64,000 nucleotides of DNA from Nitrospirota bacterium (GTDB lineage: Bacteria; Nitrospirota; Nitrospiria; Nitrospirales; Nitrospiraceae): NCBI GenBank assembly GCA_963701855.1, contig CAVPBK010000005.1, positions 32,001-96,000 on the forward strand. The letters run 5' to 3'. The notes below the pieces were generated by a model. That model did not search any database and was not told the DNA's origin. It saw only the letters and a program-made list of their open reading frames with translations. This document shows, piece by piece, positions 1 to 64,000 of this stretch. The translations under genes were made by a program, and so were the position numbers. Position 1 is the stretch's first letter. Every line of letters begins with the position of its first letter.

Positions 1-796
1 CCGCCGTGGTAAAGATGAAGGACCTGCTTGTGTTCATGAGATAGCGGATCATCATCGAGGACCCGACAAGGTAGGCGCCACTGCTGCCGAAGGCCTTGCC
101 CAAGGTCCCCATCTGAAACGGGATCTGTGAGTCGAGGCCGAAATGTTCGGCAGTCCCTCGTCCGTGCGGCCCCATCACGCCTGTGCCATGGGCGTCATCG
201 ATATAGATGTCGGCCTCATAGTCCTTGGCTAATCGACAGAGTTCTGGCAACGGTGCAAGGTCTCCGTCCATACTGAATAGGCCGTCGGTCACAATCAGGG
301 TGCGGCGTGCCTGGCGTTTCTTGGCCAGAAGGGACTGGAGGTGGCTGGTATCCTTGTGGCGATAGATTCGAAAGTCGGCTGCGCTGAGACGGCAGCCGTC
401 GATCAGGCTGGCATGGCACAGGCGATCTGCCAGGATCAGTCCGCCTTGTTCAGTCAGTGCGGGGATCGTTCCAATGTTAGCAAGGTAGCCGGAGCTAAAT
501 GTCAGTGCGGCTTCGGTTCCTTTGAACTGTGCCAGGGCAGACTCTAGTTCTTGATGTGGCGGCAACGAACCGGAGATCAACCGAGAGGCTCCAGCTCCGG
601 CCCCAAACCGTTGTGTCGCCTCGACGGCAGACTGAATCACTTCCGGGTGCATGGCCAGGCCCAAATAGTCGTTCGAGGCAAATAGAAGAATCTGGCGTCC
701 GTCTACTTCAACTACCGGCCCAACGCCGGAATGAAGTGGAGTGAGGCGTCTGGTCAGATGCCTCGCGGCCAATTCCCGTAGTTGTTTTTCAAACAT
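1..796 (-). CDS. bioF: 8-amino-7-oxononanoate synthase (3' end runs off window)
   Basis: Manual minus-strand translation from ATG 796: MFEKQLRELAAR...FASNDYLGLA...TDGLFSMDGD...DDAHGTG...GTLGKAFG (PLP lysine motif). Absent from the ORF track because there is no stop in the window. Confidence 0.93.
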   Translation of the reverse strand, partial: MFEKQLRELAARHLTRRLTPLHSGVGPVVEVDGRQILLFASNDYLGLAMHPEVIQSAVEATQRFGAGAGASRLISGSLPPHQELESALAQFKGTEAALTFSSGYLANIGTIPALTEQGGLILADRLCHASLIDGCRLSAADFRIYRHKDTSHLQSLLAKKRQARRTLIVTDGLFSMDGDLAPLPELCRLAKDYEADIYIDDAHGTGVMGPHGRGTAEHFGLDSQIPFQMGTLGKAFGSSGAYLVGSSMMIRYLMNTSRSFIFTTA

Positions 797-944
797 GCAT
801 GTGACCAGACATTAAGAATAGGAGCTGGTGTGCCTTCTGAGAACCGACACCCAGCCGCCTCATTGACAAGCTCGTGACATCCTTAGTATAAGGCCCGATC
901 ACAATTTGAGGAAACGGGCACCGCTCTCCCTGACGAATCCATCC

Positions 945-1757
945 ATGAGCTACCGTATCAAGGTCCCGGCGAAAACTCTTCCGGTCGATGAAGCTCACAT
1001 GTTGAGTTCGCTGGACCATGCGCTGCATAGGGCAGGGGGTTATCGGCGCCCCTTGCTGGTCGGCCTGGGAGTGCTGGTGCTAGCGGCTGCCGTGGTCGGA
1101 GGAGTGTTTTATGTCGATCGTCAGGCAGCGCAGAAAGCCCAAAACCTTGAACAAGAAGCGATGCGCTTCTTAACCGCTCCTTCTGCAAACGACCCTCAGA
1201 AGGCCGATCACGCGCTCAAGGAAGCGATCGCGAGGTATCGGCAAATTGTCGATCAATATCCACGAACCTCCACAGCGCCACTGGCCTTGTATCATTTGGG
1301 AAATGCATTGGTCCAGGCCAATGAACTGAGCGCAGCGATTGGTGCCTATCAACAATTTCTCACATTATACAGTTCGAATCCCTCAATGGCTGGGTTGGTG
1401 CAACAACGCCTGGCCTATGTGTACTTGCACAAGGGAGACCGGGACCAGGCAATGAAGGCATTCACTGGCATCTTGGAAACGCCTGGTACGTTGAACCGGG
1501 ATCAGGCGTTATTCGAGCTGGCGAGGCTGGAAGAGTCCCAATCGCGTCCCGAGGGAGCCTTGGCTCGCTATCAAGAACTGATAAAGACCTATCCAAACTC
1601 TCCCTTCACCAGTGAAGCGACGATTCGGACAAAAATCATGGATGCCATGAAGTCACAAGAGTCAACCCCTGCCTCGGTGTCGACAACTCCGGTCATTGTC
1701 CCATCACAGAAAAGTCCGCTGGCTCCTCCTTCCTCAGCAGCCAAGAAAAAATCATAG
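945..1757 (+). CDS. YfgM-like membrane-anchored TPR protein
   Basis: One N-terminal TM helix followed by TPR helices (YPRTSTAPLALYHLGN, YPNSPFTSEA). Start set at ATG 945. Confidence 0.75.
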   Translation: MSYRIKVPAKTLPVDEAHMLSSLDHALHRAGGYRRPLLVGLGVLVLAAAVVGGVFYVDRQAAQKAQNLEQEAMRFLTAPSANDPQKADHALKEAIARYRQIVDQYPRTSTAPLALYHLGNALVQANELSAAIGAYQQFLTLYSSNPSMAGLVQQRLAYVYLHKGDRDQAMKAFTGILETPGTLNRDQALFELARLEESQSRPEGALARYQELIKTYPNSPFTSEATIRTKIMDAMKSQESTPASVSTTPVIVPSQKSPLAPPSSAAKKKS

Positions 1758-1942
1758 CAGTCTGCTGAAAAATTCCGTCAGCGTCGTTCTTGCCTCTCTC
1801 CGCAGAACCATAGAACCATGAACCGAGAGTCAGCCTCGGAGTTGCGGACTTGCTAGGGACAAGGCGCGTCCCAGGGCAAAGAGTCTGGCTTGGCAGACTC
1901 AGGGTGTGCGGGTGAGATGTCTGGTTTTTTTGAGCAGCCTGC
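1755..1942. repeat. MITE-like intergenic element, type A
   Basis: Ends TAGCAGTCTGCTGAAAAA ... TTTTTTGAGCAGCCTGC form an imperfect inverted repeat. Interior is similar to 25965-26192. Confidence 0.7.
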
Positions 1943-1985
1943 GGGAGTATTCCATTCTGCGGATCGCAGAAAGAGGAGATCGTCT

Positions 1986-3398
1986 TTAGCGGCTGATAAC
2001 GAGAAAGTCGCCGGGTCGAATTGTCTGGCTGGAGAGGCTATTCTTTGTTTGGAGTGTCTTAACCGGGATACGAAATCGTTTCGAAACTTTTCCCAGTGTG
2101 TCTCCCGTACGGACCTTATACCAGCGAGAGGATCCGGCAGTGACAAACTGAGCCTTTGCAGGAAGTTGTGGGAACTTATAAGTCGGGATGCGGTCAAGCA
2201 GCTGTTCCACATTCGCTTTCGTTCCCACTGGAACCTTCAGGTGGTAGGTTTCGTCGCCGGGGGGTGTCGCGTCTCGACGCAGCTCAGGATTTAAGAGCCG
2301 GAGCTCTTCATAAGGAATGCCGGTGGCATTGGCGATCGCGCGAAAATGGACTGGTCGTGTGACGATCGCTTCATCGAATTGATGCGGCTCAGCAGATTCC
2401 TGAGTGAAACCATATCGATCGGGGTTCCTCGCGATAATGGTGGCGGCCATAAATCGTGGCACGTATTCTTTCGTCTCACGCCGAATCAATCGTGTTTTCG
2501 AAATCTCAGAAAAGCTTTCGGCCCGGGCTTTGTGGAGCGCTCGCATCACTTTGCCTTCTCCGGCATTGTAGGCAGCCATCGCGAGCGGCCAGGCGCCGAA
2601 GAGGTCGTAGAGATCACGGAGATAACGTGCCGCAGCCACCGTCGACTTGATGGGATCCCGACGTTCATCGACATACGTGTCCACGCGGAGCCCATAGACC
2701 TTGGCCGTTCCCTTCATGAACTGCCAGGGACCCGTGGCTTTAGCTCGTGAGTACGCGTAGGGGTTGAATCCGCTTTCCACTAGGGAGAGGTAGACCAGAT
2801 CGCTGGGAAGATGAAATTCCGTGAAGATTGTTTCGACGAGGGGACGATAACGGCTGAGTCGGAGGAGCCATTGTCCGAAGCGATCGTGGATGGCCGTATT
2901 GAAGTAGCGAATGTGGGCCTGAACCGAAGGATCCATGACAATTGGAACATTGTAGCTCGCATACTCCGTCTGATCTGCGGCATTTCCGGAAGAGTCTTGT
3001 GTCTGAGCCAGTTCAGCCGGAGGGTTCAAGGCGTCTGAAAACCGTGCGGTTGCCGGTGAGTTTCCCGCTGGGTTCAGTTGTAAGAGGTCTTCAGCTCGTG
3101 GAACGCTACTAGTTGTGGCTGTGCGACGGTTTGAGGCTTCCAGTGGCGGGCCGTCGGTATCGACTGGGACCAGATTTGCGTCTGGGTCGTCGTCCGTTAC
3201 TGTATTCTCATCCACAAGCGTAGATGGGTCAACCGTAACGGGTTCGGAAGGAGTTGCAGCCTGCACCAATATAATAGTAGGAGCGGAGAGGCTCACCCAT
3301 ACTCCGAGGAGGAGCGCTATCAGGAGGACGACATGTCCTGGCCTGAGAGGCGTCACCCAAGCGCGGCGGCGATCAGTCTGGTGTGGGAGGTTTGTCAT
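1986..3398 (-). CDS. mltD: Lytic murein transglycosylase (MltD-like) with LysM domains
   Basis: SLT motifs LVESGFNP, ATGPWQFM, AYNAGEG, ETKEYVPR and a C-terminal LysM (YKVRTGDTLGKVSKRF). Start trimmed to ATG 3398 ahead of the TM segment. Confidence 0.88.
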   Translation of the reverse strand: MTNLPHQTDRRRAWVTPLRPGHVVLLIALLLGVWVSLSAPTIILVQAATPSEPVTVDPSTLVDENTVTDDDPDANLVPVDTDGPPLEASNRRTATTSSVPRAEDLLQLNPAGNSPATARFSDALNPPAELAQTQDSSGNAADQTEYASYNVPIVMDPSVQAHIRYFNTAIHDRFGQWLLRLSRYRPLVETIFTEFHLPSDLVYLSLVESGFNPYAYSRAKATGPWQFMKGTAKVYGLRVDTYVDERRDPIKSTVAAARYLRDLYDLFGAWPLAMAAYNAGEGKVMRALHKARAESFSEISKTRLIRRETKEYVPRFMAATIIARNPDRYGFTQESAEPHQFDEAIVTRPVHFRAIANATGIPYEELRLLNPELRRDATPPGDETYHLKVPVGTKANVEQLLDRIPTYKFPQLPAKAQFVTAGSSRWYKVRTGDTLGKVSKRFRIPVKTLQTKNSLSSQTIRPGDFLVISR

Positions 3399-3670
3399 GA
3401 TCTGTGAGGCTAGACTATCGATGGACTGCGTTCGTGTCAAGGAGTTGCAAAGAGAATGAGATCCCTTCTTTAGTAAGACAGGGCAGGCGTTCCATCGTTG
3501 ATACAAAAATTGCAAGTGGAATTCCTGTCGGTATCGAAGCGTCCCAACAGTCTGAAGGCGTGTGTTTCTACACGGGGCCTTGCCTTGACAGCTTTTGGAG
3601 GTCAATGGTATCGTCCCTCCTTCCCAGGCAAGATTTTTCACGTCTTTATCCGGCTTAGGAGGATCAGTCG

Positions 3671-4810
3671 ATGCTGAAGCGGTATTTGCTGGCTCCCGGT
3701 CCGACGCCCGTGCCACCCGAAGTGCTGCTGGCCATGGCTCAGCCCATGTTCCATCACCGCGCTCCCGAGTTCGACAAAGTGTTCGCGGAGGTCCGTGATG
3801 GACTGAAGTGGCTATTCCAAACGAAAAACAACGTGCTTATGCTGGCGGCTTCAGGAACCGGAGGCATGGAAGGCTCCGTGTCCAACTTTCTCTCGCCTGG
3901 CGACAAGGCCCTCACCATTAATGGAGGGAAGTTTGGGGAGAGATGGACCAAGCTCTGTAAGACGTTCGGTGCCGAGGTAACCGAAATCAAGGTGGAATGG
4001 GGGCGAGCCGTCGATCCTCAAGTGGTGGCCGATGCGCTGAAAAAAAATCCGGGAATTAAAGCGGTATATGTGCAGGCGAGTGAGACCTCCACCGGTGTGG
4101 CGCACGATATCAAAGCGCTTGCGGAGATCGTGAAGCCCTATGGCGAAACCATTCTTGTGGTGGATGCCATTACCGCCCTCGGAGTGTTCGACATCAAGAC
4201 CGATGAGTGGGGGATCGATGTCGTGGTTACAGGGTCGCAAAAGGCATTGATGCTTCCGCCAGGCCTGGCATTTGTGAGCGTGAGCGATAAAGCCTGGCAG
4301 TTGGCAGAGAAAGCGAAGAACACGGCGTTCTATTTCAATTTTAAGAAAGAGCAGGAAAATCAGCTAAAAAATCAGACGGCCTATACGCCGGCAGTGTCTC
4401 TCATTGTCGGCTTGCAGGAAGTGTTGAAGATGATGCGGGCCGAAGGGCTCGATGGGCTGTTCGGACGTCAAGCTATGCTCGCAAAGGCCATGCGCGAAGG
4501 GATGCAAGGTGCCGGGCTCGCGTTGTTTCCCAAAGAGTCTCCCAGCGATGCCCTCACCGCCGTATTAGCTCCAGAAGGTGTGGATGGGCAGGCTATCTAC
4601 AAAAACTTGCGTGTCCAATACGGCATGACAGCGGCCGGCGGACAAGACCATTTAAAAGGGAAAATCTTCCGGGTCTCCCACATGGGTTACATGGACCGTT
4701 TTGATATCATCATGGCCGTGGCAGCCGTTGAAATGGTGCTCAAAGGGCTAGGACATCCTGTGAAGCTTGGCAGCGGCGTCGCGAAGGCGCAAGAAATTCT
4801 TATGGCATAG
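3671..4810 (+). CDS. Class V PLP aminotransferase (serine-pyruvate/alanine-glyoxylate type), probable phosphoserine aminotransferase role
   Basis: Motifs PGPTPVP, SGTGGME, ETSTGV, VDAI, GSQKAL. Lies directly upstream of serA. Confidence 0.88.
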   Translation: MLKRYLLAPGPTPVPPEVLLAMAQPMFHHRAPEFDKVFAEVRDGLKWLFQTKNNVLMLAASGTGGMEGSVSNFLSPGDKALTINGGKFGERWTKLCKTFGAEVTEIKVEWGRAVDPQVVADALKKNPGIKAVYVQASETSTGVAHDIKALAEIVKPYGETILVVDAITALGVFDIKTDEWGIDVVVTGSQKALMLPPGLAFVSVSDKAWQLAEKAKNTAFYFNFKKEQENQLKNQTAYTPAVSLIVGLQEVLKMMRAEGLDGLFGRQAMLAKAMREGMQGAGLALFPKESPSDALTAVLAPEGVDGQAIYKNLRVQYGMTAAGGQDHLKGKIFRVSHMGYMDRFDIIMAVAAVEMVLKGLGHPVKLGSGVAKAQEILMA

Positions 4811-4848
4811 GGATTTCATCTCGAAACTCTTACGATAGGGCAGACACA

Positions 4849-6438
4849 ATGGGAATGAAAATCCTCATCAGCGATAGCTTGTCGAAGCAGGGCGTGGAGT
4901 TGCTGGAACAGGCTGGATTCACTGTCGTCGTGAAATCCAAGATGCTGAAAGAGGAGTTATTCAAGGAGATTAAGGACGCCGATGGATTGATCGTGCGGTC
5001 CGGCACCAAGGTGACGGAGGAACTGATTGCGGCAGCCGAAAAATTGAAAGTTGTCGGGAGGGCCGGGTCAGGGCTGGACAATGTCGATACGCCTGCAGCG
5101 ACCCGCCGAGGGATCGTGGTCATGAACACACCGGGCGGCAATACCGTCACGACTGCTGAGCATACGATGTCGATGATCTGGGCAATGAGCCGTCGCATTC
5201 CCCAAGCGACCGCATCTGTAAAGGCCGGCAAGTGGGAAAAAGACAAATTTATGGGCGTCGAGCTCTACAACAAGGTGCTCGGCATCGTCGGCGCGGGGCA
5301 AATCGGCAGCCATCTTACGAAACTGGCACAGGGAATCGGCATGAATGTCATCGCCTACGATCCCTATTTGTCCGAGGAGCGCGCGCAGAAGATGGGTGTG
5401 ACCATGATGCCCTTGGATGAACTCTTCAAGCGTGCCGATATCATCTCTGTCCACACGCCGTTGACGCCTGAGACTAAGGGCCTCATCAATGCGCAATCGA
5501 TTTCGACGATGAAGCCAGGGGTGATGATTGTGAATTGTGCCCGAGGCGGGATTATTCATGAGGGTGATCTGTTTGAAGCGTTGAAGGTCAAGCGTGTGGC
5601 GGCGGCGGCCTTCGACGTATTTGAAGAAGAGCCGGTGAAGGCAGACCATCCCTTGTTGGCACTGGATAATTTTATCTGTACTCCGCATATCGGAGCTCAG
5701 ACGACCGAGGCGCAAGAGAATGTGGCCGTCGGCATCGCAGAGCAAATCGTCGATTACTTTACTAAGGGCATTGCCCGTGGGGCGGTCAATATCCCGTCTG
5801 TCTCTCCGGAATTACTCCCGAGGCTTCAGCCCTACTTGTCGTTAGCCGAGCAGCTTGGGAAGTTGCAAACGCAGCTGTGTGAAGGCGGGCTTGAGCGCGT
5901 GACCGTCGAATACAGCGGAGAGGTGGCAAGTCTATCGATCGCGCCGCTTACGATTGCGGTGTTGAAGGGATTGCTGAGCCCGGTGATGGAAGCGCCAGTG
6001 AACTATGTGAACGCGCCGGTTGTCGCAAAGGAACGTGGGATTGAAGTGAAGGAAGTAAAGAGCTCCGATGCGGGAGATTTCACCAGCTTGATTCGTGTGC
6101 GAGTGGAGGCCGGTAAGAAATCGTATCAGGTGGCCGGCACACTCTTTCACAAAAGAGATCCTCGCGTCGTGGAGATCGATCAATTCAATGTTGAAGTAGT
6201 GCCGGAAGGACACATGCTCCTGATCCTCAACATCGATCGTCCAGGGGTGATCGGGATGGTTGGGAAAGTGCTCGGCGACAACCTGATCAACATCGTCAGG
6301 ATGCAATGCGCGCTTGAGAAGCGGGGAGGGAACGCGATGCTCATCATTGGCTCCGATGCGGTCTTCCCTGATAAGGTGCTTGAGACGATCAAATCCAGCA
6401 AAGACATTCTCTCAGTCAAAGTCGCGGCTCTGTCCTAA
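4849..6438 (+). CDS. serA: D-3-phosphoglycerate dehydrogenase (long form with ASB and ACT domains)
   Basis: Motifs RAGSGLDNVD, GAGQIG, NCARGG, TPHIGAQT and a C-terminal ACT domain (DRPGVIG). Confidence 0.96.
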   Translation: MGMKILISDSLSKQGVELLEQAGFTVVVKSKMLKEELFKEIKDADGLIVRSGTKVTEELIAAAEKLKVVGRAGSGLDNVDTPAATRRGIVVMNTPGGNTVTTAEHTMSMIWAMSRRIPQATASVKAGKWEKDKFMGVELYNKVLGIVGAGQIGSHLTKLAQGIGMNVIAYDPYLSEERAQKMGVTMMPLDELFKRADIISVHTPLTPETKGLINAQSISTMKPGVMIVNCARGGIIHEGDLFEALKVKRVAAAAFDVFEEEPVKADHPLLALDNFICTPHIGAQTTEAQENVAVGIAEQIVDYFTKGIARGAVNIPSVSPELLPRLQPYLSLAEQLGKLQTQLCEGGLERVTVEYSGEVASLSIAPLTIAVLKGLLSPVMEAPVNYVNAPVVAKERGIEVKEVKSSDAGDFTSLIRVRVEAGKKSYQVAGTLFHKRDPRVVEIDQFNVEVVPEGHMLLILNIDRPGVIGMVGKVLGDNLINIVRMQCALEKRGGNAMLIIGSDAVFPDKVLETIKSSKDILSVKVAALS

Positions 6439-6465
6439 CCCCGCGCGCTATCAATCAGGTCAGCC

Positions 6466-7872
6466 ATGATCTCCGCTCCTCCGAAGCCTCGTCTTTCTTC
6501 GGGGCAGGCTTCATCGTCCCGCGAGCGCTCGCTTGTTCCTGTGGGCATGGCGACGATTCTTCCTCACGCGGCGAAACAGGTCCGCCGCCTTGAGGAACAA
6601 CTGCTTGCTCAAGTCAACCGGTGGGGCTACGATGAGATCATTCTCCCCACGTTCGAGTATCTCGACGTCTTGGCTCCAGGGCTTGAGCCTGAACTCATCG
6701 AGCACTGCTATCAATTTGTCGATCGGACAACAGGGCGGACGCTGCTCCTCCGTCCGGATGCCACGGCGCAGATCGCCAGGACGGTTGCGACGGGGCTTAC
6801 AGGCGCGACGTTGCCGTTGCGTCTTTCCTATCGAACGTCTGTGTTCCGCTATGAGCAGGAGCACGCCGGGCGAGGCCGAGAAATTTTTCAAGTTGGAGCC
6901 GAGCTCATCGGGCTAGACGATGTCACAAGCGACAGCGAAGTGATCGGTTTGATGATCGAGTGTCTTCGCACAGTCGGTTTACAGTCGTTTAAAGTTTGTC
7001 TCGGACATGTGGGCTTTATTAAGGGACTCCTGATGCGATCCGGACTGTCTATGCAGGGGCAGAAGTTGGCTGAGCAGGCAGCGGCGCGAAAGGATCTGCC
7101 GAGACTCGAAGAGGTCCTGGCCGGCGAGCGTATCTCCAAAACGGCGGCGCGTGCCATTCGGGAAGCGCCTGAGCTGTACGGTCAAGAGGGAGTGTTGGCA
7201 CGCGGACGGGTTCTCGCGGCTGGCGATCCGGCATTGATTGCTCCGCTCGAACGGCTTGCCCAGGTGTATCAATTGCTTTGTGCTGCAGGCCATCGGGAAT
7301 CGCTGCTTCTGGATCTGGGAGAGTTTCGCGGGTTCGATTATTACGATGGTGTCGTGTTTGACGTATTTGCCGAAGGGATGGGGGCGGAGTTGGGTGGCGG
7401 TGGACGGTACGATCACTTGATCGGCCGATTTGGAAGGCCATTGCCCTCAACCGGTTTCGGATTAGATGTCGATCGTCTCTTCCACACGATAGAATTTCCA
7501 GAGGAGGGATCGGTGGCGGCGCGAGTGGATTATCTTGTCGCCGGTCCACGCCGGGCTATGCGTCGATTGACAGCGGTTGTAGCCCAGTTGCGTCGGACTC
7601 CCTCCCGAATAGTGCAGCAGACCATGAAGGGGAGCGACTCGGCGCTTGTGGCTGGCGCAGTAGCGGCCGGGTTGGCCCAGCAGGCCGCATTTGTGGTCGT
7701 GGTTGGGGCGCCAGGAACGGGTTCTGATGAGGTACTGGTGGTTGAATCCTTCGCGGCTCATAGGCAGGGCGGTCGAGCCCGCAATCTAAGCCGTCTTTCG
7801 AAGAAGATGGGGGTTGCCGATCTGGTGGCCGCGGCTCGCCGGTTTCGTCGGCAGGTCAAGGAACGGTCATGA
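6466..7872 (+). CDS. hisZ: ATP phosphoribosyltransferase regulatory subunit
   Basis: HisRS-like motifs LRPDATAQIAR, GREIFQVGAELIG, YYDGVVF, GGGRYD without full HisRS features. Confidence 0.87.
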   Translation: MISAPPKPRLSSGQASSSRERSLVPVGMATILPHAAKQVRRLEEQLLAQVNRWGYDEIILPTFEYLDVLAPGLEPELIEHCYQFVDRTTGRTLLLRPDATAQIARTVATGLTGATLPLRLSYRTSVFRYEQEHAGRGREIFQVGAELIGLDDVTSDSEVIGLMIECLRTVGLQSFKVCLGHVGFIKGLLMRSGLSMQGQKLAEQAAARKDLPRLEEVLAGERISKTAARAIREAPELYGQEGVLARGRVLAAGDPALIAPLERLAQVYQLLCAAGHRESLLLDLGEFRGFDYYDGVVFDVFAEGMGAELGGGGRYDHLIGRFGRPLPSTGFGLDVDRLFHTIEFPEEGSVAARVDYLVAGPRRAMRRLTAVVAQLRRTPSRIVQQTMKGSDSALVAGAVAAGLAQQAAFVVVVGAPGTGSDEVLVVESFAAHRQGGRARNLSRLSKKMGVADLVAAARRFRRQVKERS

Positions 7873-9224
7873 AGTCCATGTCAGCCACCGATCTGTCTCA
7901 GCCAAAACTGCCGCCTCAGAACCTGGAGGCGGAGCAATCAGTTCTCGGCGCAGTCCTCCTTGACAATAGTGCGATGGCCAAGGCGATGGAATTACTGGTC
8001 GAAGAGAACTTCTACCGCACGTCGCATCGGAAGATCTATCGGGCGATGCTGGAATTGTCGGACGTCGGAGAAGTGATCGATCAGATTACGTTGACGGAAC
8101 GGTTGAAGGCGCAGGGAGAAATCGAGGCCATCGGGGGAGCTGCCTATCTAGCAGAACTTGTGCAGAGCGTGGCCAGCTCCGCCAATATTCGCTACCACTG
8201 CAAGATTGTGCGAGACAAGGCGCTGCTGCGAGAGTTGATCCATACCTCCACGGAAGTTCTCACGCGCGGGTACGAAGGCACCTCTTCCGTTGATGACCTG
8301 CTCGATTTCGCGGAGCGGTCGGTGTTCGGCATTGTCCAGGGGAAACTGGATCGGTCGTTCACCCCCATTGATGCCATCATTAAGGAAAGTCTTGAGCTCG
8401 TCGACAAACTGTCAAAGCGAAAGGAACATATCACGGGTGTTCCCACAGGTTTTTACGATCTCGACGATATCACTGCGGGGCTCCAACCGTCCGATCTTGT
8501 GGTGATCGCAGGGCGGCCCAGTATGGGGAAGACCAGCTTGGCGCTGGGGATGGCAGCCCACGCTGCCATTCACGCAGGCACGGTCGTTGGAATTTTTAGT
8601 CTAGAAATGTCGAAGCCGCAGATTGTCCTGCGAATGTTGAGCTCGGAAGCGCGAGTCGATTCGCACGGTCTTCGAACCGGTAAGCTTCAAAAAGAGGATT
8701 GGTGGCGTCTTGCGGAAGCGGCAGGCCGGCTGGAGCAGGCGCCGATCTTTATCGACGATACCGGCGGCATCACCGTGCAGCAGATGCGAGGTAAGGCGCG
8801 TCGGTTGAAAGCCGAACGGGGGCTGGATCTCTTAATTGTCGACTACCTCCAGTTGATGCAGGGGCGGAGCGACTCGGAATCCCGTCAGCAGGAAATCTCC
8901 GATATTTCTCGCTCGCTGAAAGCTTTGGCCAAGGAACTCAACGTGCCGGTCATCGCGCTGTCGCAGCTCAGCCGCGCAGTGGAAGCTCGGAAGCCACCGA
9001 TTCCCATGCTGGCGGATCTTCGCGAAAGTGGTGCGATCGAACAGGATGCCGACGTCGTCATGTTCATCTACCGTGAGGACGTGTATAACCAGGATTCAGA
9101 ACGGAAGGGCATTGCTGATATTCTCGTGCTCAAACATCGCAACGGTCCGATTGGGAGAAAGGAACTGCTCTTTCATGACCGCTTTGCGAAGTTCGAGAGC
9201 CTCGACAACCGAGAAGTCGTTTGA
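7869..9224 (+). CDS. dnaB: Replicative DNA helicase
   Basis: PPQNLEAEQSVLG, Walker A GRPSMGKT, DYLQLM, LSQLSR, DLRESGAIEQDAD. Confidence 0.98.
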   Translation: MKSMSATDLSQPKLPPQNLEAEQSVLGAVLLDNSAMAKAMELLVEENFYRTSHRKIYRAMLELSDVGEVIDQITLTERLKAQGEIEAIGGAAYLAELVQSVASSANIRYHCKIVRDKALLRELIHTSTEVLTRGYEGTSSVDDLLDFAERSVFGIVQGKLDRSFTPIDAIIKESLELVDKLSKRKEHITGVPTGFYDLDDITAGLQPSDLVVIAGRPSMGKTSLALGMAAHAAIHAGTVVGIFSLEMSKPQIVLRMLSSEARVDSHGLRTGKLQKEDWWRLAEAAGRLEQAPIFIDDTGGITVQQMRGKARRLKAERGLDLLIVDYLQLMQGRSDSESRQQEISDISRSLKALAKELNVPVIALSQLSRAVEARKPPIPMLADLRESGAIEQDADVVMFIYREDVYNQDSERKGIADILVLKHRNGPIGRKELLFHDRFAKFESLDNREVV

Positions 9225-11134
9225 CCCTGTGTCACCCCACTCGTATAATCTTTCTCACCATCACAATCTTATCCGAATCTACCAAGAGGATGCTCCGAGT
9301 GCCCACGACAAGCTTCATGCCGAGCCGGACGGAGAATCACCGAAGTCTTACGGTGCTCTCTCGCGTGATTTGTGCGTTGGTCTCCCTAATGGTGGTAGCC
9401 TGCGCCGCCGAGCCGCGGATCTCTGATAAGATGGCTGCCCCTTCCGGCACGACCAAGACTACGCCCTCGATTCATCCCCCCGATGCTGTTGCGTCCTATC
9501 ATTTCATGCTGGGGTACCAAGCCGAGCTTGCGCAGGATATGGATCGTGCGATTCGGGAATATCAGGCCGCGTTGAAGGCAGATCCGGCGTCCCAGTCTGT
9601 AAAAGCTCGGCTGGCCGGTCTCTATTTTTCGTTGGGCGATATGCCCAATGCTGTGCGCTATGCTGATCAAGCGGTAGAGGGGCCTAGCCAAGAGGGACAG
9701 CTGCTCACGCAGATGGCAGGTATTTTAGCCAGTGCAGGGCAAGGGGAACGTGCGCTGAAATTGTTGGATCGCGCGATCGAGACCGATCCGACCGTGAGCG
9801 ATCCCTATTTTACAAAGGGTCTCTTGCTTCTGAGTTTGAAGCGGCAGCCCGAAGCGGAACAGGCCATTCGAGCGGGCTTGGCGCGGTCTCCAGAATCTGC
9901 CGTCGGCCATTATCACCTGGGGCGGATACTCCTTGATGCGGGGAAAGGGGAAGAGGCGGCGACGAGCTTGGAGCGGGCGATTGCGGTCAATGCTTCATTT
10001 GAACCGGCCTATCTTGCGCTCGCCTCGATCTATGAGTCGCGGCAGGCCCAGGATCGAGCGATTGCCGTGCTACGAAAATATCTTCAGTCGGTGAACCCTC
10101 GAAGCCGGGACATCCGGCACCAGTTGGTTCGGCTCTATGTGGCAAAGAAAGATTATGAGGGCGCCAGGAAGGAACTCAATGATTTGTTAGCGGAAGACCC
10201 TTCGGACCTCGATGCCCAGCTTCGACTGGCAATTCTGTATGGGGAAGAGAAGGACTATCCCAAGGCCATAGACCAGCTGATCAAGATTCTCAAGGCGCGC
10301 CCGACGGAGCTCAAGATCAGAGATTACCTTGGATATATCTATGAGGAATCCAAGGATACGAAGAAGGCGATCGAGACGTATACGTTTAACGTGCAACTTG
10401 AGCCGTCCTACTTCGAAGGGCATCTGCATCTCGGCCTCTTGTTCTATCGATTGAAGCAATTTCCTGAGGCCATCACGCACTTAACCAAAGCTATTACGAT
10501 TAATCCAAAACAGCCCGAAGCCCACATCGTGCTGGGATTGACCTATTTGCAGAATGACCAGTTCGACGACGCGGCAAGGGCCTTGGAAGAAGGCATCAGC
10601 CAGAACCCCAAAAGCGCCGATTTGTACTTCAATCTTGGCACGGTCTACGACAAGCTCAATCGATTCGAAGATGTCGTGCGCGTCATGGAGGCCGCAATCA
10701 AGCTGGACCCCCATCATGCCGATGCGCTCAACTATCTGGGGTATAGCTACGCAGAGAGGGGAGTCAAGATCGACCAAGCACTTTCCTTGACCAAGCGGGC
10801 TGTCGCACTCAAACCGAGCAATGGGTACTATATCGATAGCCTCGCCTGGGCCTTGTTTAAATCCGGCTCGTTCACCGAGGCCTTAACGGAGATGCAGCGC
10901 GCTGTGGCGCTCGCAGGGGATGACCCGGTACTCTATGAGCATCTCGGGGATATTTATGCTAAACAACAGAAATTCTCAGACGCCCGTGAGTCCTGGCTCC
11001 ATGCGCTAGAGCTTGACCCGTCAAATAGTAAGTTGATGGACCGATTCCGTGAACTGGGGATGGGTGACCCGACCCAAGAAGAACGTATCCAACAGGCCAA
11101 ACGCCGTGTATCCGAGAAGATAAATGCTCAGTAA
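9221..11134 (+). CDS. TPR-repeat lipoprotein (true start probably downstream, about 9290-9320)
   Basis: Lipobox-like VVAC, many TPRs, C-terminal ALNYLGYSYAERG...DSLAWALFK...EHLGD. Confidence 0.85.
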   Translation: MTLCHPTRIIFLTITILSESTKRMLRVPTTSFMPSRTENHRSLTVLSRVICALVSLMVVACAAEPRISDKMAAPSGTTKTTPSIHPPDAVASYHFMLGYQAELAQDMDRAIREYQAALKADPASQSVKARLAGLYFSLGDMPNAVRYADQAVEGPSQEGQLLTQMAGILASAGQGERALKLLDRAIETDPTVSDPYFTKGLLLLSLKRQPEAEQAIRAGLARSPESAVGHYHLGRILLDAGKGEEAATSLERAIAVNASFEPAYLALASIYESRQAQDRAIAVLRKYLQSVNPRSRDIRHQLVRLYVAKKDYEGARKELNDLLAEDPSDLDAQLRLAILYGEEKDYPKAIDQLIKILKARPTELKIRDYLGYIYEESKDTKKAIETYTFNVQLEPSYFEGHLHLGLLFYRLKQFPEAITHLTKAITINPKQPEAHIVLGLTYLQNDQFDDAARALEEGISQNPKSADLYFNLGTVYDKLNRFEDVVRVMEAAIKLDPHHADALNYLGYSYAERGVKIDQALSLTKRAVALKPSNGYYIDSLAWALFKSGSFTEALTEMQRAVALAGDDPVLYEHLGDIYAKQQKFSDARESWLHALELDPSNSKLMDRFRELGMGDPTQEERIQQAKRRVSEKINAQ

Positions 11135-11505
11135 TACAGCTTTTGTCTGTAGCCTAGTCCTGGTTTCCTCCTTTTATCCTCTCTGCTGACATTGATTCCA
11201 TTTACAGCCCTCTCCCTGAGTCATCTGCGCTGCATATGACAAGCTGTTTCGACTCAGCCTTCTTACGCTAAGTAGCTGCTTCCTCAGAATATTTTCCCAT
11301 GCAGATAATGAATTCCTTTGGCTGCCCTCCTCCCTGGAGAGAAAGTGGAAGGCGTCACAGGCCCCTTACACTGGATGACAAATATTGGCAGATCAGAGCA
11401 AAAGAGGGAGAGATGATTTCCAATCGCTGTTTGTTTCACAGCAGATAACAATCATAACTATTTGATATTGATGACGACTTAATATTTCATGGCCTGGCCA
11501 TGTAC

Positions 11506-11523
11506 CGGGCATCGAACCTGCTA
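11506..11523 (+). promoter_or_regulatory. Probable sigma54 -24/-12 promoter of pilA
   Basis: CGGGCATCGAACCTGCTA has GG(11508)-N10-GC(11520) spacing, with an AT-rich tract upstream. Sigma54 control of pilA is established in many bacteria. Confidence 0.65.
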
Positions 11524-11618
11524 GAGGGCATGGGTAAGGAAATCGGATACGAGTTCCGATGAACTAGAAGCAAGGATGTGAAGGGGAGTCAGTGAACCAT
11601 CAACAAGGAGGCAGTACG

Positions 11619-12227
11619 ATGTTTAAGGCATTGCGGAAACAGGAGGGTTTTACCCTCATCGAGTTGATGATCGTCGTGGCGATCATCGGGATCTTGGCGG
11701 CCATCGCCATCCCGAACTTCCTGACATATCAGATGAAGTCACGCCAGTCCGAGGCGAAAACCAACCTCCAGGCGATCAAAACCTCCGAAGTCTCCTTCCA
11801 GGCGGAGCGAGGTTGTTACGTTGGAGTGAGTGTAGAGGGTGTGATGCACCTGCAGCTGGTACTAAATCAATTCCATATACCTGGATGGCTGGTCTTGGCC
11901 CATCTGGTGCCGCTACCAATTGGTGTGTTGCTGGTGGTACGTTTGGGACGGCATTTTTTAACGATATTGGGTTTAAGGCAACTGGCAATGTGAATTATCA
12001 GTATGGAGTAGATTCAACGGTGGCCCCGGCCTTGGGGACTGGAAATGGGTATACCCCGCTAACTTCTTGTCCCTTAGCCATTGCTGGGACTGCTGCTGTC
12101 GGACTCCCTATCCAAAACGACTTTGTTGCGGCGGCTAAAAGCCAATTTGGATGGCGATCCCAATATTTCAACCTGGGATTCCACGGTTGACCATGGCGCC
12201 AACGATTGTACAACCGGTGTGTTCTAG
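11619..12227 (+). CDS. pilA: Type IVa major pilin, with two compensating apparent frameshifts (near 11840 and 12142)
   Basis: Prepilin site G/FTLIELMIVVAIIGILAAIAIPNF. Reading continues in the 11813 frame, then returns to the first frame as NLDGDPNISTWD...CTTGVF* (TAG 12225-12227). Confidence 0.88.
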
Positions 12228-12329
12228 ACGGTTGTAGGTATGGTCTCGGAGGTCCCGGCAGCCATTCGATGGCTGCCGGGACCTTCCGTTTTATTCATTC
12301 TTCCCGGTCTGTCTCTTATGACGGTCTCA

Positions 12330-13289
12330 TCAGCCTTACATCATCGCGGTACATCGATCGCAAATCAGTTTCTGCTTGGCATAGCGAGGATTTCTATTAC
12401 TGGCCTCCGTCGGCTGGCTGCAAGGGGAGCTCGATCGAGCGGCAGGATCGAACGGTCGTGCAGATCGAAGGTCTCGCGCAGCTTCCCAAGGGCGAATATC
12501 TGAAACCAGCCTTGCTCGGCTATCACCACTTAGGTGCCGATCTCCTCTGGCTCAAGCTGGTACAGGTGATGGGGAATAAACGAAATAGCGAAGACGAATA
12601 TGAGTGGATGTATCACGCCCTGGACGTAATCACCACGCTCGACCCTGCAATATGCCTACGCCTACTATGCGGGCGGCGTCATCCTGGGCGATCTCGCGAA
12701 CCGCCCGGACTTGAGTAATCGGCTGCTTGAAAGGGGTGTCACCGCGAATCCAGACGTCTGGAACATTCCCTTTCTGCTCGGGTACAACTACTACTTTCTG
12801 CTCGGCGATCCAGCCAAGGGAGCGGAGTATATTATGGAGGCGGCCCGTCGGCCGGATGGCCCGTCCTATCTCCCAGGGCTCGCCACCCGCATGGCGGCGG
12901 AGGCAGGGAGTCCAGACACGGCCTTGGCGTTTCTTGAAGCCCGTTTGCGGGAGACACAAGATCCGGAGATGCGAGAAGTCTTGGCCAATCGGATGAAAGA
13001 AGTTACTATTGAACGGGATCTTCGCATACTGGAGAACGCTGTGGAAGCCTATCGGACGCAACATCGGGCCTTTCCTGCGACGCTCGAGGATCTCGTGGTG
13101 TCGGGAACCCTTCCGATGCTGCCTCAGGAACCGTTTGAAGGAGAATATCGATTAGATCCCAAGACCGGTTCGGTCTCCAGTTCGACGCATCCAGAACGGC
13201 TGCGCACGTTTTTCAAACGTAAACAGCCTATCTACACCCTTTTTCCGAAGATAGAGCCGGCCTACAGTTTCCCCAGGACTTGGGAGTGA
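12330..13289 (+). CDS. Pilin-locus TPR-like membrane protein, frameshifted; start uncertain
   Basis: Pieces LPKGEYLKPALLGYHHLGADLLWLKLVQ...LDP, then YAYAYYAGG...WNIPFLLGYNYYF...PSYLPGLA join across an indel near 12648. Position resembles the pilin-adjacent accessory genes of Myxococcus and Geobacter. Confidence 0.65.
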
Positions 13290-13292
13290 GCC

Positions 13293-14258
13293 ATGATGCC
13301 TAACCCAGATCTCGTGGTTCAGACTGAGCAACTCTCTAAGATTTTTCGCGTGGGGTTCTGGGGCAAACGAGTAACCGCGGTGGAAGGCCTCAATCTCGAA
13401 GTCCGACGTGGGGAAGTATTCGGCTTTCTCGGCCCGAACGGCGCGGGGAAAACCACAACCCTCAAGATGTTGATGGGGCTGATCTACCCGACGAGCGGGC
13501 GGGCGCGGTTGTTTGGCCGAGATCTGGGAGATCCGCAGACCAAGGCCAGGCTGGGTTTTCTTCCGGAATCGCCCTACTTTTACGACTATCTCACGAGCCG
13601 GGAGTTTCTTGGATTCTACGGGCATTTATTCGGACTGTGGGGGGCGGTTCTGAATAAGCGGATCGACGAACTCTTGGAACTGGTTGGTATGACGCACGCC
13701 AAGGATCTCCAGCTCAGGAAGTTCTCAAAAGGCATGTTGCAGCGTGTGGGGGTTGCCCAAGCCTTGATTAACGATCCGGAGTTGGTGGTGTTGGACGAAC
13801 CCATGTCGGGACTGGATCCCATCGGGCGGAAAGAAGTGCGCGATCTAATTTTGCGCCTCAAGGAGTCTGGGAAGACGGTCCTGTTCAGCTCCCACATCTT
13901 GCACGATGCCGAAGTGTTGTGCGATCGGGTTGCAATGATCCTGAAGGGGCGCCTCGTGGCCTGTGGCCTAGTGACCGACTTGCTGGATCAAGGGGCGAGT
14001 CACCAAGTGGAATTGGTCGTGGATCGTCTGACCCCCGAAGGACTGGATCACTTACGTCCGCTTACCGACAAAGTCGTGATGCAAGGGGATCTGATGCTGG
14101 TGGTGCTGAAGAGTCAGCAACAGGTCGGGGGTGCGCTGGAGATTATCCGCACGGCGAAGGCCAGACTGGTGTCGCTCAATCCTCAGAAGGGGTCGCTGGA
14201 GGACCTCTTCATTCGTGAGGTCGAAGGACATCGGAGTTCAACGGAGAAGCGCACATGA
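13293..14258 (+). CDS. ABC transporter ATP-binding protein (Myxococcus PilH-like)
   Basis: GPNGAGKTT, FSKGMLQR, LDEPMSGLDP. Confidence 0.93.
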   Translation: MMPNPDLVVQTEQLSKIFRVGFWGKRVTAVEGLNLEVRRGEVFGFLGPNGAGKTTTLKMLMGLIYPTSGRARLFGRDLGDPQTKARLGFLPESPYFYDYLTSREFLGFYGHLFGLWGAVLNKRIDELLELVGMTHAKDLQLRKFSKGMLQRVGVAQALINDPELVVLDEPMSGLDPIGRKEVRDLILRLKESGKTVLFSSHILHDAEVLCDRVAMILKGRLVACGLVTDLLDQGASHQVELVVDRLTPEGLDHLRPLTDKVVMQGDLMLVVLKSQQQVGGALEIIRTAKARLVSLNPQKGSLEDLFIREVEGHRSSTEKRT

Positions 14259-15017
14259 AAATCCTGTCGATCGGGCTGAATACCATTCAGGGAAAACTTG
14301 CGAGATAAGCTGCTCTACAATTTGCTCGTGTTTGCCCTGTTCATGATCGGCAGTTCTGTGATCCTGTCGCGGTTAACCTTGGGAGAATTCCACCGTCTCA
14401 TTCTGGATCTTGGGCTAGGGAGCATTAATTTCTTCGGGGTGTTGATTGCCATTTTTGTCGGGATTGGCCTGGTGAGCAAGGAAATCGAGAAGAAGACCAT
14501 CTACACAATTGTGTCCAAACCGGTGGCGCGATACCAATTTCTTCTCGGAAAGTATCTGGGCCTCACGATCACCCTGTTCGTCAATACGGTAGTCATGGCG
14601 CTGGGATTGTTGGTGGTGCTCTATGCTCAAGCGGTTCCCGTCGAAGGGATGCTCTTCAAGGCGCTGGCGCTGATTTTTGTCGAGTTCATGGTGATCACGG
14701 CGGTCGCCCTGTTGTTTTCTACGTTTACCAGCGCCACCCTGAGCGCCATATTCACGCTGGCGCTGTATGTGATTGGGCACCTCACGGCTGATCTGAAAAC
14801 ATTTGGCGCGAAGATGGATGATCTCAGTCGGGGGATCTTGGAGGGGATCTATTATCTCTTGCCCAACCTCGAGCGTTTCAACTTGAAGGGCCATGTCGTG
14901 CACCACCTGGAAGTAAGCGGTGCGGACCTGATGCTGATTATCGCCTACGGAGCGACGTATACGGCAGTGCTCCTCTTTACAGCCAGCCTTATTTTTCATC
15001 GGCGAGATTTCCGCTAA
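14255..15017 (+). CDS. ABC-2 type permease (Myxococcus PilI-like); one extra base near 14285
   Basis: ATG 14255 overlaps the upstream stop and reads MKILSIGLNT, then shifts into RENLRDKLLY...EIEKKTIYTIVSKPV...LGKYLG. Confidence 0.85.
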
Positions 15018-15137
15018 ACCAGCCGGCGGTTCTGATTCTCCACTTGCATTATGTCCAGGAGCCAGGTATTGAAGGGAGTGTTACGGCTGCTCTGTTAGTC
15101 CTTCGAGCGTTGAAATTCATACTGGAGGTCCGCGTCG

Positions 15138-16256
15138 ATGAATGTGCCGTTGCTTGATCTGAAAGCTCAATTCCAGCCCCTTCGTGCAGAGATCATGGCG
15201 GAGATACAGACTGTCTGTGACGAGCAGGGATTTATCCTGGGGCCGCGCATCGTAGCGTTCGAGGAATCTGTTGCCCGGTACATCGGCTCTCGCTACGCGA
15301 TCGGGTGCGCCTCCGGGAGCGATGCGCTGTTGCTCTCCCTCATGGCCATGGGAGTGAAGGCCGGCGATGAGGTCATCACCATTCCGTTCACATTTTTTGC
15401 CACGGCGGGTGCGGTTTCACGGTTGGGCGCGAAGCCGGTGTTTGTGGATATTCAGCCTGATACGTTCAATATCGATCCGGCACTCATTGAGCGAGCGATC
15501 ACGCCTCGTACGAAAGCCATCATTCCAGTTCACCTCTTTGGGCAATGTGCGGACATGGCTGCGATCAACGAGATTGCCAAGCGGAAGAAGATGTACGTTA
15601 TTGAGGATGCTTGCCAAGCCATTGGGGCGGCACAGCAAGAGAAACGCGCCGGGGTACTCGGCGACACCGGATGCTTTAGTTTTTTCCCCTCCAAGAATTT
15701 GGGAGGCTTTGGAGATGGGGGACTCATCACAACCGACGACAAAGCCCTTGCCGACTCCATGGCCATGCTCCGTGTTCATGGGAGCCGGGTCCGCTATCTC
15801 CACGAGGCGGTAGGGATCAATAGCCGGTTGGATGCGCTTCAGGCTGCCGTGCTCCAGGTCAAATTAAAGTATCTTGACCAGTGGGCCGAGGGGCGGCGGC
15901 GGAATGCCGAACGGTACCGGCAGTTGTTCGCACAGGCGAAGCTTGCAAATCGCGTGATATTGCCACCAACGGTGCCCGGAAATTTCCACGTCTATAACCA
16001 ATTCACTGTGCGTGTGCCGAAGCGCGATGAGTTGCGCGCCTTCCTCAAAGAAAAAGGTGTCGGCACGGAAGTGTACTATCCTCTCCCCATGCATCTCCAA
16101 AATTGCTATCGAGATTTAGGGCATCAGAAGGGAGCCTTCCCTGTGTCAGAACAGGCGGCTGAAGAGGTGATGTCTCTCCCAATCTACGCTGAGTTGACAG
16201 AACCGCAGCTGTCTTACGTCGTAGAGATGATTGCGGAGTTCTATCGGCGCGCCTAG
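15138..16256 (+). CDS. DegT/DnrJ/EryC1/StrS sugar aminotransferase
   Basis: [41 protein letters not shown]. Confidence 0.94.
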
Positions 16257-16385
16257 CAGGATGTTGTAAAAGTCCGCCAGCAGAAGATTACCGTTATTTG
16301 GTTTATCCCGTTTGTTTGGTTAAACAAGACCAACCAGATGAACCAGATCAACCCGTCCCGCCAGTCTCGTTCAGCCATTCTACTA
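16254..16385. repeat. Intergenic element, type B (IS-like head plus 9-bp periodic inverted arms)
   Basis: Head TAGCAGGATGTTGTAAAAGTCCGCCAGC, then TATTTGGTT.../TGTTTGGTT versus AACAAGACC-AACCAGATG-AACCAGATC. Confidence 0.7.
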
Positions 16386-16399
16386 GAAAGAAGGAGGCC

Positions 16400-17401
16400 A
16401 TGATGAGGTCGCTAACGTGGGGGAGCCTGTTCGTGCTCTCCTTGATATGGAGCACTGCGGCCACTGGTAAGGAGTTATCGCCCCGTGAGATTTATGAACA
16501 AGCCTCCCCAGCTGTGGTGATGGTGATGGGGCATGCAGATGGTAGGGGGAAGGGGAGTGGCGGAACCGGTTCGATTATTCAGTCAGACGGACTGATTCTG
16601 ACGAATGCTCACGTTGTGATCGAGGAACAAACCGGGAAGCCCTTCGCCCGCCTGTCTGTGTTTCTCAAGCCGGCCCGAGTGATGGGAGAGTCAAAGAGCG
16701 ATCTCTCCCGTATGGTCCGCGCCAAGGTCGTAGCCTATTCACAGCCATTGGATCTTGCCTTGTTAAAGCTCGATGGCGTGACCGAACCGCTGTCTGTCGT
16801 CGATGTGAGTGAATCGGGGCGGGCTAGGATCGGGGATCGAGTGGTCGCCATCGGTCACCCGGAACAAGGTGGATTATGGACACTCACTACTGGGGTGATC
16901 AGCGCCGAAGTCGATAACTTCAATGGAGTCAAGGGAAAGCACGTGTTTCAAACAGAGACGGGTTTGAACCGTGGAAATTCAGGTGGGCCACTCTTAGATG
17001 GAGAGGGACGGATGATCGGTGTCAATACGGCTATTGCCCGTGTCGCCTCAGATGGCCTTCCGATCACGAGCATCAGTTTCTCGCTCAAGTCGAGTGTGGC
17101 CACACAATGGTTGCGGGAACAAGGCGTGGGGATACGAACTGGACAAGGAGCGTCTCTGCCCACTGGACAGAGGCAGTCAGCGATAGACCAACAACTGACC
17201 CCATCAGTCCAGCCCCAAGCCAAACCACCCCAGCCTCCTCAGTCTGATCTGCAGCTCAAGCAGATGGTGAAGCCCGAGGTGGTTCAGCCGGTTCCGGTTC
17301 GTCCATACAATCTCGATGAGTTGATCAGCGATCGTGCAAAGGCGGAAGCTGACCTCGATAGCATGATGTCGGAAATGCGAGGACGGATGAAGGGGCGATA
17401 G
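16400..17401 (+). CDS. Secreted trypsin-like (S1C) serine protease without a PDZ domain
   Basis: Signal peptide, TNAHVV, DLALLK, GNSGGPL. RBS AGGAGG precedes ATG 16400. Confidence 0.9.
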   Translation: MMRSLTWGSLFVLSLIWSTAATGKELSPREIYEQASPAVVMVMGHADGRGKGSGGTGSIIQSDGLILTNAHVVIEEQTGKPFARLSVFLKPARVMGESKSDLSRMVRAKVVAYSQPLDLALLKLDGVTEPLSVVDVSESGRARIGDRVVAIGHPEQGGLWTLTTGVISAEVDNFNGVKGKHVFQTETGLNRGNSGGPLLDGEGRMIGVNTAIARVASDGLPITSISFSLKSSVATQWLREQGVGIRTGQGASLPTGQRQSAIDQQLTPSVQPQAKPPQPPQSDLQLKQMVKPEVVQPVPVRPYNLDELISDRAKAEADLDSMMSEMRGRMKGR

Positions 17402-17469
17402 GCAGGAGCTGATGATTGTTAGCTGTGAGTCGAATACTCCACCCAGCTCAGGTATCTTCCCATCTTTTC

Positions 17470-19143
17470 CTATGTCGTAATAGCCCCTTCCGATGCCGAC
17501 GAGACGTGCCGCGCATACTTGCCCATCACGCCGGAGGTGTAGTGGGGTAACGGCTGTTTAACCTTCTTGAGCCGGGCCTTGATTTCTTTCTGCGAGAGTT
17601 CCACGTTCAGCATCCGTTTGGCGATATCGAAGATAATCATGTCGCCGTTCTTCACGGCGCCGATTGGGCCGCCCTTGATGGCTTCCGGTGCGACATGGCC
17701 GGCCATCAGGCCATGGGTGGCGCCGGAGAAGCGGCCGTCGGTGAGCAGCGCGACGGAGTCACCCAGGCCTGCACCGACGATGGCAGCGGTGACACCGAGC
17801 ATTTCTCTCATGCCCGGCCCTCCTGAGGGGCCTTCATACCGAATCACTACGACATCACCCGCTTTGATTTGATGGGATTGCACGGCGACAAAGGCGTCCT
17901 CTTCCCTGTTGTACACTTTGGCAGGGCCACGGAACGTCATAATCGAGTGTCCAGCCACCTTCACAACGCAGCCTTCGGGAGCCAGATTCCCCCGTAGAAT
18001 CACCATTCCACCGGTCTGCTTGATCGGATTTGACAAGGGCTTGAGAACTTGTTGCCCGGATGTTTCTTTCGCGGTCTTGGCCTCTTCCCCGATCGTCCGG
18101 CCGGTTACGGTCGGCTGGCTGGCGTGCAAGAGACCGGCATCGAGCAGCCGTTTGGCGACCAAGGTGGTCCCTCCCGCTGCGTAGAGATCCGAAGCCGTAA
18201 ATCGGCCTCCAGGCTTGAGATCGGCGAGTAATGGCACCTTCCGATTAATCTTGTCGAAGTCGTCGATGCTCAGTTTGATGTTGGCTTCGCGCGCGATGGC
18301 GAGCAGATGCAACACCGCATTCGTCGAGCCGCCGGTCGTCGCGACCGCGGCAATGGCATTTTCGAGCGATTTCCGCGTGATGATCTGGCGGGGCCGCAGG
18401 TCTTGCTTCAACAGATCCATGACCATCTTTCCACACTCGAACGCCACGTCATCCTTTCGCTGATCCATGGCCGGTACGCCGTTTCGTCCCATCGGCGAAA
18501 TGCCGAGGAACTCAAACGCGATCGCCATGGTGTTAGCTGTGAACTGACCCCCGCAGGCGCCGGGGCCTGGGCAGGCATGGTCTTCGAGATCTTTGAGTTC
18601 AGCAGCAGTCATCTTGCCGGACGCATGTTTTCCGACCGCTTCGAACACATCTTGAATGGTCACGTCGTGGCCTTGGAACTGCCCCGGCATGATCGAGCCG
18701 CCGTAGAGCATGACCGACGGCAGGTTCAGGCGAGCGAGGGCCATCACGGTGCCGGGAATCGTTTTGTCGCAGCCTGACAATGCCACTACACCGTCAAACA
18801 AGTGTCCACGAGCCACGAGCTCGATCGAATCGGCAATCACTTCCCGACTGATCAACGAAGCCTTCATCCCCTCGGTCCCCATCGAAATGCCATCCGACAC
18901 CGCGATGGTGTTGTACTCGATGGGAGTGCCGCCCGCAGCTCTGATACCGGCTTTCACCCTCTCCGACAAGCGGCGCAGGTGGAAGTTGCAGGGCATGACC
19001 TCGATCCATGTGTTGGCGACGCCGATGATCGGGCGAGACAAATCCTCGTCGGTGAATCCAACGGCTTTCAACATCGCGCGGGCCGGCGCTCGATCTGGAC
19101 CGACCAGCAAATCATGGCTCATGAGTTTCAGCTCTTTCGGCAT
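17470..19143 (-). CDS. ilvD: Dihydroxy-acid dehydratase
   Basis: [43 protein letters not shown]. Confidence 0.97.
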
Positions 19144-19214
19144 GCCATCTCCCAGACCTTCGTTCTCAGTCCTTGGAACTTCTCAACGTATCCTGCCCCG
19201 TTTCTTGGATTGCA

Positions 19215-19835
19215 CTACTGTACGGACATGCTTGAAGGAGGCGCCGGCGGTGCAGCATCGCCACCCCGATGCGGATTGTCTTTCATTGCGCCGCCATGAG
19301 GGTTGCTGTAACCCTTGCCGGCATCCTTGTGTTGCTGCAGCGCTTTCTCATGCTCGATCTTTTCTTTCGCGCGCTGTTCCGGAGTCAGGAGGGCGTACAC
19401 ATCCCGACGAGCCTTGATGGAGGTCATGCGTAAGCCGACTTGAAGGTCTGCGCTCTGTTTCAGCTTGGCTTCGATCGCTCCCAGATCAGACTTCTCTTCC
19501 TCGGTCAGGGATTTCAACTCTCGTTCCGCGACCTGGATATCGGCCTCGGTCTTGATACGGGTCTTGTCCAGAGTGAGTTGCATATCTTTGAGTTTCGTGA
19601 CTTGCTCCGCAGTGAGCCCGATGTCTTGTTCGTGCTTGAGCAAATGCCGAATCAGGTGGCCGGTGCTGTTATGCATCATGCTCCCGCCATGTCCGCCCAT
19701 CGAGCTATGCCCGCCGCCTCCGTGTCCTTCCTTACCGTAGCCTGGCTCATTGGCCCAGACCGTAGACATCCCAACGGTCAGCGCGAATACAGATGCGACG
19801 CCTAGCGTCATGATGGCTCGTGTTCCCTGCTTCAT
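19215..19835 (-). CDS. Spy/CpxP-family periplasmic protein (His/Gly/Met-rich N-terminus)
   Basis: Signal peptide and LTxEQ motifs (LTAEQ, LTPEQ). Confidence 0.8.
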   Translation of the reverse strand: MKQGTRAIMTLGVASVFALTVGMSTVWANEPGYGKEGHGGGGHSSMGGHGGSMMHNSTGHLIRHLLKHEQDIGLTAEQVTKLKDMQLTLDKTRIKTEADIQVAERELKSLTEEEKSDLGAIEAKLKQSADLQVGLRMTSIKARRDVYALLTPEQRAKEKIEHEKALQQHKDAGKGYSNPHGGAMKDNPHRGGDAAPPAPPSSMSVQ

Positions 19836-20127
19836 ACTTGCCTCCTTAGGTTGAACCGAATGAAGACGTCTGACTCCATGATGACGAGCATCCTAGTAAT
19901 CCCTGCTCGTTCTTTAGCCTATTGAACAAAAAAAGTACTCGTGTGTGTCCGGCAGCAGCCCGATCACGCAGAGCATAATTTTTTCCACAAGCAAAGGTAG
20001 CTTGCCAGATCGATCAACACAACGCAAGCCAACAACACAACTCGATGAGCCCACGAACAGGCTGCACCGCCAGCGACGTAATGGCAGAGTGGCGCGCGAT
20101 AAGCGCAAGGAGCGTGACTCACTGGAG

Positions 20128-21159
20128 TTAGGGTCGTGATCGGCGTTGGGCCTGGGCGAGCAGCTCGGCACGCGGGTCCTGATGCGCAATAGCCCTGAGT
20201 TGGTCGTACAGTTTTCGCTCCTCATCCGTCAAGGAGGGGGGCATCACAATCTGGATCGTCAAGAAAAGATCGCCGTGGCCGCCGGCTGCAGCAGGAAGAC
20301 CCTTGCCCTTCAGACGAAGCTTACTGTCAGCCCGGCTCCCTGGTGGAACTTTCACCCGGACCGGTTCCATCAGCGTCGGAGCCATCACATCGGCACCCAA
20401 GGCTGCTTCCCAGGGAAAGACAGGAAGGGACACATGAATGTCGCTTCCCTGTCGGCGAAAGACGTTGTCCGGAGCGATCACGACGCGCAGATACAAATCA
20501 CCGGGCTTGCCGCCGTTGGTGCCGGCTTGGCCCTTGCCGGCTACGCGCACCCTCGTTCCATCCTGGACCCCGGCGGGGATTCGAACTTCAATCGTATGGG
20601 GATGCAGCGTGGTGCCCTGCCCCTGACAGGCTGGACAGTGTCGTCCACGAAAGGCTCCGCTCCCGTGGCAGGTGGAGCAGGGTATGGGCTCTTGCAAGGT
20701 GACGCGTTTCATTACCCCGGCGAACACTTCGGCCAGCGTCAGCTGCGCCTCTGTTTCAAGGTCCTCGCCCTGTATGGCAAATCCTCGGCCATTGCCGGCT
20801 CGCTCTCGCCCTTTGAACAGGTTCTCGAAGATGTCGGAAAAGCCTTCTCCCCCGAACGAAGTCGCCGGGCCATTTCCCCCACGAGGACCAGCTTGCCGAC
20901 GCGCCTGTTCGTAGGCCTCGGCTTGTTCCCAGTTGTCGCCATATTGATCGTATTTTTTCCGGTTACCCGGATCGCCCAGGACTTCGTGCGCGGCGTTCAA
21001 CTCCTTGAATTTTTTTTCCATCTCGGATTTCTTGGCGCCGCTATGCATGTCGGGATGGAATTGGCGCGCAAGGCGGCGGTAGGCCTTCTTGATATCATCC
21101 GCCGAGGCAGACTTGGGAAGACCGAGAATCTGATAGTAGTCGCGTTGTGTTGTTGCCAT
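20128..21159 (-). CDS. DnaJ/CbpA-class co-chaperone with a partial zinc finger
   Basis: J domain HPD motif, two CxxCxGxG repeats, DnaJ C-terminal domain. Confidence 0.92.
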
Positions 21160-21312
21160 GGGAGTGAAGATACGGTTGTTTCAGCACAGGCTAATTATCG
21201 AGCATGCAGCTTACGGGGTCAGAGATGACTTTTCAAGAGCAGGAGCGTATGGCATATAGCGGTTAAGTAGGCCCGAAAGGAAAATTCTGACGGGATCTCC
21301 TTCTATTAGCTA

Positions 21313-22248
21313 TCAGCTCTTCGCTGCGCCCGCTCTCGCCATCATTTTGCAGTAGGAGCAGACCTCTGCGGTGGTGGGCTGCTTACAAGACGTGCAAGGG
21401 TGGAGAACGGCCCGGTCTTTTTCTGCCATGGTAGTCGCCGTGGGCTGTTTTTTGCGTTGCTTCTCAAGAAAGCCCCAGTAGAAGGTCTGCTTCGTGCCCG
21501 GCGACTCCGTCTCCAGACGATTCAAGACCTCCTTGTACTGGAGCATCTTAGAGCCCTTCGCCATGGGGCATTCCTCGACGATATAATCGATTCGGTTCAG
21601 CACCGCATAAGCCGCCAGTTCTCGTTCCGAGAGCCGGTAGAGGGGCTTCACCTTTTTGGCAAAACCTTCTACCGAAGCCGGCAACGACGGGCTCTGCTTA
21701 TCCAGATATTCCTCCTGCCAATGCAGCACGTTGCCCAGGAGCCGGGCCGCTTCGTCATCGAGGTTGTGGCCCGTGGCCATCACATCGTATTGCTGTTCGA
21801 TGGCCACGCGATTGAATTGGTAGCGTTTGATGGTGCCGCAAGTCGAGCAGGTTGGACGATGGATCAACTGAGCCAGTTCCTTGATCCCCGCACCGGCCTC
21901 CTGTTCGACCGTGTGGAGATGCAGCGTGGCTCCATGTGAGGCAGCAACCGCCTCGGCAAACTTCGTCACCTTGGCGTGCGACTGCTCAGAGTAGGCCCCG
22001 ATACCGAGGTTCACGTAGAGCGCGTCGGCGCGATAACCGAGCTTGAGTAGAATGTCCCAGAGCGCCAGACTGTCCTTCCCGCCGGACACTGCCACGAGGA
22101 TTCGGTCTTCCTTTCCGAACATCCACTCCGACTTGATCGCCCGCGCCACCTGATCGTGGACGAAGCCGTTGAAGCAGTTCTTGCAGAAAGCCGCATTGTG
22201 GCGAGGGAGGCCAATCACCGCTTTGGTCTTACATTTGGTGCAATTCAT
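21313..22248 (-). CDS. ttuA: TtuA/Ncs6-like tRNA 2-thiolation enzyme
   Basis: N-terminal CxxC...CxxC, PP-loop SGGKDS, CSTC, GHNLDD, ECP, C-terminal CxxC...CxxC. Confidence 0.83.
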   Translation of the reverse strand: MNCTKCKTKAVIGLPRHNAAFCKNCFNGFVHDQVARAIKSEWMFGKEDRILVAVSGGKDSLALWDILLKLGYRADALYVNLGIGAYSEQSHAKVTKFAEAVAASHGATLHLHTVEQEAGAGIKELAQLIHRPTCSTCGTIKRYQFNRVAIEQQYDVMATGHNLDDEAARLLGNVLHWQEEYLDKQSPSLPASVEGFAKKVKPLYRLSERELAAYAVLNRIDYIVEECPMAKGSKMLQYKEVLNRLETESPGTKQTFYWGFLEKQRKKQPTATTMAEKDRAVLHPCTSCKQPTTAEVCSYCKMMARAGAAKS

Positions 22249-22342
22249 GGGCTGGTTTCTCTGGTTAGTTTGGTCTGTCTGGTTTATTTGGTTTGGACGA
22301 GATCAACCAGAAAAACCAAACAAACTAGATGAACCGTCTTCA
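22249..22342. repeat. 9-bp periodic palindromic element filling the ttuB-ttuA spacer
   Basis: (CTGGTTTCT/CTGGTTAGT/TTGGTCTGT/CTGGTTTAT) followed by (AACCAGAAA/AACCAAACA/AACTAGATG). Confidence 0.75.
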
Positions 22343-22534
22343 TCCTCCGGAGATCACTGGTCTGATTTCGATCTGATCGCCGTCGTACAGCATTTCGTCT
22401 TCCGTCACCAGATCGTCGCCTTTGATCACGAGATGCGCTTCGACGACGAGGCTCAACTCGCGCAGGAGGTCTCTGACTTTCTTGGGGCCTTTGACTTCGA
22501 CGGTTCTGGCTGGATGGCTCAGCTGGACTTGCAT
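22340..22534 (-). CDS. ttuB: Ubiquitin-like sulfur carrier (TtuB/MoaD/ThiS family)
   Basis: 64 aa ending IEIRPVISGG, directly upstream of ttuA. Confidence 0.82.
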   Translation of the reverse strand: MQVQLSHPARTVEVKGPKKVRDLLRELSLVVEAHLVIKGDDLVTEDEMLYDGDQIEIRPVISGG

Positions 22535-22616
22535 GGGAGGATGATAAGGCCGGCGTTGGCAAGATTGCAAGAAAGCCGTCAGCACCGGACCTTGAATCGT
22601 TTCGCAGATGAACGCT

Positions 22617-23621
22617 TTATATTTCTGCTTCCCGCAGAAACTTCGCCGATTCTTCCGGCGCCACTGGATTGATGTAGAATCCTGTGCCCCATTCGAAGCC
22701 AGCCACTAGGGTCAGTTTCGGAATGATTTCGATGTGCCAGTGGTAGAAATCTCCGGTTTTCTCGTGGAGGGGAGAGCTATGGAGGATAAAGTTGTAGGCA
22801 GGTTTTGCAAGGACCTTGTTCATCCGTCGGAGCGCTTCAGAAAGAATCGGCGCGAGGAACTCGAATTGTAGCTTCTGGCTCTCTTCGAAGTAGCCGGCGT
22901 GGCGTTTAGGGAGAATCCACATTTCAAAGGGAAAGCGCGGAGCATACGGAGTGACGCAGAGGAACTCGGGATTTTCAGCCACGATGCGGTTGCCGTCAGA
23001 GAGCTCCTGCCGGAGAATATCGCAATAGATGCAGCGTTCTTTCTGAAAATAATGAGCCCGGCAGCCATTGATCTCCTCCTGGACGCTGGTGGGGATGATC
23101 GGCAGGGCGATGAGTTGTGAGTGGCTGTGCTCCAGCGTCGCGCCGGCTGGGTTGCCGTGGTTCTTGAAAATAAGGATGTACCGGAATCGCGCGTCTTTCT
23201 TCAGGTCGATCATGCGATCGCGATAGGCCCACAGCACATCCTCGACCCGCTTCGTCGGCATGTCGGCCAGGCTATCTGCGTGGTTCGGGGTCTCGATGAT
23301 GACTTCATGTGCGCCGATCCCATTCATGTGATCGTAGAGGCCGAGGCCTTGGCGGTCGAGGTCGCCTTCGATCTGGAGTGCAGGGAACTTATTCGGCACG
23401 ACACGCACGGTCCAGTTCTGGCTGTTGGGCGCCACCGGCTGTGGCCGGTAGGCCATGATTTCTTTCGGCGTCAGTCGCTCTTGTCCTGGGCAAAAGGGGC
23501 AGAGGGCTGCGGCTAAAGGTTTGGTACCTTGCAGGGGCATGAAATCGTGAGGCCGACCTTTCCGTTCCGTCGAAATAATCACCCACCGACCGACAATCGG
23601 ATCACGGCGCAAATCAGGCAT
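22617..23621 (-). CDS. galT: Galactose-1-phosphate uridylyltransferase-like (GalT family)
   Basis: CPFCPG, VVPNKFP, FKNHG...GATLEHSHSQL, YHWHIEI. Confidence 0.92.
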   Translation of the reverse strand: MPDLRRDPIVGRWVIISTERKGRPHDFMPLQGTKPLAAALCPFCPGQERLTPKEIMAYRPQPVAPNSQNWTVRVVPNKFPALQIEGDLDRQGLGLYDHMNGIGAHEVIIETPNHADSLADMPTKRVEDVLWAYRDRMIDLKKDARFRYILIFKNHGNPAGATLEHSHSQLIALPIIPTSVQEEINGCRAHYFQKERCIYCDILRQELSDGNRIVAENPEFLCVTPYAPRFPFEMWILPKRHAGYFEESQKLQFEFLAPILSEALRRMNKVLAKPAYNFILHSSPLHEKTGDFYHWHIEIIPKLTLVAGFEWGTGFYINPVAPEESAKFLREAEI

Positions 23622-23640
23622 CTTTATCCTCCAAACTCAT

Positions 23641-23735
23641 GAATCGTCAAACGTGGGATGTAAAAGGTGAAACGTGAGGCGCCGGATTTAAGAAGGCAAT
23701 CTTTGTCCCAGCGCTGTTTCGTTTCACGTTTCCTA
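23641..23735. repeat. Heptamer-periodic imperfect inverted repeat
   Basis: GAATCGT-CAAACGT-GGGATGT-AAAAGGT-GAAACGT, then a complementary GTTTCGTTTCACGTTTC arm. Confidence 0.6.
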
Positions 23736-23739
23736 CCCA

Positions 23740-25941
23740 TCAAACGCGCCACAAATTCGCTTCAAACTCTGGACCGGGAACGAGGAAGGTCGCAGGCTTG
23801 TGATGCGGGTAGCGTGCGACTTCCAATCGATGTTCCAGCACTAGAATGGTCATGCGGAGTTCCTGCCCGGCTGTGAGCTGTAAGTCCTTGAACGGCACAG
23901 CCAGTTCGACAATCTTCCGATGGCAGATCGATTGGTAAGGGCCGATCTCCTGCCAGGATCCGCTTGCGAGTTTCTGCGACAGCAGAAACTGGTCTGGCCC
24001 TGACGGTACAAGGGGAAATGACATGCGATAGAGGTGTTCAGGCGTCTGTAACTGCAGCTCGACCGTGAGCCCTGCCTGGCGCGGTTGCGATTGCTCGTCT
24101 GGATCGAGCCGGAGATACAACTGATCAAGACTCCAGCCAAACTGGATATCGGTCAGTACCCCTTCGGATTTCCACATTGCGCCAAGCGGCGGCTGAGGAT
24201 TGATCCTGCCCGCTCCGCGCCACTCGAAAAAGTCGGTTGCCAGTCCGTCGATGGAAGGGTTCAGCAAGGCGAGCGGCGCCGTCACGAGATCTGCCTCCGG
24301 CATGCCGCGGGGACTAGAGATCGGCTGATTTAACAAATCCGGTGGAGTCAGTCCCGCGATCGTCCAGACGTTTCGAAGGTGAGTCCGGAAGAGCCGATCA
24401 AACTCGTCGTTGTAACCGCAATCAAAATCGTCTCCATACCACCAGAACCAATCGCTGCCTTCGGCAGCATAGAGTTCGTCCCAGGCGGCTTGTGCGCGAT
24501 CCGAGGGGAGGGTGGAAGAAATCTCGGCAAGACGGGACCGAGTCTGACTCACCAGGTCCCATCCCCGATTGTCTTCCTGGTGACCGATCCAGATCTTGTA
24601 GTCCTGATTGATCCAGGAGCCGGAATGGAGGTGGCTGACTCGATGTGTGGCCGGCGAGGCTTGGAGCGCTCCGGAGATCGTCGCGGTGGTAGAGCGAACC
24701 GCATCGCTATCGAGTGCACCGGTTGAACAGGCCTTGTAGAGGAGCGAGAGAAACTGTTCGCCCCCCTCGTGATAGTGTTCCCATGGGTTTTCCCCGTCGA
24801 GCACAATTGCGATAGTGACCTGGTCCTGCGGCGTGTCGTAAATGATTTTGCGCAGCCGGCGGAGGACATCTTCGGCGGCCATATCGGGAGTGGTTTTGTG
24901 GTAGACGAACCCAAAGGCATCGGAGATCTCCCGATCGCGAAACAGCATCGTGATGTCTTGGTCTTCCGCTCCGACCCGGTAGGGTTGATACAGATCCCGG
25001 TGGCGTTGCCACGGTTGCTGGGCCGCATCGAGTGAACGAGCGAGGATGCCTTCGTCGGTCGCCAGCCAGCGCAGTCCAACCTTCGGCAACATCGGAATCA
25101 ATTCTGGACAGACGGAGCCTTCCGACGGCCAGAGGCCTACAGGGGCTCGCCCGAATGTGGCGGTGTGAAACTCGACGGCACGTTGCAGTTGCATCTCTGC
25201 ATCTTCCGGCGCGTGGAATCGCGAAGGGAGCGGGAGATCCGGCCTGGCGCGTCGAGTGAAGTCCGTATCGATGACGAGCGGCAGGATTGGGTGAAAGAAA
25301 GGGGTTGTGGTGAGTTCGATTTGTTCCCGCTCCATCAATCGTCGATATTGCGGAACAATGTCTTGCACGGCGACGAGCTGGAGGGCTAACACTTCCTGTT
25401 TTTCTTCTTCCGTGAAGCCCCTGTTTTTCGCGCGCAGCGCAGCCAGGCGCGGATAGCGACTGACGGTGCCGTATCCGAACCAGGCGAGGTTGTGCCAGGT
25501 CTGCAAGTCCAGCAATTCCTGGATGGAAAACTGCCGCGCGATTCGTTCCAAGTCGCGACCATAGATGTCGGCACCGCGCTTCACGAGCAGTTCATGATAG
25601 CGAGGGTAGGGGCGCACCATCGTGGCCCAATTGGCGGAGAAGAAATGTCGGATGAGAAAGGCTTTTTCTTCCGGACGGAGGTCTGCCGCCGGACGCTGCG
25701 CATGTTCCAGAAAGAGGTCGCGCACCGTCCCTGATCCGATTTCATTCAGCTGTCGCAGGAGCGAGGGAGTAAAGTTGAACGTGGCTTTGATCGAGGGAAA
25801 CTTCTCCAGCCCATAGGCCATGTCGTAGTAGGCCTTGGTGGCATGGAGACGCACCCATGGCATACTGGCAGACCTCGCGACCGGGTCCGTGTAATAGGGT
25901 TGATGCATATGCCAGAGAAAACAGATGTGAGCGGTCTTCAT
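23740..25941 (-). CDS. Glycoside hydrolase family 57 (amylopullulanase-like)
   Basis: WHMHQP, HPILPL, WPSEG (nucleophile), DGENPWE (acid/base), AEGSDWFWW. Confidence 0.94.
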   Translation of the reverse strand: MKTAHICFLWHMHQPYYTDPVARSASMPWVRLHATKAYYDMAYGLEKFPSIKATFNFTPSLLRQLNEIGSGTVRDLFLEHAQRPAADLRPEEKAFLIRHFFSANWATMVRPYPRYHELLVKRGADIYGRDLERIARQFSIQELLDLQTWHNLAWFGYGTVSRYPRLAALRAKNRGFTEEEKQEVLALQLVAVQDIVPQYRRLMEREQIELTTTPFFHPILPLVIDTDFTRRARPDLPLPSRFHAPEDAEMQLQRAVEFHTATFGRAPVGLWPSEGSVCPELIPMLPKVGLRWLATDEGILARSLDAAQQPWQRHRDLYQPYRVGAEDQDITMLFRDREISDAFGFVYHKTTPDMAAEDVLRRLRKIIYDTPQDQVTIAIVLDGENPWEHYHEGGEQFLSLLYKACSTGALDSDAVRSTTATISGALQASPATHRVSHLHSGSWINQDYKIWIGHQEDNRGWDLVSQTRSRLAEISSTLPSDRAQAAWDELYAAEGSDWFWWYGDDFDCGYNDEFDRLFRTHLRNVWTIAGLTPPDLLNQPISSPRGMPEADLVTAPLALLNPSIDGLATDFFEWRGAGRINPQPPLGAMWKSEGVLTDIQFGWSLDQLYLRLDPDEQSQPRQAGLTVELQLQTPEHLYRMSFPLVPSGPDQFLLSQKLASGSWQEIGPYQSICHRKIVELAVPFKDLQLTAGQELRMTILVLEHRLEVARYPHHKPATFLVPGPEFEANLWRV

Positions 25942-25964
25942 GGTCGAATGTTATCCGATATGTG

Positions 25965-26192
25965 TCAGGAGGCTGAAAAAGTCCGCCAGCTTCGTTCTCG
26001 TCTCATCGAAATCCTCAACGGAGACCCGGCCGCCTCACCAACTCGGCGGCGCGCACGGACTTGGTGCTCCTTATTCGTCGCATCGTGCGCCCACGAGGGC
26101 ACGTCTCCGGTTTCGACTCGCCTGCGGCCTTGCTTGGGGCAACGCGCGTCTCGGCGCGCCGGGGTTGAGGGGTATGGCCTTTTTGAACCTCC
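25965..26192. repeat. MITE-like intergenic element, type A
   Basis: TCAGGAGGCTGAAAAAGTCCGCCAGC ... TTTTTGAACCTCC. Internal CCTTGCTTGGGGCAACGCGCGTCTC matches ACTTGCTAGGGACAAGGCGCGTCCC near 1848. Confidence 0.68.
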
Positions 26193-26320
26193 AGTGCGGT
26201 GCGTATCCTGTTGTTCTAGACGTGCAGGCCAGTTAACAACTGGCGTGTTTATATAGTCTTTCCGTAATCTGTCCGTTATAAGTATCGCATAGGGGTAGGG
26301 GATTGGGCGAGAACAAATCA

Positions 26321-26740
26321 ATGCGTGACGCAGCTCGGCAAGATGTGATGGCTCAAGTGTTTTGGTACTGGGCGCCGGTAGCGCTGTATGCCGGTATGAT
26401 TTTTTACCTGTCGGCCCAGTCGCACCCGGAAGAGCAGCTGCCATCGTTCTTGTTCAAAGACGTCAGCGATAAAGTCTTGCATGCGGTGGCATATGGTATC
26501 TTGTCCCTGCTCTGCTACCGGGCGTTTCGCTGGGCAGCGGGGCCGGCTGTCGCCCGGCAGGCGGTTGTGCTGGCGATCGTGACGGCCTCGGTCTTCGGCA
26601 TCACAGATGAAGTGCATCAATTCTTTGTCCCATTCCGTGAGTCGAGCTGGCTGGATTGGCTGGCCGATACAATCGGTGCAGCCATTGGGGCCATGAGTTG
26701 GCGATTCTTTTTGAGTGTCGGTCCACATCCCCGTCATTGA
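26321..26740 (+). CDS. VanZ-like membrane protein
   Basis: DKVLHAVAYG, TDEVHQFFVPFR, DWLAD. Confidence 0.88.
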   Translation: MRDAARQDVMAQVFWYWAPVALYAGMIFYLSAQSHPEEQLPSFLFKDVSDKVLHAVAYGILSLLCYRAFRWAAGPAVARQAVVLAIVTASVFGITDEVHQFFVPFRESSWLDWLADTIGAAIGAMSWRFFLSVGPHPRH

Positions 26741-26825
26741 CACCCTCCCGCAGGGGGACTACCTTGCGCGAAGTGCTTGGCCTTTCGGGAATGTGTAGCC
26801 GGCACTCGGCAATGCTGCGAGCCCC

Positions 26826-27407
26826 ATGGACTCTGATAAGGAGGATGTGACGCTGGACGGTAAGATAGGTTATTCGTATCTGGTTCGACTCGGATTTCCC
26901 GGATTCATTGTTGCCGTAGGTCTTTCCTTGGTCGGCTGTCCTCAGCCGATACCCAGAGTTTCGATTCCCGGTTCAGATGCGTCTCCCCCGACCATGGCCT
27001 GGCAGACGTATAACATGCAGACAAAAGAGAGTGGAGCGATCGTAAAAGATGGCCAGTCAATCGACGTACCGTCCAGCGATCAATAGGTGTTGACGTTGCT
27101 CGTGGAAGATCCCAACAGCGGTGTGAAAGATGTCACCCTGAGCGGCAGCGTCCAGTATGTTTGCCAACAAAGTGGCCAGGTCGAGGACAAAAAGTTCCCT
27201 CTCGAAACGCAGGAAACTAAACCGACTCCCGACCAGGAGAACAAAGTGCCCATCAGAGCCTCACTTGTCTATGCCGTGGAATTCGGCAAGATGGGATGTA
27301 AAGAAAACTGGACCTTTGGCGGAGGGAAACTGTCTCTGGTAGGGAAGGCGCACAATTTCGTTGGCGGCGCTGAGACGAAGACGTTGCACGTTAATTTGAA
27401 GAAGTAA
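26826..27407 (+). pseudogene. Putative lipoprotein interrupted by an in-frame TAG (27084-27086)
   Basis: Lipobox LVGC. ORFs 26826-27086 and 27087-27407 are in frame and directly contiguous. Confidence 0.65.
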
Positions 27408-27721
27408 CGCGCAAGATGAATAAGGCCCTTGCTGTCGAGGGTCTTCCAATTCTCTCTATCACTCCTTAGAGGAGTGGCCGAGGCGAGCCTCCATCGCTCT
27501 CTTGACCGCTAGGGCTTTCTAAGATCCCCCTTGTAGGAGAGTCCAAACTACCCACGTCAGAAACCTCCCTTTGGAATTATACGGACTCAGGTCGATTTCC
27601 TGAATGATTTGAACTATTCTTGGACCGGTTCGAAATCAAATGTTTTTGACAACAGACAATCAGAGAACGAAGCGGGTGTGAACCTTTTCGAAATAGCCTG
27701 CCCAATGACTCGGGAAGAAGC

Positions 27722-28636
27722 ATGGTTGATCCCAACACGAGATTAGAACAGATTAGCCGTTGTCTGAATGGCCTCTCCATTGGTGATTGTCTCGGACACC
27801 TGCTCTTCACCATACCCGATTTGCGCCATCACCGTCGAGTGCCCGAGGGGATATGGACCTATACCGACGATACTCGCATGGCTTTAGCGATTGCGCACAA
27901 CCTCGCTCACCACGGCACTATCGCCCAAGATGAGTTAGCCAAGCGATTTGCTGAGGACTTTATAGCCCAACCCGAGCGAGGATATGGGGCCGTAGCCCAC
28001 TTCATCCTCCATCGAATCGCGTCGGGTATTCACTGGAAGCAGGCAAGCACTCTGGTCTACTCGGGCACTGGCTCAAAGGGCAATGGCGGAGCCATGAGAG
28101 CTACCGTAGTAGGCGCATACTTTTTTGACGACCTATCTTTGGTGGTTCAACAAGGCATCAAGGCGACTGAGCTTACCCATGCTCATTCTGAAGGGAAGGC
28201 AGGAGCCGTCGCTGTAGCAGTGGCTGCGGCATTAGCCGTCCGTGTGGCACTGAAGCAATGTGCCCCACGATCAGAAGAGCTGTTCAGTCAGGTTATTGAC
28301 TACACCCCACCCGGACAAGTCCGCCTTGGACTGCAACGGGCTGCCGAGCTGTTGGATGCCTCACCAAGGCACGCAGGCGATCTGTTGGGAACCGGTGTGC
28401 AGGTTTTGGCAGAAGATACAGTGCCGTTTGCACTCTGGTGTGCGCTGACGACGCTGCACAACTACGAGAATGCTCTTTGGAAAACATTCGATGCTCTTGA
28501 GGGACCTGAGAGCGACAGTGACACGTTGGGAGCGATTGTTGGTGGCATCGTAGGTCTGAGTGGGTATAGCACTATCCCCGCTCATTGGCGTCAGCGTTCT
28601 GAAGCCGTCGATTTTGGCCAAATGGGCATTGAATAA
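27722..28636 (+). CDS. ADP-ribosylglycohydrolase (DraG/ARH family)
   Basis: GDCLG, YTDDT, GNGGAMR, TH, DSDT. Confidence 0.92.
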   Translation: MVDPNTRLEQISRCLNGLSIGDCLGHLLFTIPDLRHHRRVPEGIWTYTDDTRMALAIAHNLAHHGTIAQDELAKRFAEDFIAQPERGYGAVAHFILHRIASGIHWKQASTLVYSGTGSKGNGGAMRATVVGAYFFDDLSLVVQQGIKATELTHAHSEGKAGAVAVAVAAALAVRVALKQCAPRSEELFSQVIDYTPPGQVRLGLQRAAELLDASPRHAGDLLGTGVQVLAEDTVPFALWCALTTLHNYENALWKTFDALEGPESDSDTLGAIVGGIVGLSGYSTIPAHWRQRSEAVDFGQMGIE

Positions 28637-28879
28637 TCAAATGCCTCGGTAAGGAACAGATTTCAGAATCAGTTGTTTCCGGCACTCTTGGGCCAGACAA
28701 TAAAGCCTGCAATTTGTCTGTTGTTGCGAGATATCAAGTGCACAAGATTTTTGGAATGATGAAGACCACATTGTCTTTCAGCTAAGATTCGGTAAATTCT
28801 CTTTTTCTATTCCTTTCTGCGTCCATCCCCGCTTGCCTCGGTGAGTCTCTTCCTATAAAGAACTTCATGGTTATTGCAC

Positions 28880-29240
28880 TGGTCCATCCGTCTCGCCGAG
28901 TGGTCCGTTTCCGGTTGGTAGCACCTACAGCACAGATTTCACAGTGGATCTGAACTCCCCCTATACTCCTAGCTCTGGAGTGGCAAACTTTGAGGGAGCA
29001 ATCAAATCTTTCACTTTCTCTGTTTTGAGATCGGGCTATTCATACTCCTCGGATCAACCGTCCACCCAAGGGGTGAGCATTACGCCGAATGCTCCGGGCG
29101 GTGACCTCATCTACTTCTACATGTCATTTCAGTTTTCCGGTGGCAGACAGCCTAATCTGTTGGCCAACTTTCAATTTATTGATCCGAATGGAACATTGAG
29201 AGCTAATCCAGATCTGTATGACCGGAAAGGGTGTGGATAA
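28880..29240 (+). pseudogene. Fragment of a secreted beta-rich protein (PEP-CTERM-protein-like), truncated
   Basis: GPFPVGSTYSTDFTVDLNSP...FEGAIKSFTFS composition. No clear start or sorting signal. Confidence 0.3.
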
Positions 29241-29351
29241 GTGTATGACTTTGCCGTAGACTCGCCCATAACGGATTGCTGAGATTGCCTGGCTATGCTG
29301 CATAGGTAGACCGCAGACTTACTAGTTCGTCAGATGCGGAGGAGAAGCGCG

Positions 29352-29873
29352 ATGAGAACACTGCTTGGAGCACTGCTTCTCGCCCTGATATCGGTAAATA
29401 CCAATTCGGTACAAGCGACAGGTGGAGCGGAGGACAACCTGAAGCAGAAAAATATCACACTGCCTCCGCCAGCCACGCCTGTTGCGAACTACGTTCCTGT
29501 GGTACGAGTCGGCAACCTCCTCTTCTTTTCTGGCTCAGGTCCCAGCCAATCCACCCCGAAGGGAAAAGTGGGAAAAGATCTTTCACTTGAACAGGGCTAT
29601 CAGGCAGCGCGTGCTACCGGGCTGAACCTTCTCGCCACGGCTCGGGCCACGCTGGGAAGCCTCGACAGGGTAAAAAGAATCGTGAAGGTCCTCGGCATGG
29701 TCAACTCCGCTTCGGGATTCACTGATCAGCCAAAGGTCATCAATGGCTTCTCCGATCTTATGGTCGAAGTCTTCGGTGAGGCGATCGGTAAGCACGCGCG
29801 CTCCGCAGTCGGTGTGGCCGAACTGCCCTTCAATATTCCAGTTGAGATCGAAGTGATTCTTGAGGTCGAGTAG
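29352..29873 (+). CDS. RidA/YjgF family protein with an N-terminal signal peptide
   Basis: PVANYVP, NGFSDLMVEVFG, HARSAVG, VEIE. Hydrophobic leader MRTLLGALLLALI...VQA. Confidence 0.88.
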   Translation: MRTLLGALLLALISVNTNSVQATGGAEDNLKQKNITLPPPATPVANYVPVVRVGNLLFFSGSGPSQSTPKGKVGKDLSLEQGYQAARATGLNLLATARATLGSLDRVKRIVKVLGMVNSASGFTDQPKVINGFSDLMVEVFGEAIGKHARSAVGVAELPFNIPVEIEVILEVE

Positions 29874-30154
29874 GCATTTTACTGATTGTGCTCGACCAGC
29901 AATGTCTTCCTCAGGAACCAGCTTGCAGGGGGTTATTTCAGGCGCGGCTTGCTAGGCGATCGAAACTTGTGAGAATGGTGAATCCGCTCATGCATGGGTG
30001 GTTGCTCTGTCCTGCTCGCCTCGCTCAGTGGCTAGGGTCAGAAATGGTTGCCCTGGCCAGCTTCGGACGAGCCTGCTCGGCATGAGCTTCCTCAATCGGC
30101 TGGAAAGCTGGGAGGTTCGGGGTGACCAGCTGATGATGCGCGGCAAGCCATAGT

Positions 30155-30983
30155 TCAAAAAAGGCTCACGACAAAGCGCGCCGACACCAACAGTAGAAAT
30201 AACCCGAAGGCGATCTCCAGCTGTCGTTTCGACAGCCGGTGCGCCAGCACCGCCCCATAGGGGGCCGTGAAGCGTGAGACCGGCGCCATGATCGCGACGC
30301 CGAGCAGCGAGACGTCGCCAATCGAGAATGGCGGCAGCAGCGCCATCTTGGGCCAGCCCGCCAGGGCGAGGCCGATGGTGGCCGCAATCGCGATCTGCAC
30401 GCCGAGACTGGAGGAGGTTGCGACCGCGTTATGCAGCGGCTTGCCGTAGAACGGCTGGATCATGTTGGAGACCGAGCCGCCCGCCACGCCCATCAGCGAC
30501 GAGGTCAGCCCGATCAGAAAGCCAAAGCCGATCATCGCCGGGCGACCGGGAAAGTCGGTGGCGATGATCCAACTGTCGCGGCCAAACAAGAGCTTGATGG
30601 CGATGACCGTCATCGTCACCATGAACACGACCTTAAACACCGCGCTCGGCGCGAAATAGGCGATCACCGAGCCCCCCCGCGACACCGGCCACCGCCGGGA
30701 CGGCCCACTGCCTGATCACGTCGTTGAGTACCATGCCTTTGGCGCTATGCGTGAGGTAGGAGTGGATCGTGGTCGGGATGATGATCGCCATCGAGGTACC
30801 GACGCAGAGGTGCATGCGGACCTCCTCGGGCACGCCGAGGATTCGAAACATCTCGTACAGCACGGGCACGATGATGGCGCCGCCGCCGATGCCGAACAGG
30901 CCGGCGAGGATGCCGGTGGCGACTCCAGCAACCACGACGGCAGCAACGAGCAGCGCGATTTCGCCGAGTGGCATCCCCACCAC
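30155..30983 (-). pseudogene. TauE/SafE sulfite exporter, frameshifted at a G7 run (30672-30678)
   Basis: GLFGIGGGAIIVP, GTSMA in the 5' part. Second frame gives GVAGG, AVATS, APYGA. Confidence 0.82.
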
Positions 30984-31322
30984 GCTGTGACTCCATGAAG
31001 TGTGTCTTTCGATGCCGTGCGGCTGAAGATCAGCGACGAGGGGACGGTGCGATACAAGGCGGTGTCACCAACCCGTATCTTCTGTTGAGGCGTGCAGTGT
31101 ATTCGTGAACAGACAGAAATAGACGAAGATCATCTGGCCGCGCAATGCGCGATTTCCAACGTTCTCATCTCGCTGCCGTGGTGGTCCAAAATCCCCATTA
31201 TGTTCAAGAATCACAAGTGGCGGGAACCAAACGTTTTTAATGCGATACAGTGCAAGGTCCAAAACCAACAGTTTCTGGAAAGCTCTTCTCGTGAACCGCC
31301 ATCCCTAGGACAACTTGATTCT

Positions 31323-32513
31323 CTAATAGGCCCAAAATGGCCCAGCGCCGAGCACGGACGTTTTTCCACTGAGGCCGACATAGACCGTCCTGCCAAAAAA
31401 GAATGGCAGTCCCCAGTCAAACACCCCCGGAGAAAATGCTGGTCCGCCTATATTACTAAGGGCGGCATTCCCTGATTGTAGCAGGAGCGTGGGATCGACG
31501 ATCTGAAAACTGACTAGGCTTGACGGAGACCCTGATAACTCCGTGTTGACCGCCGAAAAGTTTAATGGAGTAGAAGGGCAGTATAGGAAAGATAAACTTC
31601 CGGAACACAGCGGGATCGACAACGACGAGTCACTGAAAAATATGACACTTGAGCCAGAATCGATGATCCCCATATTCTGCGTGCTGACGCCCTGGCTGGG
31701 ATGAAAGCGCGTCACGATTTGGCCCGATGAGTTGGTCGGCAACACCATGACCCCGGAAGGTTGATTGTTCGATGCTGTTCCGATGCCTAGGATGAGGGAA
31801 CCAGTCACGGAGGGGGATCCGCTGGCGGGCACAGATGGCAGGGCGACTAGAACCCCGTTGTTATCAACTGGCAGAAGTCCTATCGGATTCTGAACCTGTT
31901 GGGAAGCCGCGACGGCTACAGCAGCACAAGGGAGAGCCGCACAGGTGTAATAAGACCCGCTGTCGAACGGAAATAACCCAACACCCAAGATGCCATTGAA
32001 TCCGGCTTGTACAGGACTAGAGTCGACTACGCCCACACCGCAGATGTTCGAGGCGGGTTGCCCGGTGGAGGTGTATTGCCCCGCGAAGGTTGGATCGACC
32101 ACGTGGATCGGAACTAATACAGCCGGTTCCCCACCCAAAACGACGTCCACGGTGTGAACGGGCCCCCATTCAGTGCCGCTTCCAAAAAACATGCATTCAC
32201 CCAGGTTGCTCGATGCGAGTGGGATCCTCACCGCAGAGGCAAAAATCCGGAGCCCTGACGATCCTGTATCCACGAGAACATCTGCAATGGTTTGACAGTT
32301 TGAGGTACTGGGCTGGCAAATGGTGACTTGAGTGCAAAGTATATTGGCAGATGTGCAGACGGCGGCAGAAGAAGGGTCTATTGCGATCGCGAGGACATTG
32401 GGACCGGAAGGACCAGAAGGACCGGAAGGACCAGAGCTTCCGGAATTTCCACAACCCAGAAGAACCGTTATGGCAATCCCGAAAAGAACCGATCTGCATC
32501 CTGTCAGAATCAT
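31323..32513 (-). CDS. DUF3443-family lipoprotein, pepsin-like aspartic protease motifs
   Basis: Lipobox LLGC, VLVDTGSSGLR, NGILGVG, GSLILGIG, IIDSGSS, FDWGLPFFFGR. Confidence 0.8.
   Translation of the reverse strand: MILTGCRSVLFGIAITVLLGCGNSGSSGPSGPSGPSGPNVLAIAIDPSSAAVCTSANILCTQVTICQPSTSNCQTIADVLVDTGSSGLRIFASAVRIPLASSNLGECMFFGSGTEWGPVHTVDVVLGGEPAVLVPIHVVDPTFAGQYTSTGQPASNICGVGVVDSSPVQAGFNGILGVGLFPFDSGSYYTCAALPCAAVAVAASQQVQNPIGLLPVDNNGVLVALPSVPASGSPSVTGSLILGIGTASNNQPSGVMVLPTNSSGQIVTRFHPSQGVSTQNMGIIDSGSSVIFFSDSSLSIPLCSGSLSFLYCPSTPLNFSAVNTELSGSPSSLVSFQIVDPTLLLQSGNAALSNIGGPAFSPGVFDWGLPFFFGRTVYVGLSGKTSVLGAGPFWAY
32400..32434. repeat. 9-bp coding tandem repeat encoding a (GPS)n linker
   Basis: GGACCGGAA/GGACCAGAA repeated 3-4 times. 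Confidence 0.8.
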
Positions 32514-32977
32514 TGGATCATCTCTTTTGTCACTCTCGAAGGGAGGAGTGAGGGAATATAGGCTCTTCCTCGTATATCTCCCGGATGACCTCCCGTTTCT
32601 ACCACAACACGGGATCCCTGGATGCGGGCCATCCCGCGCATTCTAGGACCATTTGCTGCGGCAGCAGCGGCTGCCTCCTGGTACTCCTGAAAATAGGAAC
32701 CCAAAAGCGAGACCAAGTTTGGATGTCTTCTTCCTCTCCAAGCCACAGCAAAGACCGTATCTCCAGACACATATTCCCTCACCATGATCTCCGGTGTAGT
32801 GATCTCCTGGATGGTATAGAGCTGTGCCGGGATCATGCTCAATTGTCCGGCAAGTGCCACGCGATCCGTTTCCACAGAACTCACTGCTTCCCCCAAGACG
32901 GCCCAGGCTCTTGGGAGATCGACGATCACGATCAGACTGACTGCTACTGCCATCTCAAGCGCAAGCCGATGTTTCAT
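32510..32977 (-). CDS. DUF2844-family exported protein
   Basis: Signal AWA-VLG, VREYV...VFAVAWRG...P.L..LLGSYF, GRAYIPSLLP. Overlaps the DUF3443 start by 4 bp. Confidence 0.8.
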   Translation of the reverse strand: MKHRLALEMAVAVSLIVIVDLPRAWAVLGEAVSSVETDRVALAGQLSMIPAQLYTIQEITTPEIMVREYVSGDTVFAVAWRGRRHPNLVSLLGSYFQEYQEAAAAAAANGPRMRGMARIQGSRVVVETGGHPGDIRGRAYIPSLLPSRVTKEMIQ

Positions 32978-33620
32978 GACATGCCTCTGTCAGAAAAGAC
33001 CTGGCATTCCTAGACCTGGGTCAATTGCATTTGTTTTTGAGCCTGCAGAAGGATACGGCAAATGCCTTGGAAAAACGACCAGGGAATTATGAATTCACGC
33101 GCAGGATTTTGACCCAGCCACAGAGAACCTACCCCAATTGTTCCAGGGCACCACATGAATGCTTCCACAACCCTAGGTTTTGAAACTAGATCAGAAAACC
33201 TGGTTTCCAAGAGGCTGTACCCTCGTTTTGGAGGGGGTGTGCATGCAAGATCCTAGCGTACCAGGTTGCGAAAGGCATAGGCTGAACTGTGCCACTTGAT
33301 CACTTTCCAGCAACAGATCTCGGGTCAGACATGGGTAGTGACCTCTGAGGACCACACGGGGAAATAAAGATACCATTTCGCGGCGCGTGGCGGGCCTGCT
33401 CCTTCCCCACCCTCCCTTCACACAAGACCTCCACAATTTCAACCGTCGGCTCCTTGTCGTGGGACAAATGCGGAGGTGGTGCGGGGCAAGAGATCGATGC
33501 GCCTTATGGGGAAATGGTGAGCGGTCGGATTGCCGTGATCCAGGGTTCGTACCGTTTTCCATACCGCAGGGTCACTTCATAGCGAGGCTCGTTGCCCCTC
33601 CCCGGCCTCACCGTATCGCT

Positions 33621-34942
33621 TGACCCAAAACCCGAAAAGTAGGCCAGGGGGAACGTGAGGAAATGGCCGGCGACGTGGTCTTCTTCACCGGGAAGGAGGA
33701 CCCGACGATGGCACGACGACGAGGGCATACCGAGGAACAAATCCTGGCGGCCTGGCGGCACGCGGAGGGTGGCACAGCCGTAGCGGAGGTCTGTCGAGAC
33801 GTGGGGATTAGTGAGCAGACGTTCTACGTGTGGACACGGAAGTATGCGGGGCTTGGACTGAACGAGCTACGGGAGTTGCGACAATTGCGGGAAGAGAACA
33901 CCAAGCTCAAGCGCCTGGTGGCCGATCTCTCGCTCGATCGGCACATGGTGCAGGAGATGGTCCGAAAAAAGCTGTACGGCCTCGGGACCGGCGGGTCCTG
34001 GCCCGCTGGGCGCAAATGACCTATCAAGTCAGTGAGCGCCGGGTCTCGAGGCTGTTGCCGATGGCGCGGGCCTCGTTGCGGTATCAGGGGCATCGTGATC
34101 CGCAGGAGGCGTTGCGCATGCGGGTGCGCGAGGTGGCGGCGAGCCGAGTGCGTTTCGGCTATCGACGACTCACGGTGTTGTTGCGACGGGACGGGTGGCG
34201 GGTGAACGCGAAGCGAATCTATCGGCTGTACATGGAAGAGGGCTTGATGGTGCGGACCAAAGTCCGTGTACGAGCAGCACGAAGGAACCGCGTGCCCCAG
34301 GCCGTGGCCACGGCGCCGAACCAGCGGTGGAGCATGGACTTCATGAGCGAGCGTGTGGCGGATGGGCGCTGGTTTCGGATCCTGACCGTGGTGGACCAGT
34401 TCACGCGGGAATGCCTGTGTTTGGTCGCCGACCAGTCGCTTACAGGAGAGACGGTGGCGCAGGCGGTAGAGCCGGTGGTGCTCCAGCGTGGAGCCCCACG
34501 GGCGATTACCGTGGACAACGGGAGTGAATTTGCCAGTCGCGTCATGGACGCCTGGGCCTACCGCCACGGGATTCCGTTGGACTTTATTCGGCCCGGCAAG
34601 CCTGTCGAGAATGGCTTCATCGAGAGTGTCAACGGGCGATTACGAGATGAGTGCCTGAACGTCGAGGTGTTCTTCACGCTCGAGGATGTGCGGGAGAAGT
34701 TGGCTCGGTGGCAGGAGGACGACAACCTCTTGCGACCGCACAGCGCGTTGCAGGATCAAGCGCCGGCATCCTTTGCGGCTCAGTGGGCAGCGACCGCTCA
34801 AACCCTCCATGCTCCCCAGGTCTTGTTGGAGACACTCACGTGAGGTATGTTAGGTTTGCATCGCCGCTGAAGCGGCTCAACCCGATCACGCGCAGGCCAA
34901 ATCCTCAGGTGCTAGATCGGTCTAGTTTCGTGGGGCGGGTCA
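33621..34942 (+). mobile_element. IS3-family insertion sequence (orfA from 33708, A6G slippery site 33965-33971, orfB to 34843)
   Basis: TG...CA ends with imperfect IRs (TGACCCAAAACCCGAAA versus reverse complement TGACCCGCCCCACGAAA). DDE motifs WSMDF, DNGSEF, ES.NGRLRDECLN. Confidence 0.92.
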
Positions 34943-34995
34943 AATTCGGCCCGACCCTAACATACAGGGTGGACCGGTTTAAGGGGGCTAGGTCA
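34943..34995 (-). mobile_element. Isolated left end of another IS3 element
   Basis: TTCGGCCCGACCCTAACATACAGG...GGTTTAAGGGGGCTAGGTCA resembles 51181-51231. Confidence 0.65.
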
Positions 34996-35025
34996 AGGTG
35001 GAGAGTGTACCGGTGTTGAGCCACA

Positions 35026-36276
35026 TTACTTCTTAGCCCGTAACTCATTGTCCAGGTGTTCTGCTTCTGTGATTTGGGCTGAACTCATCTTGGACGCGAC
35101 AACGCTCCGAAGTTCCATCGCATCCTGATGGCCTTGTCCCCCAGCACGGCTAAACCAGACATAGGCCTGAACATAGTTCTGAACCACTCCATAACCATTC
35201 GCATAGAGGAGTCCGAGGTTGACTTGCGCTGTTGCGTCCCCTTGATCAGCCGCGCGACGGAACCAGTGCTCCGCCTGCCGGTAATCTTGTAAGACCCCTC
35301 GGCCTCTTGCATACAGCAGTCCCAGATTGAGTTGCGCTAGGGGATTCCCTTGATCAGCCGCGAGACGGAACCAATGTTCCGCGTGCTGGTAATCCTGCTG
35401 GACGCCATGGCCTTTGGCATACATGAAGCCTAGGTGGGCTTGCGCTGTAATATTTCCCTTGTGAGCTGCCTGGCGTAACCAGCGGGCGGCTTCCGCATAA
35501 TCCTGTCTGACGCCCAAGCCCTTCGCATAGAGCAGCGCGAGGTTGACCTGCGCAGAATCATTGCCTTGATGAGCGGCCAGTTCGTACCACCGCCTCGCCC
35601 TAAAGTAGTTCTGCGGGACTCCGTCACCCTGCGCATACATGAGGCCGAGGTTGAACTGTGCACGATCATGTCCCTTCTGAGCTGCCTGGAGTAACCAGCG
35701 GGCGGCCTCCGTGTAATTCTGCGGAACACCCAGGCCCTTGGTGTACAAGTACCCTATGTTGATCTGAGCGATCACATTCCCTTGATCGGCTGCTCGGAGG
35801 AACCAATGGGCAGCCTCGGTGTAATCCCGGGCAACACCTTGACCTTGGATGTACAGAAGAGCCAGGTTCAACTGTGCAGGGCCATGTCCCTGGTCGGCTG
35901 CCAGACGGAACCAGCGGGCGGCTTCCGCATAATCCTGTGTGACGCCAAGGCCCTCATCGTAAAGGACCCCCAAGTTGAACTGAGCCGCACTATTTTCTTG
36001 GGAGGCCGCCAGGAGAAACCACCGTGCCGCTTCTGCATAGTCATGCGAGACACCCTCGTGGTGGGCAAACATATAGCCCAGCATGAACTGAGCGAACGAG
36101 TCCCCTTGATTCGCCAGTGAGTGAAACTCCTTGAATGCAGTCTGATACTCATGACGGTCATAGGCTGCTAACCCGGCGGGCATGTCTGCCCAGGATTGCA
36201 TAGCCAGAGTGGTCAAAAGAACAATTGAAGTCATCAATATAGTCACGGTCCGTCGCATCACCATGGTTGGTGCCAA
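35026..36276 (-). CDS. Secreted Sel1-like repeat protein
   Basis: Signal peptide plus about ten 36-aa AQFNLG..Y..G.GV.QDY.EA..W...AA.QG repeats. Confidence 0.94.
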   Translation of the reverse strand: MAPTMVMRRTVTILMTSIVLLTTLAMQSWADMPAGLAAYDRHEYQTAFKEFHSLANQGDSFAQFMLGYMFAHHEGVSHDYAEAARWFLLAASQENSAAQFNLGVLYDEGLGVTQDYAEAARWFRLAADQGHGPAQLNLALLYIQGQGVARDYTEAAHWFLRAADQGNVIAQINIGYLYTKGLGVPQNYTEAARWLLQAAQKGHDRAQFNLGLMYAQGDGVPQNYFRARRWYELAAHQGNDSAQVNLALLYAKGLGVRQDYAEAARWLRQAAHKGNITAQAHLGFMYAKGHGVQQDYQHAEHWFRLAADQGNPLAQLNLGLLYARGRGVLQDYRQAEHWFRRAADQGDATAQVNLGLLYANGYGVVQNYVQAYVWFSRAGGQGHQDAMELRSVVASKMSSAQITEAEHLDNELRAKK

Positions 36277-36491
36277 TGCGTATGTTTTATAGTGTCATCG
36301 GGCGTGAAGGCGCATCACAGCTCGGATGAGCACTGGATTGAAATGAGCTTGTCTGGGAAGGGAGTGATCCCATGAGCCGGCCTCTATGATTAATCCTGGT
36401 CTTGATCCATGAACAAGTGAGGAACATCTGATTTTGTAGTGGACACGGAGAGTCCTTCCCAATCCACACCCGGTCATGTCGAGAACGTAGC

Positions 36492-37871
36492 TTATCTGGA
36501 TACCTGTGGGTTGTGCCAACCACCCTCGATGAGCCGATCCGCTTCGTGCGGACCCCAGGTGTGTGACTCGTACTCGTGTAAGGGCATCGGGATGTCGAGA
36601 ATCGGCTGCACAACGCGCCAAGCGGCTTCGACCCCATCCGCGCGGGCAAAGAGCGTGGCATCGCCCTTCATTGCGTCTCCCAGGAGACGCGCATAGGGAT
36701 CCATCTCGTCACCGGAGCTCTGTCGCGCGACCAGTTCCACGCGCTCGCCCACCATCGCCTCTCCCGGCACTTTGCTGTTGGCGCCCAAGGCGATTCTCAT
36801 GTCGGGGCTGAGCCGGAAGCGAACAGAGTTCGGGAACGGTGGGACGATCTCATCCAACACCGGCCAACATGGCCGTTTGAACTCCACCAGGACTTCGGTG
36901 GCCGTAACCGGAAGGCATTTCCCAGTGCGCACGTAGAAGGGCACTCCAGCCCACCGCGCATTGTCGATATAGCATCGCAGTGCGGCGAATGTCTCGACCT
37001 GGGAGTCAGGAGCCACGCCACTCTCGTGGCGGTAGCCCTGGAACTGTCCCCGGACCACATTCGAAGGACTGAGCGGCCGGATCAACTTTAGGATGTTCAC
37101 CCGTTCTTCCCGAATCGATGCATGATCTTTCCCTGGCGGCTGTTCCATCGCCAGGCAAGCTATCACCATCAGCAGATGATTTTGCACCACGTCGCGAATC
37201 GCGCCCACCTCCTCATAGAACGAGCCTCGACCGGCCACTCCGAACTGCTCGGCCATGGTGATCTGCACGCGTTGGATGGAGTGGCGATTCCATCCGGCCT
37301 CAACGAACGGATTGGCGAAGCGGAAGTAGATCAAGTTCTGGACCGGTTCTTTCCCGAGGTAATGGTCGATGCGGAAAATGGCGTGATCCGGGAAATAGGC
37401 GCGGAGCATGCGGTTCAGCGTCTGCGCTGAGAGTAGGTTTCGTCCGAAGGGTTTCTCCACAACCACGCGAGCCCCATCAACGCCGCCTGACGCGGCCAAC
37501 CCCTCAATCACGGTCGTGAATAGGCTGGGCGGTATGGCCAGGTAATAGAGGGGCCGCGTAGCGGAACCGAGTGCCGTGCGTAGGCGTGCAAAGGTAGTAG
37601 GGTCCCGGTAGTCGCCGCTGACATACCGCAGCGATTCAAGCAGGCTGGCCGAAGCCTGGGGATCGACGCCCCCATGGCGTTCAAGGTTTTCGCGGACCTG
37701 GGTTCGTATCTGCTCCGGCATCCGCTCGGGCTTGGCGACCCCAATGACAGGTCCCTTGAGATGGCCACGGCGCACTAACGCCTGTAGGGCTGGAAGGATC
37801 TTCTTCGCTGCGAGATCGCCTGTGAACCCAAAGACGACGAGCGCATCCGACGGTTCGGTGGCCATAGTCAT
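36492..37871 (-). CDS. zwf: Glucose-6-phosphate 1-dehydrogenase
   Basis: GFTGDLA, EKPFG, RIDHYLGKE, DVVQNH, RTGK. Confidence 0.95.
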   Translation of the reverse strand: MTMATEPSDALVVFGFTGDLAAKKILPALQALVRRGHLKGPVIGVAKPERMPEQIRTQVRENLERHGGVDPQASASLLESLRYVSGDYRDPTTFARLRTALGSATRPLYYLAIPPSLFTTVIEGLAASGGVDGARVVVEKPFGRNLLSAQTLNRMLRAYFPDHAIFRIDHYLGKEPVQNLIYFRFANPFVEAGWNRHSIQRVQITMAEQFGVAGRGSFYEEVGAIRDVVQNHLLMVIACLAMEQPPGKDHASIREERVNILKLIRPLSPSNVVRGQFQGYRHESGVAPDSQVETFAALRCYIDNARWAGVPFYVRTGKCLPVTATEVLVEFKRPCWPVLDEIVPPFPNSVRFRLSPDMRIALGANSKVPGEAMVGERVELVARQSSGDEMDPYARLLGDAMKGDATLFARADGVEAAWRVVQPILDIPMPLHEYESHTWGPHEADRLIEGGWHNPQVSR

Positions 37872-38145
37872 CTTCCTTTCAGTCCAGCGTCCCCCTCCGC
37901 AGGCTCACTGAGCGCGTACCACATGGCAGAGAAAACGAGGGCGGCGATGATCTAGCATCCTCCATCGAAGCGGGGACGATGTATTGAGGCGGTTGATAGT
38001 CGGCGCCAGATCAACGTGCGGCAACCAGTCACCACGAGCCGACACAGTGAGCGCCTGTAGCACCAGACCGCTGCATTGCACGTAGGCGAGAAGAATGTGT
38101 GACGTTTCTGGCCTTGATCGCTCACCCATCATGTGTATACGACCT

Positions 38146-39363
38146 TCAACGTGAACCATATTCCTGTGGCGCCGGATCTTCCTGTGCTGCGGGCGCGTCC
38201 GCTGTGACGAGGTCGTACCCGCGCTCCGGCGTCACGACGCGCACCTTGGCGTCATCACGCAACGCGGCGCTCGGGTTATTCACGATGCGGTCGCTCGCGG
38301 AAATCCCCTCTGCGACTTCGATGACGTTGTCGAGGAGTTTGCTCACGATGATTGATTTCAAATGCACGCGGTCGTTCTCCGTCACCACGGCCACTTGTGA
38401 GCCATGCTCCTGGAACACCAAGGCGGTGGAAGGAATCGTGGTGACTTGCCTATCGACCGGCGCTGTAAGCTGGACCCGGGCATTGGAGCCGGGCCAGAGT
38501 GTTCGGTCTTCATTCTCGATCGTAAACACCGTTACCGCAGTACGCGTGCTCGCATCGAACCCGCGGGCGACGGCTAGGAATTTCGCGGTGAAATGACGAT
38601 TGGGCAATTGCGGCACGGTGACGACGGCTGTGAGGCCTGGCTGAAGGAAGGGCCCGAACGACTCCGGCACGCTGACGAAGAGGCGCAGCATATGGACATC
38701 AGCCACCGTAAAGAGGTTGGGGATCGCATTGGTGGTACCGAGAGCGCCTTCCGTACTGACCAAGTCACCGACGTTGATGTTGCGCTGGGTCACTACCCCG
38801 TCGAAGGGCGCCACGATCGTCTTGAACCGAATGAACGCCTCGATGTTCTTGACCTTTTGTTCCGCTGCTCTGACTACCGCTGCCTGGACTTTCAAGTTTT
38901 GTTCTCGCACTGCAATCGACTGCTCGGAGCCCGCATGATTTTGGCGCAGTGCCACCCAACGTTTAGCGGTCACCTCGGCGAGCCGATACTTGGCGCGTTC
39001 CGTGTCCAGATCTGCCCTGGCTTGCGCAAATTCTGTGTCGAGATCCGGCGCGTTGATTTCGGCGAGGACCTCGCCTCTCTTGACCTGGGCTCCATAGTCC
39101 TTGAACCACCTCTTCACATAGCCCGTGACTTGTGCATACATCGGAGCCTCATACCACCCCACGATATTGCCGGCAAGCGTAATGGTCTCGGTCGGCAGCC
39201 CCGGCTTTGGATAGACGACGGACACAGTGGGGACGGCGTCTTCGAGCGTCTGCTCGTTCACCAACGTAGCGTCGAGGTTCTCCGCATAGATCCGATAGCC
39301 AAGGAACAGAGCGCATAGCAGGATGGCTGAGATTGTGACGTGTCTTCCTCGAAGGGTCTTCAT
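38146..39363 (-). CDS. RND periplasmic adaptor (MFP), copy 2
   Basis: TM anchor, G.QVKRGEVLAEI, APFDGVVTQRN. Highly similar to 39670-40881. Confidence 0.92.
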   Translation of the reverse strand: MKTLRGRHVTISAILLCALFLGYRIYAENLDATLVNEQTLEDAVPTVSVVYPKPGLPTETITLAGNIVGWYEAPMYAQVTGYVKRWFKDYGAQVKRGEVLAEINAPDLDTEFAQARADLDTERAKYRLAEVTAKRWVALRQNHAGSEQSIAVREQNLKVQAAVVRAAEQKVKNIEAFIRFKTIVAPFDGVVTQRNINVGDLVSTEGALGTTNAIPNLFTVADVHMLRLFVSVPESFGPFLQPGLTAVVTVPQLPNRHFTAKFLAVARGFDASTRTAVTVFTIENEDRTLWPGSNARVQLTAPVDRQVTTIPSTALVFQEHGSQVAVVTENDRVHLKSIIVSKLLDNVIEVAEGISASDRIVNNPSAALRDDAKVRVVTPERGYDLVTADAPAAQEDPAPQEYGSR

Positions 39364-39376
39364 ATTATGGATCCTC

Positions 39377-39582
39377 CTATTGGCGAATGATTCGCTGGGT
39401 ATAGAAGATCGCATACACGCAGGGCACGAAGAACAGGGTAAAAACGGTGGCGACGAGCAATCCGTCGATGACGGCGAGGCCCAGTGACGCATTCTGGGAG
39501 TAGCCCGTCACCATGGGGACCATCCCGAAAATCATGGCCAGGGCAGTTATGAGGACCGGACGGAAGCGGGTCGTTCCGGCCA
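39377..39582 (-). pseudogene. Duplicated 3' remnant of the RND permease
   Basis: AGTTRFRPVLITALAMIFGM...FTLFFVPCVYA repeats the C-terminus of the 40878 ORF. Confidence 0.88.
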
Positions 39583-39669
39583 TATCCAGCTGAGGTAGGT
39601 GGAGAGCATTGCTGGTGCCGTTTCCCACGCGAGTGTTACTACCTGTCGGCTGGAATGTCATAGGGGTGG

Positions 39670-40881
39670 CTATGAGTGTTGCTTTGGTACAACTGTTTCT
39701 GCTGCCGTTCCTTCTCCAGTGACGAGGTCGTACCCCGGAGCGGGCGTCACGATGCGTACCTTGGTGTTATCGCGCAATCCGGCGTTCGGGTTGTTCACGA
39801 TGCGGTCGCTCGCGGAAATCCCCTCTGCGACTTCGACGACGTTGCCGAGAAATTTGCTCACGGTGATTGGTTTCAAGTGCACTCGGTCGTCCTCCGCCAC
39901 CACGACCACTTGTGTGCCATGCTCCTGGAACACCAAGGCGGTGGAAGGAATCGTGGTGACTTGCCTATCGACCGGCGCTGTAAGCTGGACCTGGGCATAG
40001 GAGCCGGGCCAGAGTGCTCGGTCTTCATTCTCGATCGTAAACACCGTTACCGCAGTACGCGTGCTCACATCGAACCCACGGGCGACGGTCAGGAAGGTCG
40101 CGGTGAAATGACGATTGGGCAGTTGCGGGACAGTCACGTCGGCCGTCAGGCCCGATTGGAGGAACGGTCCGAACGACTCCGGCACGCTGACGAAGAGGCG
40201 CAGCATATGGACTTCGGCCACCGTAAAGAGGTTGGTCTTCGCATTGGGGGTACTGAGATTGCCTTCCTTACTGACCAAGTCACCAACGTTAATGTTGCGC
40301 TGGGTCACCACCCCGTCGAAGGGCGCCACGATCGTCTTGAACCGAATGAACGCCTCGATGTTCTTGATCTTTTGTTCTGCCGCCCTGACCACCGCTGCCT
40401 GAGCTTTCAGGTTTTGTTCCTGGATCGTGATCGACTGCTCGGAGACCGCATGACTTGAGCGCAACGCCACCCAGCGTCGTGCAGTCACCTCGGTAAGCCG
40501 ATACTTGGCGAGCTCCGTGTCCAGATCCGCCTTGGTCTGCGCATAGTCGGCGTCGAGATCCGGCGCATTGATTTCGGCGAGGACCTCGCCTTTCTTGACC
40601 TGAGCTCCGTAGTCCTTGTACCACATGTTCACATAGCCCGTGACTCGCGCATAGATCGGCGCCTCGAACCAGCCCACGATATTGCCGGGGAGCGTAATGG
40701 TCTCGGTCGGCGCCCCCAGCGTTGGATGGACGACGGCCACGGTGGGGACCGCGTCTTCGAGCGTCTTGTGGAGCAACGCCGTGGCGTCGTCGCCGCTCGC
40801 AAGGATTCGAAGGACGAAATAGAGCACACACAGCAGGATCGCTGAAAGAGCAATGCGTTTTGCTTTGGGTGACTGCATCAT
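39670..40881 (-). CDS. RND periplasmic adaptor (MFP), copy 1
   Basis: Same motifs as copy 2. ATG overlaps the RND stop codon. Confidence 0.92.
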   Translation of the reverse strand: MMQSPKAKRIALSAILLCVLYFVLRILASGDDATALLHKTLEDAVPTVAVVHPTLGAPTETITLPGNIVGWFEAPIYARVTGYVNMWYKDYGAQVKKGEVLAEINAPDLDADYAQTKADLDTELAKYRLTEVTARRWVALRSSHAVSEQSITIQEQNLKAQAAVVRAAEQKIKNIEAFIRFKTIVAPFDGVVTQRNINVGDLVSKEGNLSTPNAKTNLFTVAEVHMLRLFVSVPESFGPFLQSGLTADVTVPQLPNRHFTATFLTVARGFDVSTRTAVTVFTIENEDRALWPGSYAQVQLTAPVDRQVTTIPSTALVFQEHGTQVVVVAEDDRVHLKPITVSKFLGNVVEVAEGISASDRIVNNPNAGLRDNTKVRIVTPAPGYDLVTGEGTAAETVVPKQHS

Positions 40882-42572
40882 GAAGCCTCTCCCTTTTGCC
40901 GAGCGGTTCGCCGGTTGTAAACCAGTGCATACACGCAGGGGACGAAGAACAGGGTGAAGATGGTAGCAACGAGCAAGCCGCCGATGACGGCGCGGCCTAG
41001 CGGCGCATTTTGGGAATAGCCCGTCGCCATGGGGAACATCCCGAAAATCATGGCTAAGGCAGTCATGAGCACCGGGCGGAAGCGAGTCGTTCCGGCTTCG
41101 ATCGCAGCCCGTAGCGCGTCGCCGTGTTCTTGCAGCCGCTCGCGCGCATAGGACACGACGAGGATCGAATTGGCGGTCGCCGTGCCCATGGTCATGATGG
41201 CGCCCGTCAGTGCCGGCTCCGACAGCCGCGTATGGGTCAGGAACAAGGCCCAGGCGATGCCCGCCAGTGCGCCGGGCAGGGCCGTAATGATGATGAAGGG
41301 ATCGAGCCAAGATTGGTAATTGACGGTGATCAGCAGATAGACCAGCACGATCGCGGCAAGCAGTCCTAAAATCAGCTCGGCATACGCATCATACATCAAT
41401 GAGGCCTGGCCATGGATTTCGACCTCCGCACTGCGTGGTTTCTCGCCTTCCATGCTCTTGGCAACCTGCTCGACATCCGCCAGCACCGCGCCGAGGTCGC
41501 GATCTTCAACGGATACATAGATGTCGAACAGCGGCATAATATTCCCGTGCGTGACCACGCCCGGCGTTCCCTCCGGTGTTAGTGTGGCCAAATTGCCGAG
41601 CAACTGGACCTCACCATCCGCCATGTCGTTCGAGGAATCGACCGGGATGGTCTTGAGACTATTGATGCTGTTGATCTGCGACTGCGGTGTATAGACATTG
41701 ATCAGGTACGACATGCCGGTACTGGGATCGAGCCAATAGATTTGATCGACCTGTTGGCTTCCGGCGGTTGTCATGAGAAGATTTTCGGCCATCTCCTTCA
41801 CGGTTCTGTTGACACCGAGTCCGAACGTGCGGTTGCCTTCGACCATGACGGTCGGTGTGCGCATCGTCTGCTGGACCACCACGTCCACGGCGCCGGGGAC
41901 CTGGCGAAACTTGTCGGCCAATTTACGGGCATACTCGTAGCTGGGGTAAATGTCCGGGCCGTTGACCTGCACGTCGATCGGCGCAGGCGCGCCGAAGTTA
42001 AGAATTTTTGCGGTCAGATCGGACGGCTGGAACGTGAATTCGGTTCCCGGATAGCGTTCCTTCAACCCCTGGCGGATAATTTTTCGGAAGTCCCACACCG
42101 GCGATTTTTCATTCTTCAAGAGGATCGTCAGGTCACAATCCTGAGGGCCGATCGTCGGCGTCGGAATGAAAGCGAGGTTATGCGGTCCGACCGGCAGACC
42201 ACAATTGCTGACGATGTTTTCAACTTGACCTGGCAGTAACTCCTCAATGCTTTCGGAGACGAGCGTGGCAATGCGCCCTGACACTTCGATCCGCGTCCCG
42301 AGCGGCGCTCGCATGTGCATCTGAATGACCCCCGACCTGATCTCAGGAAAGTAATCGCGTCCGAGGAAGAAAAAGAGAGACAATGAGGCCAACGCGATGG
42401 CCAGAGAAATCGTGACAAAGATGCCGCGACGGGCGATCGCCTGTTCGAGCAACAGACCATAGCGCTCGCGGATCTGATTGAAGCGGCGTTCGAACCCCTT
42501 CTGAAAGCGGACAAAAGGGTTCCGCGAGGGTTTAGCGCCCGGCTGCTCCTGCTGTTCCTGCGGCTGCGACAT
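40878..42572 (-). CDS. RND (AcrB/CusA superfamily) permease, C-terminal half
   Basis: TM7-12 region: GTATANSILVV, RFRPVLMTA. AGGAG sits just upstream of ATG 42572. Confidence 0.85.
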   Translation of the reverse strand: MSQPQEQQEQPGAKPSRNPFVRFQKGFERRFNQIRERYGLLLEQAIARRGIFVTISLAIALASLSLFFFLGRDYFPEIRSGVIQMHMRAPLGTRIEVSGRIATLVSESIEELLPGQVENIVSNCGLPVGPHNLAFIPTPTIGPQDCDLTILLKNEKSPVWDFRKIIRQGLKERYPGTEFTFQPSDLTAKILNFGAPAPIDVQVNGPDIYPSYEYARKLADKFRQVPGAVDVVVQQTMRTPTVMVEGNRTFGLGVNRTVKEMAENLLMTTAGSQQVDQIYWLDPSTGMSYLINVYTPQSQINSINSLKTIPVDSSNDMADGEVQLLGNLATLTPEGTPGVVTHGNIMPLFDIYVSVEDRDLGAVLADVEQVAKSMEGEKPRSAEVEIHGQASLMYDAYAELILGLLAAIVLVYLLITVNYQSWLDPFIIITALPGALAGIAWALFLTHTRLSEPALTGAIMTMGTATANSILVVSYARERLQEHGDALRAAIEAGTTRFRPVLMTALAMIFGMFPMATGYSQNAPLGRAVIGGLLVATIFTLFFVPCVYALVYNRRTARQKGEAS

Positions 42573-44055
42573 GGTGGCTCCTCATCATATATATCGCCAT
42601 AGTCGGCACCAGCGTACGCGATAGGATGAAAGAGGCAAGCATCGCGATGATGATCGCCTCCGCCATGGGTTTGAACAGGTAGCCGGCGACGCCGCCGAGA
42701 TCGAAGAGCGGGAGCCAGACGACCGCGATGCAGAGGGTGGCGACGAGCGTCGGCACGACGATCTGATTGGCGGCGTCGATGATGGCCTGCTCCAGATCTT
42801 TGCCCATTTCGATGTGGCGGTCGATATTTTCGATCATCACGGTCGCATCATCGACGAGAATGCCGACGGCCAGCGCCAACCCGCCCAAGGTCATGACGTT
42901 GATCGTCTCTCCGAGCAGATGCAGGCCGATGATGGCGGTTAGAATGGACAGCGGGATCGAGGTCCACACGATGACCGTGGCTCTCCAGGAACCGAGCAGC
43001 AATAACACGATGAGGCCGACCAGCGCGCCGGCGGTCAGCATTTCGTGCAGCACGTCCGAGATCGAATCCTTCACGAAGGTCGAGGCGTCGTCAAGGAGCC
43101 TGATCTCCACTCCCTCCGGAGAGATTTGCTTGGCGCGCGGGATCATCTTTTTTATCCCATCGACCACGTCGAGAGTCGAGGCCTCCGTGCTCTTCATCGC
43201 GATGATGATGACGGTCTGTTTCCCTTTCACCAGCACGGCGTTCTGTTGTACCCGGCCCATGAGGCGCACTGTGGCCACGTCGCGCAGGTAGACGAACGCA
43301 TTGCCTTCCCGCTTGATCGGAATATCGTTGAAATGTGCAATGTCCAACGGTGACGCGTTCGTCAGGACCACCCAGTCGGTCTGCTTGATCTTGATGTCGC
43401 CGGACGGCAACACCATATATTGTTTCATGAGGGCATCGTGGATGTCCGACGGGGTGAGATGCCGGGCGAGCAACTTCTGTTGATCGAGGTTGACCATGAC
43501 CTGCATGTCCTGCCCCCCGTATGGATGCGGGAGGACGATCCCCGGTACCGTCACGAGTAGAGGGCGGATTCGCATGTAAGCGAGGTTATAGAGTTCCGCG
43601 GGCGTCATGTGGTCGGAGCTGATTTGGAGCATGGCCACCGGGATAGAAGATGGCGCGAGACGCATGACCATGGGCGGAGAAATATCGGGGGGGAGAGCCT
43701 TGACGACGTTCTGCGCAATGCCCACGATATCCGCTTCGGCTCTGGCCACATCGACTCCGTCCTGGAGATAGATGTTGGTGATGCTGCTGCCGTTGTAGGA
43801 ATGGCTATGGATATATTTGATGCCCTCGACCGTCGAGGTCAAAAAGCGTTCGAATAGATACGTGATGCGCCCTTCCACCTGCTTTGGGATCATGCCGGAA
43901 TAGATCCAGACCACGGAGGTGACCGGAATCGTGATATTCGGAAAGACGTCGGTCGGCATGTGGAGCAACATCTTGGTGCCTAGTATAATAATAAGAATGG
44001 ACATGACGACGAAGGTGTAGGGTCTGCGGAGGGCAATGAGAACGATCTGGTTCAT
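42532..44055 (-). CDS. RND permease, N-terminal half
   Basis: ALRRPYTF, DVFPNI, GILVDDATVMIENI (TM4 DD). Ends after TM6. Confidence 0.88.
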   Translation of the reverse strand: MNQIVLIALRRPYTFVVMSILIIILGTKMLLHMPTDVFPNITIPVTSVVWIYSGMIPKQVEGRITYLFERFLTSTVEGIKYIHSHSYNGSSITNIYLQDGVDVARAEADIVGIAQNVVKALPPDISPPMVMRLAPSSIPVAMLQISSDHMTPAELYNLAYMRIRPLLVTVPGIVLPHPYGGQDMQVMVNLDQQKLLARHLTPSDIHDALMKQYMVLPSGDIKIKQTDWVVLTNASPLDIAHFNDIPIKREGNAFVYLRDVATVRLMGRVQQNAVLVKGKQTVIIIAMKSTEASTLDVVDGIKKMIPRAKQISPEGVEIRLLDDASTFVKDSISDVLHEMLTAGALVGLIVLLLLGSWRATVIVWTSIPLSILTAIIGLHLLGETINVMTLGGLALAVGILVDDATVMIENIDRHIEMGKDLEQAIIDAANQIVVPTLVATLCIAVVWLPLFDLGGVAGYLFKPMAEAIIIAMLASFILSRTLVPTMAIYMMRSHHVAAAGTAGAAGR

Positions 44056-44253
44056 GCGTGAAGACTCCAACAGATTGTGCGATGTTGATTCTCCGAGACG
44101 TAGCTCACTTTCATAAAGCTCAGTTTTGGTTGGATTTTGAGTAGCCTATGCCGCATGCCGACCGGCCAGCCTTCAGCCATTGGGAGTCTGAATCGGATAG
44201 CGGAATAATTTTGAGACGCTAATTTCATGTAACGGATCATGCGCAATATGCCT

Positions 44254-44270
44254 TGCAAGGTATTTGCCTG
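44254..44270 (-). promoter_or_regulatory. Probable sigma54 promoter for the RND operon
   Basis: Minus strand CAGGCAAATACCTTGCA has GG-N10-GC spacing and lies next to a divergent sigma54 activator. Confidence 0.55.
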
Positions 44271-44783
44271 GCTTATGAGAATCGAAATTACGAAGATTGG
44301 CTAGGTAATCTGCGGAATGCGGTAGTGTGCTGGAGTCGAAGGGATGAGCTCCACATGTGCCACAATTACACATGTGTGACAAAGGTATCCGGTCGACGAT
44401 AGGTTACTTAGATAATAAATGGCTCGCCGATAGACTCTTCTCAGAGGGTGATCATTCTCCGTGGAATTCAACTCACCTCCATTCCTTAGCGCATACCATG
44501 CGCGGCCTTTTACCGTCGACGCCACACGAGCACATAACCAAATACTGATCGGCGATTTAAGGCAGAGCGAGTTTGCTGCGAAGTTCTGAAACTTCCTTAA
44601 TCAATTAATACATGCGAGCGACGAGTGACGATCGGACAGGACCATGATTTGCATGATCTCACTTCGTGGTATCGCTGATGAACTGGGGTATGAGAATCTA
44701 GGGTTTTCCCTAGGTTCTCGCTTGATTCGACCTAGGCCATCTCATAGAAAATCGAACCCCTCACATAGTAGGATGGTAGGAGG

Positions 44784-46430
44784 ATGGCGGACCAATTCAA
44801 CGAGAGCGAGATGTCTAAAAGGTGGTTCAAGCTCAATGGTATCATGGCCTGGGTCACGGTCACCGCAGCTATCCTCGTCGGATTGTCGATCGTCGTCACT
44901 GGAATCATCGAAAGCAAAGTTGTTGATCAGGCGGGAGCACACGATCGACAAGTAGCATTTCTTCGCGTCTCCGAATTTTTGGGTAACATGATCGGCCAGA
45001 CGGGCGGAATCCGAGATCATACGGTGTTGCAAGAACTTATCAAAGAGGTTCGCGAGCTCCGACCAGGAATCCAACGTCTTTCGGTGTTTGAAATCACGCC
45101 CGGATCGAGCTCCCTCATATTCAGCACGGATCCGAAGATGATTCCCCGAGTCCTGGATCCACTGGAACGGATCGAGATTGAAGCGGGACGCTCAGTTATG
45201 CAGATCGATGAATCATCGGCAGAACGGGCTTGGCGCATCACAGCGCCGGTTACAATCGACGGCAAGGTCGTCGGTGCGTTGCGCGGTCTCTTCTCGGTAA
45301 AGGAGTACGATGATCTTATCGGACAAGAAATTGCGCTGACCCAAATGATCGGCATCGGCGTCGTTCTCCTCACATCGTTGGTCTTTTTGATGCTGATACG
45401 GGTCAAGGTCCATCAACCGATTCACCGACTGCTCTATGCCATGCGAACTGTGGAGGGCGGAGATCTATCCGGTCAGGCATCGGTGACGGGTCCCTCTGAG
45501 ATTCAAGAGTTGGTGGCCCAGTTCAATCGCATGCTTGATCGCGTGCGGGAAGACCGAATAGAGAAAGATCGCCTATTGGGGGATGTCCGGCATTTCAACG
45601 AAACGCTTCAGAAGCGGGTCGTCGAAGCCACCGAGGAACTGCAGCAAGCGAACGATGAACTCGTCGAGGCGAGACTTGCGATAGAGCGAAGTCACCGCTT
45701 GGCGTCTCTGGGAGAGTTGTCCGCGACGGTGGCCCACGAATTGGGCAACCCCTTAAACGCCCTTTCCGGCCATCTGCAGATGCTCACCTATACCCGCGAT
45801 TCGTCAAATCGACAGCGACATCTTGCCATCATTCGCTCCGAGGTCGACCGCATGGTCGCGATCATCAGACAACTGTTGGATCAGACCCGTGTGCATCTCC
45901 AGCCAGTTCCCATGAATCTCAACGGCATTATCCGCGAAGTGCTGTCCCTGCTCTTACCGGGTCTGCCTCGGCAGCACGTTACTCTGAAAACAGACTTACA
46001 AGCCGATCTTCCACTGGTCGCCAGCGACCCCGGCGCCCTGCATGGCCTACTGTTTAACCTGGCCACCAACGCAATCCAGGCAATGCCATCCGGCGGGGAA
46101 TTGATTATCCGGACACGTGCTGTCTACAGTACAGAACTTCCTGGAACGGTCATAGTGAGTGAAGGTGCTCTAGTCAACGGCACTTCGGTCCGCTTAATCA
46201 TCGCCGACACGGGCAATGGGATTCCTCCAGAGCACTTAACCCGAATATTCGAGCCGTTCTTCACGACCCGACACGACCAAGGAGGAACGGGATTGGGGTT
46301 GGCGATCTGTCACCGCGTGGTGACAGACAGCGGCAGCAGGCTCGCCGTGAAGAGTGAAGTGGGACACGGAACGGAGTTCACTGTGGATCTGCCCATCTGG
46401 AATGAGTGGGAGATACGGAGACATCAATGA
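44784..46430 (+). CDS. Sensor histidine kinase (periplasmic domain, HAMP, HisKA, HATPase)
   Basis: AHELGNPL, NAIQAM, DTGNG, FEPFFTT, GTGLGL. Confidence 0.94.
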   Translation: MADQFNESEMSKRWFKLNGIMAWVTVTAAILVGLSIVVTGIIESKVVDQAGAHDRQVAFLRVSEFLGNMIGQTGGIRDHTVLQELIKEVRELRPGIQRLSVFEITPGSSSLIFSTDPKMIPRVLDPLERIEIEAGRSVMQIDESSAERAWRITAPVTIDGKVVGALRGLFSVKEYDDLIGQEIALTQMIGIGVVLLTSLVFLMLIRVKVHQPIHRLLYAMRTVEGGDLSGQASVTGPSEIQELVAQFNRMLDRVREDRIEKDRLLGDVRHFNETLQKRVVEATEELQQANDELVEARLAIERSHRLASLGELSATVAHELGNPLNALSGHLQMLTYTRDSSNRQRHLAIIRSEVDRMVAIIRQLLDQTRVHLQPVPMNLNGIIREVLSLLLPGLPRQHVTLKTDLQADLPLVASDPGALHGLLFNLATNAIQAMPSGGELIIRTRAVYSTELPGTVIVSEGALVNGTSVRLIIADTGNGIPPEHLTRIFEPFFTTRHDQGGTGLGLAICHRVVTDSGSRLAVKSEVGHGTEFTVDLPIWNEWEIRRHQ

Positions 46431-47830
46431 GCGGTCCGCCATCAATTCTCGTCGTGGATGACGACCAGCGAAACCGGGAGATGTTGGCCGAGGCATTGAG
46501 CCAAGCCGGCTTTGCGGTCGATATGGCCTGTGATGGCACAGAAGCCCTGAGCAAGGCCAATGCGGGAACGTACGATACTGTGTTGAGCGATATCCGCATG
46601 ATCCCGTGTTCCGGTTTGGACCTTTTGGATTCGATTCGCAAGACCATGCCGGAGCTGCCCATCGTGCTCTTGACCGCGTTCGGCTCGGTCGACACTGCCA
46701 TCCAAGCCATGAAGCAAGGAGCATTCGATTACATCGCCAAGCCCGTGAATCTTGACGAACTCATCCTCACCATAAAGCGAGCCGTCAAGCATCGGCGTCT
46801 GATAGAGAACACTCGCACGCCTAAGCGTGCGTTTAATGAACAGTCGCGGGCCGCCTCTTTGATCGGACAAAGCAAGCAAATGGTCGAGGTCTTCAAACTT
46901 ATTGGAAAGGTCTCTCACAGCCGGACAGCCGTACTGATTCAGGGTGAGAGCGGCACCGGCAAAGAATTAATCGCCCGCGCAATCCACGATAACAGCCCGC
47001 GTGCGACTTACCGATTTGTCCCCATCAACTGTAGTGCGATTCCAGATACCTTGCTCGAAAGCGAACTCTTCGGTCACACGAAGGGTTCGTTCACCGGTGC
47101 TCACACGATGCGGCGTGGATTGCTTGAGGACGCGAGCGGTGGCACGTTCTTTTTGGACGAAGTCGGCGATCTCTCTCCGGCCGGACAGGCAAAACTTCTC
47201 CGCGTCCTCCAAGAAGGTGAAATCCGAAGGATTGGAAGCAACGAGTCGGTACGCGTAGATTTGCGGGTTATTGCAGCCTCGCGCCGAAATCTCGCCCAAC
47301 TGGTAGCGACCGGCCGGTTTCGTGAGGATCTGCTCTATCGGCTGAACACGGTCATGGTTCTCCTGCCTCCACTTCGGGAACGGCATGAAGATATTCCCTT
47401 GCTGGCAGAATTCTTTCTCGCAAAGTATGGCGACAAGAAGGAAGTTCCTGTCACGTCTTTTTCATCCGCCACGATGAGCGCGCTGACTGAATATTCCTGG
47501 CCGGGGAACGTGCGTGAGTTAGAACACGTCGTTGAACGGGCAGTGGCGCTGGCCTCGCAGGCTATTCTCTCAATCGAGGATCTCCCACCTGAAGTCATTC
47601 GGAAAGACGGAGAAGCTTCGGATCAGAGTGACATCTTCCCCGGCACGCTCAAAGCGCTGCGGCGGGAACAAGTGCTAAAAATTCTGGAATCAACCCATGG
47701 CAACAAAGAGCGGACGGCTCGTTTACTCGGTATCAGCAGACGAACGCTCTACCGACTCCTCGAACAATACGGGCTCGGCAAAACTAAATCTTCGACCGAA
47801 GCTGACACTTCGAATCCTGTCGGTTCCTGA
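46427..47830 (+). CDS. Sigma54-dependent response regulator (NtrC/AtoC family)
   Basis: Receiver domain, GESGTGKE, GSFTGA, WPGNVREL, Fis-type HTH. Confidence 0.95.
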   Translation: MSGPPSILVVDDDQRNREMLAEALSQAGFAVDMACDGTEALSKANAGTYDTVLSDIRMIPCSGLDLLDSIRKTMPELPIVLLTAFGSVDTAIQAMKQGAFDYIAKPVNLDELILTIKRAVKHRRLIENTRTPKRAFNEQSRAASLIGQSKQMVEVFKLIGKVSHSRTAVLIQGESGTGKELIARAIHDNSPRATYRFVPINCSAIPDTLLESELFGHTKGSFTGAHTMRRGLLEDASGGTFFLDEVGDLSPAGQAKLLRVLQEGEIRRIGSNESVRVDLRVIAASRRNLAQLVATGRFREDLLYRLNTVMVLLPPLRERHEDIPLLAEFFLAKYGDKKEVPVTSFSSATMSALTEYSWPGNVRELEHVVERAVALASQAILSIEDLPPEVIRKDGEASDQSDIFPGTLKALRREQVLKILESTHGNKERTARLLGISRRTLYRLLEQYGLGKTKSSTEADTSNPVGS

Positions 47831-48315
47831 TATCCGCCCGCCTATCATTTCGATGGAGTTTCACCGTCTCATGTGCACGCCAGGGATAAAACCAGGGGCA
47901 ATGAATTTGCGTTCATTAGTATCCTCTCAAGGGGACGATATGCAGCCGTTTGGGCCTCTCGACTATGTCCTTGATCTTGGAGATAGAGCGTGCTGTTCAA
48001 GCATTGAGAGTGCCACGCCAGGAGTAGCGTGCAAAGTTCTGGTGTATCCAGAAGGTGACCCCTCTGCTGAGCGAATACTGGCTACCGGCACCCTACGCCA
48101 GATGGTACGCAAGATTCCTATCCCTTGGAGTACTGGAAGCTTAAGCGGACAGTCTCGATCCGCGCCGCAGGTTGACCACATTCATTCGAGCAACGGGCAT
48201 CTTCTGGTCTTTGCCGACAATTATCAACGTACTAAAACTTGAGTGACTATCTCGATGACTATCATACGGGCTGCCCCCCTTTGCCACCTTCTTTTGAGGG
48301 TGAAAGGAGTCGAGT

Positions 48316-48615
48316 ATGACTAATGAGGAAAATCGGGAGGCAATCCGTCCGTGGATTGATCCGAAAGAACGGGTCACGGTGAACTTCCTCGACGAGCAGG
48401 GCTTGAATGCGGAGGTGACCGACTGCAACGACGTGGTCGTGGACCTCTCACTCGAAACTCAGATACCGCATATCAAACAACACATCTCGATTCCACTGCG
48501 ACGCGCTCAAGTGCCGGAAGATCCGTCCCACTGTACTCGGAACCCTGATCGGCCACTGAAACTCATCCGTTTGATGCCGATCATTGATGAAAAGCGTCCG
48601 CCGATCGTCTACTAA
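48316..48615 (+). CDS. Small hypothetical protein
   Basis: RBS AAGGAG before the ATG and protein-like composition. Confidence 0.55.
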   Translation: MTNEENREAIRPWIDPKERVTVNFLDEQGLNAEVTDCNDVVVDLSLETQIPHIKQHISIPLRRAQVPEDPSHCTRNPDRPLKLIRLMPIIDEKRPPIVY

Positions 48616-48853
48616 TGGACGACAAAGGTGGGAGTATCCTGGCGAGGCCGTCCGTGTGGAAGCGTCAAGGCTCTCGGGCGTATACGGGCACCGACTTATC
48701 AGGGTATGCACAGCGCGAGTCGACCGCCATCACTCATGGCCTAAACATCCGCTGACACGCTGTCTGAACTTCGCCATGCCCCCGAAAGTCGGTGCCCACT
48801 ACGTCCTCATGAATTACCGCTGTCCTTGGACCTGAGAACCACCCTGCAGTTCA

Positions 48854-49213
48854 CTAGTTGATCTTGTGAATGGACAGCACGCGTTCCTCATGATTCACTT
48901 CGGCGAGTTTCGCCTCAATCTGATCTCCTGGCTCAATAGCACTGCCATTCTTGAGGGTGGGCGTGAGAGGCAACTCCACTTCCTTCCCATTATATCGCTC
49001 CACGATCAGCCTATCGCCGTCCACGCGCAACACCTCGCCCTTGATGGTTTTGATGCCCTGCTGATTCTCTTTGCTACACAGCAGGAGATTCGGGAGTCCG
49101 CCTTTCCTCGTCGCACAGGGGTTCGGTTGGAATGCCTGCGTGACACTGGCCAGACTCAGGCACAGCACGACACCACATGAGATGACCCCGATGATTTTAG
49201 GAAGCGATACCAT
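48854..49213 (-). CDS. Exported small protein with an OB-fold-like C-terminal domain
   Basis: RBS AAGGAGG, signal peptide, IKGEVLRVDG...GKEV.L...GDQIEA. Similar to 54237-54539. Confidence 0.7.
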   Translation of the reverse strand: MVSLPKIIGVISCGVVLCLSLASVTQAFQPNPCATRKGGLPNLLLCSKENQQGIKTIKGEVLRVDGDRLIVERYNGKEVELPLTPTLKNGSAIEPGDQIEAKLAEVNHEERVLSIHKIN

Positions 49214-49485
49214 GTGAGCCTCCTTGGTTGATGGTTTGTGGTTCGAGAACCGTGGCTCCGACACGTCCTCATGTCTCAGCCGTTAGTGTGACTCTACCGC
49301 CCCCACATGAAGGAACTATGAACGAATGATGAAAATTTTTTCATTAATTGCGGGTCACAAACAGACCCGTGAAATTCCTAGTGGTTCCCAGAGGCATGAT
49401 CCACAACACGCGCTTGAATACTGCACGCCTCGTCTTCTGGGGACGATCTAGTCGGCCGCCTTCTTCCTACTGGATGTACGAAGTC

Positions 49486-49560
49486 TCATTTATCGATCTC
49501 GCGAATGGACACCACATGTTCCTCGCAATTCACTTCAGCGAGTTTCACCTCAACCCAATC
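49486..49560 (-). pseudogene. 3' remnant of a paralog of 48854-49213
   Basis: DWVEVKLAEVNCEEHVVSIREIDK* versus DQIEAKLAEVNHEERVLSIHKIN*. Confidence 0.7.
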
Positions 49561-49602
49561 GTTTTGTGTCTGACGCTGCCGAGGAGAAGAGAAAGAGAAA
49601 CA

Positions 49603-50040
49603 CTAGATAGGTTGGAGCCGATCTTCCTTGGGCATCTGGTCGACAGACGCCAATGCACGCTGAATGACGTTATCCAAACCACTCCCCGTTGTGTGTTGTT
49701 TAGCCAAACAGACATACGCCCCGTAGAGAATCGCTAAGTCCCATACTTCTCGCTGTGTCATCTGGGTCAGCACTATCACGGCAACCTGCGGTCTGGTGGG
49801 GATCGGAATCAAATCTAGCAACAGTTGAAATCCCAATTGATCAGGCAGTGCGAGTTCGAGCACGACGCAATCGAATCGCCGAGACCGGTAGAGTTTGAGG
49901 GCGGACTCACGGTCCTCGACTTCTGCGATCAGATATTCGGCGGAGTGATGCTTGAGCTGATTTGCCCAGTAGGTTCGCTGCGCCTGGCTCCCATCGACGA
50001 GAAGAATGGAAGTGGTGCGAGGGTCGTGGTTCGACAGCAT
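49603..50040 (-). CDS. Stand-alone atypical receiver domain
   Basis: ILLVDG, DCVVLELALPDQLG (Glu at the usual phospho-Asp), VIVLT, LAK. Confidence 0.78.
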   Translation of the reverse strand: MLSNHDPRTTSILLVDGSQAQRTYWANQLKHHSAEYLIAEVEDRESALKLYRSRRFDCVVLELALPDQLGFQLLLDLIPIPTRPQVAVIVLTQMTQREVWDLAILYGAYVCLAKQHTTGSGLDNVIQRALASVDQMPKEDRLQPI

Positions 50041-50441
50041 ACCCGAATCCTCTTGATTATGGGGGGGGAACTCGATCAGGAACCACATGAGGCGGTCAAG
50101 AGAGGACAAGATGGCGCTCTGTCGCCTGTTGCCGAGAGCCCCCTCACTCTCAGCATTTCCACCGCACCTTGTACAGTCAGTGGTGCATCGCCTTCAGCCC
50201 TCTTGTTGGTGGATCACGTTGGCACATTTGGGCTCCAAGACCAGGGCAGTTCTCACTGACCAGCGGTGCATTCCTGGACAGATTGGGGACCCTCGCGGGA
50301 GTACTTCACACTTCAAGCCGAGGGCGGTCGCCATGCTGCCTATCGGATGCGCCAAGATTTCGAACGACTCATGAATCACGCGACGGCTCGTGATGGCAAC
50401 GCGATGGCTGTTTTATTGTGACGAGTGTCCGCGTCCTTGCG

Positions 50442-50648
50442 TTATGGGAATCCACTCCCGGTCATAGTGTATGGATCCTCATCCGAAGACGGCGGCTTGG
50501 CTGTCTGCGCATGAAGGAGTTGAGTGTCGGACTTGGAACATGTATCGGTCAGTGTGGCGTCACTCGGCGTGGTCTGCAAAATACCGCACGCTTGGAGCGG
50601 TAGAGCTATAAGAATGAGACCGCTAACAAACCCTCGTATAGATGTTAT
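50442..50648 (-). CDS. Putative 68-aa lipoprotein with an ATA start (or start-mutated pseudogene)
   Basis: GGAGG RBS 5 nt before ATA. ITSIRGFVSGLILIALPLQAC lipobox. Open to TAA at 50442. Confidence 0.5.
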   Translation of the reverse strand: MTSIRGFVSGLILIALPLQACGILQTTPSDATLTDTCSKSDTQLLHAQTAKPPSSDEDPYTMTGSGFP

Positions 50649-50849
50649 GGCGACCTCCGTTGATAATGAGCAATTCGGTTAGCGACCTGCGAGCCTCCAT
50701 GGTGCTGGCGACACACATTCCTGGCACGTCTTATTCTACGCGGCCCATAGACTGAAGGAATCTGTGAAGATTACGAGTCTTACACCTATGAAAGTGCCAG
50801 GCGGTGCTGTCGAGTCGCTGTCGATAGTTTGGTCGGACCGGCGCGTGTG

Positions 50850-51231
50850 ACCGGCCCCCCATGGTTGTACCGGATCGAATGGCACTTACGCACACCGCTG
50901 GGGTGCGATCGTTTCAGGAGCGGGTGGTCGCAACCCCTGTGCCCGATAGGGACCAATCTAGTTGTAGTGTCGTCGCCAACGTTCCACGAGCACGTGCACC
51001 TCCCACAGTGTAGCCAACAGTTCCTCCGATTCAACAGTTCATCGCGTAGCTGTTCCGTAATCCCCAGTGTGCGGCAGGCCTGCGCGACGGGCTGGGCTTT
51101 GCTTATGGCCACTCCGGCTTCGCGCAGCATGGTAATGATCTGCTCGACGGTGTGACGGATGCGGGGCATACGGCCCTCCTTTCGGCTCGACCCTAACGTA
51201 CAGGTCGGATCCGGTTAAGGGGAGCCGGTCA
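50850..51231 (-). mobile_element. Internally deleted IS3-family remnant
   Basis: orfA start MPRIRHTVEQIITMLREA...GITEQ is fused directly to orfB LRDELLN. TG... left end at 51231. The other end is approximate. Confidence 0.8.
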
Positions 51232-51342
51232 AACCCTGAAAACATTTAGGATTGTGCTGAATCCATCAAACCCGATCTCTCGGCGCCATAGGCCAGCCCG
51301 CCACGAGGAAACCGGCGACTTCGAAAGTCTGGCCGCAGCGCC

Positions 51343-52554
51343 TCAGTTCGGAATGAACTTGAAGAGGCCACCGCCTTGAGTCATGACGTAGAGCTCGCCA
51401 TCAGCGTCCTCGCCGAAGCTCGTCACAGAATTGCCCGGCGGACTGAGTAACGGCCATTCTGTCTGCTCTGTGGGCTGGCCATTCTGATAACGGAAGCTCT
51501 TAACAAATCCCGCGCAAAAATCTGCATAGAAGTAAGTGCCTTGCAGCACCGGCATCGCGGATCCTCGGTAGACATACCCACCCGTGACTGCACATGCTCC
51601 GCTCAGGTGGGGATAATCGAGCACCGGCAACGTCAGGCTACCGGAGTTGCAATTCATGGCGGGGTTGAAACACAGAACCCCTTCCATCAACCGCCAACCG
51701 TAATTGGCCTGGCGCCCTGCGTTGGGGGCCACGGCGACATCGATCTCTTCTCTCGCATCCTGCCCCACATCGCCGATGTAGAGGTCGCCTTTTATGCGGT
51801 CAAAGGAGAAACGCCACGGATTCCGTAAGCCCAAACTCCAAATTTGTGGCGCGCCGCCGACGAGAATAAACGGATTAATAATGACCTTGCTGCAGGCCCC
51901 TCCTGTGCTGGGATCGAGCCGAAGGAGTTTCCCGAGCAACGAAGCTAGATTCTGCCCGTTGTTATTTGGGTCGCCGCTATCTCCCCCATCGCCGATCCCG
52001 GCATACAGACACCCATCCGGACCAAATGCCAGCATGCCGCCGTTGTGATTTGAAAAGTTTGGGTGTGCGACTGTCAGAAGCAGCGTACCTGAAGAGGCAT
52101 CGGCAAGGTTTGGGTCCGTGGCATTTCTCAGGTAACGAGCGATGACAATGTCACCAGTGGTGTTCGTGTACAAGATGTAGAATTGGTGATTCGCAGCATA
52201 CTGGGGGTCGAATGCCATCCCCAACAACCCTCGTTCACCACCTGTCGATAGAAGGCTGCTGACATTGAGGAACGCGTCCGCGAGGAGCGAACTGGTTGTG
52301 ACATCGAAAATTCGAATCTGTCCACCCTGCTCGACAATGAAGAGCCGGTTGGTGCCATCGGCAGGCGCGGTCATGAAGACCGGTGAGCTGAGAGTGGTAT
52401 TGATCGGTTGGAGGCGCAGACTAGTGGAATGAGGTAACGGTGCTAACGAGTCTTGGTCCGATCCGTTGCCGGAGCACCCAATCAGGCCTCCTGTACTGAC
52501 AAGGACCAAACCAGTTATCAACAGGAGCTGAATCGGTACCACTAGCCCCCTCAC
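51343..52554 (-). CDS. PQQ-dependent glucose/sorbosone dehydrogenase family lipoprotein
   Basis: Lipobox LIGC, ERGLLGMAFDP, NHNGGMLAFGPDG, GLRNPWRFSFD. Confidence 0.9.
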   Translation of the reverse strand: MRGLVVPIQLLLITGLVLVSTGGLIGCSGNGSDQDSLAPLPHSTSLRLQPINTTLSSPVFMTAPADGTNRLFIVEQGGQIRIFDVTTSSLLADAFLNVSSLLSTGGERGLLGMAFDPQYAANHQFYILYTNTTGDIVIARYLRNATDPNLADASSGTLLLTVAHPNFSNHNGGMLAFGPDGCLYAGIGDGGDSGDPNNNGQNLASLLGKLLRLDPSTGGACSKVIINPFILVGGAPQIWSLGLRNPWRFSFDRIKGDLYIGDVGQDAREEIDVAVAPNAGRQANYGWRLMEGVLCFNPAMNCNSGSLTLPVLDYPHLSGACAVTGGYVYRGSAMPVLQGTYFYADFCAGFVKSFRYQNGQPTEQTEWPLLSPPGNSVTSFGEDADGELYVMTQGGGLFKFIPN

Positions 52555-52737
52555 GTGATGCCAGGCTGTATCTATACGATGAAAAAAACATCAATGCCCC
52601 CTATGAAGATCCCTAGGTGACTGGGTTGCATAAATGATCAAGTGTAATGATCAGGAATGAAATAACCACCGGTCGATGTTTCCGTTGCGTGTGTCATGAA
52701 TCAAGGCGGCGTCACATCAACTGGTTGCCGACCAGAC

Positions 52738-53975
52738 TGGTCGGCCCCCTGATTTTAGGACCAATCTGAGGGAGCGTTTCCGGCATCCTGGCCCCCAGGA
52801 TGGGGAAGGAGGAGGCCATGAAACGGACACGATTCAGTGTCGAGCAGATTGTGGCGGTACTCACGCCGGCGGAGAGGGGACCCCCCGTGGCCGACCGCAT
52901 CCGCCCTCTCGGGATTGCGGAGCAGACGTGCTCCCGGTGGAAGCCGCGGGATGCGGGACTGGAATCGGAACAGGTGCGGGAGTGCAAACCGCTGCAGGAC
53001 GAGAACCCCAAGCTGACGCGCGTGGTGGCGGACTTGTCGTTGGACAAAGTCAGGCTGCAGGACGTCCTCGCAAAACAAGTCTACGGCCCTCGCGGACGCG
53101 GAGTGTGGTGACGTCTCTGTGCCCCGCGTATGCGGTGCGTGAGCGGCGCGCCTGCCGAACCGTCCGCGGTGCGAGGGCCCCCTACGACTATCGGAGTCAG
53201 CGCGATCCCCGCCCCGCACTCCGGCCGCGGCGCAGGGAGATGGCCCAGACGCGGGTCCGGTACGGGTATCGAAACATTCGGGGGCGCCTCAATCGGGACG
53301 GGGGGGCTGTGGGCAAGAAGCTCGGGTCTCGTCTCTCCCGAGAAGAAGGCCTGAGGCTGCGTCGCCGGAGCCCCCGGCGGCGAAAATCGGTGGTGCCCCG
53401 AGTGCACCGGCCGACGGTAACGAGACCGCAGGACGCGTGGCCACGAGACGGTGTGGCGGATCAACTGGTCGAGGGGCGCCGATTTCGCGCCCGCACCGGC
53501 AGCGCTGTGTATACGCGCGAGGGTGTGGCCATTGAGGTGGGCCAGCGTCTTCGCGGCGCGCACGTCGTGGCGGTGTTGACTCGGCGCAACCTCCATCGAG
53601 GCACGCCGAGGAGGCGCTTCTGTGACAACGGGAGTGAGTTCAGGAGTCAGCGAATGGACCGCTGGGCGTATCACAACACGGTCTCCATCGACTGCTCTAG
53701 ACCAGGCACGCCGACGGACCATGCGCACGTGGAATCGTGCCATGCGACGGTGTGACGGGAGGGCCTGAATGCGCACGGGTTCGAGTCACTGCGGGAGGCT
53801 CACGACCGGATCGAGGCCTGGCGGCGTGAGGAGAACGGGAGTCGGCCTCACCGGGCGCTCCAGGCTCGCACGCCCGAGGAATTCGCTAGGGCCCACGCGG
53901 AGAATCAGCGCTGTGAGCCCCGCATCACGGCGGGAAACGCTCCCTAGCAATGGCACAAAATTAAGGAGCCGACCA
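52738..53975 (+). mobile_element. Full-length but heavily mutated IS3-family element
   Basis: IRs TGGTCGGCCCCTGATTTT / AAAATTAAGGAGCCGACCA. Degenerate orfA and orfB, DNGSEF retained, premature TGA at 53753. Confidence 0.92.
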
Positions 53976-54236
53976 AGGCTACGCCTGACTTACATTGCGG
54001 CTGGTACAACTACAGGGGGCAGCGGTTACAAGGGGCTTTCATTGTCTCGTAGGGTAGCTGGAGGTGGTCTAGAGACGATGAACTGGAGATACCCAAAACG
54101 CAATAGCTTACTGCTGACCTTCCGGCTTCTAATCGATTTTGAAGGTTTTCTCTCAGCCTTCTTCAATACGAATGAGGCCAGTCCTCAGGACTGGCCTCAT
54201 CTCTGGGTCTGAACGTCGATCGTCGTATCCTAGGAC

Positions 54237-54539
54237 CTACTTTGCCGACTGTGCGTGCTTAATCATTAGTGCGTGGTCGGTTTCCGTGGTCTTAGCCTCG
54301 ACCGTGTCGCCTGCCTTGAAGGTGCCTTCCAGCTTAGTGGTCTTGTCCACGTGCAGACGAACTTCCTTGCCCGCATCCCTGTGATTCTTCACCACATAAA
54401 ACTCCCCGTCGATTTTCAGCAGGTCCCCATTGACCATCTTCGGGGTGGGTGACTCGGTCACGTCAGCCGCATATAACATGGGTACCATCCCGATACTGAG
54501 GACCAGTGCGAACATGATCAGACCGATGAGCTTCTTCAT
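54237..54539 (-). CDS. Exported small OB-fold-like protein
   Basis: RBS AAGGAGG, signal peptide, GDLLKIDGEFYVVK...GKEVRLHVD...GDTVEA. Confidence 0.75.
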   Translation of the reverse strand: MKKLIGLIMFALVLSIGMVPMLYAADVTESPTPKMVNGDLLKIDGEFYVVKNHRDAGKEVRLHVDKTTKLEGTFKAGDTVEAKTTETDHALMIKHAQSAK

Positions 54540-54653
54540 GACGGAACCTCCTTGTTTGTGATTGTGTTGTAGGACAGAACGTGTGTGTATGAGCTTCTCC
54601 TCCACTGAAATGTGAACTTTCTCAGTGATCCTCTTTCTCTACAGTACTTCTCG

Positions 54654-54881
54654 TCAGTACGGCTTTCCCTGCATGGCTTCCGGCTGAGTTCGCTGATGCC
54701 ACTGGTTCGCCCACTTCATGATCTCATCCTTTTGATCGCCATACCGTTCCTGGGCTTTGCCGACAAACTTGTCATAGTTGCCTTCGATCTGCGTCAAGTC
54801 ATCATCGGTAAACTTTCCATACTGTTTTTTCAGCTCGCCTTTGAACTGCATCCATTTTCCCTTGAGTTGATCCGCGTTCAT
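54654..54881 (-). CDS. csbD: CsbD/YjbJ general stress protein
   Basis: MNADQLKGKWMQFKG...GKFTDDDL...GKAQERYG. Confidence 0.9.
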   Translation of the reverse strand: MNADQLKGKWMQFKGELKKQYGKFTDDDLTQIEGNYDKFVGKAQERYGDQKDEIMKWANQWHQRTQPEAMQGKPY

Positions 54882-54994
54882 GGTGGCTCCTCCTGTGTGA
54901 GATACGCTGTCTCCGTTTTCTATCGATCTGGTCCCTTCATCTCCACACTCGCTCTTCCATTATTCAAACGACAGAAAAATGGTCATGCAGCCGT

Positions 54995-55276
54995 TCAGAC
55001 TTTCCGGAAGTACTGCGTCATCGTCTCCTGAGCTTTCGTGAAACACTTAGGGCAGTAGGTGTGAGTGAGAGGGAAATCGGCCGAATTCACGCCATGTGTC
55101 GTTCGATACGCTCGCGGCGTGACCCAGCGCTCACGCCCAGGGAAAGGTCTGGTCTCGTCTCGAATACGTCTGCAGATACAACAGACGGCGAGCATTTTCC
55201 GGGCGATGCACGTCTCTCTCATCGGAGTAGACGGTGCCATCCGAGTGGTCTCAGTGACTAGTTTTCCCAGAGACAT
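54995..55276 (-). CDS. Small putative zinc-binding protein
   Basis: VCCICRRIRD...THTYCPKC. Confidence 0.55.
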   Translation of the reverse strand: MSLGKLVTETTRMAPSTPMRETCIARKMLAVCCICRRIRDETRPFPGRERWVTPRAYRTTHGVNSADFPLTHTYCPKCFTKAQETMTQYFRKV

Positions 55277-55716
55277 ACGCGAACTCTTTCATTCGTTTAT
55301 TGTTTCTAATATGCCAAAAAGACAGAGTGTCGTCTGATCACAATTGCTCACTTTCTATAAATTTTCGAAGTACGGAGGCAATGCCCTCTCTGGGCATCCT
55401 CTTTCTTTCATTGATGCAACTGAGAGCGGCGTATTTGGCGGGTTCAAAAGGCCTGTGAAATTCTTAACAGATAGCGTTCTGATTTCCTTGAGGATCAAGA
55501 CTAGAATCGCGTGGGGTCAAAAACAAATGATTTTGGCTTTGCGAGACCTGTATAATGCACTCGTTTCGGGAACTCCATTATTCGACATTGGCACCAAAGA
55601 GCAACATGGCCCTACCCGTACCTCGGATCTACACGATGAATCGTCTCCTGGCTGGCCTTTCGGCAGGATGGAGAGGCCTCTATTACAACTGAAGTGAAAG
55701 AGTTGGAGTAGAGCTC

Positions 55717-56046
55717 ATGACGACGAAACCTGCCTTTATCCGAAAGGGTGTGGTGGTGTGGTGGGGCGTCTTATTGGGGATGTCAGGTTGTATATCCGTC
55801 GATCCTCTCCCTAGTTCCTCTGCGTATTGGGAAAGGAAGGAGGTGCCGTACTCGCAGGTGATCACGGATTACAATGCTTGTAAGATGTGGTCCACCGTGA
55901 AGTATGCAGAATCTGAGAAAAGAGAGGAAGTCATCACAGACGGGTTGGGCTATTGGATCCACGTCCCTCTTCTGAAAGAGTGCATGGAGCATAAGGGCTA
56001 CAAGTACGTCGGTCCGGAGGCCGGAAGCCGGTTACATCCTCAGTAA
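55717..56046 (+). CDS. Putative lipoprotein
   Basis: Lipobox MSGC, D...C and C-terminal ECMEHKGY. Confidence 0.65.
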   Translation: MTTKPAFIRKGVVVWWGVLLGMSGCISVDPLPSSSAYWERKEVPYSQVITDYNACKMWSTVKYAESEKREEVITDGLGYWIHVPLLKECMEHKGYKYVGPEAGSRLHPQ

Positions 56047-56089
56047 TCACGGTCGTGAGAAGCCAGCCGACACAAGTCTGACGGGAGAT

Positions 56090-56788
56090 CTACCTCCCAA
56101 AATGCCACATCAGCCCCGCGACAAAATTTTGGGAGTTGTAATCTCCTTTGATCCCGTTAAACCTGACCTCCGTGTTGTTGTACTTGAATTCGCCAAAGAA
56201 TGCCCATTCCGGTGTCAGCACATACCGGGCGCCTGCGACGAACTGAAACCCAGGATTAATTTGGGTGTTCGACAGTCCGTCTTCTGAGCCAGTAGCAAAG
56301 AACAATCCGTACCCGATGCCGCCATAGGGTTGAAAGACCTCGCTCATGGACGGCGAGCGGATGATCAGGTTCACAGCCCAAACACTAAGCCGAAGGGAAC
56401 TGGGCCCGATGCTATCGGCAAACACACTGCCTGATGCCGTCCCGCCCACAATCGTCTGTTGCTTCACGTCTGGTTTCAGGGTGTACAGATCTGTTTCTAC
56501 TCCCAACCAAGGACGCGACTCAAAGAAATAGCCCCCCTTTACACCCCCAAGAAGACCAGACTTGAGTGCAAGATCATTGATGCGGGCGTTTGTGACGCCG
56601 CCTCCCAGGGTTGGATCGGAGATGGTAGTATTCGAGAGCCCACCAGGAGCGGCAATGCCTCCATACCCAGCGAGATACCACTCCGCCTGAGTCGTAGTTG
56701 TCAGAAGGTCACTCACCGTGGCACTCCATGCCAGGAGCAGTCCACCAGTGAGCTAAAGCCTTGCGGAACTCAAACGGATTGTTTTCAT
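56090..56788 (-). pseudogene. Outer-membrane beta-barrel protein with an in-frame TAG (56753-56755) in the signal peptide
   Basis: MKTIRLSSARL*LTGGLLLAW...AEWYLAGYGG, PYGGIGYG, FGEFKY, terminal WHF. Confidence 0.72.
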
Positions 56789-57212
56789 GATGCCGCTTCC
56801 GTGAAAGCTCACCACAAATCCGCAAATCTTTAGTCGCTAGCGTAGCGTAACTCTGTTCCTAGATCAAGAATCCGGAATGCGTATCCATGCTCCCGTGTCC
56901 GATGCGATGACTGGCTCAATTGGAGTAGGCTTGCGCTGTCACCAAGGATCAATAACAGTTGCTTTTGGACCCTTCGAAACGATTCTGCTGATCTCTGGTT
57001 AATCCATAGGATAGCGGTTAGCTTCTCAAATGGTTTTTGATACCTCACGCACAGTAATCTCGGAAGTTGGCTGAATTCAGACCGGAGTTCAAACAAACCG
57101 CAGGTCGAGGTGAAGAAAGTCTGGTCCGACGATGCGTTGTATGTTCGCCCTGTAAAACCCAGAATGTGAATACGTAGCAGCGATGCGACCAGGAGTTCTG
57201 GCCATTCAGCTG

Positions 57213-57596
57213 TCAGCTTGTGTGGGGGGAGGGTAGGACCTCCTGCAATGCCAACCCGAGTTGATCCAGCGAAAATGCCTTCTGAATAAAGGCCGTGGCG
57301 CCCTGGTTCAGCATCTCTTGCTCAACCTCTTCAGTGCTGTGTCCACTAAAAACTACGACCGGTAGGGTGGGGTGTAGTATCCGAAATTGCCGCAGTAAGC
57401 TCCGACCGTCTATTCCAGGCATGTTGAGGTCCAACACGACAGCATCAGGAGTTCGCCGGTGACATAACGTCAACCCTGCCCCACCATTGTCTGCCAAAAT
57501 AACTTCATATCCTCTTTCTTCTAGGACGGCAACTAGGAGGCCCCGGTCGCGGGCATCATCGTCTATGACTAGAATCTTCGTCATGTGAGCCTTCAT
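57213..57596 (-). CDS. Single-domain response regulator
   Basis: ILVIDDD, VVLDLNMPGIDG, FSG, IQK. Confidence 0.88.
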   Translation of the reverse strand: MKAHMTKILVIDDDARDRGLLVAVLEERGYEVILADNGGAGLTLCHRRTPDAVVLDLNMPGIDGRSLLRQFRILHPTLPVVVFSGHSTEEVEQEMLNQGATAFIQKAFSLDQLGLALQEVLPSPHTS

Positions 57597-57962
57597 CCGC
57601 TATTTGATTAACCTGCTGTTTCATCGTCTTTCTGGCGGATCCACTCCTGATAGGCGCCCCGACCGTCCCAGCTCATCCCTACACTGTGGATGAACTCATC
57701 AGCGAAGACGGCACGGTCACGACCAGTAACCCATCATGTCAGTGGAGGCAGCGACGATCCATCATTATCTGCATCTGCTACCACTACCAGGACAGGAGAA
57801 ACCAGGCCCATCAGGGCCCATGTCGAGAGGATCCTGCGTTGTGGTTGCTTGTGGGCTTAGTGGTCTGAAGTTGGGTTTTCGGAAATTCGTAAACCGCAGG
57901 TCACCCGTTCCATCCGGGTTGTCGGCTTAAACTAACCCCGCATTACATCTTTTGAACATCTC

Positions 57963-59376
57963 TGGACTGACCCCCTAGATTGAGACACGGCGAATTGGCA
58001 CACTTGACACACGAAAGGGGGTGGCAGGTGGCCAAGAAACGCGTGGGCAAGTTTCCGAAGGCTTTTCGGCAGATGGCCGTCGAGCGACTGAACCAGTGCG
58101 AGAACATCGTGGCACTCGCGAAGGAACTGGGGATCAGTCGGCGACTGCTGTATATGTGGCGCGAGAAGCTTGAGCCGGTGGCGAGTGGCAACGGTCCCCC
58201 AGCGACTTCGCGGGAATCGACCCTGCGTCACGAGGTGAGTCGCCTGAAGCGGGTGTTGGCCGAGAAGGTCTTGGAGGTGGATTTTTCAAAGGGGCCTTGC
58301 ACACCGTCGAGGCGCGACGCCAGCGGAGCGGAAAAGCTGGCGCGCAGGCCTGGACGCCCACATCCGGGACGTGATGTCGAGGCAAGGCTCATTGAGTATC
58401 GCACGGATGTGTCAGCTGGCGCAGGTCAGCCGGGCGGGTTTTTATCGGTCGCTGCACGCACACCAGCCCATGGAAGAAGAGATGGCGGTGCGGTCGGCCA
58501 TTCAGGGGATCGCTGTCACCCACCGGCGTCGGTATGGCTACCGGCGCATCACAGCGGAACTCCGTCGGCGCGGCCTCCTAGTCAACCACAAACGAGTAGT
58601 GCGGCTCATGCGCGAAGACAACCTGCTGGCGGTCCAGCCACGGGCCTTTGTGGTGACGACCGATGCGCAGCATGACCTGGAGGTGTATCTGAATCTCGCC
58701 CATCGACTGACGTTGACCGGGGTCAATCAACTCTGGGTGGCGGACATCACCTACATTCGGTTGAAGGGCGAGTTCGTCTACTTGGCGGTGCTGCTCGATG
58801 CGTATTCCCGCAAGGTCGTGGGCTGGGCGCTGGACCGCACGCTGGCCGCCCGATTGCCGATCGCGGCGCTGGCGCACGCCCTTGCGGAGCGGCACCTGCC
58901 GCCGGGGTTGGTCCATCATTCCGATCGCGGCGTGCAGTATGCCTCCGAGGCGTACGTGACCCTGCTGCGGACGCACCACATGATTCCGAGCATGAGTCGG
59001 CCGGCCAACCCCTATGACAACGCCAGTTGTGAGCGCGTCATGAAGACGCTCAAGTGGGAGGAGATCTATGCCAATACCTATCGAGATCTCGACCACCTGC
59101 GCGCGAACCTTGCGGCGTTTATCGAGCAGTACGACAATCGCGACCGGTTGCATTCGGCGCTGGGCTACCACTCACCGGACGAGTTCGAGCAGGTGGCCAG
59201 TTCGGCGACCCCTGCGACCGGAACCACCATGCGGTTTTTCAGGCCTCGAGCGCTCGCTCGAGCGGCATCATCAGCCAGGGATCAGGCTGAAGCAACAGAG
59301 GCGGGGTGAGCAGCAACATGCATTAAACTACCAGGTGTGCTAATTCCAAACTGTCTCAGTAGAGGGGTTCACCCCA
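57963..59376 (+). mobile_element. IS3-family insertion sequence (orfA from about 58028, orfB 58371-59309)
   Basis: IRs TGGACTGACCCCCTAGATTGAGACA / TGTCTCAGTAGAGGGGTTCACCCCA. WVADITY, HSDRGVQY, DNA..E..MKTLK. Confidence 0.93.
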
Positions 59377-59711
59377 CTTTGCTGTGCTAAATTTGCGCTA
59401 AAAATCTACACAATGGATCGCATTCTACAGAATCAATGGAATGTATAGAATCATCTCAAACCCTTGTTAGCAAAGAAAAAACGGGGAGACCATTTGAAAC
59501 ACCGAGCCTTTTTAAAAACGTCTTGTTGCCATTCCTAAACCGTTTGTCGTACGTTTAATTCGTATCGGGGGTACCAAATCACACCGCTTGTCCCTACTAC
59601 CGTTCTACTCAGGAATAATCGTCCTCTGCTCAGATGACCCACGTGCCTCGGTCTGCTTTCCCATGTTTTCTTGCCACGTTGTGAAGGCTGAGCTAGACTT
59701 TCTCCACACCT

Positions 59712-61088
59712 ATGGCACGAGCAAAAATATCAGAACCGTCTCGCATGCGGTCCAAAGTTGCCACGATTGAAGAACTCACGCGTGGCGTCGGAGAGCTCCA
59801 GGAGTTCCTCGCACAGGTGGAAGACCTTGGTCGTGAGGGATTCCCTTATCTCGACGCAGCCAGGGCCAGAACAGAGCTGCAATTCCGTGAATGCATTCGC
59901 CGCACGTTTGGTGAGAGATCCCCGGAATTCCAAGAGCATCGTCATCACAGGCTTCTCATGGACACCCCTGAGGAAACGCGGCAGAGCATCGCCCTGATCA
60001 AGACGTTTATTGCCACACTGGAACAGAAAAAACTTAACTTGCAAGGAGGCCCACCTCCTCAACAAATCTCAGCAACGCCAGTGGCTCCACCAATGCCTAC
60101 GCGTCCACAGATGACCATAGTGCCGGCATCGATTTCGACGGTTCAGGTGACCATGACGCAAACAGGACCGATTACGCCACCGCCGGTGGCAACGAACCTC
60201 AACCGTGCTCCAGCCACCGCCGCATCGAATCTACCTCAGCCCCCTCTGGCCCCCGCAGTTTCTTTGCAGCAGTCTGAGCCCCTGAGCCCATCTATAACTC
60301 GGTCTGAACCATCACCGATTTCACCAGCCCCGATTGCGACGGCAGTGCCACATGCCCCGCTGCAACCGGTAGATCTAGGTGCTCAGGAGCCCCAGCCACC
60401 GCCAGCACAAGCGGCACAGATTGCGCAGGTAGATGTATCCCATGTCGTTGGGCCACAGCAGACACTACAACCTGAACCGGAGTCCATCGTGCATCCAATT
60501 CCTTCCGTCAGCCAACAGCCTAAGACACAGGAAACGCCTCCCGTCCTTCCGCATCTGCAGCCTCCTTCCTCGATGTCGATCGGCTCCTCTTTTCCCCAGG
60601 AGGCCGCATCGCAGCTTGCTCAGAACGGATCAACCCCTGTCGAACTTGTGAAAACACTCTGTCATCGATTCCACTCCGTTGCCCGGCAGCTGCGACTCCG
60701 CGGGGAGCATCGAGCCACGTTAAGTGTGGAAGACGAGATCGATGTGCAGGATCTGCTGCATGCATTGCTGCGAATCCAGTTTGACGATATCGATACAGAG
60801 GAATGGACGCCGAGTTATGCCGAAGGAGCCCCTCGCACAACATTTCTACTGAACGACAATCAGCTTGCGGTGCTCGTCAAAAAAACGCGAAATGGTCTCA
60901 CAGCCAAAGACCTCACTGAACAATTACGGATCGATACCGAGCGCTATCTCACCAAAAGCCGATGTACGTCGCTCTTGTGCTTTATTTACGACCCCGATGG
61001 CCGCATCGGTAATCCGAGGGCTTTCGAAACCGCGCTCACCACGGTGAACGGTTCCTTGACCATTGGTGTACTGATTGCTCCGAAATGA
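59712..61088 (+). CDS. Protein with a helical N-domain, long Pro/Gln-rich linker and degenerate DpnII/MboI-like PD-(D/E)XK domain
   Basis: C-terminal DVQDLLHALL...FDDI..EEWTPSYA...VKKTR...CFIYDPDGRIGNP. Confidence 0.75.
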   Translation: MARAKISEPSRMRSKVATIEELTRGVGELQEFLAQVEDLGREGFPYLDAARARTELQFRECIRRTFGERSPEFQEHRHHRLLMDTPEETRQSIALIKTFIATLEQKKLNLQGGPPPQQISATPVAPPMPTRPQMTIVPASISTVQVTMTQTGPITPPPVATNLNRAPATAASNLPQPPLAPAVSLQQSEPLSPSITRSEPSPISPAPIATAVPHAPLQPVDLGAQEPQPPPAQAAQIAQVDVSHVVGPQQTLQPEPESIVHPIPSVSQQPKTQETPPVLPHLQPPSSMSIGSSFPQEAASQLAQNGSTPVELVKTLCHRFHSVARQLRLRGEHRATLSVEDEIDVQDLLHALLRIQFDDIDTEEWTPSYAEGAPRTTFLLNDNQLAVLVKKTRNGLTAKDLTEQLRIDTERYLTKSRCTSLLCFIYDPDGRIGNPRAFETALTTVNGSLTIGVLIAPK

Positions 61089-61243
61089 GGTAAGACATGA
61101 AGAAGTCTAAATCTGTTGTCGCTACGCGTCCCCTATCGTCTGCGGGCTCTCTCGCATTGACAGCGGAGACGGGCATCCGCTACGTTGACGGGAATCCTGC
61201 GGTGCCTTGTACGATTCACGCTCCAGTCGATGGTGGAAGAATC

Positions 61244-61498
61244 ATGTCGGATCGAGCCTACGTGCTTATCAATGTACAGCCAGGGCGCACGAGCGATGTG
61301 GTTCGGGCGTTGTCCGGAATCAAGCAGATCAAGACCATCGATCCCTGCTGGGGCAAGCCCGATATTATTGTGGTGGTGGAAGTGTCGGACCAGGATGCCC
61401 TGACCCAGTTAGTGCTGAGCCGGATTCATGAGATCGATGGCGTCCTCCAAACAGACACCCATCTTGTCTATCGATTAAAGGTCGGTAACGCCAAGTGA
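61244..61498 (+). CDS. Stand-alone Lrp/AsnC ligand-binding (RAM) domain protein
   Basis: AYVLINV.PG...WGKPDII...I..IDGV..TDT. No HTH. Confidence 0.82.
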   Translation: MSDRAYVLINVQPGRTSDVVRALSGIKQIKTIDPCWGKPDIIVVVEVSDQDALTQLVLSRIHEIDGVLQTDTHLVYRLKVGNAK

Positions 61499-61531
61499 CC
61501 GACACTCTTTGCGAATTCAACCTCGCCCTCT

Positions 61532-61685
61532 TAGCAGGCTGCTGAAAAATTCCTCCAGCGGAAGAAGACCGTCATTTGGTTTATTTTGTTTGTCTTGTTT
61601 GTTTGGTTAAACCAGACTAACCTGATCAACTAGATGAACCAAATAAACCAAATGGACCAAATAGACCAAATAACAGACTTGTTTC
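61532..61685. repeat. Intergenic element, type B (IS-like head plus 9-bp periodic inverted arms)
   Basis: TAGCAGGCTGCTGAAAAATTCCTCCAGC, then 4 units like YATTTGGTT and 7 units like AACCAAATA. Confidence 0.8.
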
Positions 61686-63089
61686 CTACTCTAACTCTCC
61701 GCTGTCGGCATCATCGCCAAGATCCAAACCAAACCGGTCAGCCATTCGATAGAGCGTGCGCCGATCGATGCCGAGAATCTTTGCGGCTTTGACTTTATTC
61801 CCCTTGGTTTCCTTTAGCACGCGGGCGAGATGGCGTTTTTCGACCTCTTCAAGCGACAAACATCCCTCATCGCTATCGCCGACCGCCCCGGCGGTCTCCT
61901 TTACTGGCAGACCTGTCCGACGCAGCGACGCCGGCAGATCGTCCGGGGTGAGGAGGGGCCCGTGACTCAACGAGACAGCCCGCTCGATGGCGTTTTCCAA
62001 CTCGCGCACATTGCCGGGCCACCGGTATTGCATCAACAACGTCATGGTCTCCGGCAGCACCCCGCGCACTGCATGCGCCGCCCCCGCCGCGCATTTCTGC
62101 AAAAAGTGATGCGCCAACATTGGAATATCCTCCCGCCGCTCCATAAGCGGCGGCAAGGTGATACGCACGACATTAAGCCGATAAAATAAGTCGTCCCGAT
62201 ACTTTCCCGCCTTGACGAGCTGCTCAAGATCTCGGTTTGTCGCTGCGATGATGCGGACATCGACTTTCGTCGACGTCGTGCTGCCGACACGGCGGACCTC
62301 GTGATCTTGCATCACCCGCAACAACTTCACTTGCACGGCCTGCCCCAACTCGCCGATCTCATCGAGAAACAACGTGCCCTCGTTCGCGGACTCAAAGAGG
62401 CCGACTTTGTTTCCCACCGCGCCGGTAAAGGCTCCCTTCTCATATCCGAACATTTCCGACTCCAGCAGGGCATCCGGTAACGCTCCACAATTCACCGGAA
62501 TAAATGGCTTGTCCCGACGCGGCCCATTGGCATGGATCGCCCGCGCAATCAGTTCCTTGCCGGTCCCGCTTTCCCCTTGCAGGAGCACTGTGCTCTTGCT
62601 CTCGGTCACCCGCGCCACCAGCTTATACACTTCCAGCATGGCAGGACTGCTCCCCACCAGCGGAGACCATTCATCTTTGCTTTTCAACTCTTCACGAAAC
62701 CGGGCATTTTCTCGGATGAGTCGGCAGTGATCGAGACTTCGCTTGACTACCAGCGTGATATCCTCTTTCTTAAACGGCTTGGCGAGATAGTCGTAGGCCC
62801 CTTGCTTGATCGCTTCGATTGCACCTTCAAGAGATCCGAACGAGGTCAGCACCACGACCTCCGTGTCAGGGCTCATGCGTTTAAATTCGCGCAAGACGGT
62901 CAGTCCGTCGACCGCGCCCATGCGAATATCTGTCAGCACTAGATCCACTCGTCCCTGGCGTCCACGAGCGATGACCTCTTCTCCACCGGCGAAGGTTTCA
63001 ACGGCATAGCCTTCTCTCTTTAAGGCCTCAGCCAAGAGATCGCGCGCGACCGCATCGTCGTCGACTACGAGAATATTCGCTGGTTCCAT
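61686..63089 (-). CDS. Sigma54-dependent response regulator (NtrC/AtoC family)
   Basis: Receiver domain, GESGTGKE, GAFTGA, WPGNVREL, HTH. Confidence 0.96.
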   Translation of the reverse strand: MEPANILVVDDDAVARDLLAEALKREGYAVETFAGGEEVIARGRQGRVDLVLTDIRMGAVDGLTVLREFKRMSPDTEVVVLTSFGSLEGAIEAIKQGAYDYLAKPFKKEDITLVVKRSLDHCRLIRENARFREELKSKDEWSPLVGSSPAMLEVYKLVARVTESKSTVLLQGESGTGKELIARAIHANGPRRDKPFIPVNCGALPDALLESEMFGYEKGAFTGAVGNKVGLFESANEGTLFLDEIGELGQAVQVKLLRVMQDHEVRRVGSTTSTKVDVRIIAATNRDLEQLVKAGKYRDDLFYRLNVVRITLPPLMERREDIPMLAHHFLQKCAAGAAHAVRGVLPETMTLLMQYRWPGNVRELENAIERAVSLSHGPLLTPDDLPASLRRTGLPVKETAGAVGDSDEGCLSLEEVEKRHLARVLKETKGNKVKAAKILGIDRRTLYRMADRFGLDLGDDADSGELE

Positions 63090-64000
63090 CAGTTCCTCTC
63101 TGTCACGCGCGTCGGCTCAGTTTTCAATCCAGGTAAGGTTACGGTGACGGTTGTGCCGCGTCCGGTCTCGCTCTCGAGCACAAGACTGCCTCCATGAGCC
63201 AGGACGGTTTCGCGGCTCAAGAATAGCCCTAATCCGGTGCCCTTGCCAACCGCCTTAGTCGTAAAAAATGGTTCAAAGGCTTTCTCCACATCAGCCACCG
63301 GCATGCCGCATCCCGTATCCTGCACCGCGACCGTGATCACCAGAGGCGACATCGCGTCGGCCACCCGGCGGCCGCGGTCGAGTTCGTCGGATGAGGCCTC
63401 ACGAGCTCCTACTAATACCTTCACTGCTCCCTGTGGCGGGGTAGCGGCTAAGGCATTGGCGAATATGTTCACCAACACTTGATGCATCTTTTCCGCATCG
63501 GCCCAGATGAGCGGGAGGTTCCCGGGAATCTCGATCGTCAATGCGATCTCTTTCGCATGGAAGGCCGGCTCCATGAGCACAGCTGCCGGGCTGATCACCT
63601 TGTCCACGGGCAACCATGTCGGTTCAGGTAGGCGCTGTCTGGTTGAGGACAGCAAATCCTGAATGATCCGAACCACCCGCGTGAGCTGCTCATCGATCAC
63701 GGTCACCCGCTTCTTCATCTCAGGTGTGACGCCCGGCTCTTCAGCCAATGCTTGTACATGCCAGGCAATCGAGTGTAACGGCGTTCCGATCTCATGCGCT
63801 ACGGAAGCCACCAATTGCCCCACCGCAGCTAAGCGTTCTGAGCGATTCAACTGGTCTTTCGCTTCAACCAGCTGTGTATTGGCTTTCAGGAGATTTTCCG
63901 TTTCCCGGGCGAGAGCGGCGCGTGCCGCTGCCTCTCTCGTCTTGCGTTCCTCCCACGTCATACCGATATACGCCACGACCAGGAGTACTCCTGCAACCAC
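63089..64000 (-). CDS. Sensor histidine kinase (5' part outside window)
   Basis: [29 protein letters not shown]. Confidence 0.94.

Follow-up and report, generated by a model that had tools for sequence, protein, structure and literature searches.

A dead IS3-family insertion sequence loaded with A:T>C:G transversions, and a process that may act on insertion sequences while sparing other chromosomal DNA

A dead insertion sequence (IS) in the genome of a soil bacterium of the Nitrospirota (assembly GCA_963701855.1, contig CAVPBK010000005.1) raises the question of what loaded it with a single class of transversion, and whether the same process touched the chromosome around it. To our knowledge, bacteria are thought to control IS by selection, deletion and the regulation of transposition, and not by mutating them. 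An earlier note, made from the letters of the stretch alone (64,000 nucleotides, positions 32,001 to 96,000 of the contig; hereafter the window), described an IS3 element whose changes were nearly all A>C or T>G, and proposed either an undescribed hypermutation of IS or foreign DNA or a genome-wide mutT-like bias. The reading that we adopt, and to which we give about an even chance, is that a dead IS3-family element was loaded with A:T>C:G changes by a process that acts on IS copies while sparing other chromosomal DNA. A literature search found no description of IS-restricted A:T>C:G hypermutation in prokaryotes.

The element, here called IS-A, lies where the earlier note had placed it, with both inverted repeats, its ends and its domains (Table 1). 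It agrees with the IS3 family in its 5'-TG...CA-3' termini (TGGTCGGC...GCCGACCA), in the combination of a helix-turn-helix orfA with an rve (DDE) orfB, and in the open frames running from 52800 (orfA) and 52928 (orfB), which put orfB in the -1 frame; the inverted repeats are 84% complementary over 19 nt and 73% over 37 nt. IS-A may belong to the IS407 group, whose orfA/orfB arrangement with -1 frameshift, rve DDE domain, TG...CA ends and length of ~1.2 kb it shares, and the named proteins that it matches, at ~50% identity, are IS3-family transposases from Burkholderia and Pandoraea. Unlike intact IS407-like elements, IS-A is dead, with a broken slippery run, one stop and substituted conserved motifs: with the NCBIfam IS3 model (cut-off 160) the orfB remnant reaches no more than 104.6 bits, and an intact sister element (L028) 242.6 bits. 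The G+C content is 0.67 in surroundings of ~0.55. Checked for a 3-4 bp target-site duplication, the flanks (AGAC left, AGGC right) agree at three of four bases, and the bases abutting the left end resemble, judging by the sequence, the terminal 8 bases of a right end followed by a spacer of 3 bp, possibly a tandem or circle-junction-like relic. The element's own genome retains no intact cognate copy, and no RNA dataset occurred among the sequencing runs matching the stretch.

Table 1. Positions of IS-A, its parts and a second IS3-family element in the window
Feature	Position	Strand	Evidence
IS-A, dead IS3-family insertion sequence, 1238 bp	52738..53975	+	~71-85 A:T>C:G changes, intact relatives as reference
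Left terminal inverted repeat, start TGGTCGGC	52738..52784	+	repeat pairs; kept in all relatives
Right terminal inverted repeat, end GCCGACCA	53930..53975	+	repeat pairs, relatives compared
orfA remnant	52800..53111	+	HTH_Tnp_1, 39.5 bits; open frame, conserved residues substituted
orfB remnant	53075..53947	+	rve 34.5 bits, rve_3 35.4 bits; TGA break at 53753-53755
Remnant of the -1 frameshift slippery run, reading AAAACAA	53072..53078	+	A>C at 53076
GCCGACCA + GAC, abutting the left end of IS-A	52727..52737	+	read off the sequence
IS-C, second and different IS3-family element	57963..59377	+	19/68 branch changes A:T>C:G, mild excess only

As reference we used L028, which resides in a congeneric genome (G105). 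The raw comparison, over 1238 aligned bases without a gap, gives 126 differences from L028 to the window copy: 85 A>C/T>G, 2 of the reverse C>A/G>T, 26 transitions and 13 others. The claim of a nearly sole class thus holds, and the balanced or transition-dominated spectrum that had been named as fatal to it did not appear. Strict parsimony likewise attributes 50 of 58 private changes of IS-A to A:T>C:G, and on the tree-based stem of this genome's two IS-A copies the class accounts for 71/90 changes (31 A>C and 40 T>G), as against 20/304 on this genome's branch in ordinary window genes, the RND genes ~10 kb away (Fisher p = 1e-41). Expressed per site, the ratio of A:T>C:G (per A:T) to G:C>A:T (per G:C) is ~15 in the IS and 0.36 at 4-fold degenerate sites, a difference of roughly 40-fold.

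The changes affect all codon positions (21/124, 34/190 and 10/87) and are evenly distributed over the length of the element, with A>C and T>G intermixed; strand-coordinated clusters were sought along IS-A and none was found. Strands are balanced when 10 branches are pooled (A>C 136/2446, T>G 124/2284, summed by hand). Sequence context is weak, with C at -1, A/T at +1 and a purine at -2, and GTC/GAC are among the coldest contexts (14/421). The first 37 and last 36 nt of the IS-A copy are free of A:T>C:G; sparing of the ends was not significant with 40-nt ends pooled over IS-A and two further families, IS-B and fam0 (9/185 vs 148/1955, p = 0.24). Conserved transposase motifs were destroyed: the changes that the earlier note had listed (KQ>TP, EQTFYRWKQRY>EQTCSRWKPRD, LVYRLY>LGSRLS, EGW>DGG, ALTVIDVYTRECV>ARTGSAVYTREGV, ESFN>ESCH and ECLNAHW>EGLNAHG) all reappear against the intact L028, except that the 'K' of GKPTDN is no lost residue, the sister already having T. 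The slippery run, also said to be broken, reads AAAAAAA in the relatives L005, L006 and L007, and the supposed CGA>TGA transition at 53753 is indeed a C>T private to the window copy, with C kept in the second copy. Because A>C and T>G never make stop codons, the frames stay open though the protein is destroyed.

The second IS-A copy of this genome is truncated and lies on a different contig. In the part shared by both, 54 of 57 A:T>C:G changes are common to the two copies and therefore predate the duplication, so that the mutated element still moved, presumably mobilised by transposase supplied in trans; after the split the class makes up 2/6 and 5/14 changes. Metagenome contigs from 4 soil runs of 4 studies contain mutated IS-A at 97-99% identity, both flank types included, some of them at a third insertion site, and parts of its 31-mer set were found in 20 runs of 14 studies.

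Five IS families, four of them IS3-type and one IS110-type, show the excess, and it is found in several genomes of the genus. IS-B shows it on its stem (26/32) and in the copy L075 (15/20); its copy on contig C5 has 26/52 and the sister copy of equal age 8/39, i.e. 26 vs 8 A:T>C:G and 26 vs 31 other changes since their split (p = 0.005). Copies of IS-A elsewhere have 6/8 (L033) and 15/41 (L004), and two 99.3% identical copies in G105 differ in the share of the class among their private changes (6/8 vs 0/1). Further cases are an IS-C copy (L102, 31/72), an IS110-type copy of this genome (29/69) and the stem of fam0, another IS3-type family (19/50, with 19 of 21 A:T>C:G changes at codon positions 1-2 under a looser majority-rule count). 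The affected elements are all multi-copy, now or formerly, and many IS copies of the same genome, dead and live, are unaffected. IS lineages occupy non-orthologous sites across genomes. Since such bursts lie on dead-copy branches of other IS families and genes are normal, the process appears to be limited to DNA that is mobile or repeated; the 'burst' branches were chosen after their A:T>C:G shares had been seen.

Confinement was judged from genes, 4-fold sites and repeat pairs, the flanks of the mutated copies being unpolarised. At RND 4-fold sites this genome's branch has 3 A:T>C:G and 6 A:T>G:C among 93 changes, and the proportion of the two classes over five branches is 11:19, compared with 71:5 in the IS (p = 3e-9); 31 of 36 A/T 4-fold sites conserved in four relatives are retained. 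The umuDC cassette has 129/1480 A:T>C:G over all branches, and its broken umuC copies 8/119 (this genome, with changes at codon positions 3:1:2 of 36:21:8), 6/98 and 0/27. Of the differences within a 34.5-kb duplicated region (94.7% identity), 20% are A/C+G/T and 64% transitions; the median A/C+G/T share of the genome's 1531 repeat pairs is 0.23. Summed over the best non-paralogous alignment per region, C/G here against A/T in relatives shows no excess (352 vs 454 in reverse). Ordinary genes have 8-9% A:T>C:G and unflagged IS branches 14.5%; single ordinary-gene branches attain up to 24%, so that IS branches at 25-30% weigh little.

These controls are imperfect. IS branches of low share have their changes concentrated at third codon positions and hence evolved under selection, and the inactivation of the broken non-IS genes may be recent; an effect on any long-dead DNA therefore keeps some probability. 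Same-genome dead copies of another IS3-type family proved to be weak neutral controls, their third-position bias (60/100, 31/49) pointing to selection; the split RND gene of the window was rejected as a pseudogene control, its split being conserved in relatives and the gene under selection. A hunt for non-mobile pseudogenes (tblastn with relatives' ORFs) returned too many antisense and spurious ORFs, typical of GC-rich DNA, to be usable. A genome scan for GC-rich islands, taken as a proxy for hypermutated DNA, gave 61, in the main ordinary IS elements or tandem repeats, and had no diagnostic value. No repeat pair of the genome passed a strict filter for one-sided A/C+G/T asymmetry; a relaxed list led to IS-B and also yielded C9:494814 vs C14:74596, which are intact paralogues of unlike GC and not hypermutation.

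These data bear directly on the genome-wide mutT-like bias that the earlier note had left standing, namely a lineage-wide effect of 8-oxo-dGTP visible only where selection is absent. Such a bias would explain why the class is that of MutT deficiency and why dead copies changed at all codon positions, and it accords with 83% G+C at the 4-fold third positions of RND genes and with a MutY-like ORF that has no C-terminal domain. It is nevertheless largely refuted, and we regard it as very unlikely, given the shares at 4-fold sites and in whole genes (3-7%, with 7% for genes as a whole and for a broken non-mobile gene), the retained A/T sites, the missing excess of C/G over relatives' A/T and the transition-rich duplication. 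The repair genes, whose status the note had asked about, speak against it as well: the MutT-like ORF (157 aa) is intact, with a Nudix box and a score of 97.9 bits that is exactly the TIGR00586 cut-off, and its predicted 8-oxo-dGTP diphosphatase activity would not have been lost. Still weaker is the case for a technical artefact, whether from sequencing, from assembly or from the polishing of a repeat. A/C and G/T miscalls are a classical short-read error class, the mildly affected copy L033 sits at a contig edge, and contig C3 begins with a giant inverted duplication, perhaps an assembly hairpin; but two copies on separate contigs have nearly all their changes in common, independent studies recover the mutated sequence with both flank types as well as part of its 31-mers, and the same class appears in other IS families of other assemblies. 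For the window copy the artefact reading is refuted at the contig level, its probability being negligible; the mutated sequence is no assembly artefact.

It is unlikely, if far from negligible, that the IS was hypermutated elsewhere, carried as passenger DNA by a host deficient in mutT or located on a replicon that an error-prone polymerase copied, and then entered this lineage and moved in trans. The changes common to both copies are older than the present sites, the genome has no intact cognate copy, IS lineages sit at non-orthologous sites, and changes of other classes relative to L028 number only 41/1238 where ordinary genes are ~15% diverged from other species, which indicates recent horizontal spread of IS-A. 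Against it, the excess persists after duplication at separate loci in IS-A and IS-B, the IS-B copies are unlike despite their equal age, separate events would be needed for five IS families in at least 6 genomes, and a host that hypermutated the dead copy would not have spared the intact partner able to mobilise it. We judge equally unlikely a dedicated host defence, the bacterial counterpart of repeat-induced point mutation (RIP), in which IS DNA would be recognised and mutagenised at A:T>C:G until the transposase is dead; that its cue would be repetition, transposition intermediates or a guide is no more probable. The confinement to IS of five families and two superfamilies in several genomes, the destroyed motifs, the disparity of near-identical copies in G105 and the raised share even of unflagged IS branches would suit a defence. 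Against this stand the absence of a candidate gene (no systematic search was made), the lack of a strong sequence motif such as a DNA-acting enzyme might leave, the many spared copies, dead and live, in the same genome, and the spread of the mutated element to at least 3 sites, which shows that its mobility was not silenced. The earlier suggestion of a process hypermutating IS or foreign DNA fits the IS-confined excess in five families, which may reflect a targeted RIP-like defence or else a by-product of repair or recombination at repeats.

The mechanism that we favour for the process acting on IS copies is misincorporation of oxidised dGTP in error-prone synthesis confined to the element, each step of it being conjectural. 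Oxidised dGTP (8-oxo-dGTP) would be inserted opposite A during non-replicative, error-prone DNA synthesis bounded by the element, which might be primed by recombination between repeated copies or be tied to transposition intermediates; Y-family polymerases are possible agents, the genome having a DinB-like gene and a umuD-umuC-SRAP (umuDC-like) cassette. Same-class changes continued after duplication at a smaller share. The context in the IS, however, mismatches published oxidised-dGTP contexts.

If it exists, a mutational process of this kind, hitting mobile DNA tens-fold above the chromosome with one clean signature, would add a new force to genome evolution. It would account for GC-rich 'fossil' transposases with open yet meaningless frames, and would offer a natural clock or marker of IS death; for annotation, long open frames in such elements are no proof of function. 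Should the changes stem from error-prone synthesis on repeats, they would reveal where such polymerases work in nature, and should they be a defence, it would be of a new kind. That these nitrifiers single out IS for A:T>C:G hypermutation, possibly as a true defence and a prokaryotic analogue of RIP with other chemistry, is doubtful, though a shade less so than the dedicated system weighed above. On that reading GC is raised, no stops are made, and the shells are dead yet mobilisable.

Among known systems, diversity-generating retroelements (DGRs), through adenine-specific mutagenic retrohoming, replace A by any base, on a single strand of a short variable repeat, and depend on a reverse transcriptase together with a template repeat. 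What IS-A has in common with their products is hypermutation localised to a defined segment of DNA and restricted in class, but both A>C and T>G lie on one strand, in near-equal numbers when pooled, only C and G are produced, and RVT_1 matches occur in the genome only on contigs C14 and C9, none on this contig; the note had rightly set DGRs aside. A:T>C:G transversions are the signature of MutT deficiency, and IS-A is alike in its dominance by that class (near-pure, on both strands, no indels). There, however, the enzyme is lost and the effect is genome-wide, whereas here a MutT-type gene is intact and the excess is confined to IS, genes and 4-fold sites having 3-8%. One study gives 5'-A*A as the preferred context of E. 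coli mutT (10.1101/2022.10.21.513255), unlike the -1 C and +1 A/T found here. For Pseudomonas aeruginosa, a report describes misincorporation of oxidised guanine nucleotides by Pol IV (DinB), with a signature in mutT-defective backgrounds of 5'G and/or 3'C at the A:T site, near the terminus and rRNA operons; Pol IV is said there to prefer GAC/GTC, and oxo-dGTP mutagenesis GAA/TTC (PMC12318082). The likeness is in locally concentrated, often gene-inactivating A-to-C changes and the difference in the target, terminus and rRNA-operon areas there and IS copies with cold GTC/GAC here. Fungal RIP acts in a sexual-cycle stage of eukaryotes, lowers GC and creates stops. It consists of C>T transitions (PMC3318451). 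IS-A has no such C>T/G>A dominance (G:C>A:T 8/90 on its stem): transversions raise GC here and create no stops, and dependence on repeats is only possible. Like RIP, the process seen in IS-A destroys genes of repeated or mobile DNA by a single class of mutation, while single-copy genes are spared.

Aligned over 1238 bases, without a gap, to its intact sister L028 in the congeneric genome G105 (orfA and orfB intact, GC 0.607), the dead IS3-family element IS-A in the window shows 126 differences: 47 T>G and 38 A>C (together the A:T>C:G class), 2 in the reverse direction, 26 transitions and 13 others. This comparison with an intact relative, proposed in the earlier note, bears out the saturation by one mutation class claimed there (85/126), and nearly all consensus transposase motifs given there are present in L028. 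The class accounts for 50 of 58 private changes in IS-A under strict parsimony, for 71 of 90 in a three-taxon comparison with outgroups and likewise for 71/90 by Fitch parsimony on the FastTree stem of the two IS-A copies of this genome, the rest being 8 G:C>A:T, 5 A:T>G:C, 4 G:C>C:G, 1 G:C>T:A and 1 A:T>T:A. Conversion reached about 12% of the A and 19% of the T in the ancestral sequence (21/124, 34/190 and 10/87 at codon positions 1, 2 and 3). By manual count the changes are evenly spaced (10-14 per 200 bp), with A>C and T>G intermixed, and strand-coordinated runs of either were sought along IS-A and none was found. Because neither A>C nor T>G can yield TAA, TAG or TGA, the frames are still open; the sole stop, CGA>TGA at 53753, is the C>T transition it had been taken for and is private to the window copy. 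Trees were built with FastTree under midpoint or outgroup rooting, changes were counted by parsimony, and the genomes of the relatives compared derive from metagenomes and vary in quality.

With the NCBIfam IS3-family model (cut-off 160) the orfB remnant reaches 104.6 bits and the intact relative 242.6 bits, and the GC content of IS-A is 0.67 versus ~0.55 in its flanks and the whole genome (4.30 Mb in 15 contigs). A search of the element against the genus (85 genomes) returned full-length relatives in 7 other genomes. The second copy is truncated at element position 275, next to another IS (C6:360704-361903). Immediately 5' of the left end of IS-A, window 52727-52737 reads GCCGACCA + GAC; this resembles the last 8 bases of an IS right end followed by 3 bp of spacer, an arrangement known from circle or tandem junctions of IS3-type elements, and may be a relic of an older copy next to it.

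Location of the features discussed (G000, the genome under study, with its contigs C3, C5, etc.; L, extracted loci)
Feature	Location	Strand	Remarks
IS-A	window 52738-53975		1238 bp, TG...CA terminal inverted repeats
IS-A orfA remnant			HTH_Tnp_1 domain match
IS-A orfB remnant			-1 frame relative to orfA; rve, rve_3 matches
IS-A second copy, same genome	C6:361910-362872		98% identical to window copy
IS-B	C5:19210-20186 and C9:516786-517766		981 bp, IS3-type, both copies broken
IS-C	window 57963-59377		second IS3 element
AcrB-type RND transporter	window 40878-44070	-	two overlapping ORFs, different frames
DpnII/MboI-type restriction endonuclease domain ORF	window 59712-61088	+	175 bits
MutY-like adenine glycosylase ORF	G000:C10:51649-52832 (L038:1369-2552)		260 aa
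SRAP (abasic-site shielding peptidase) + UmuD-like + UmuC-like cassette	G000:C12:34630-37034 (L041:687-3091)		near IS fragments
Group II intron-type reverse transcriptase region, two copies	G000:C14:114739-117713 and G000:C9:1-2964		96.7% alike

The mutated sequence is not an artefact. The two copies, on separate contigs, have 54 of 57 A:T>C:G changes in common in the part they share, and 31-mers of window 52500-54200 are partly present in 20 metagenome runs (14 studies) of soil, rhizosphere or litter. Assembled contigs from four runs of four studies, one of which may be the source of this assembly, match mutated IS-A at roughly 97-99% identity, where the unmutated sister would be expected to show differences at about one position in ten: one contig of 1234 nt contains the left flank and IS-A up to 53558 with 13 differences, and further pieces of 782 and 869 nt carry 18 and 21. 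Metagenome contigs also contain the C6-type truncated junction with its flank, and in two runs the full-length 5' part of IS-A is joined to a different left flank; mutated IS-A therefore occurs at no fewer than three sites, that is, at least three, in natural strains.

Four further IS families were analysed in the same way, starting from a pair flagged in a repeat scan. In IS-B, the class makes up 26/32 changes on the stem of this genome's two copies, 26/52 on the C5 copy, 8/39 on the C9 copy and 15/20 on a broken copy in G033 (L075); other branches have 5-28%, and the short internal branch N4 6/13. Changes of other classes are equal between the two copies after their split (26 vs 31), so the copies, though equally old, differ in A:T>C:G (p = 0.005). 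IS-B has perfect ends (TGGACTTCCCAG...CTGGGAAGTCCA) and only an orfB-like frame of ~300 aa, with no orfA, and occurs as a discrete unit, at differing sites, in 10 or more genomes of the genus. Among the relatives of IS-A, the share is 6/8 on L033 of G105 (0/1 on its sister L028), 15/41 on L004 of G032, 8/12 on the stem joining L004 to this genome's copies and 2-25% elsewhere. One stem of fam0, a 1255-bp IS3-type family, has 19/50, and in a looser majority-rule count codon positions 1-2 hold 19 of its 21 such changes, position 3 being favoured by changes of other classes. IS-C has 19/68 in this genome and 31/72 in G091 (L102), and an IS110-type family 29/69 and 18/67 on two broken copies of this genome, 12/34 on a broken copy in G104 (L122) and 6-31% on copies with long frames. 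Branches with a raised share were chosen after their shares were seen, which makes their pooled count, 345/784, purely descriptive; the rest of the IS branches have 502/3471 (14.5%), compared with 8-9% in two sets of ordinary genes. Single branches of ordinary genes go up to 24%, so that IS branches at 25-30% are weak as evidence.

Of the two group II intron-type copies, one has a 512-aa frame and the other is broken; their A/C+G/T differences are one-sided, 19 vs 4 (unpolarised). The DpnII/MboI-type ORF lies 0.3 kb downstream of IS-C.

A genome-wide mutT-like bias, one of the two readings offered in the earlier note, is largely refuted by the controls. RND efflux genes ~10 kb from IS-A, in an alignment that included four congeners and a paralogue, have A:T>C:G in 20/304 changes on the genome's branch and 93/1179 over all branches. 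At their 4-fold sites, the comparison with relatives proposed there gave only 3 A:T>C:G among 93 changes on this branch, beside 6 A:T>G:C, 40 G:C>A:T, 32 G:C>C:G, 11 G:C>T:A and 1 A:T>T:A. A:T>C:G to A:T>G:C is 11:19 at these sites on five terminal branches and 71:5 in IS-A (Fisher p = 3e-9), and 31 of 36 A/T 4-fold sites conserved in four relatives are unchanged. In the best non-paralogous alignment per region of relatives' loci to the genome, sites of the A:T>C:G class at which the relative has A/T and the genome C/G number 352 by hand sum, versus 454 of the reverse. An inverted duplication on C3 (34.5 kb, 94.7% identity) has 1708 mismatches, 64% transitions and 20% A/C+G/T, and the median A/C+G/T share over 1531 repeat pairs of the genome is 0.23. 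In the umuD-umuC cassette, three broken umuC branches have 8/119, 6/98 and 0/27 (all branches 129/1480), a control that may be young, the genome's umuC changes being 36:21:8 at codon positions 3:1:2; broken non-mobile control genes may have died recently, and low-share IS branches evolved under selection. As for mutT, whose status had been in question, the genome has an intact MutT-like Nudix ORF of 157 aa that contains a canonical Nudix box and scores at the TIGR00586 (MutT) cut-off.

This ORF adjoins, and in another frame overlaps, the MutY-like ORF, which covers positions 2-211 of the 277-position MutY model and is devoid of the C-terminal part. Polymerase genes comprise a DinB-like gene and the umuD-umuC(split)-SRAP cassette, whose umuC lies in two ORFs (305 aa and 135 aa); umuC is also broken in G105 and G030 and has 422-449 aa in seven other relatives examined. 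The third 4-fold positions of the RND genes (window 39721-44063) have 83% G+C versus 55.6% in the genome and change mainly from G:C to A:T, as is usual where selection or biased conversion counteracts AT-biased mutation. The AcrB-type gene (N-half ~510 aa, C-half ~565 aa) is also split in three of four congeners examined (G020, G029, G016), and a pseudogene was rejected, since the split is conserved and both halves are under purifying selection; the two ORFs reflect a conserved split or a programmed frameshift. Outside the window, C3:1-68395, the first 68 kb of the contig, forms a giant inverted duplication in which 17086-34331 pairs with 34331-51588 (94.7% alike), 8916-16814 with 51773-59657 (92.3%) and 1-8621 with 59773-68395 (99.8%). 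It is either a palindromic duplication that really exists or an assembly artefact of the hairpin type in which two strains were joined.

Mutagenesis aimed at mobile DNA, the other reading of the earlier note, is consistent with all data seen, which do not demonstrate a targeted system. Recombination between repeated copies could prime error-prone synthesis, with homology setting its limits at the element, or such synthesis could be tied to transposition intermediates; circles are formed by both IS3 and IS110 elements. A dedicated defence acting on IS copies is a further option. No A:T>C:G change falls within the terminal 36-37 nt of the window copy, and with fixed 40-nt ends over three families the sparing is not significant (9/185 vs 148/1955, p = 0.24). 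Alternatively, the elements may have stayed earlier in a mutator host or replicon: most A:T>C:G changes are older than the present IS-A sites, IS lineages move horizontally, with insertions not orthologous between genomes, and divergence from L028 in other classes is ~3% versus ~15% for ordinary genes between species. However, the excess goes on at separate loci and is unequal between equally old copies, and it extends over five families and at least six genomes.

In 260 events pooled from 10 branches, A>C and T>G have equal frequencies (136/2446 and 124/2284, hand sums), and context has a real but weak effect: 7.7% after C at -1 versus 3.9-5.8%, 7.5-7.7% with A/T at +1 versus 4.3-4.9%, and 7.1-7.2% with a purine at -2 versus 3.6-3.9%. 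These figures speak against an enzyme that modifies DNA sequence-specifically and against processes tied to a single strand or to the transcription strand; misincorporation by a polymerase, across many events on both strands, would be compatible with them. Insertion of 8-oxo-dGTP opposite A classically gives A:T>C:G. A simple dGTP/dCTP pool excess is excluded, as A:T>C:G comes with almost no A:T>G:C.

Our literature search on prokaryotes found no description of IS-restricted A:T>C:G hypermutation. The preferred context is 5'-A*A in E. coli mutT (10.1101/2022.10.21.513255), and in P. aeruginosa oxo-dGTP mutagenesis prefers GAA/TTC and Pol IV prefers GAC/GTC (PMC12318082); the IS contexts (-1 C, +1 A/T, -2 purine) match neither the E. 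coli preference nor those of P. aeruginosa as given there. In a 2026 preprint, T>G at CTT in the human signature SBS17 is tied to abasic-site bypass, and abasic-site chemistry is therefore an alternative to oxidised dGTP.
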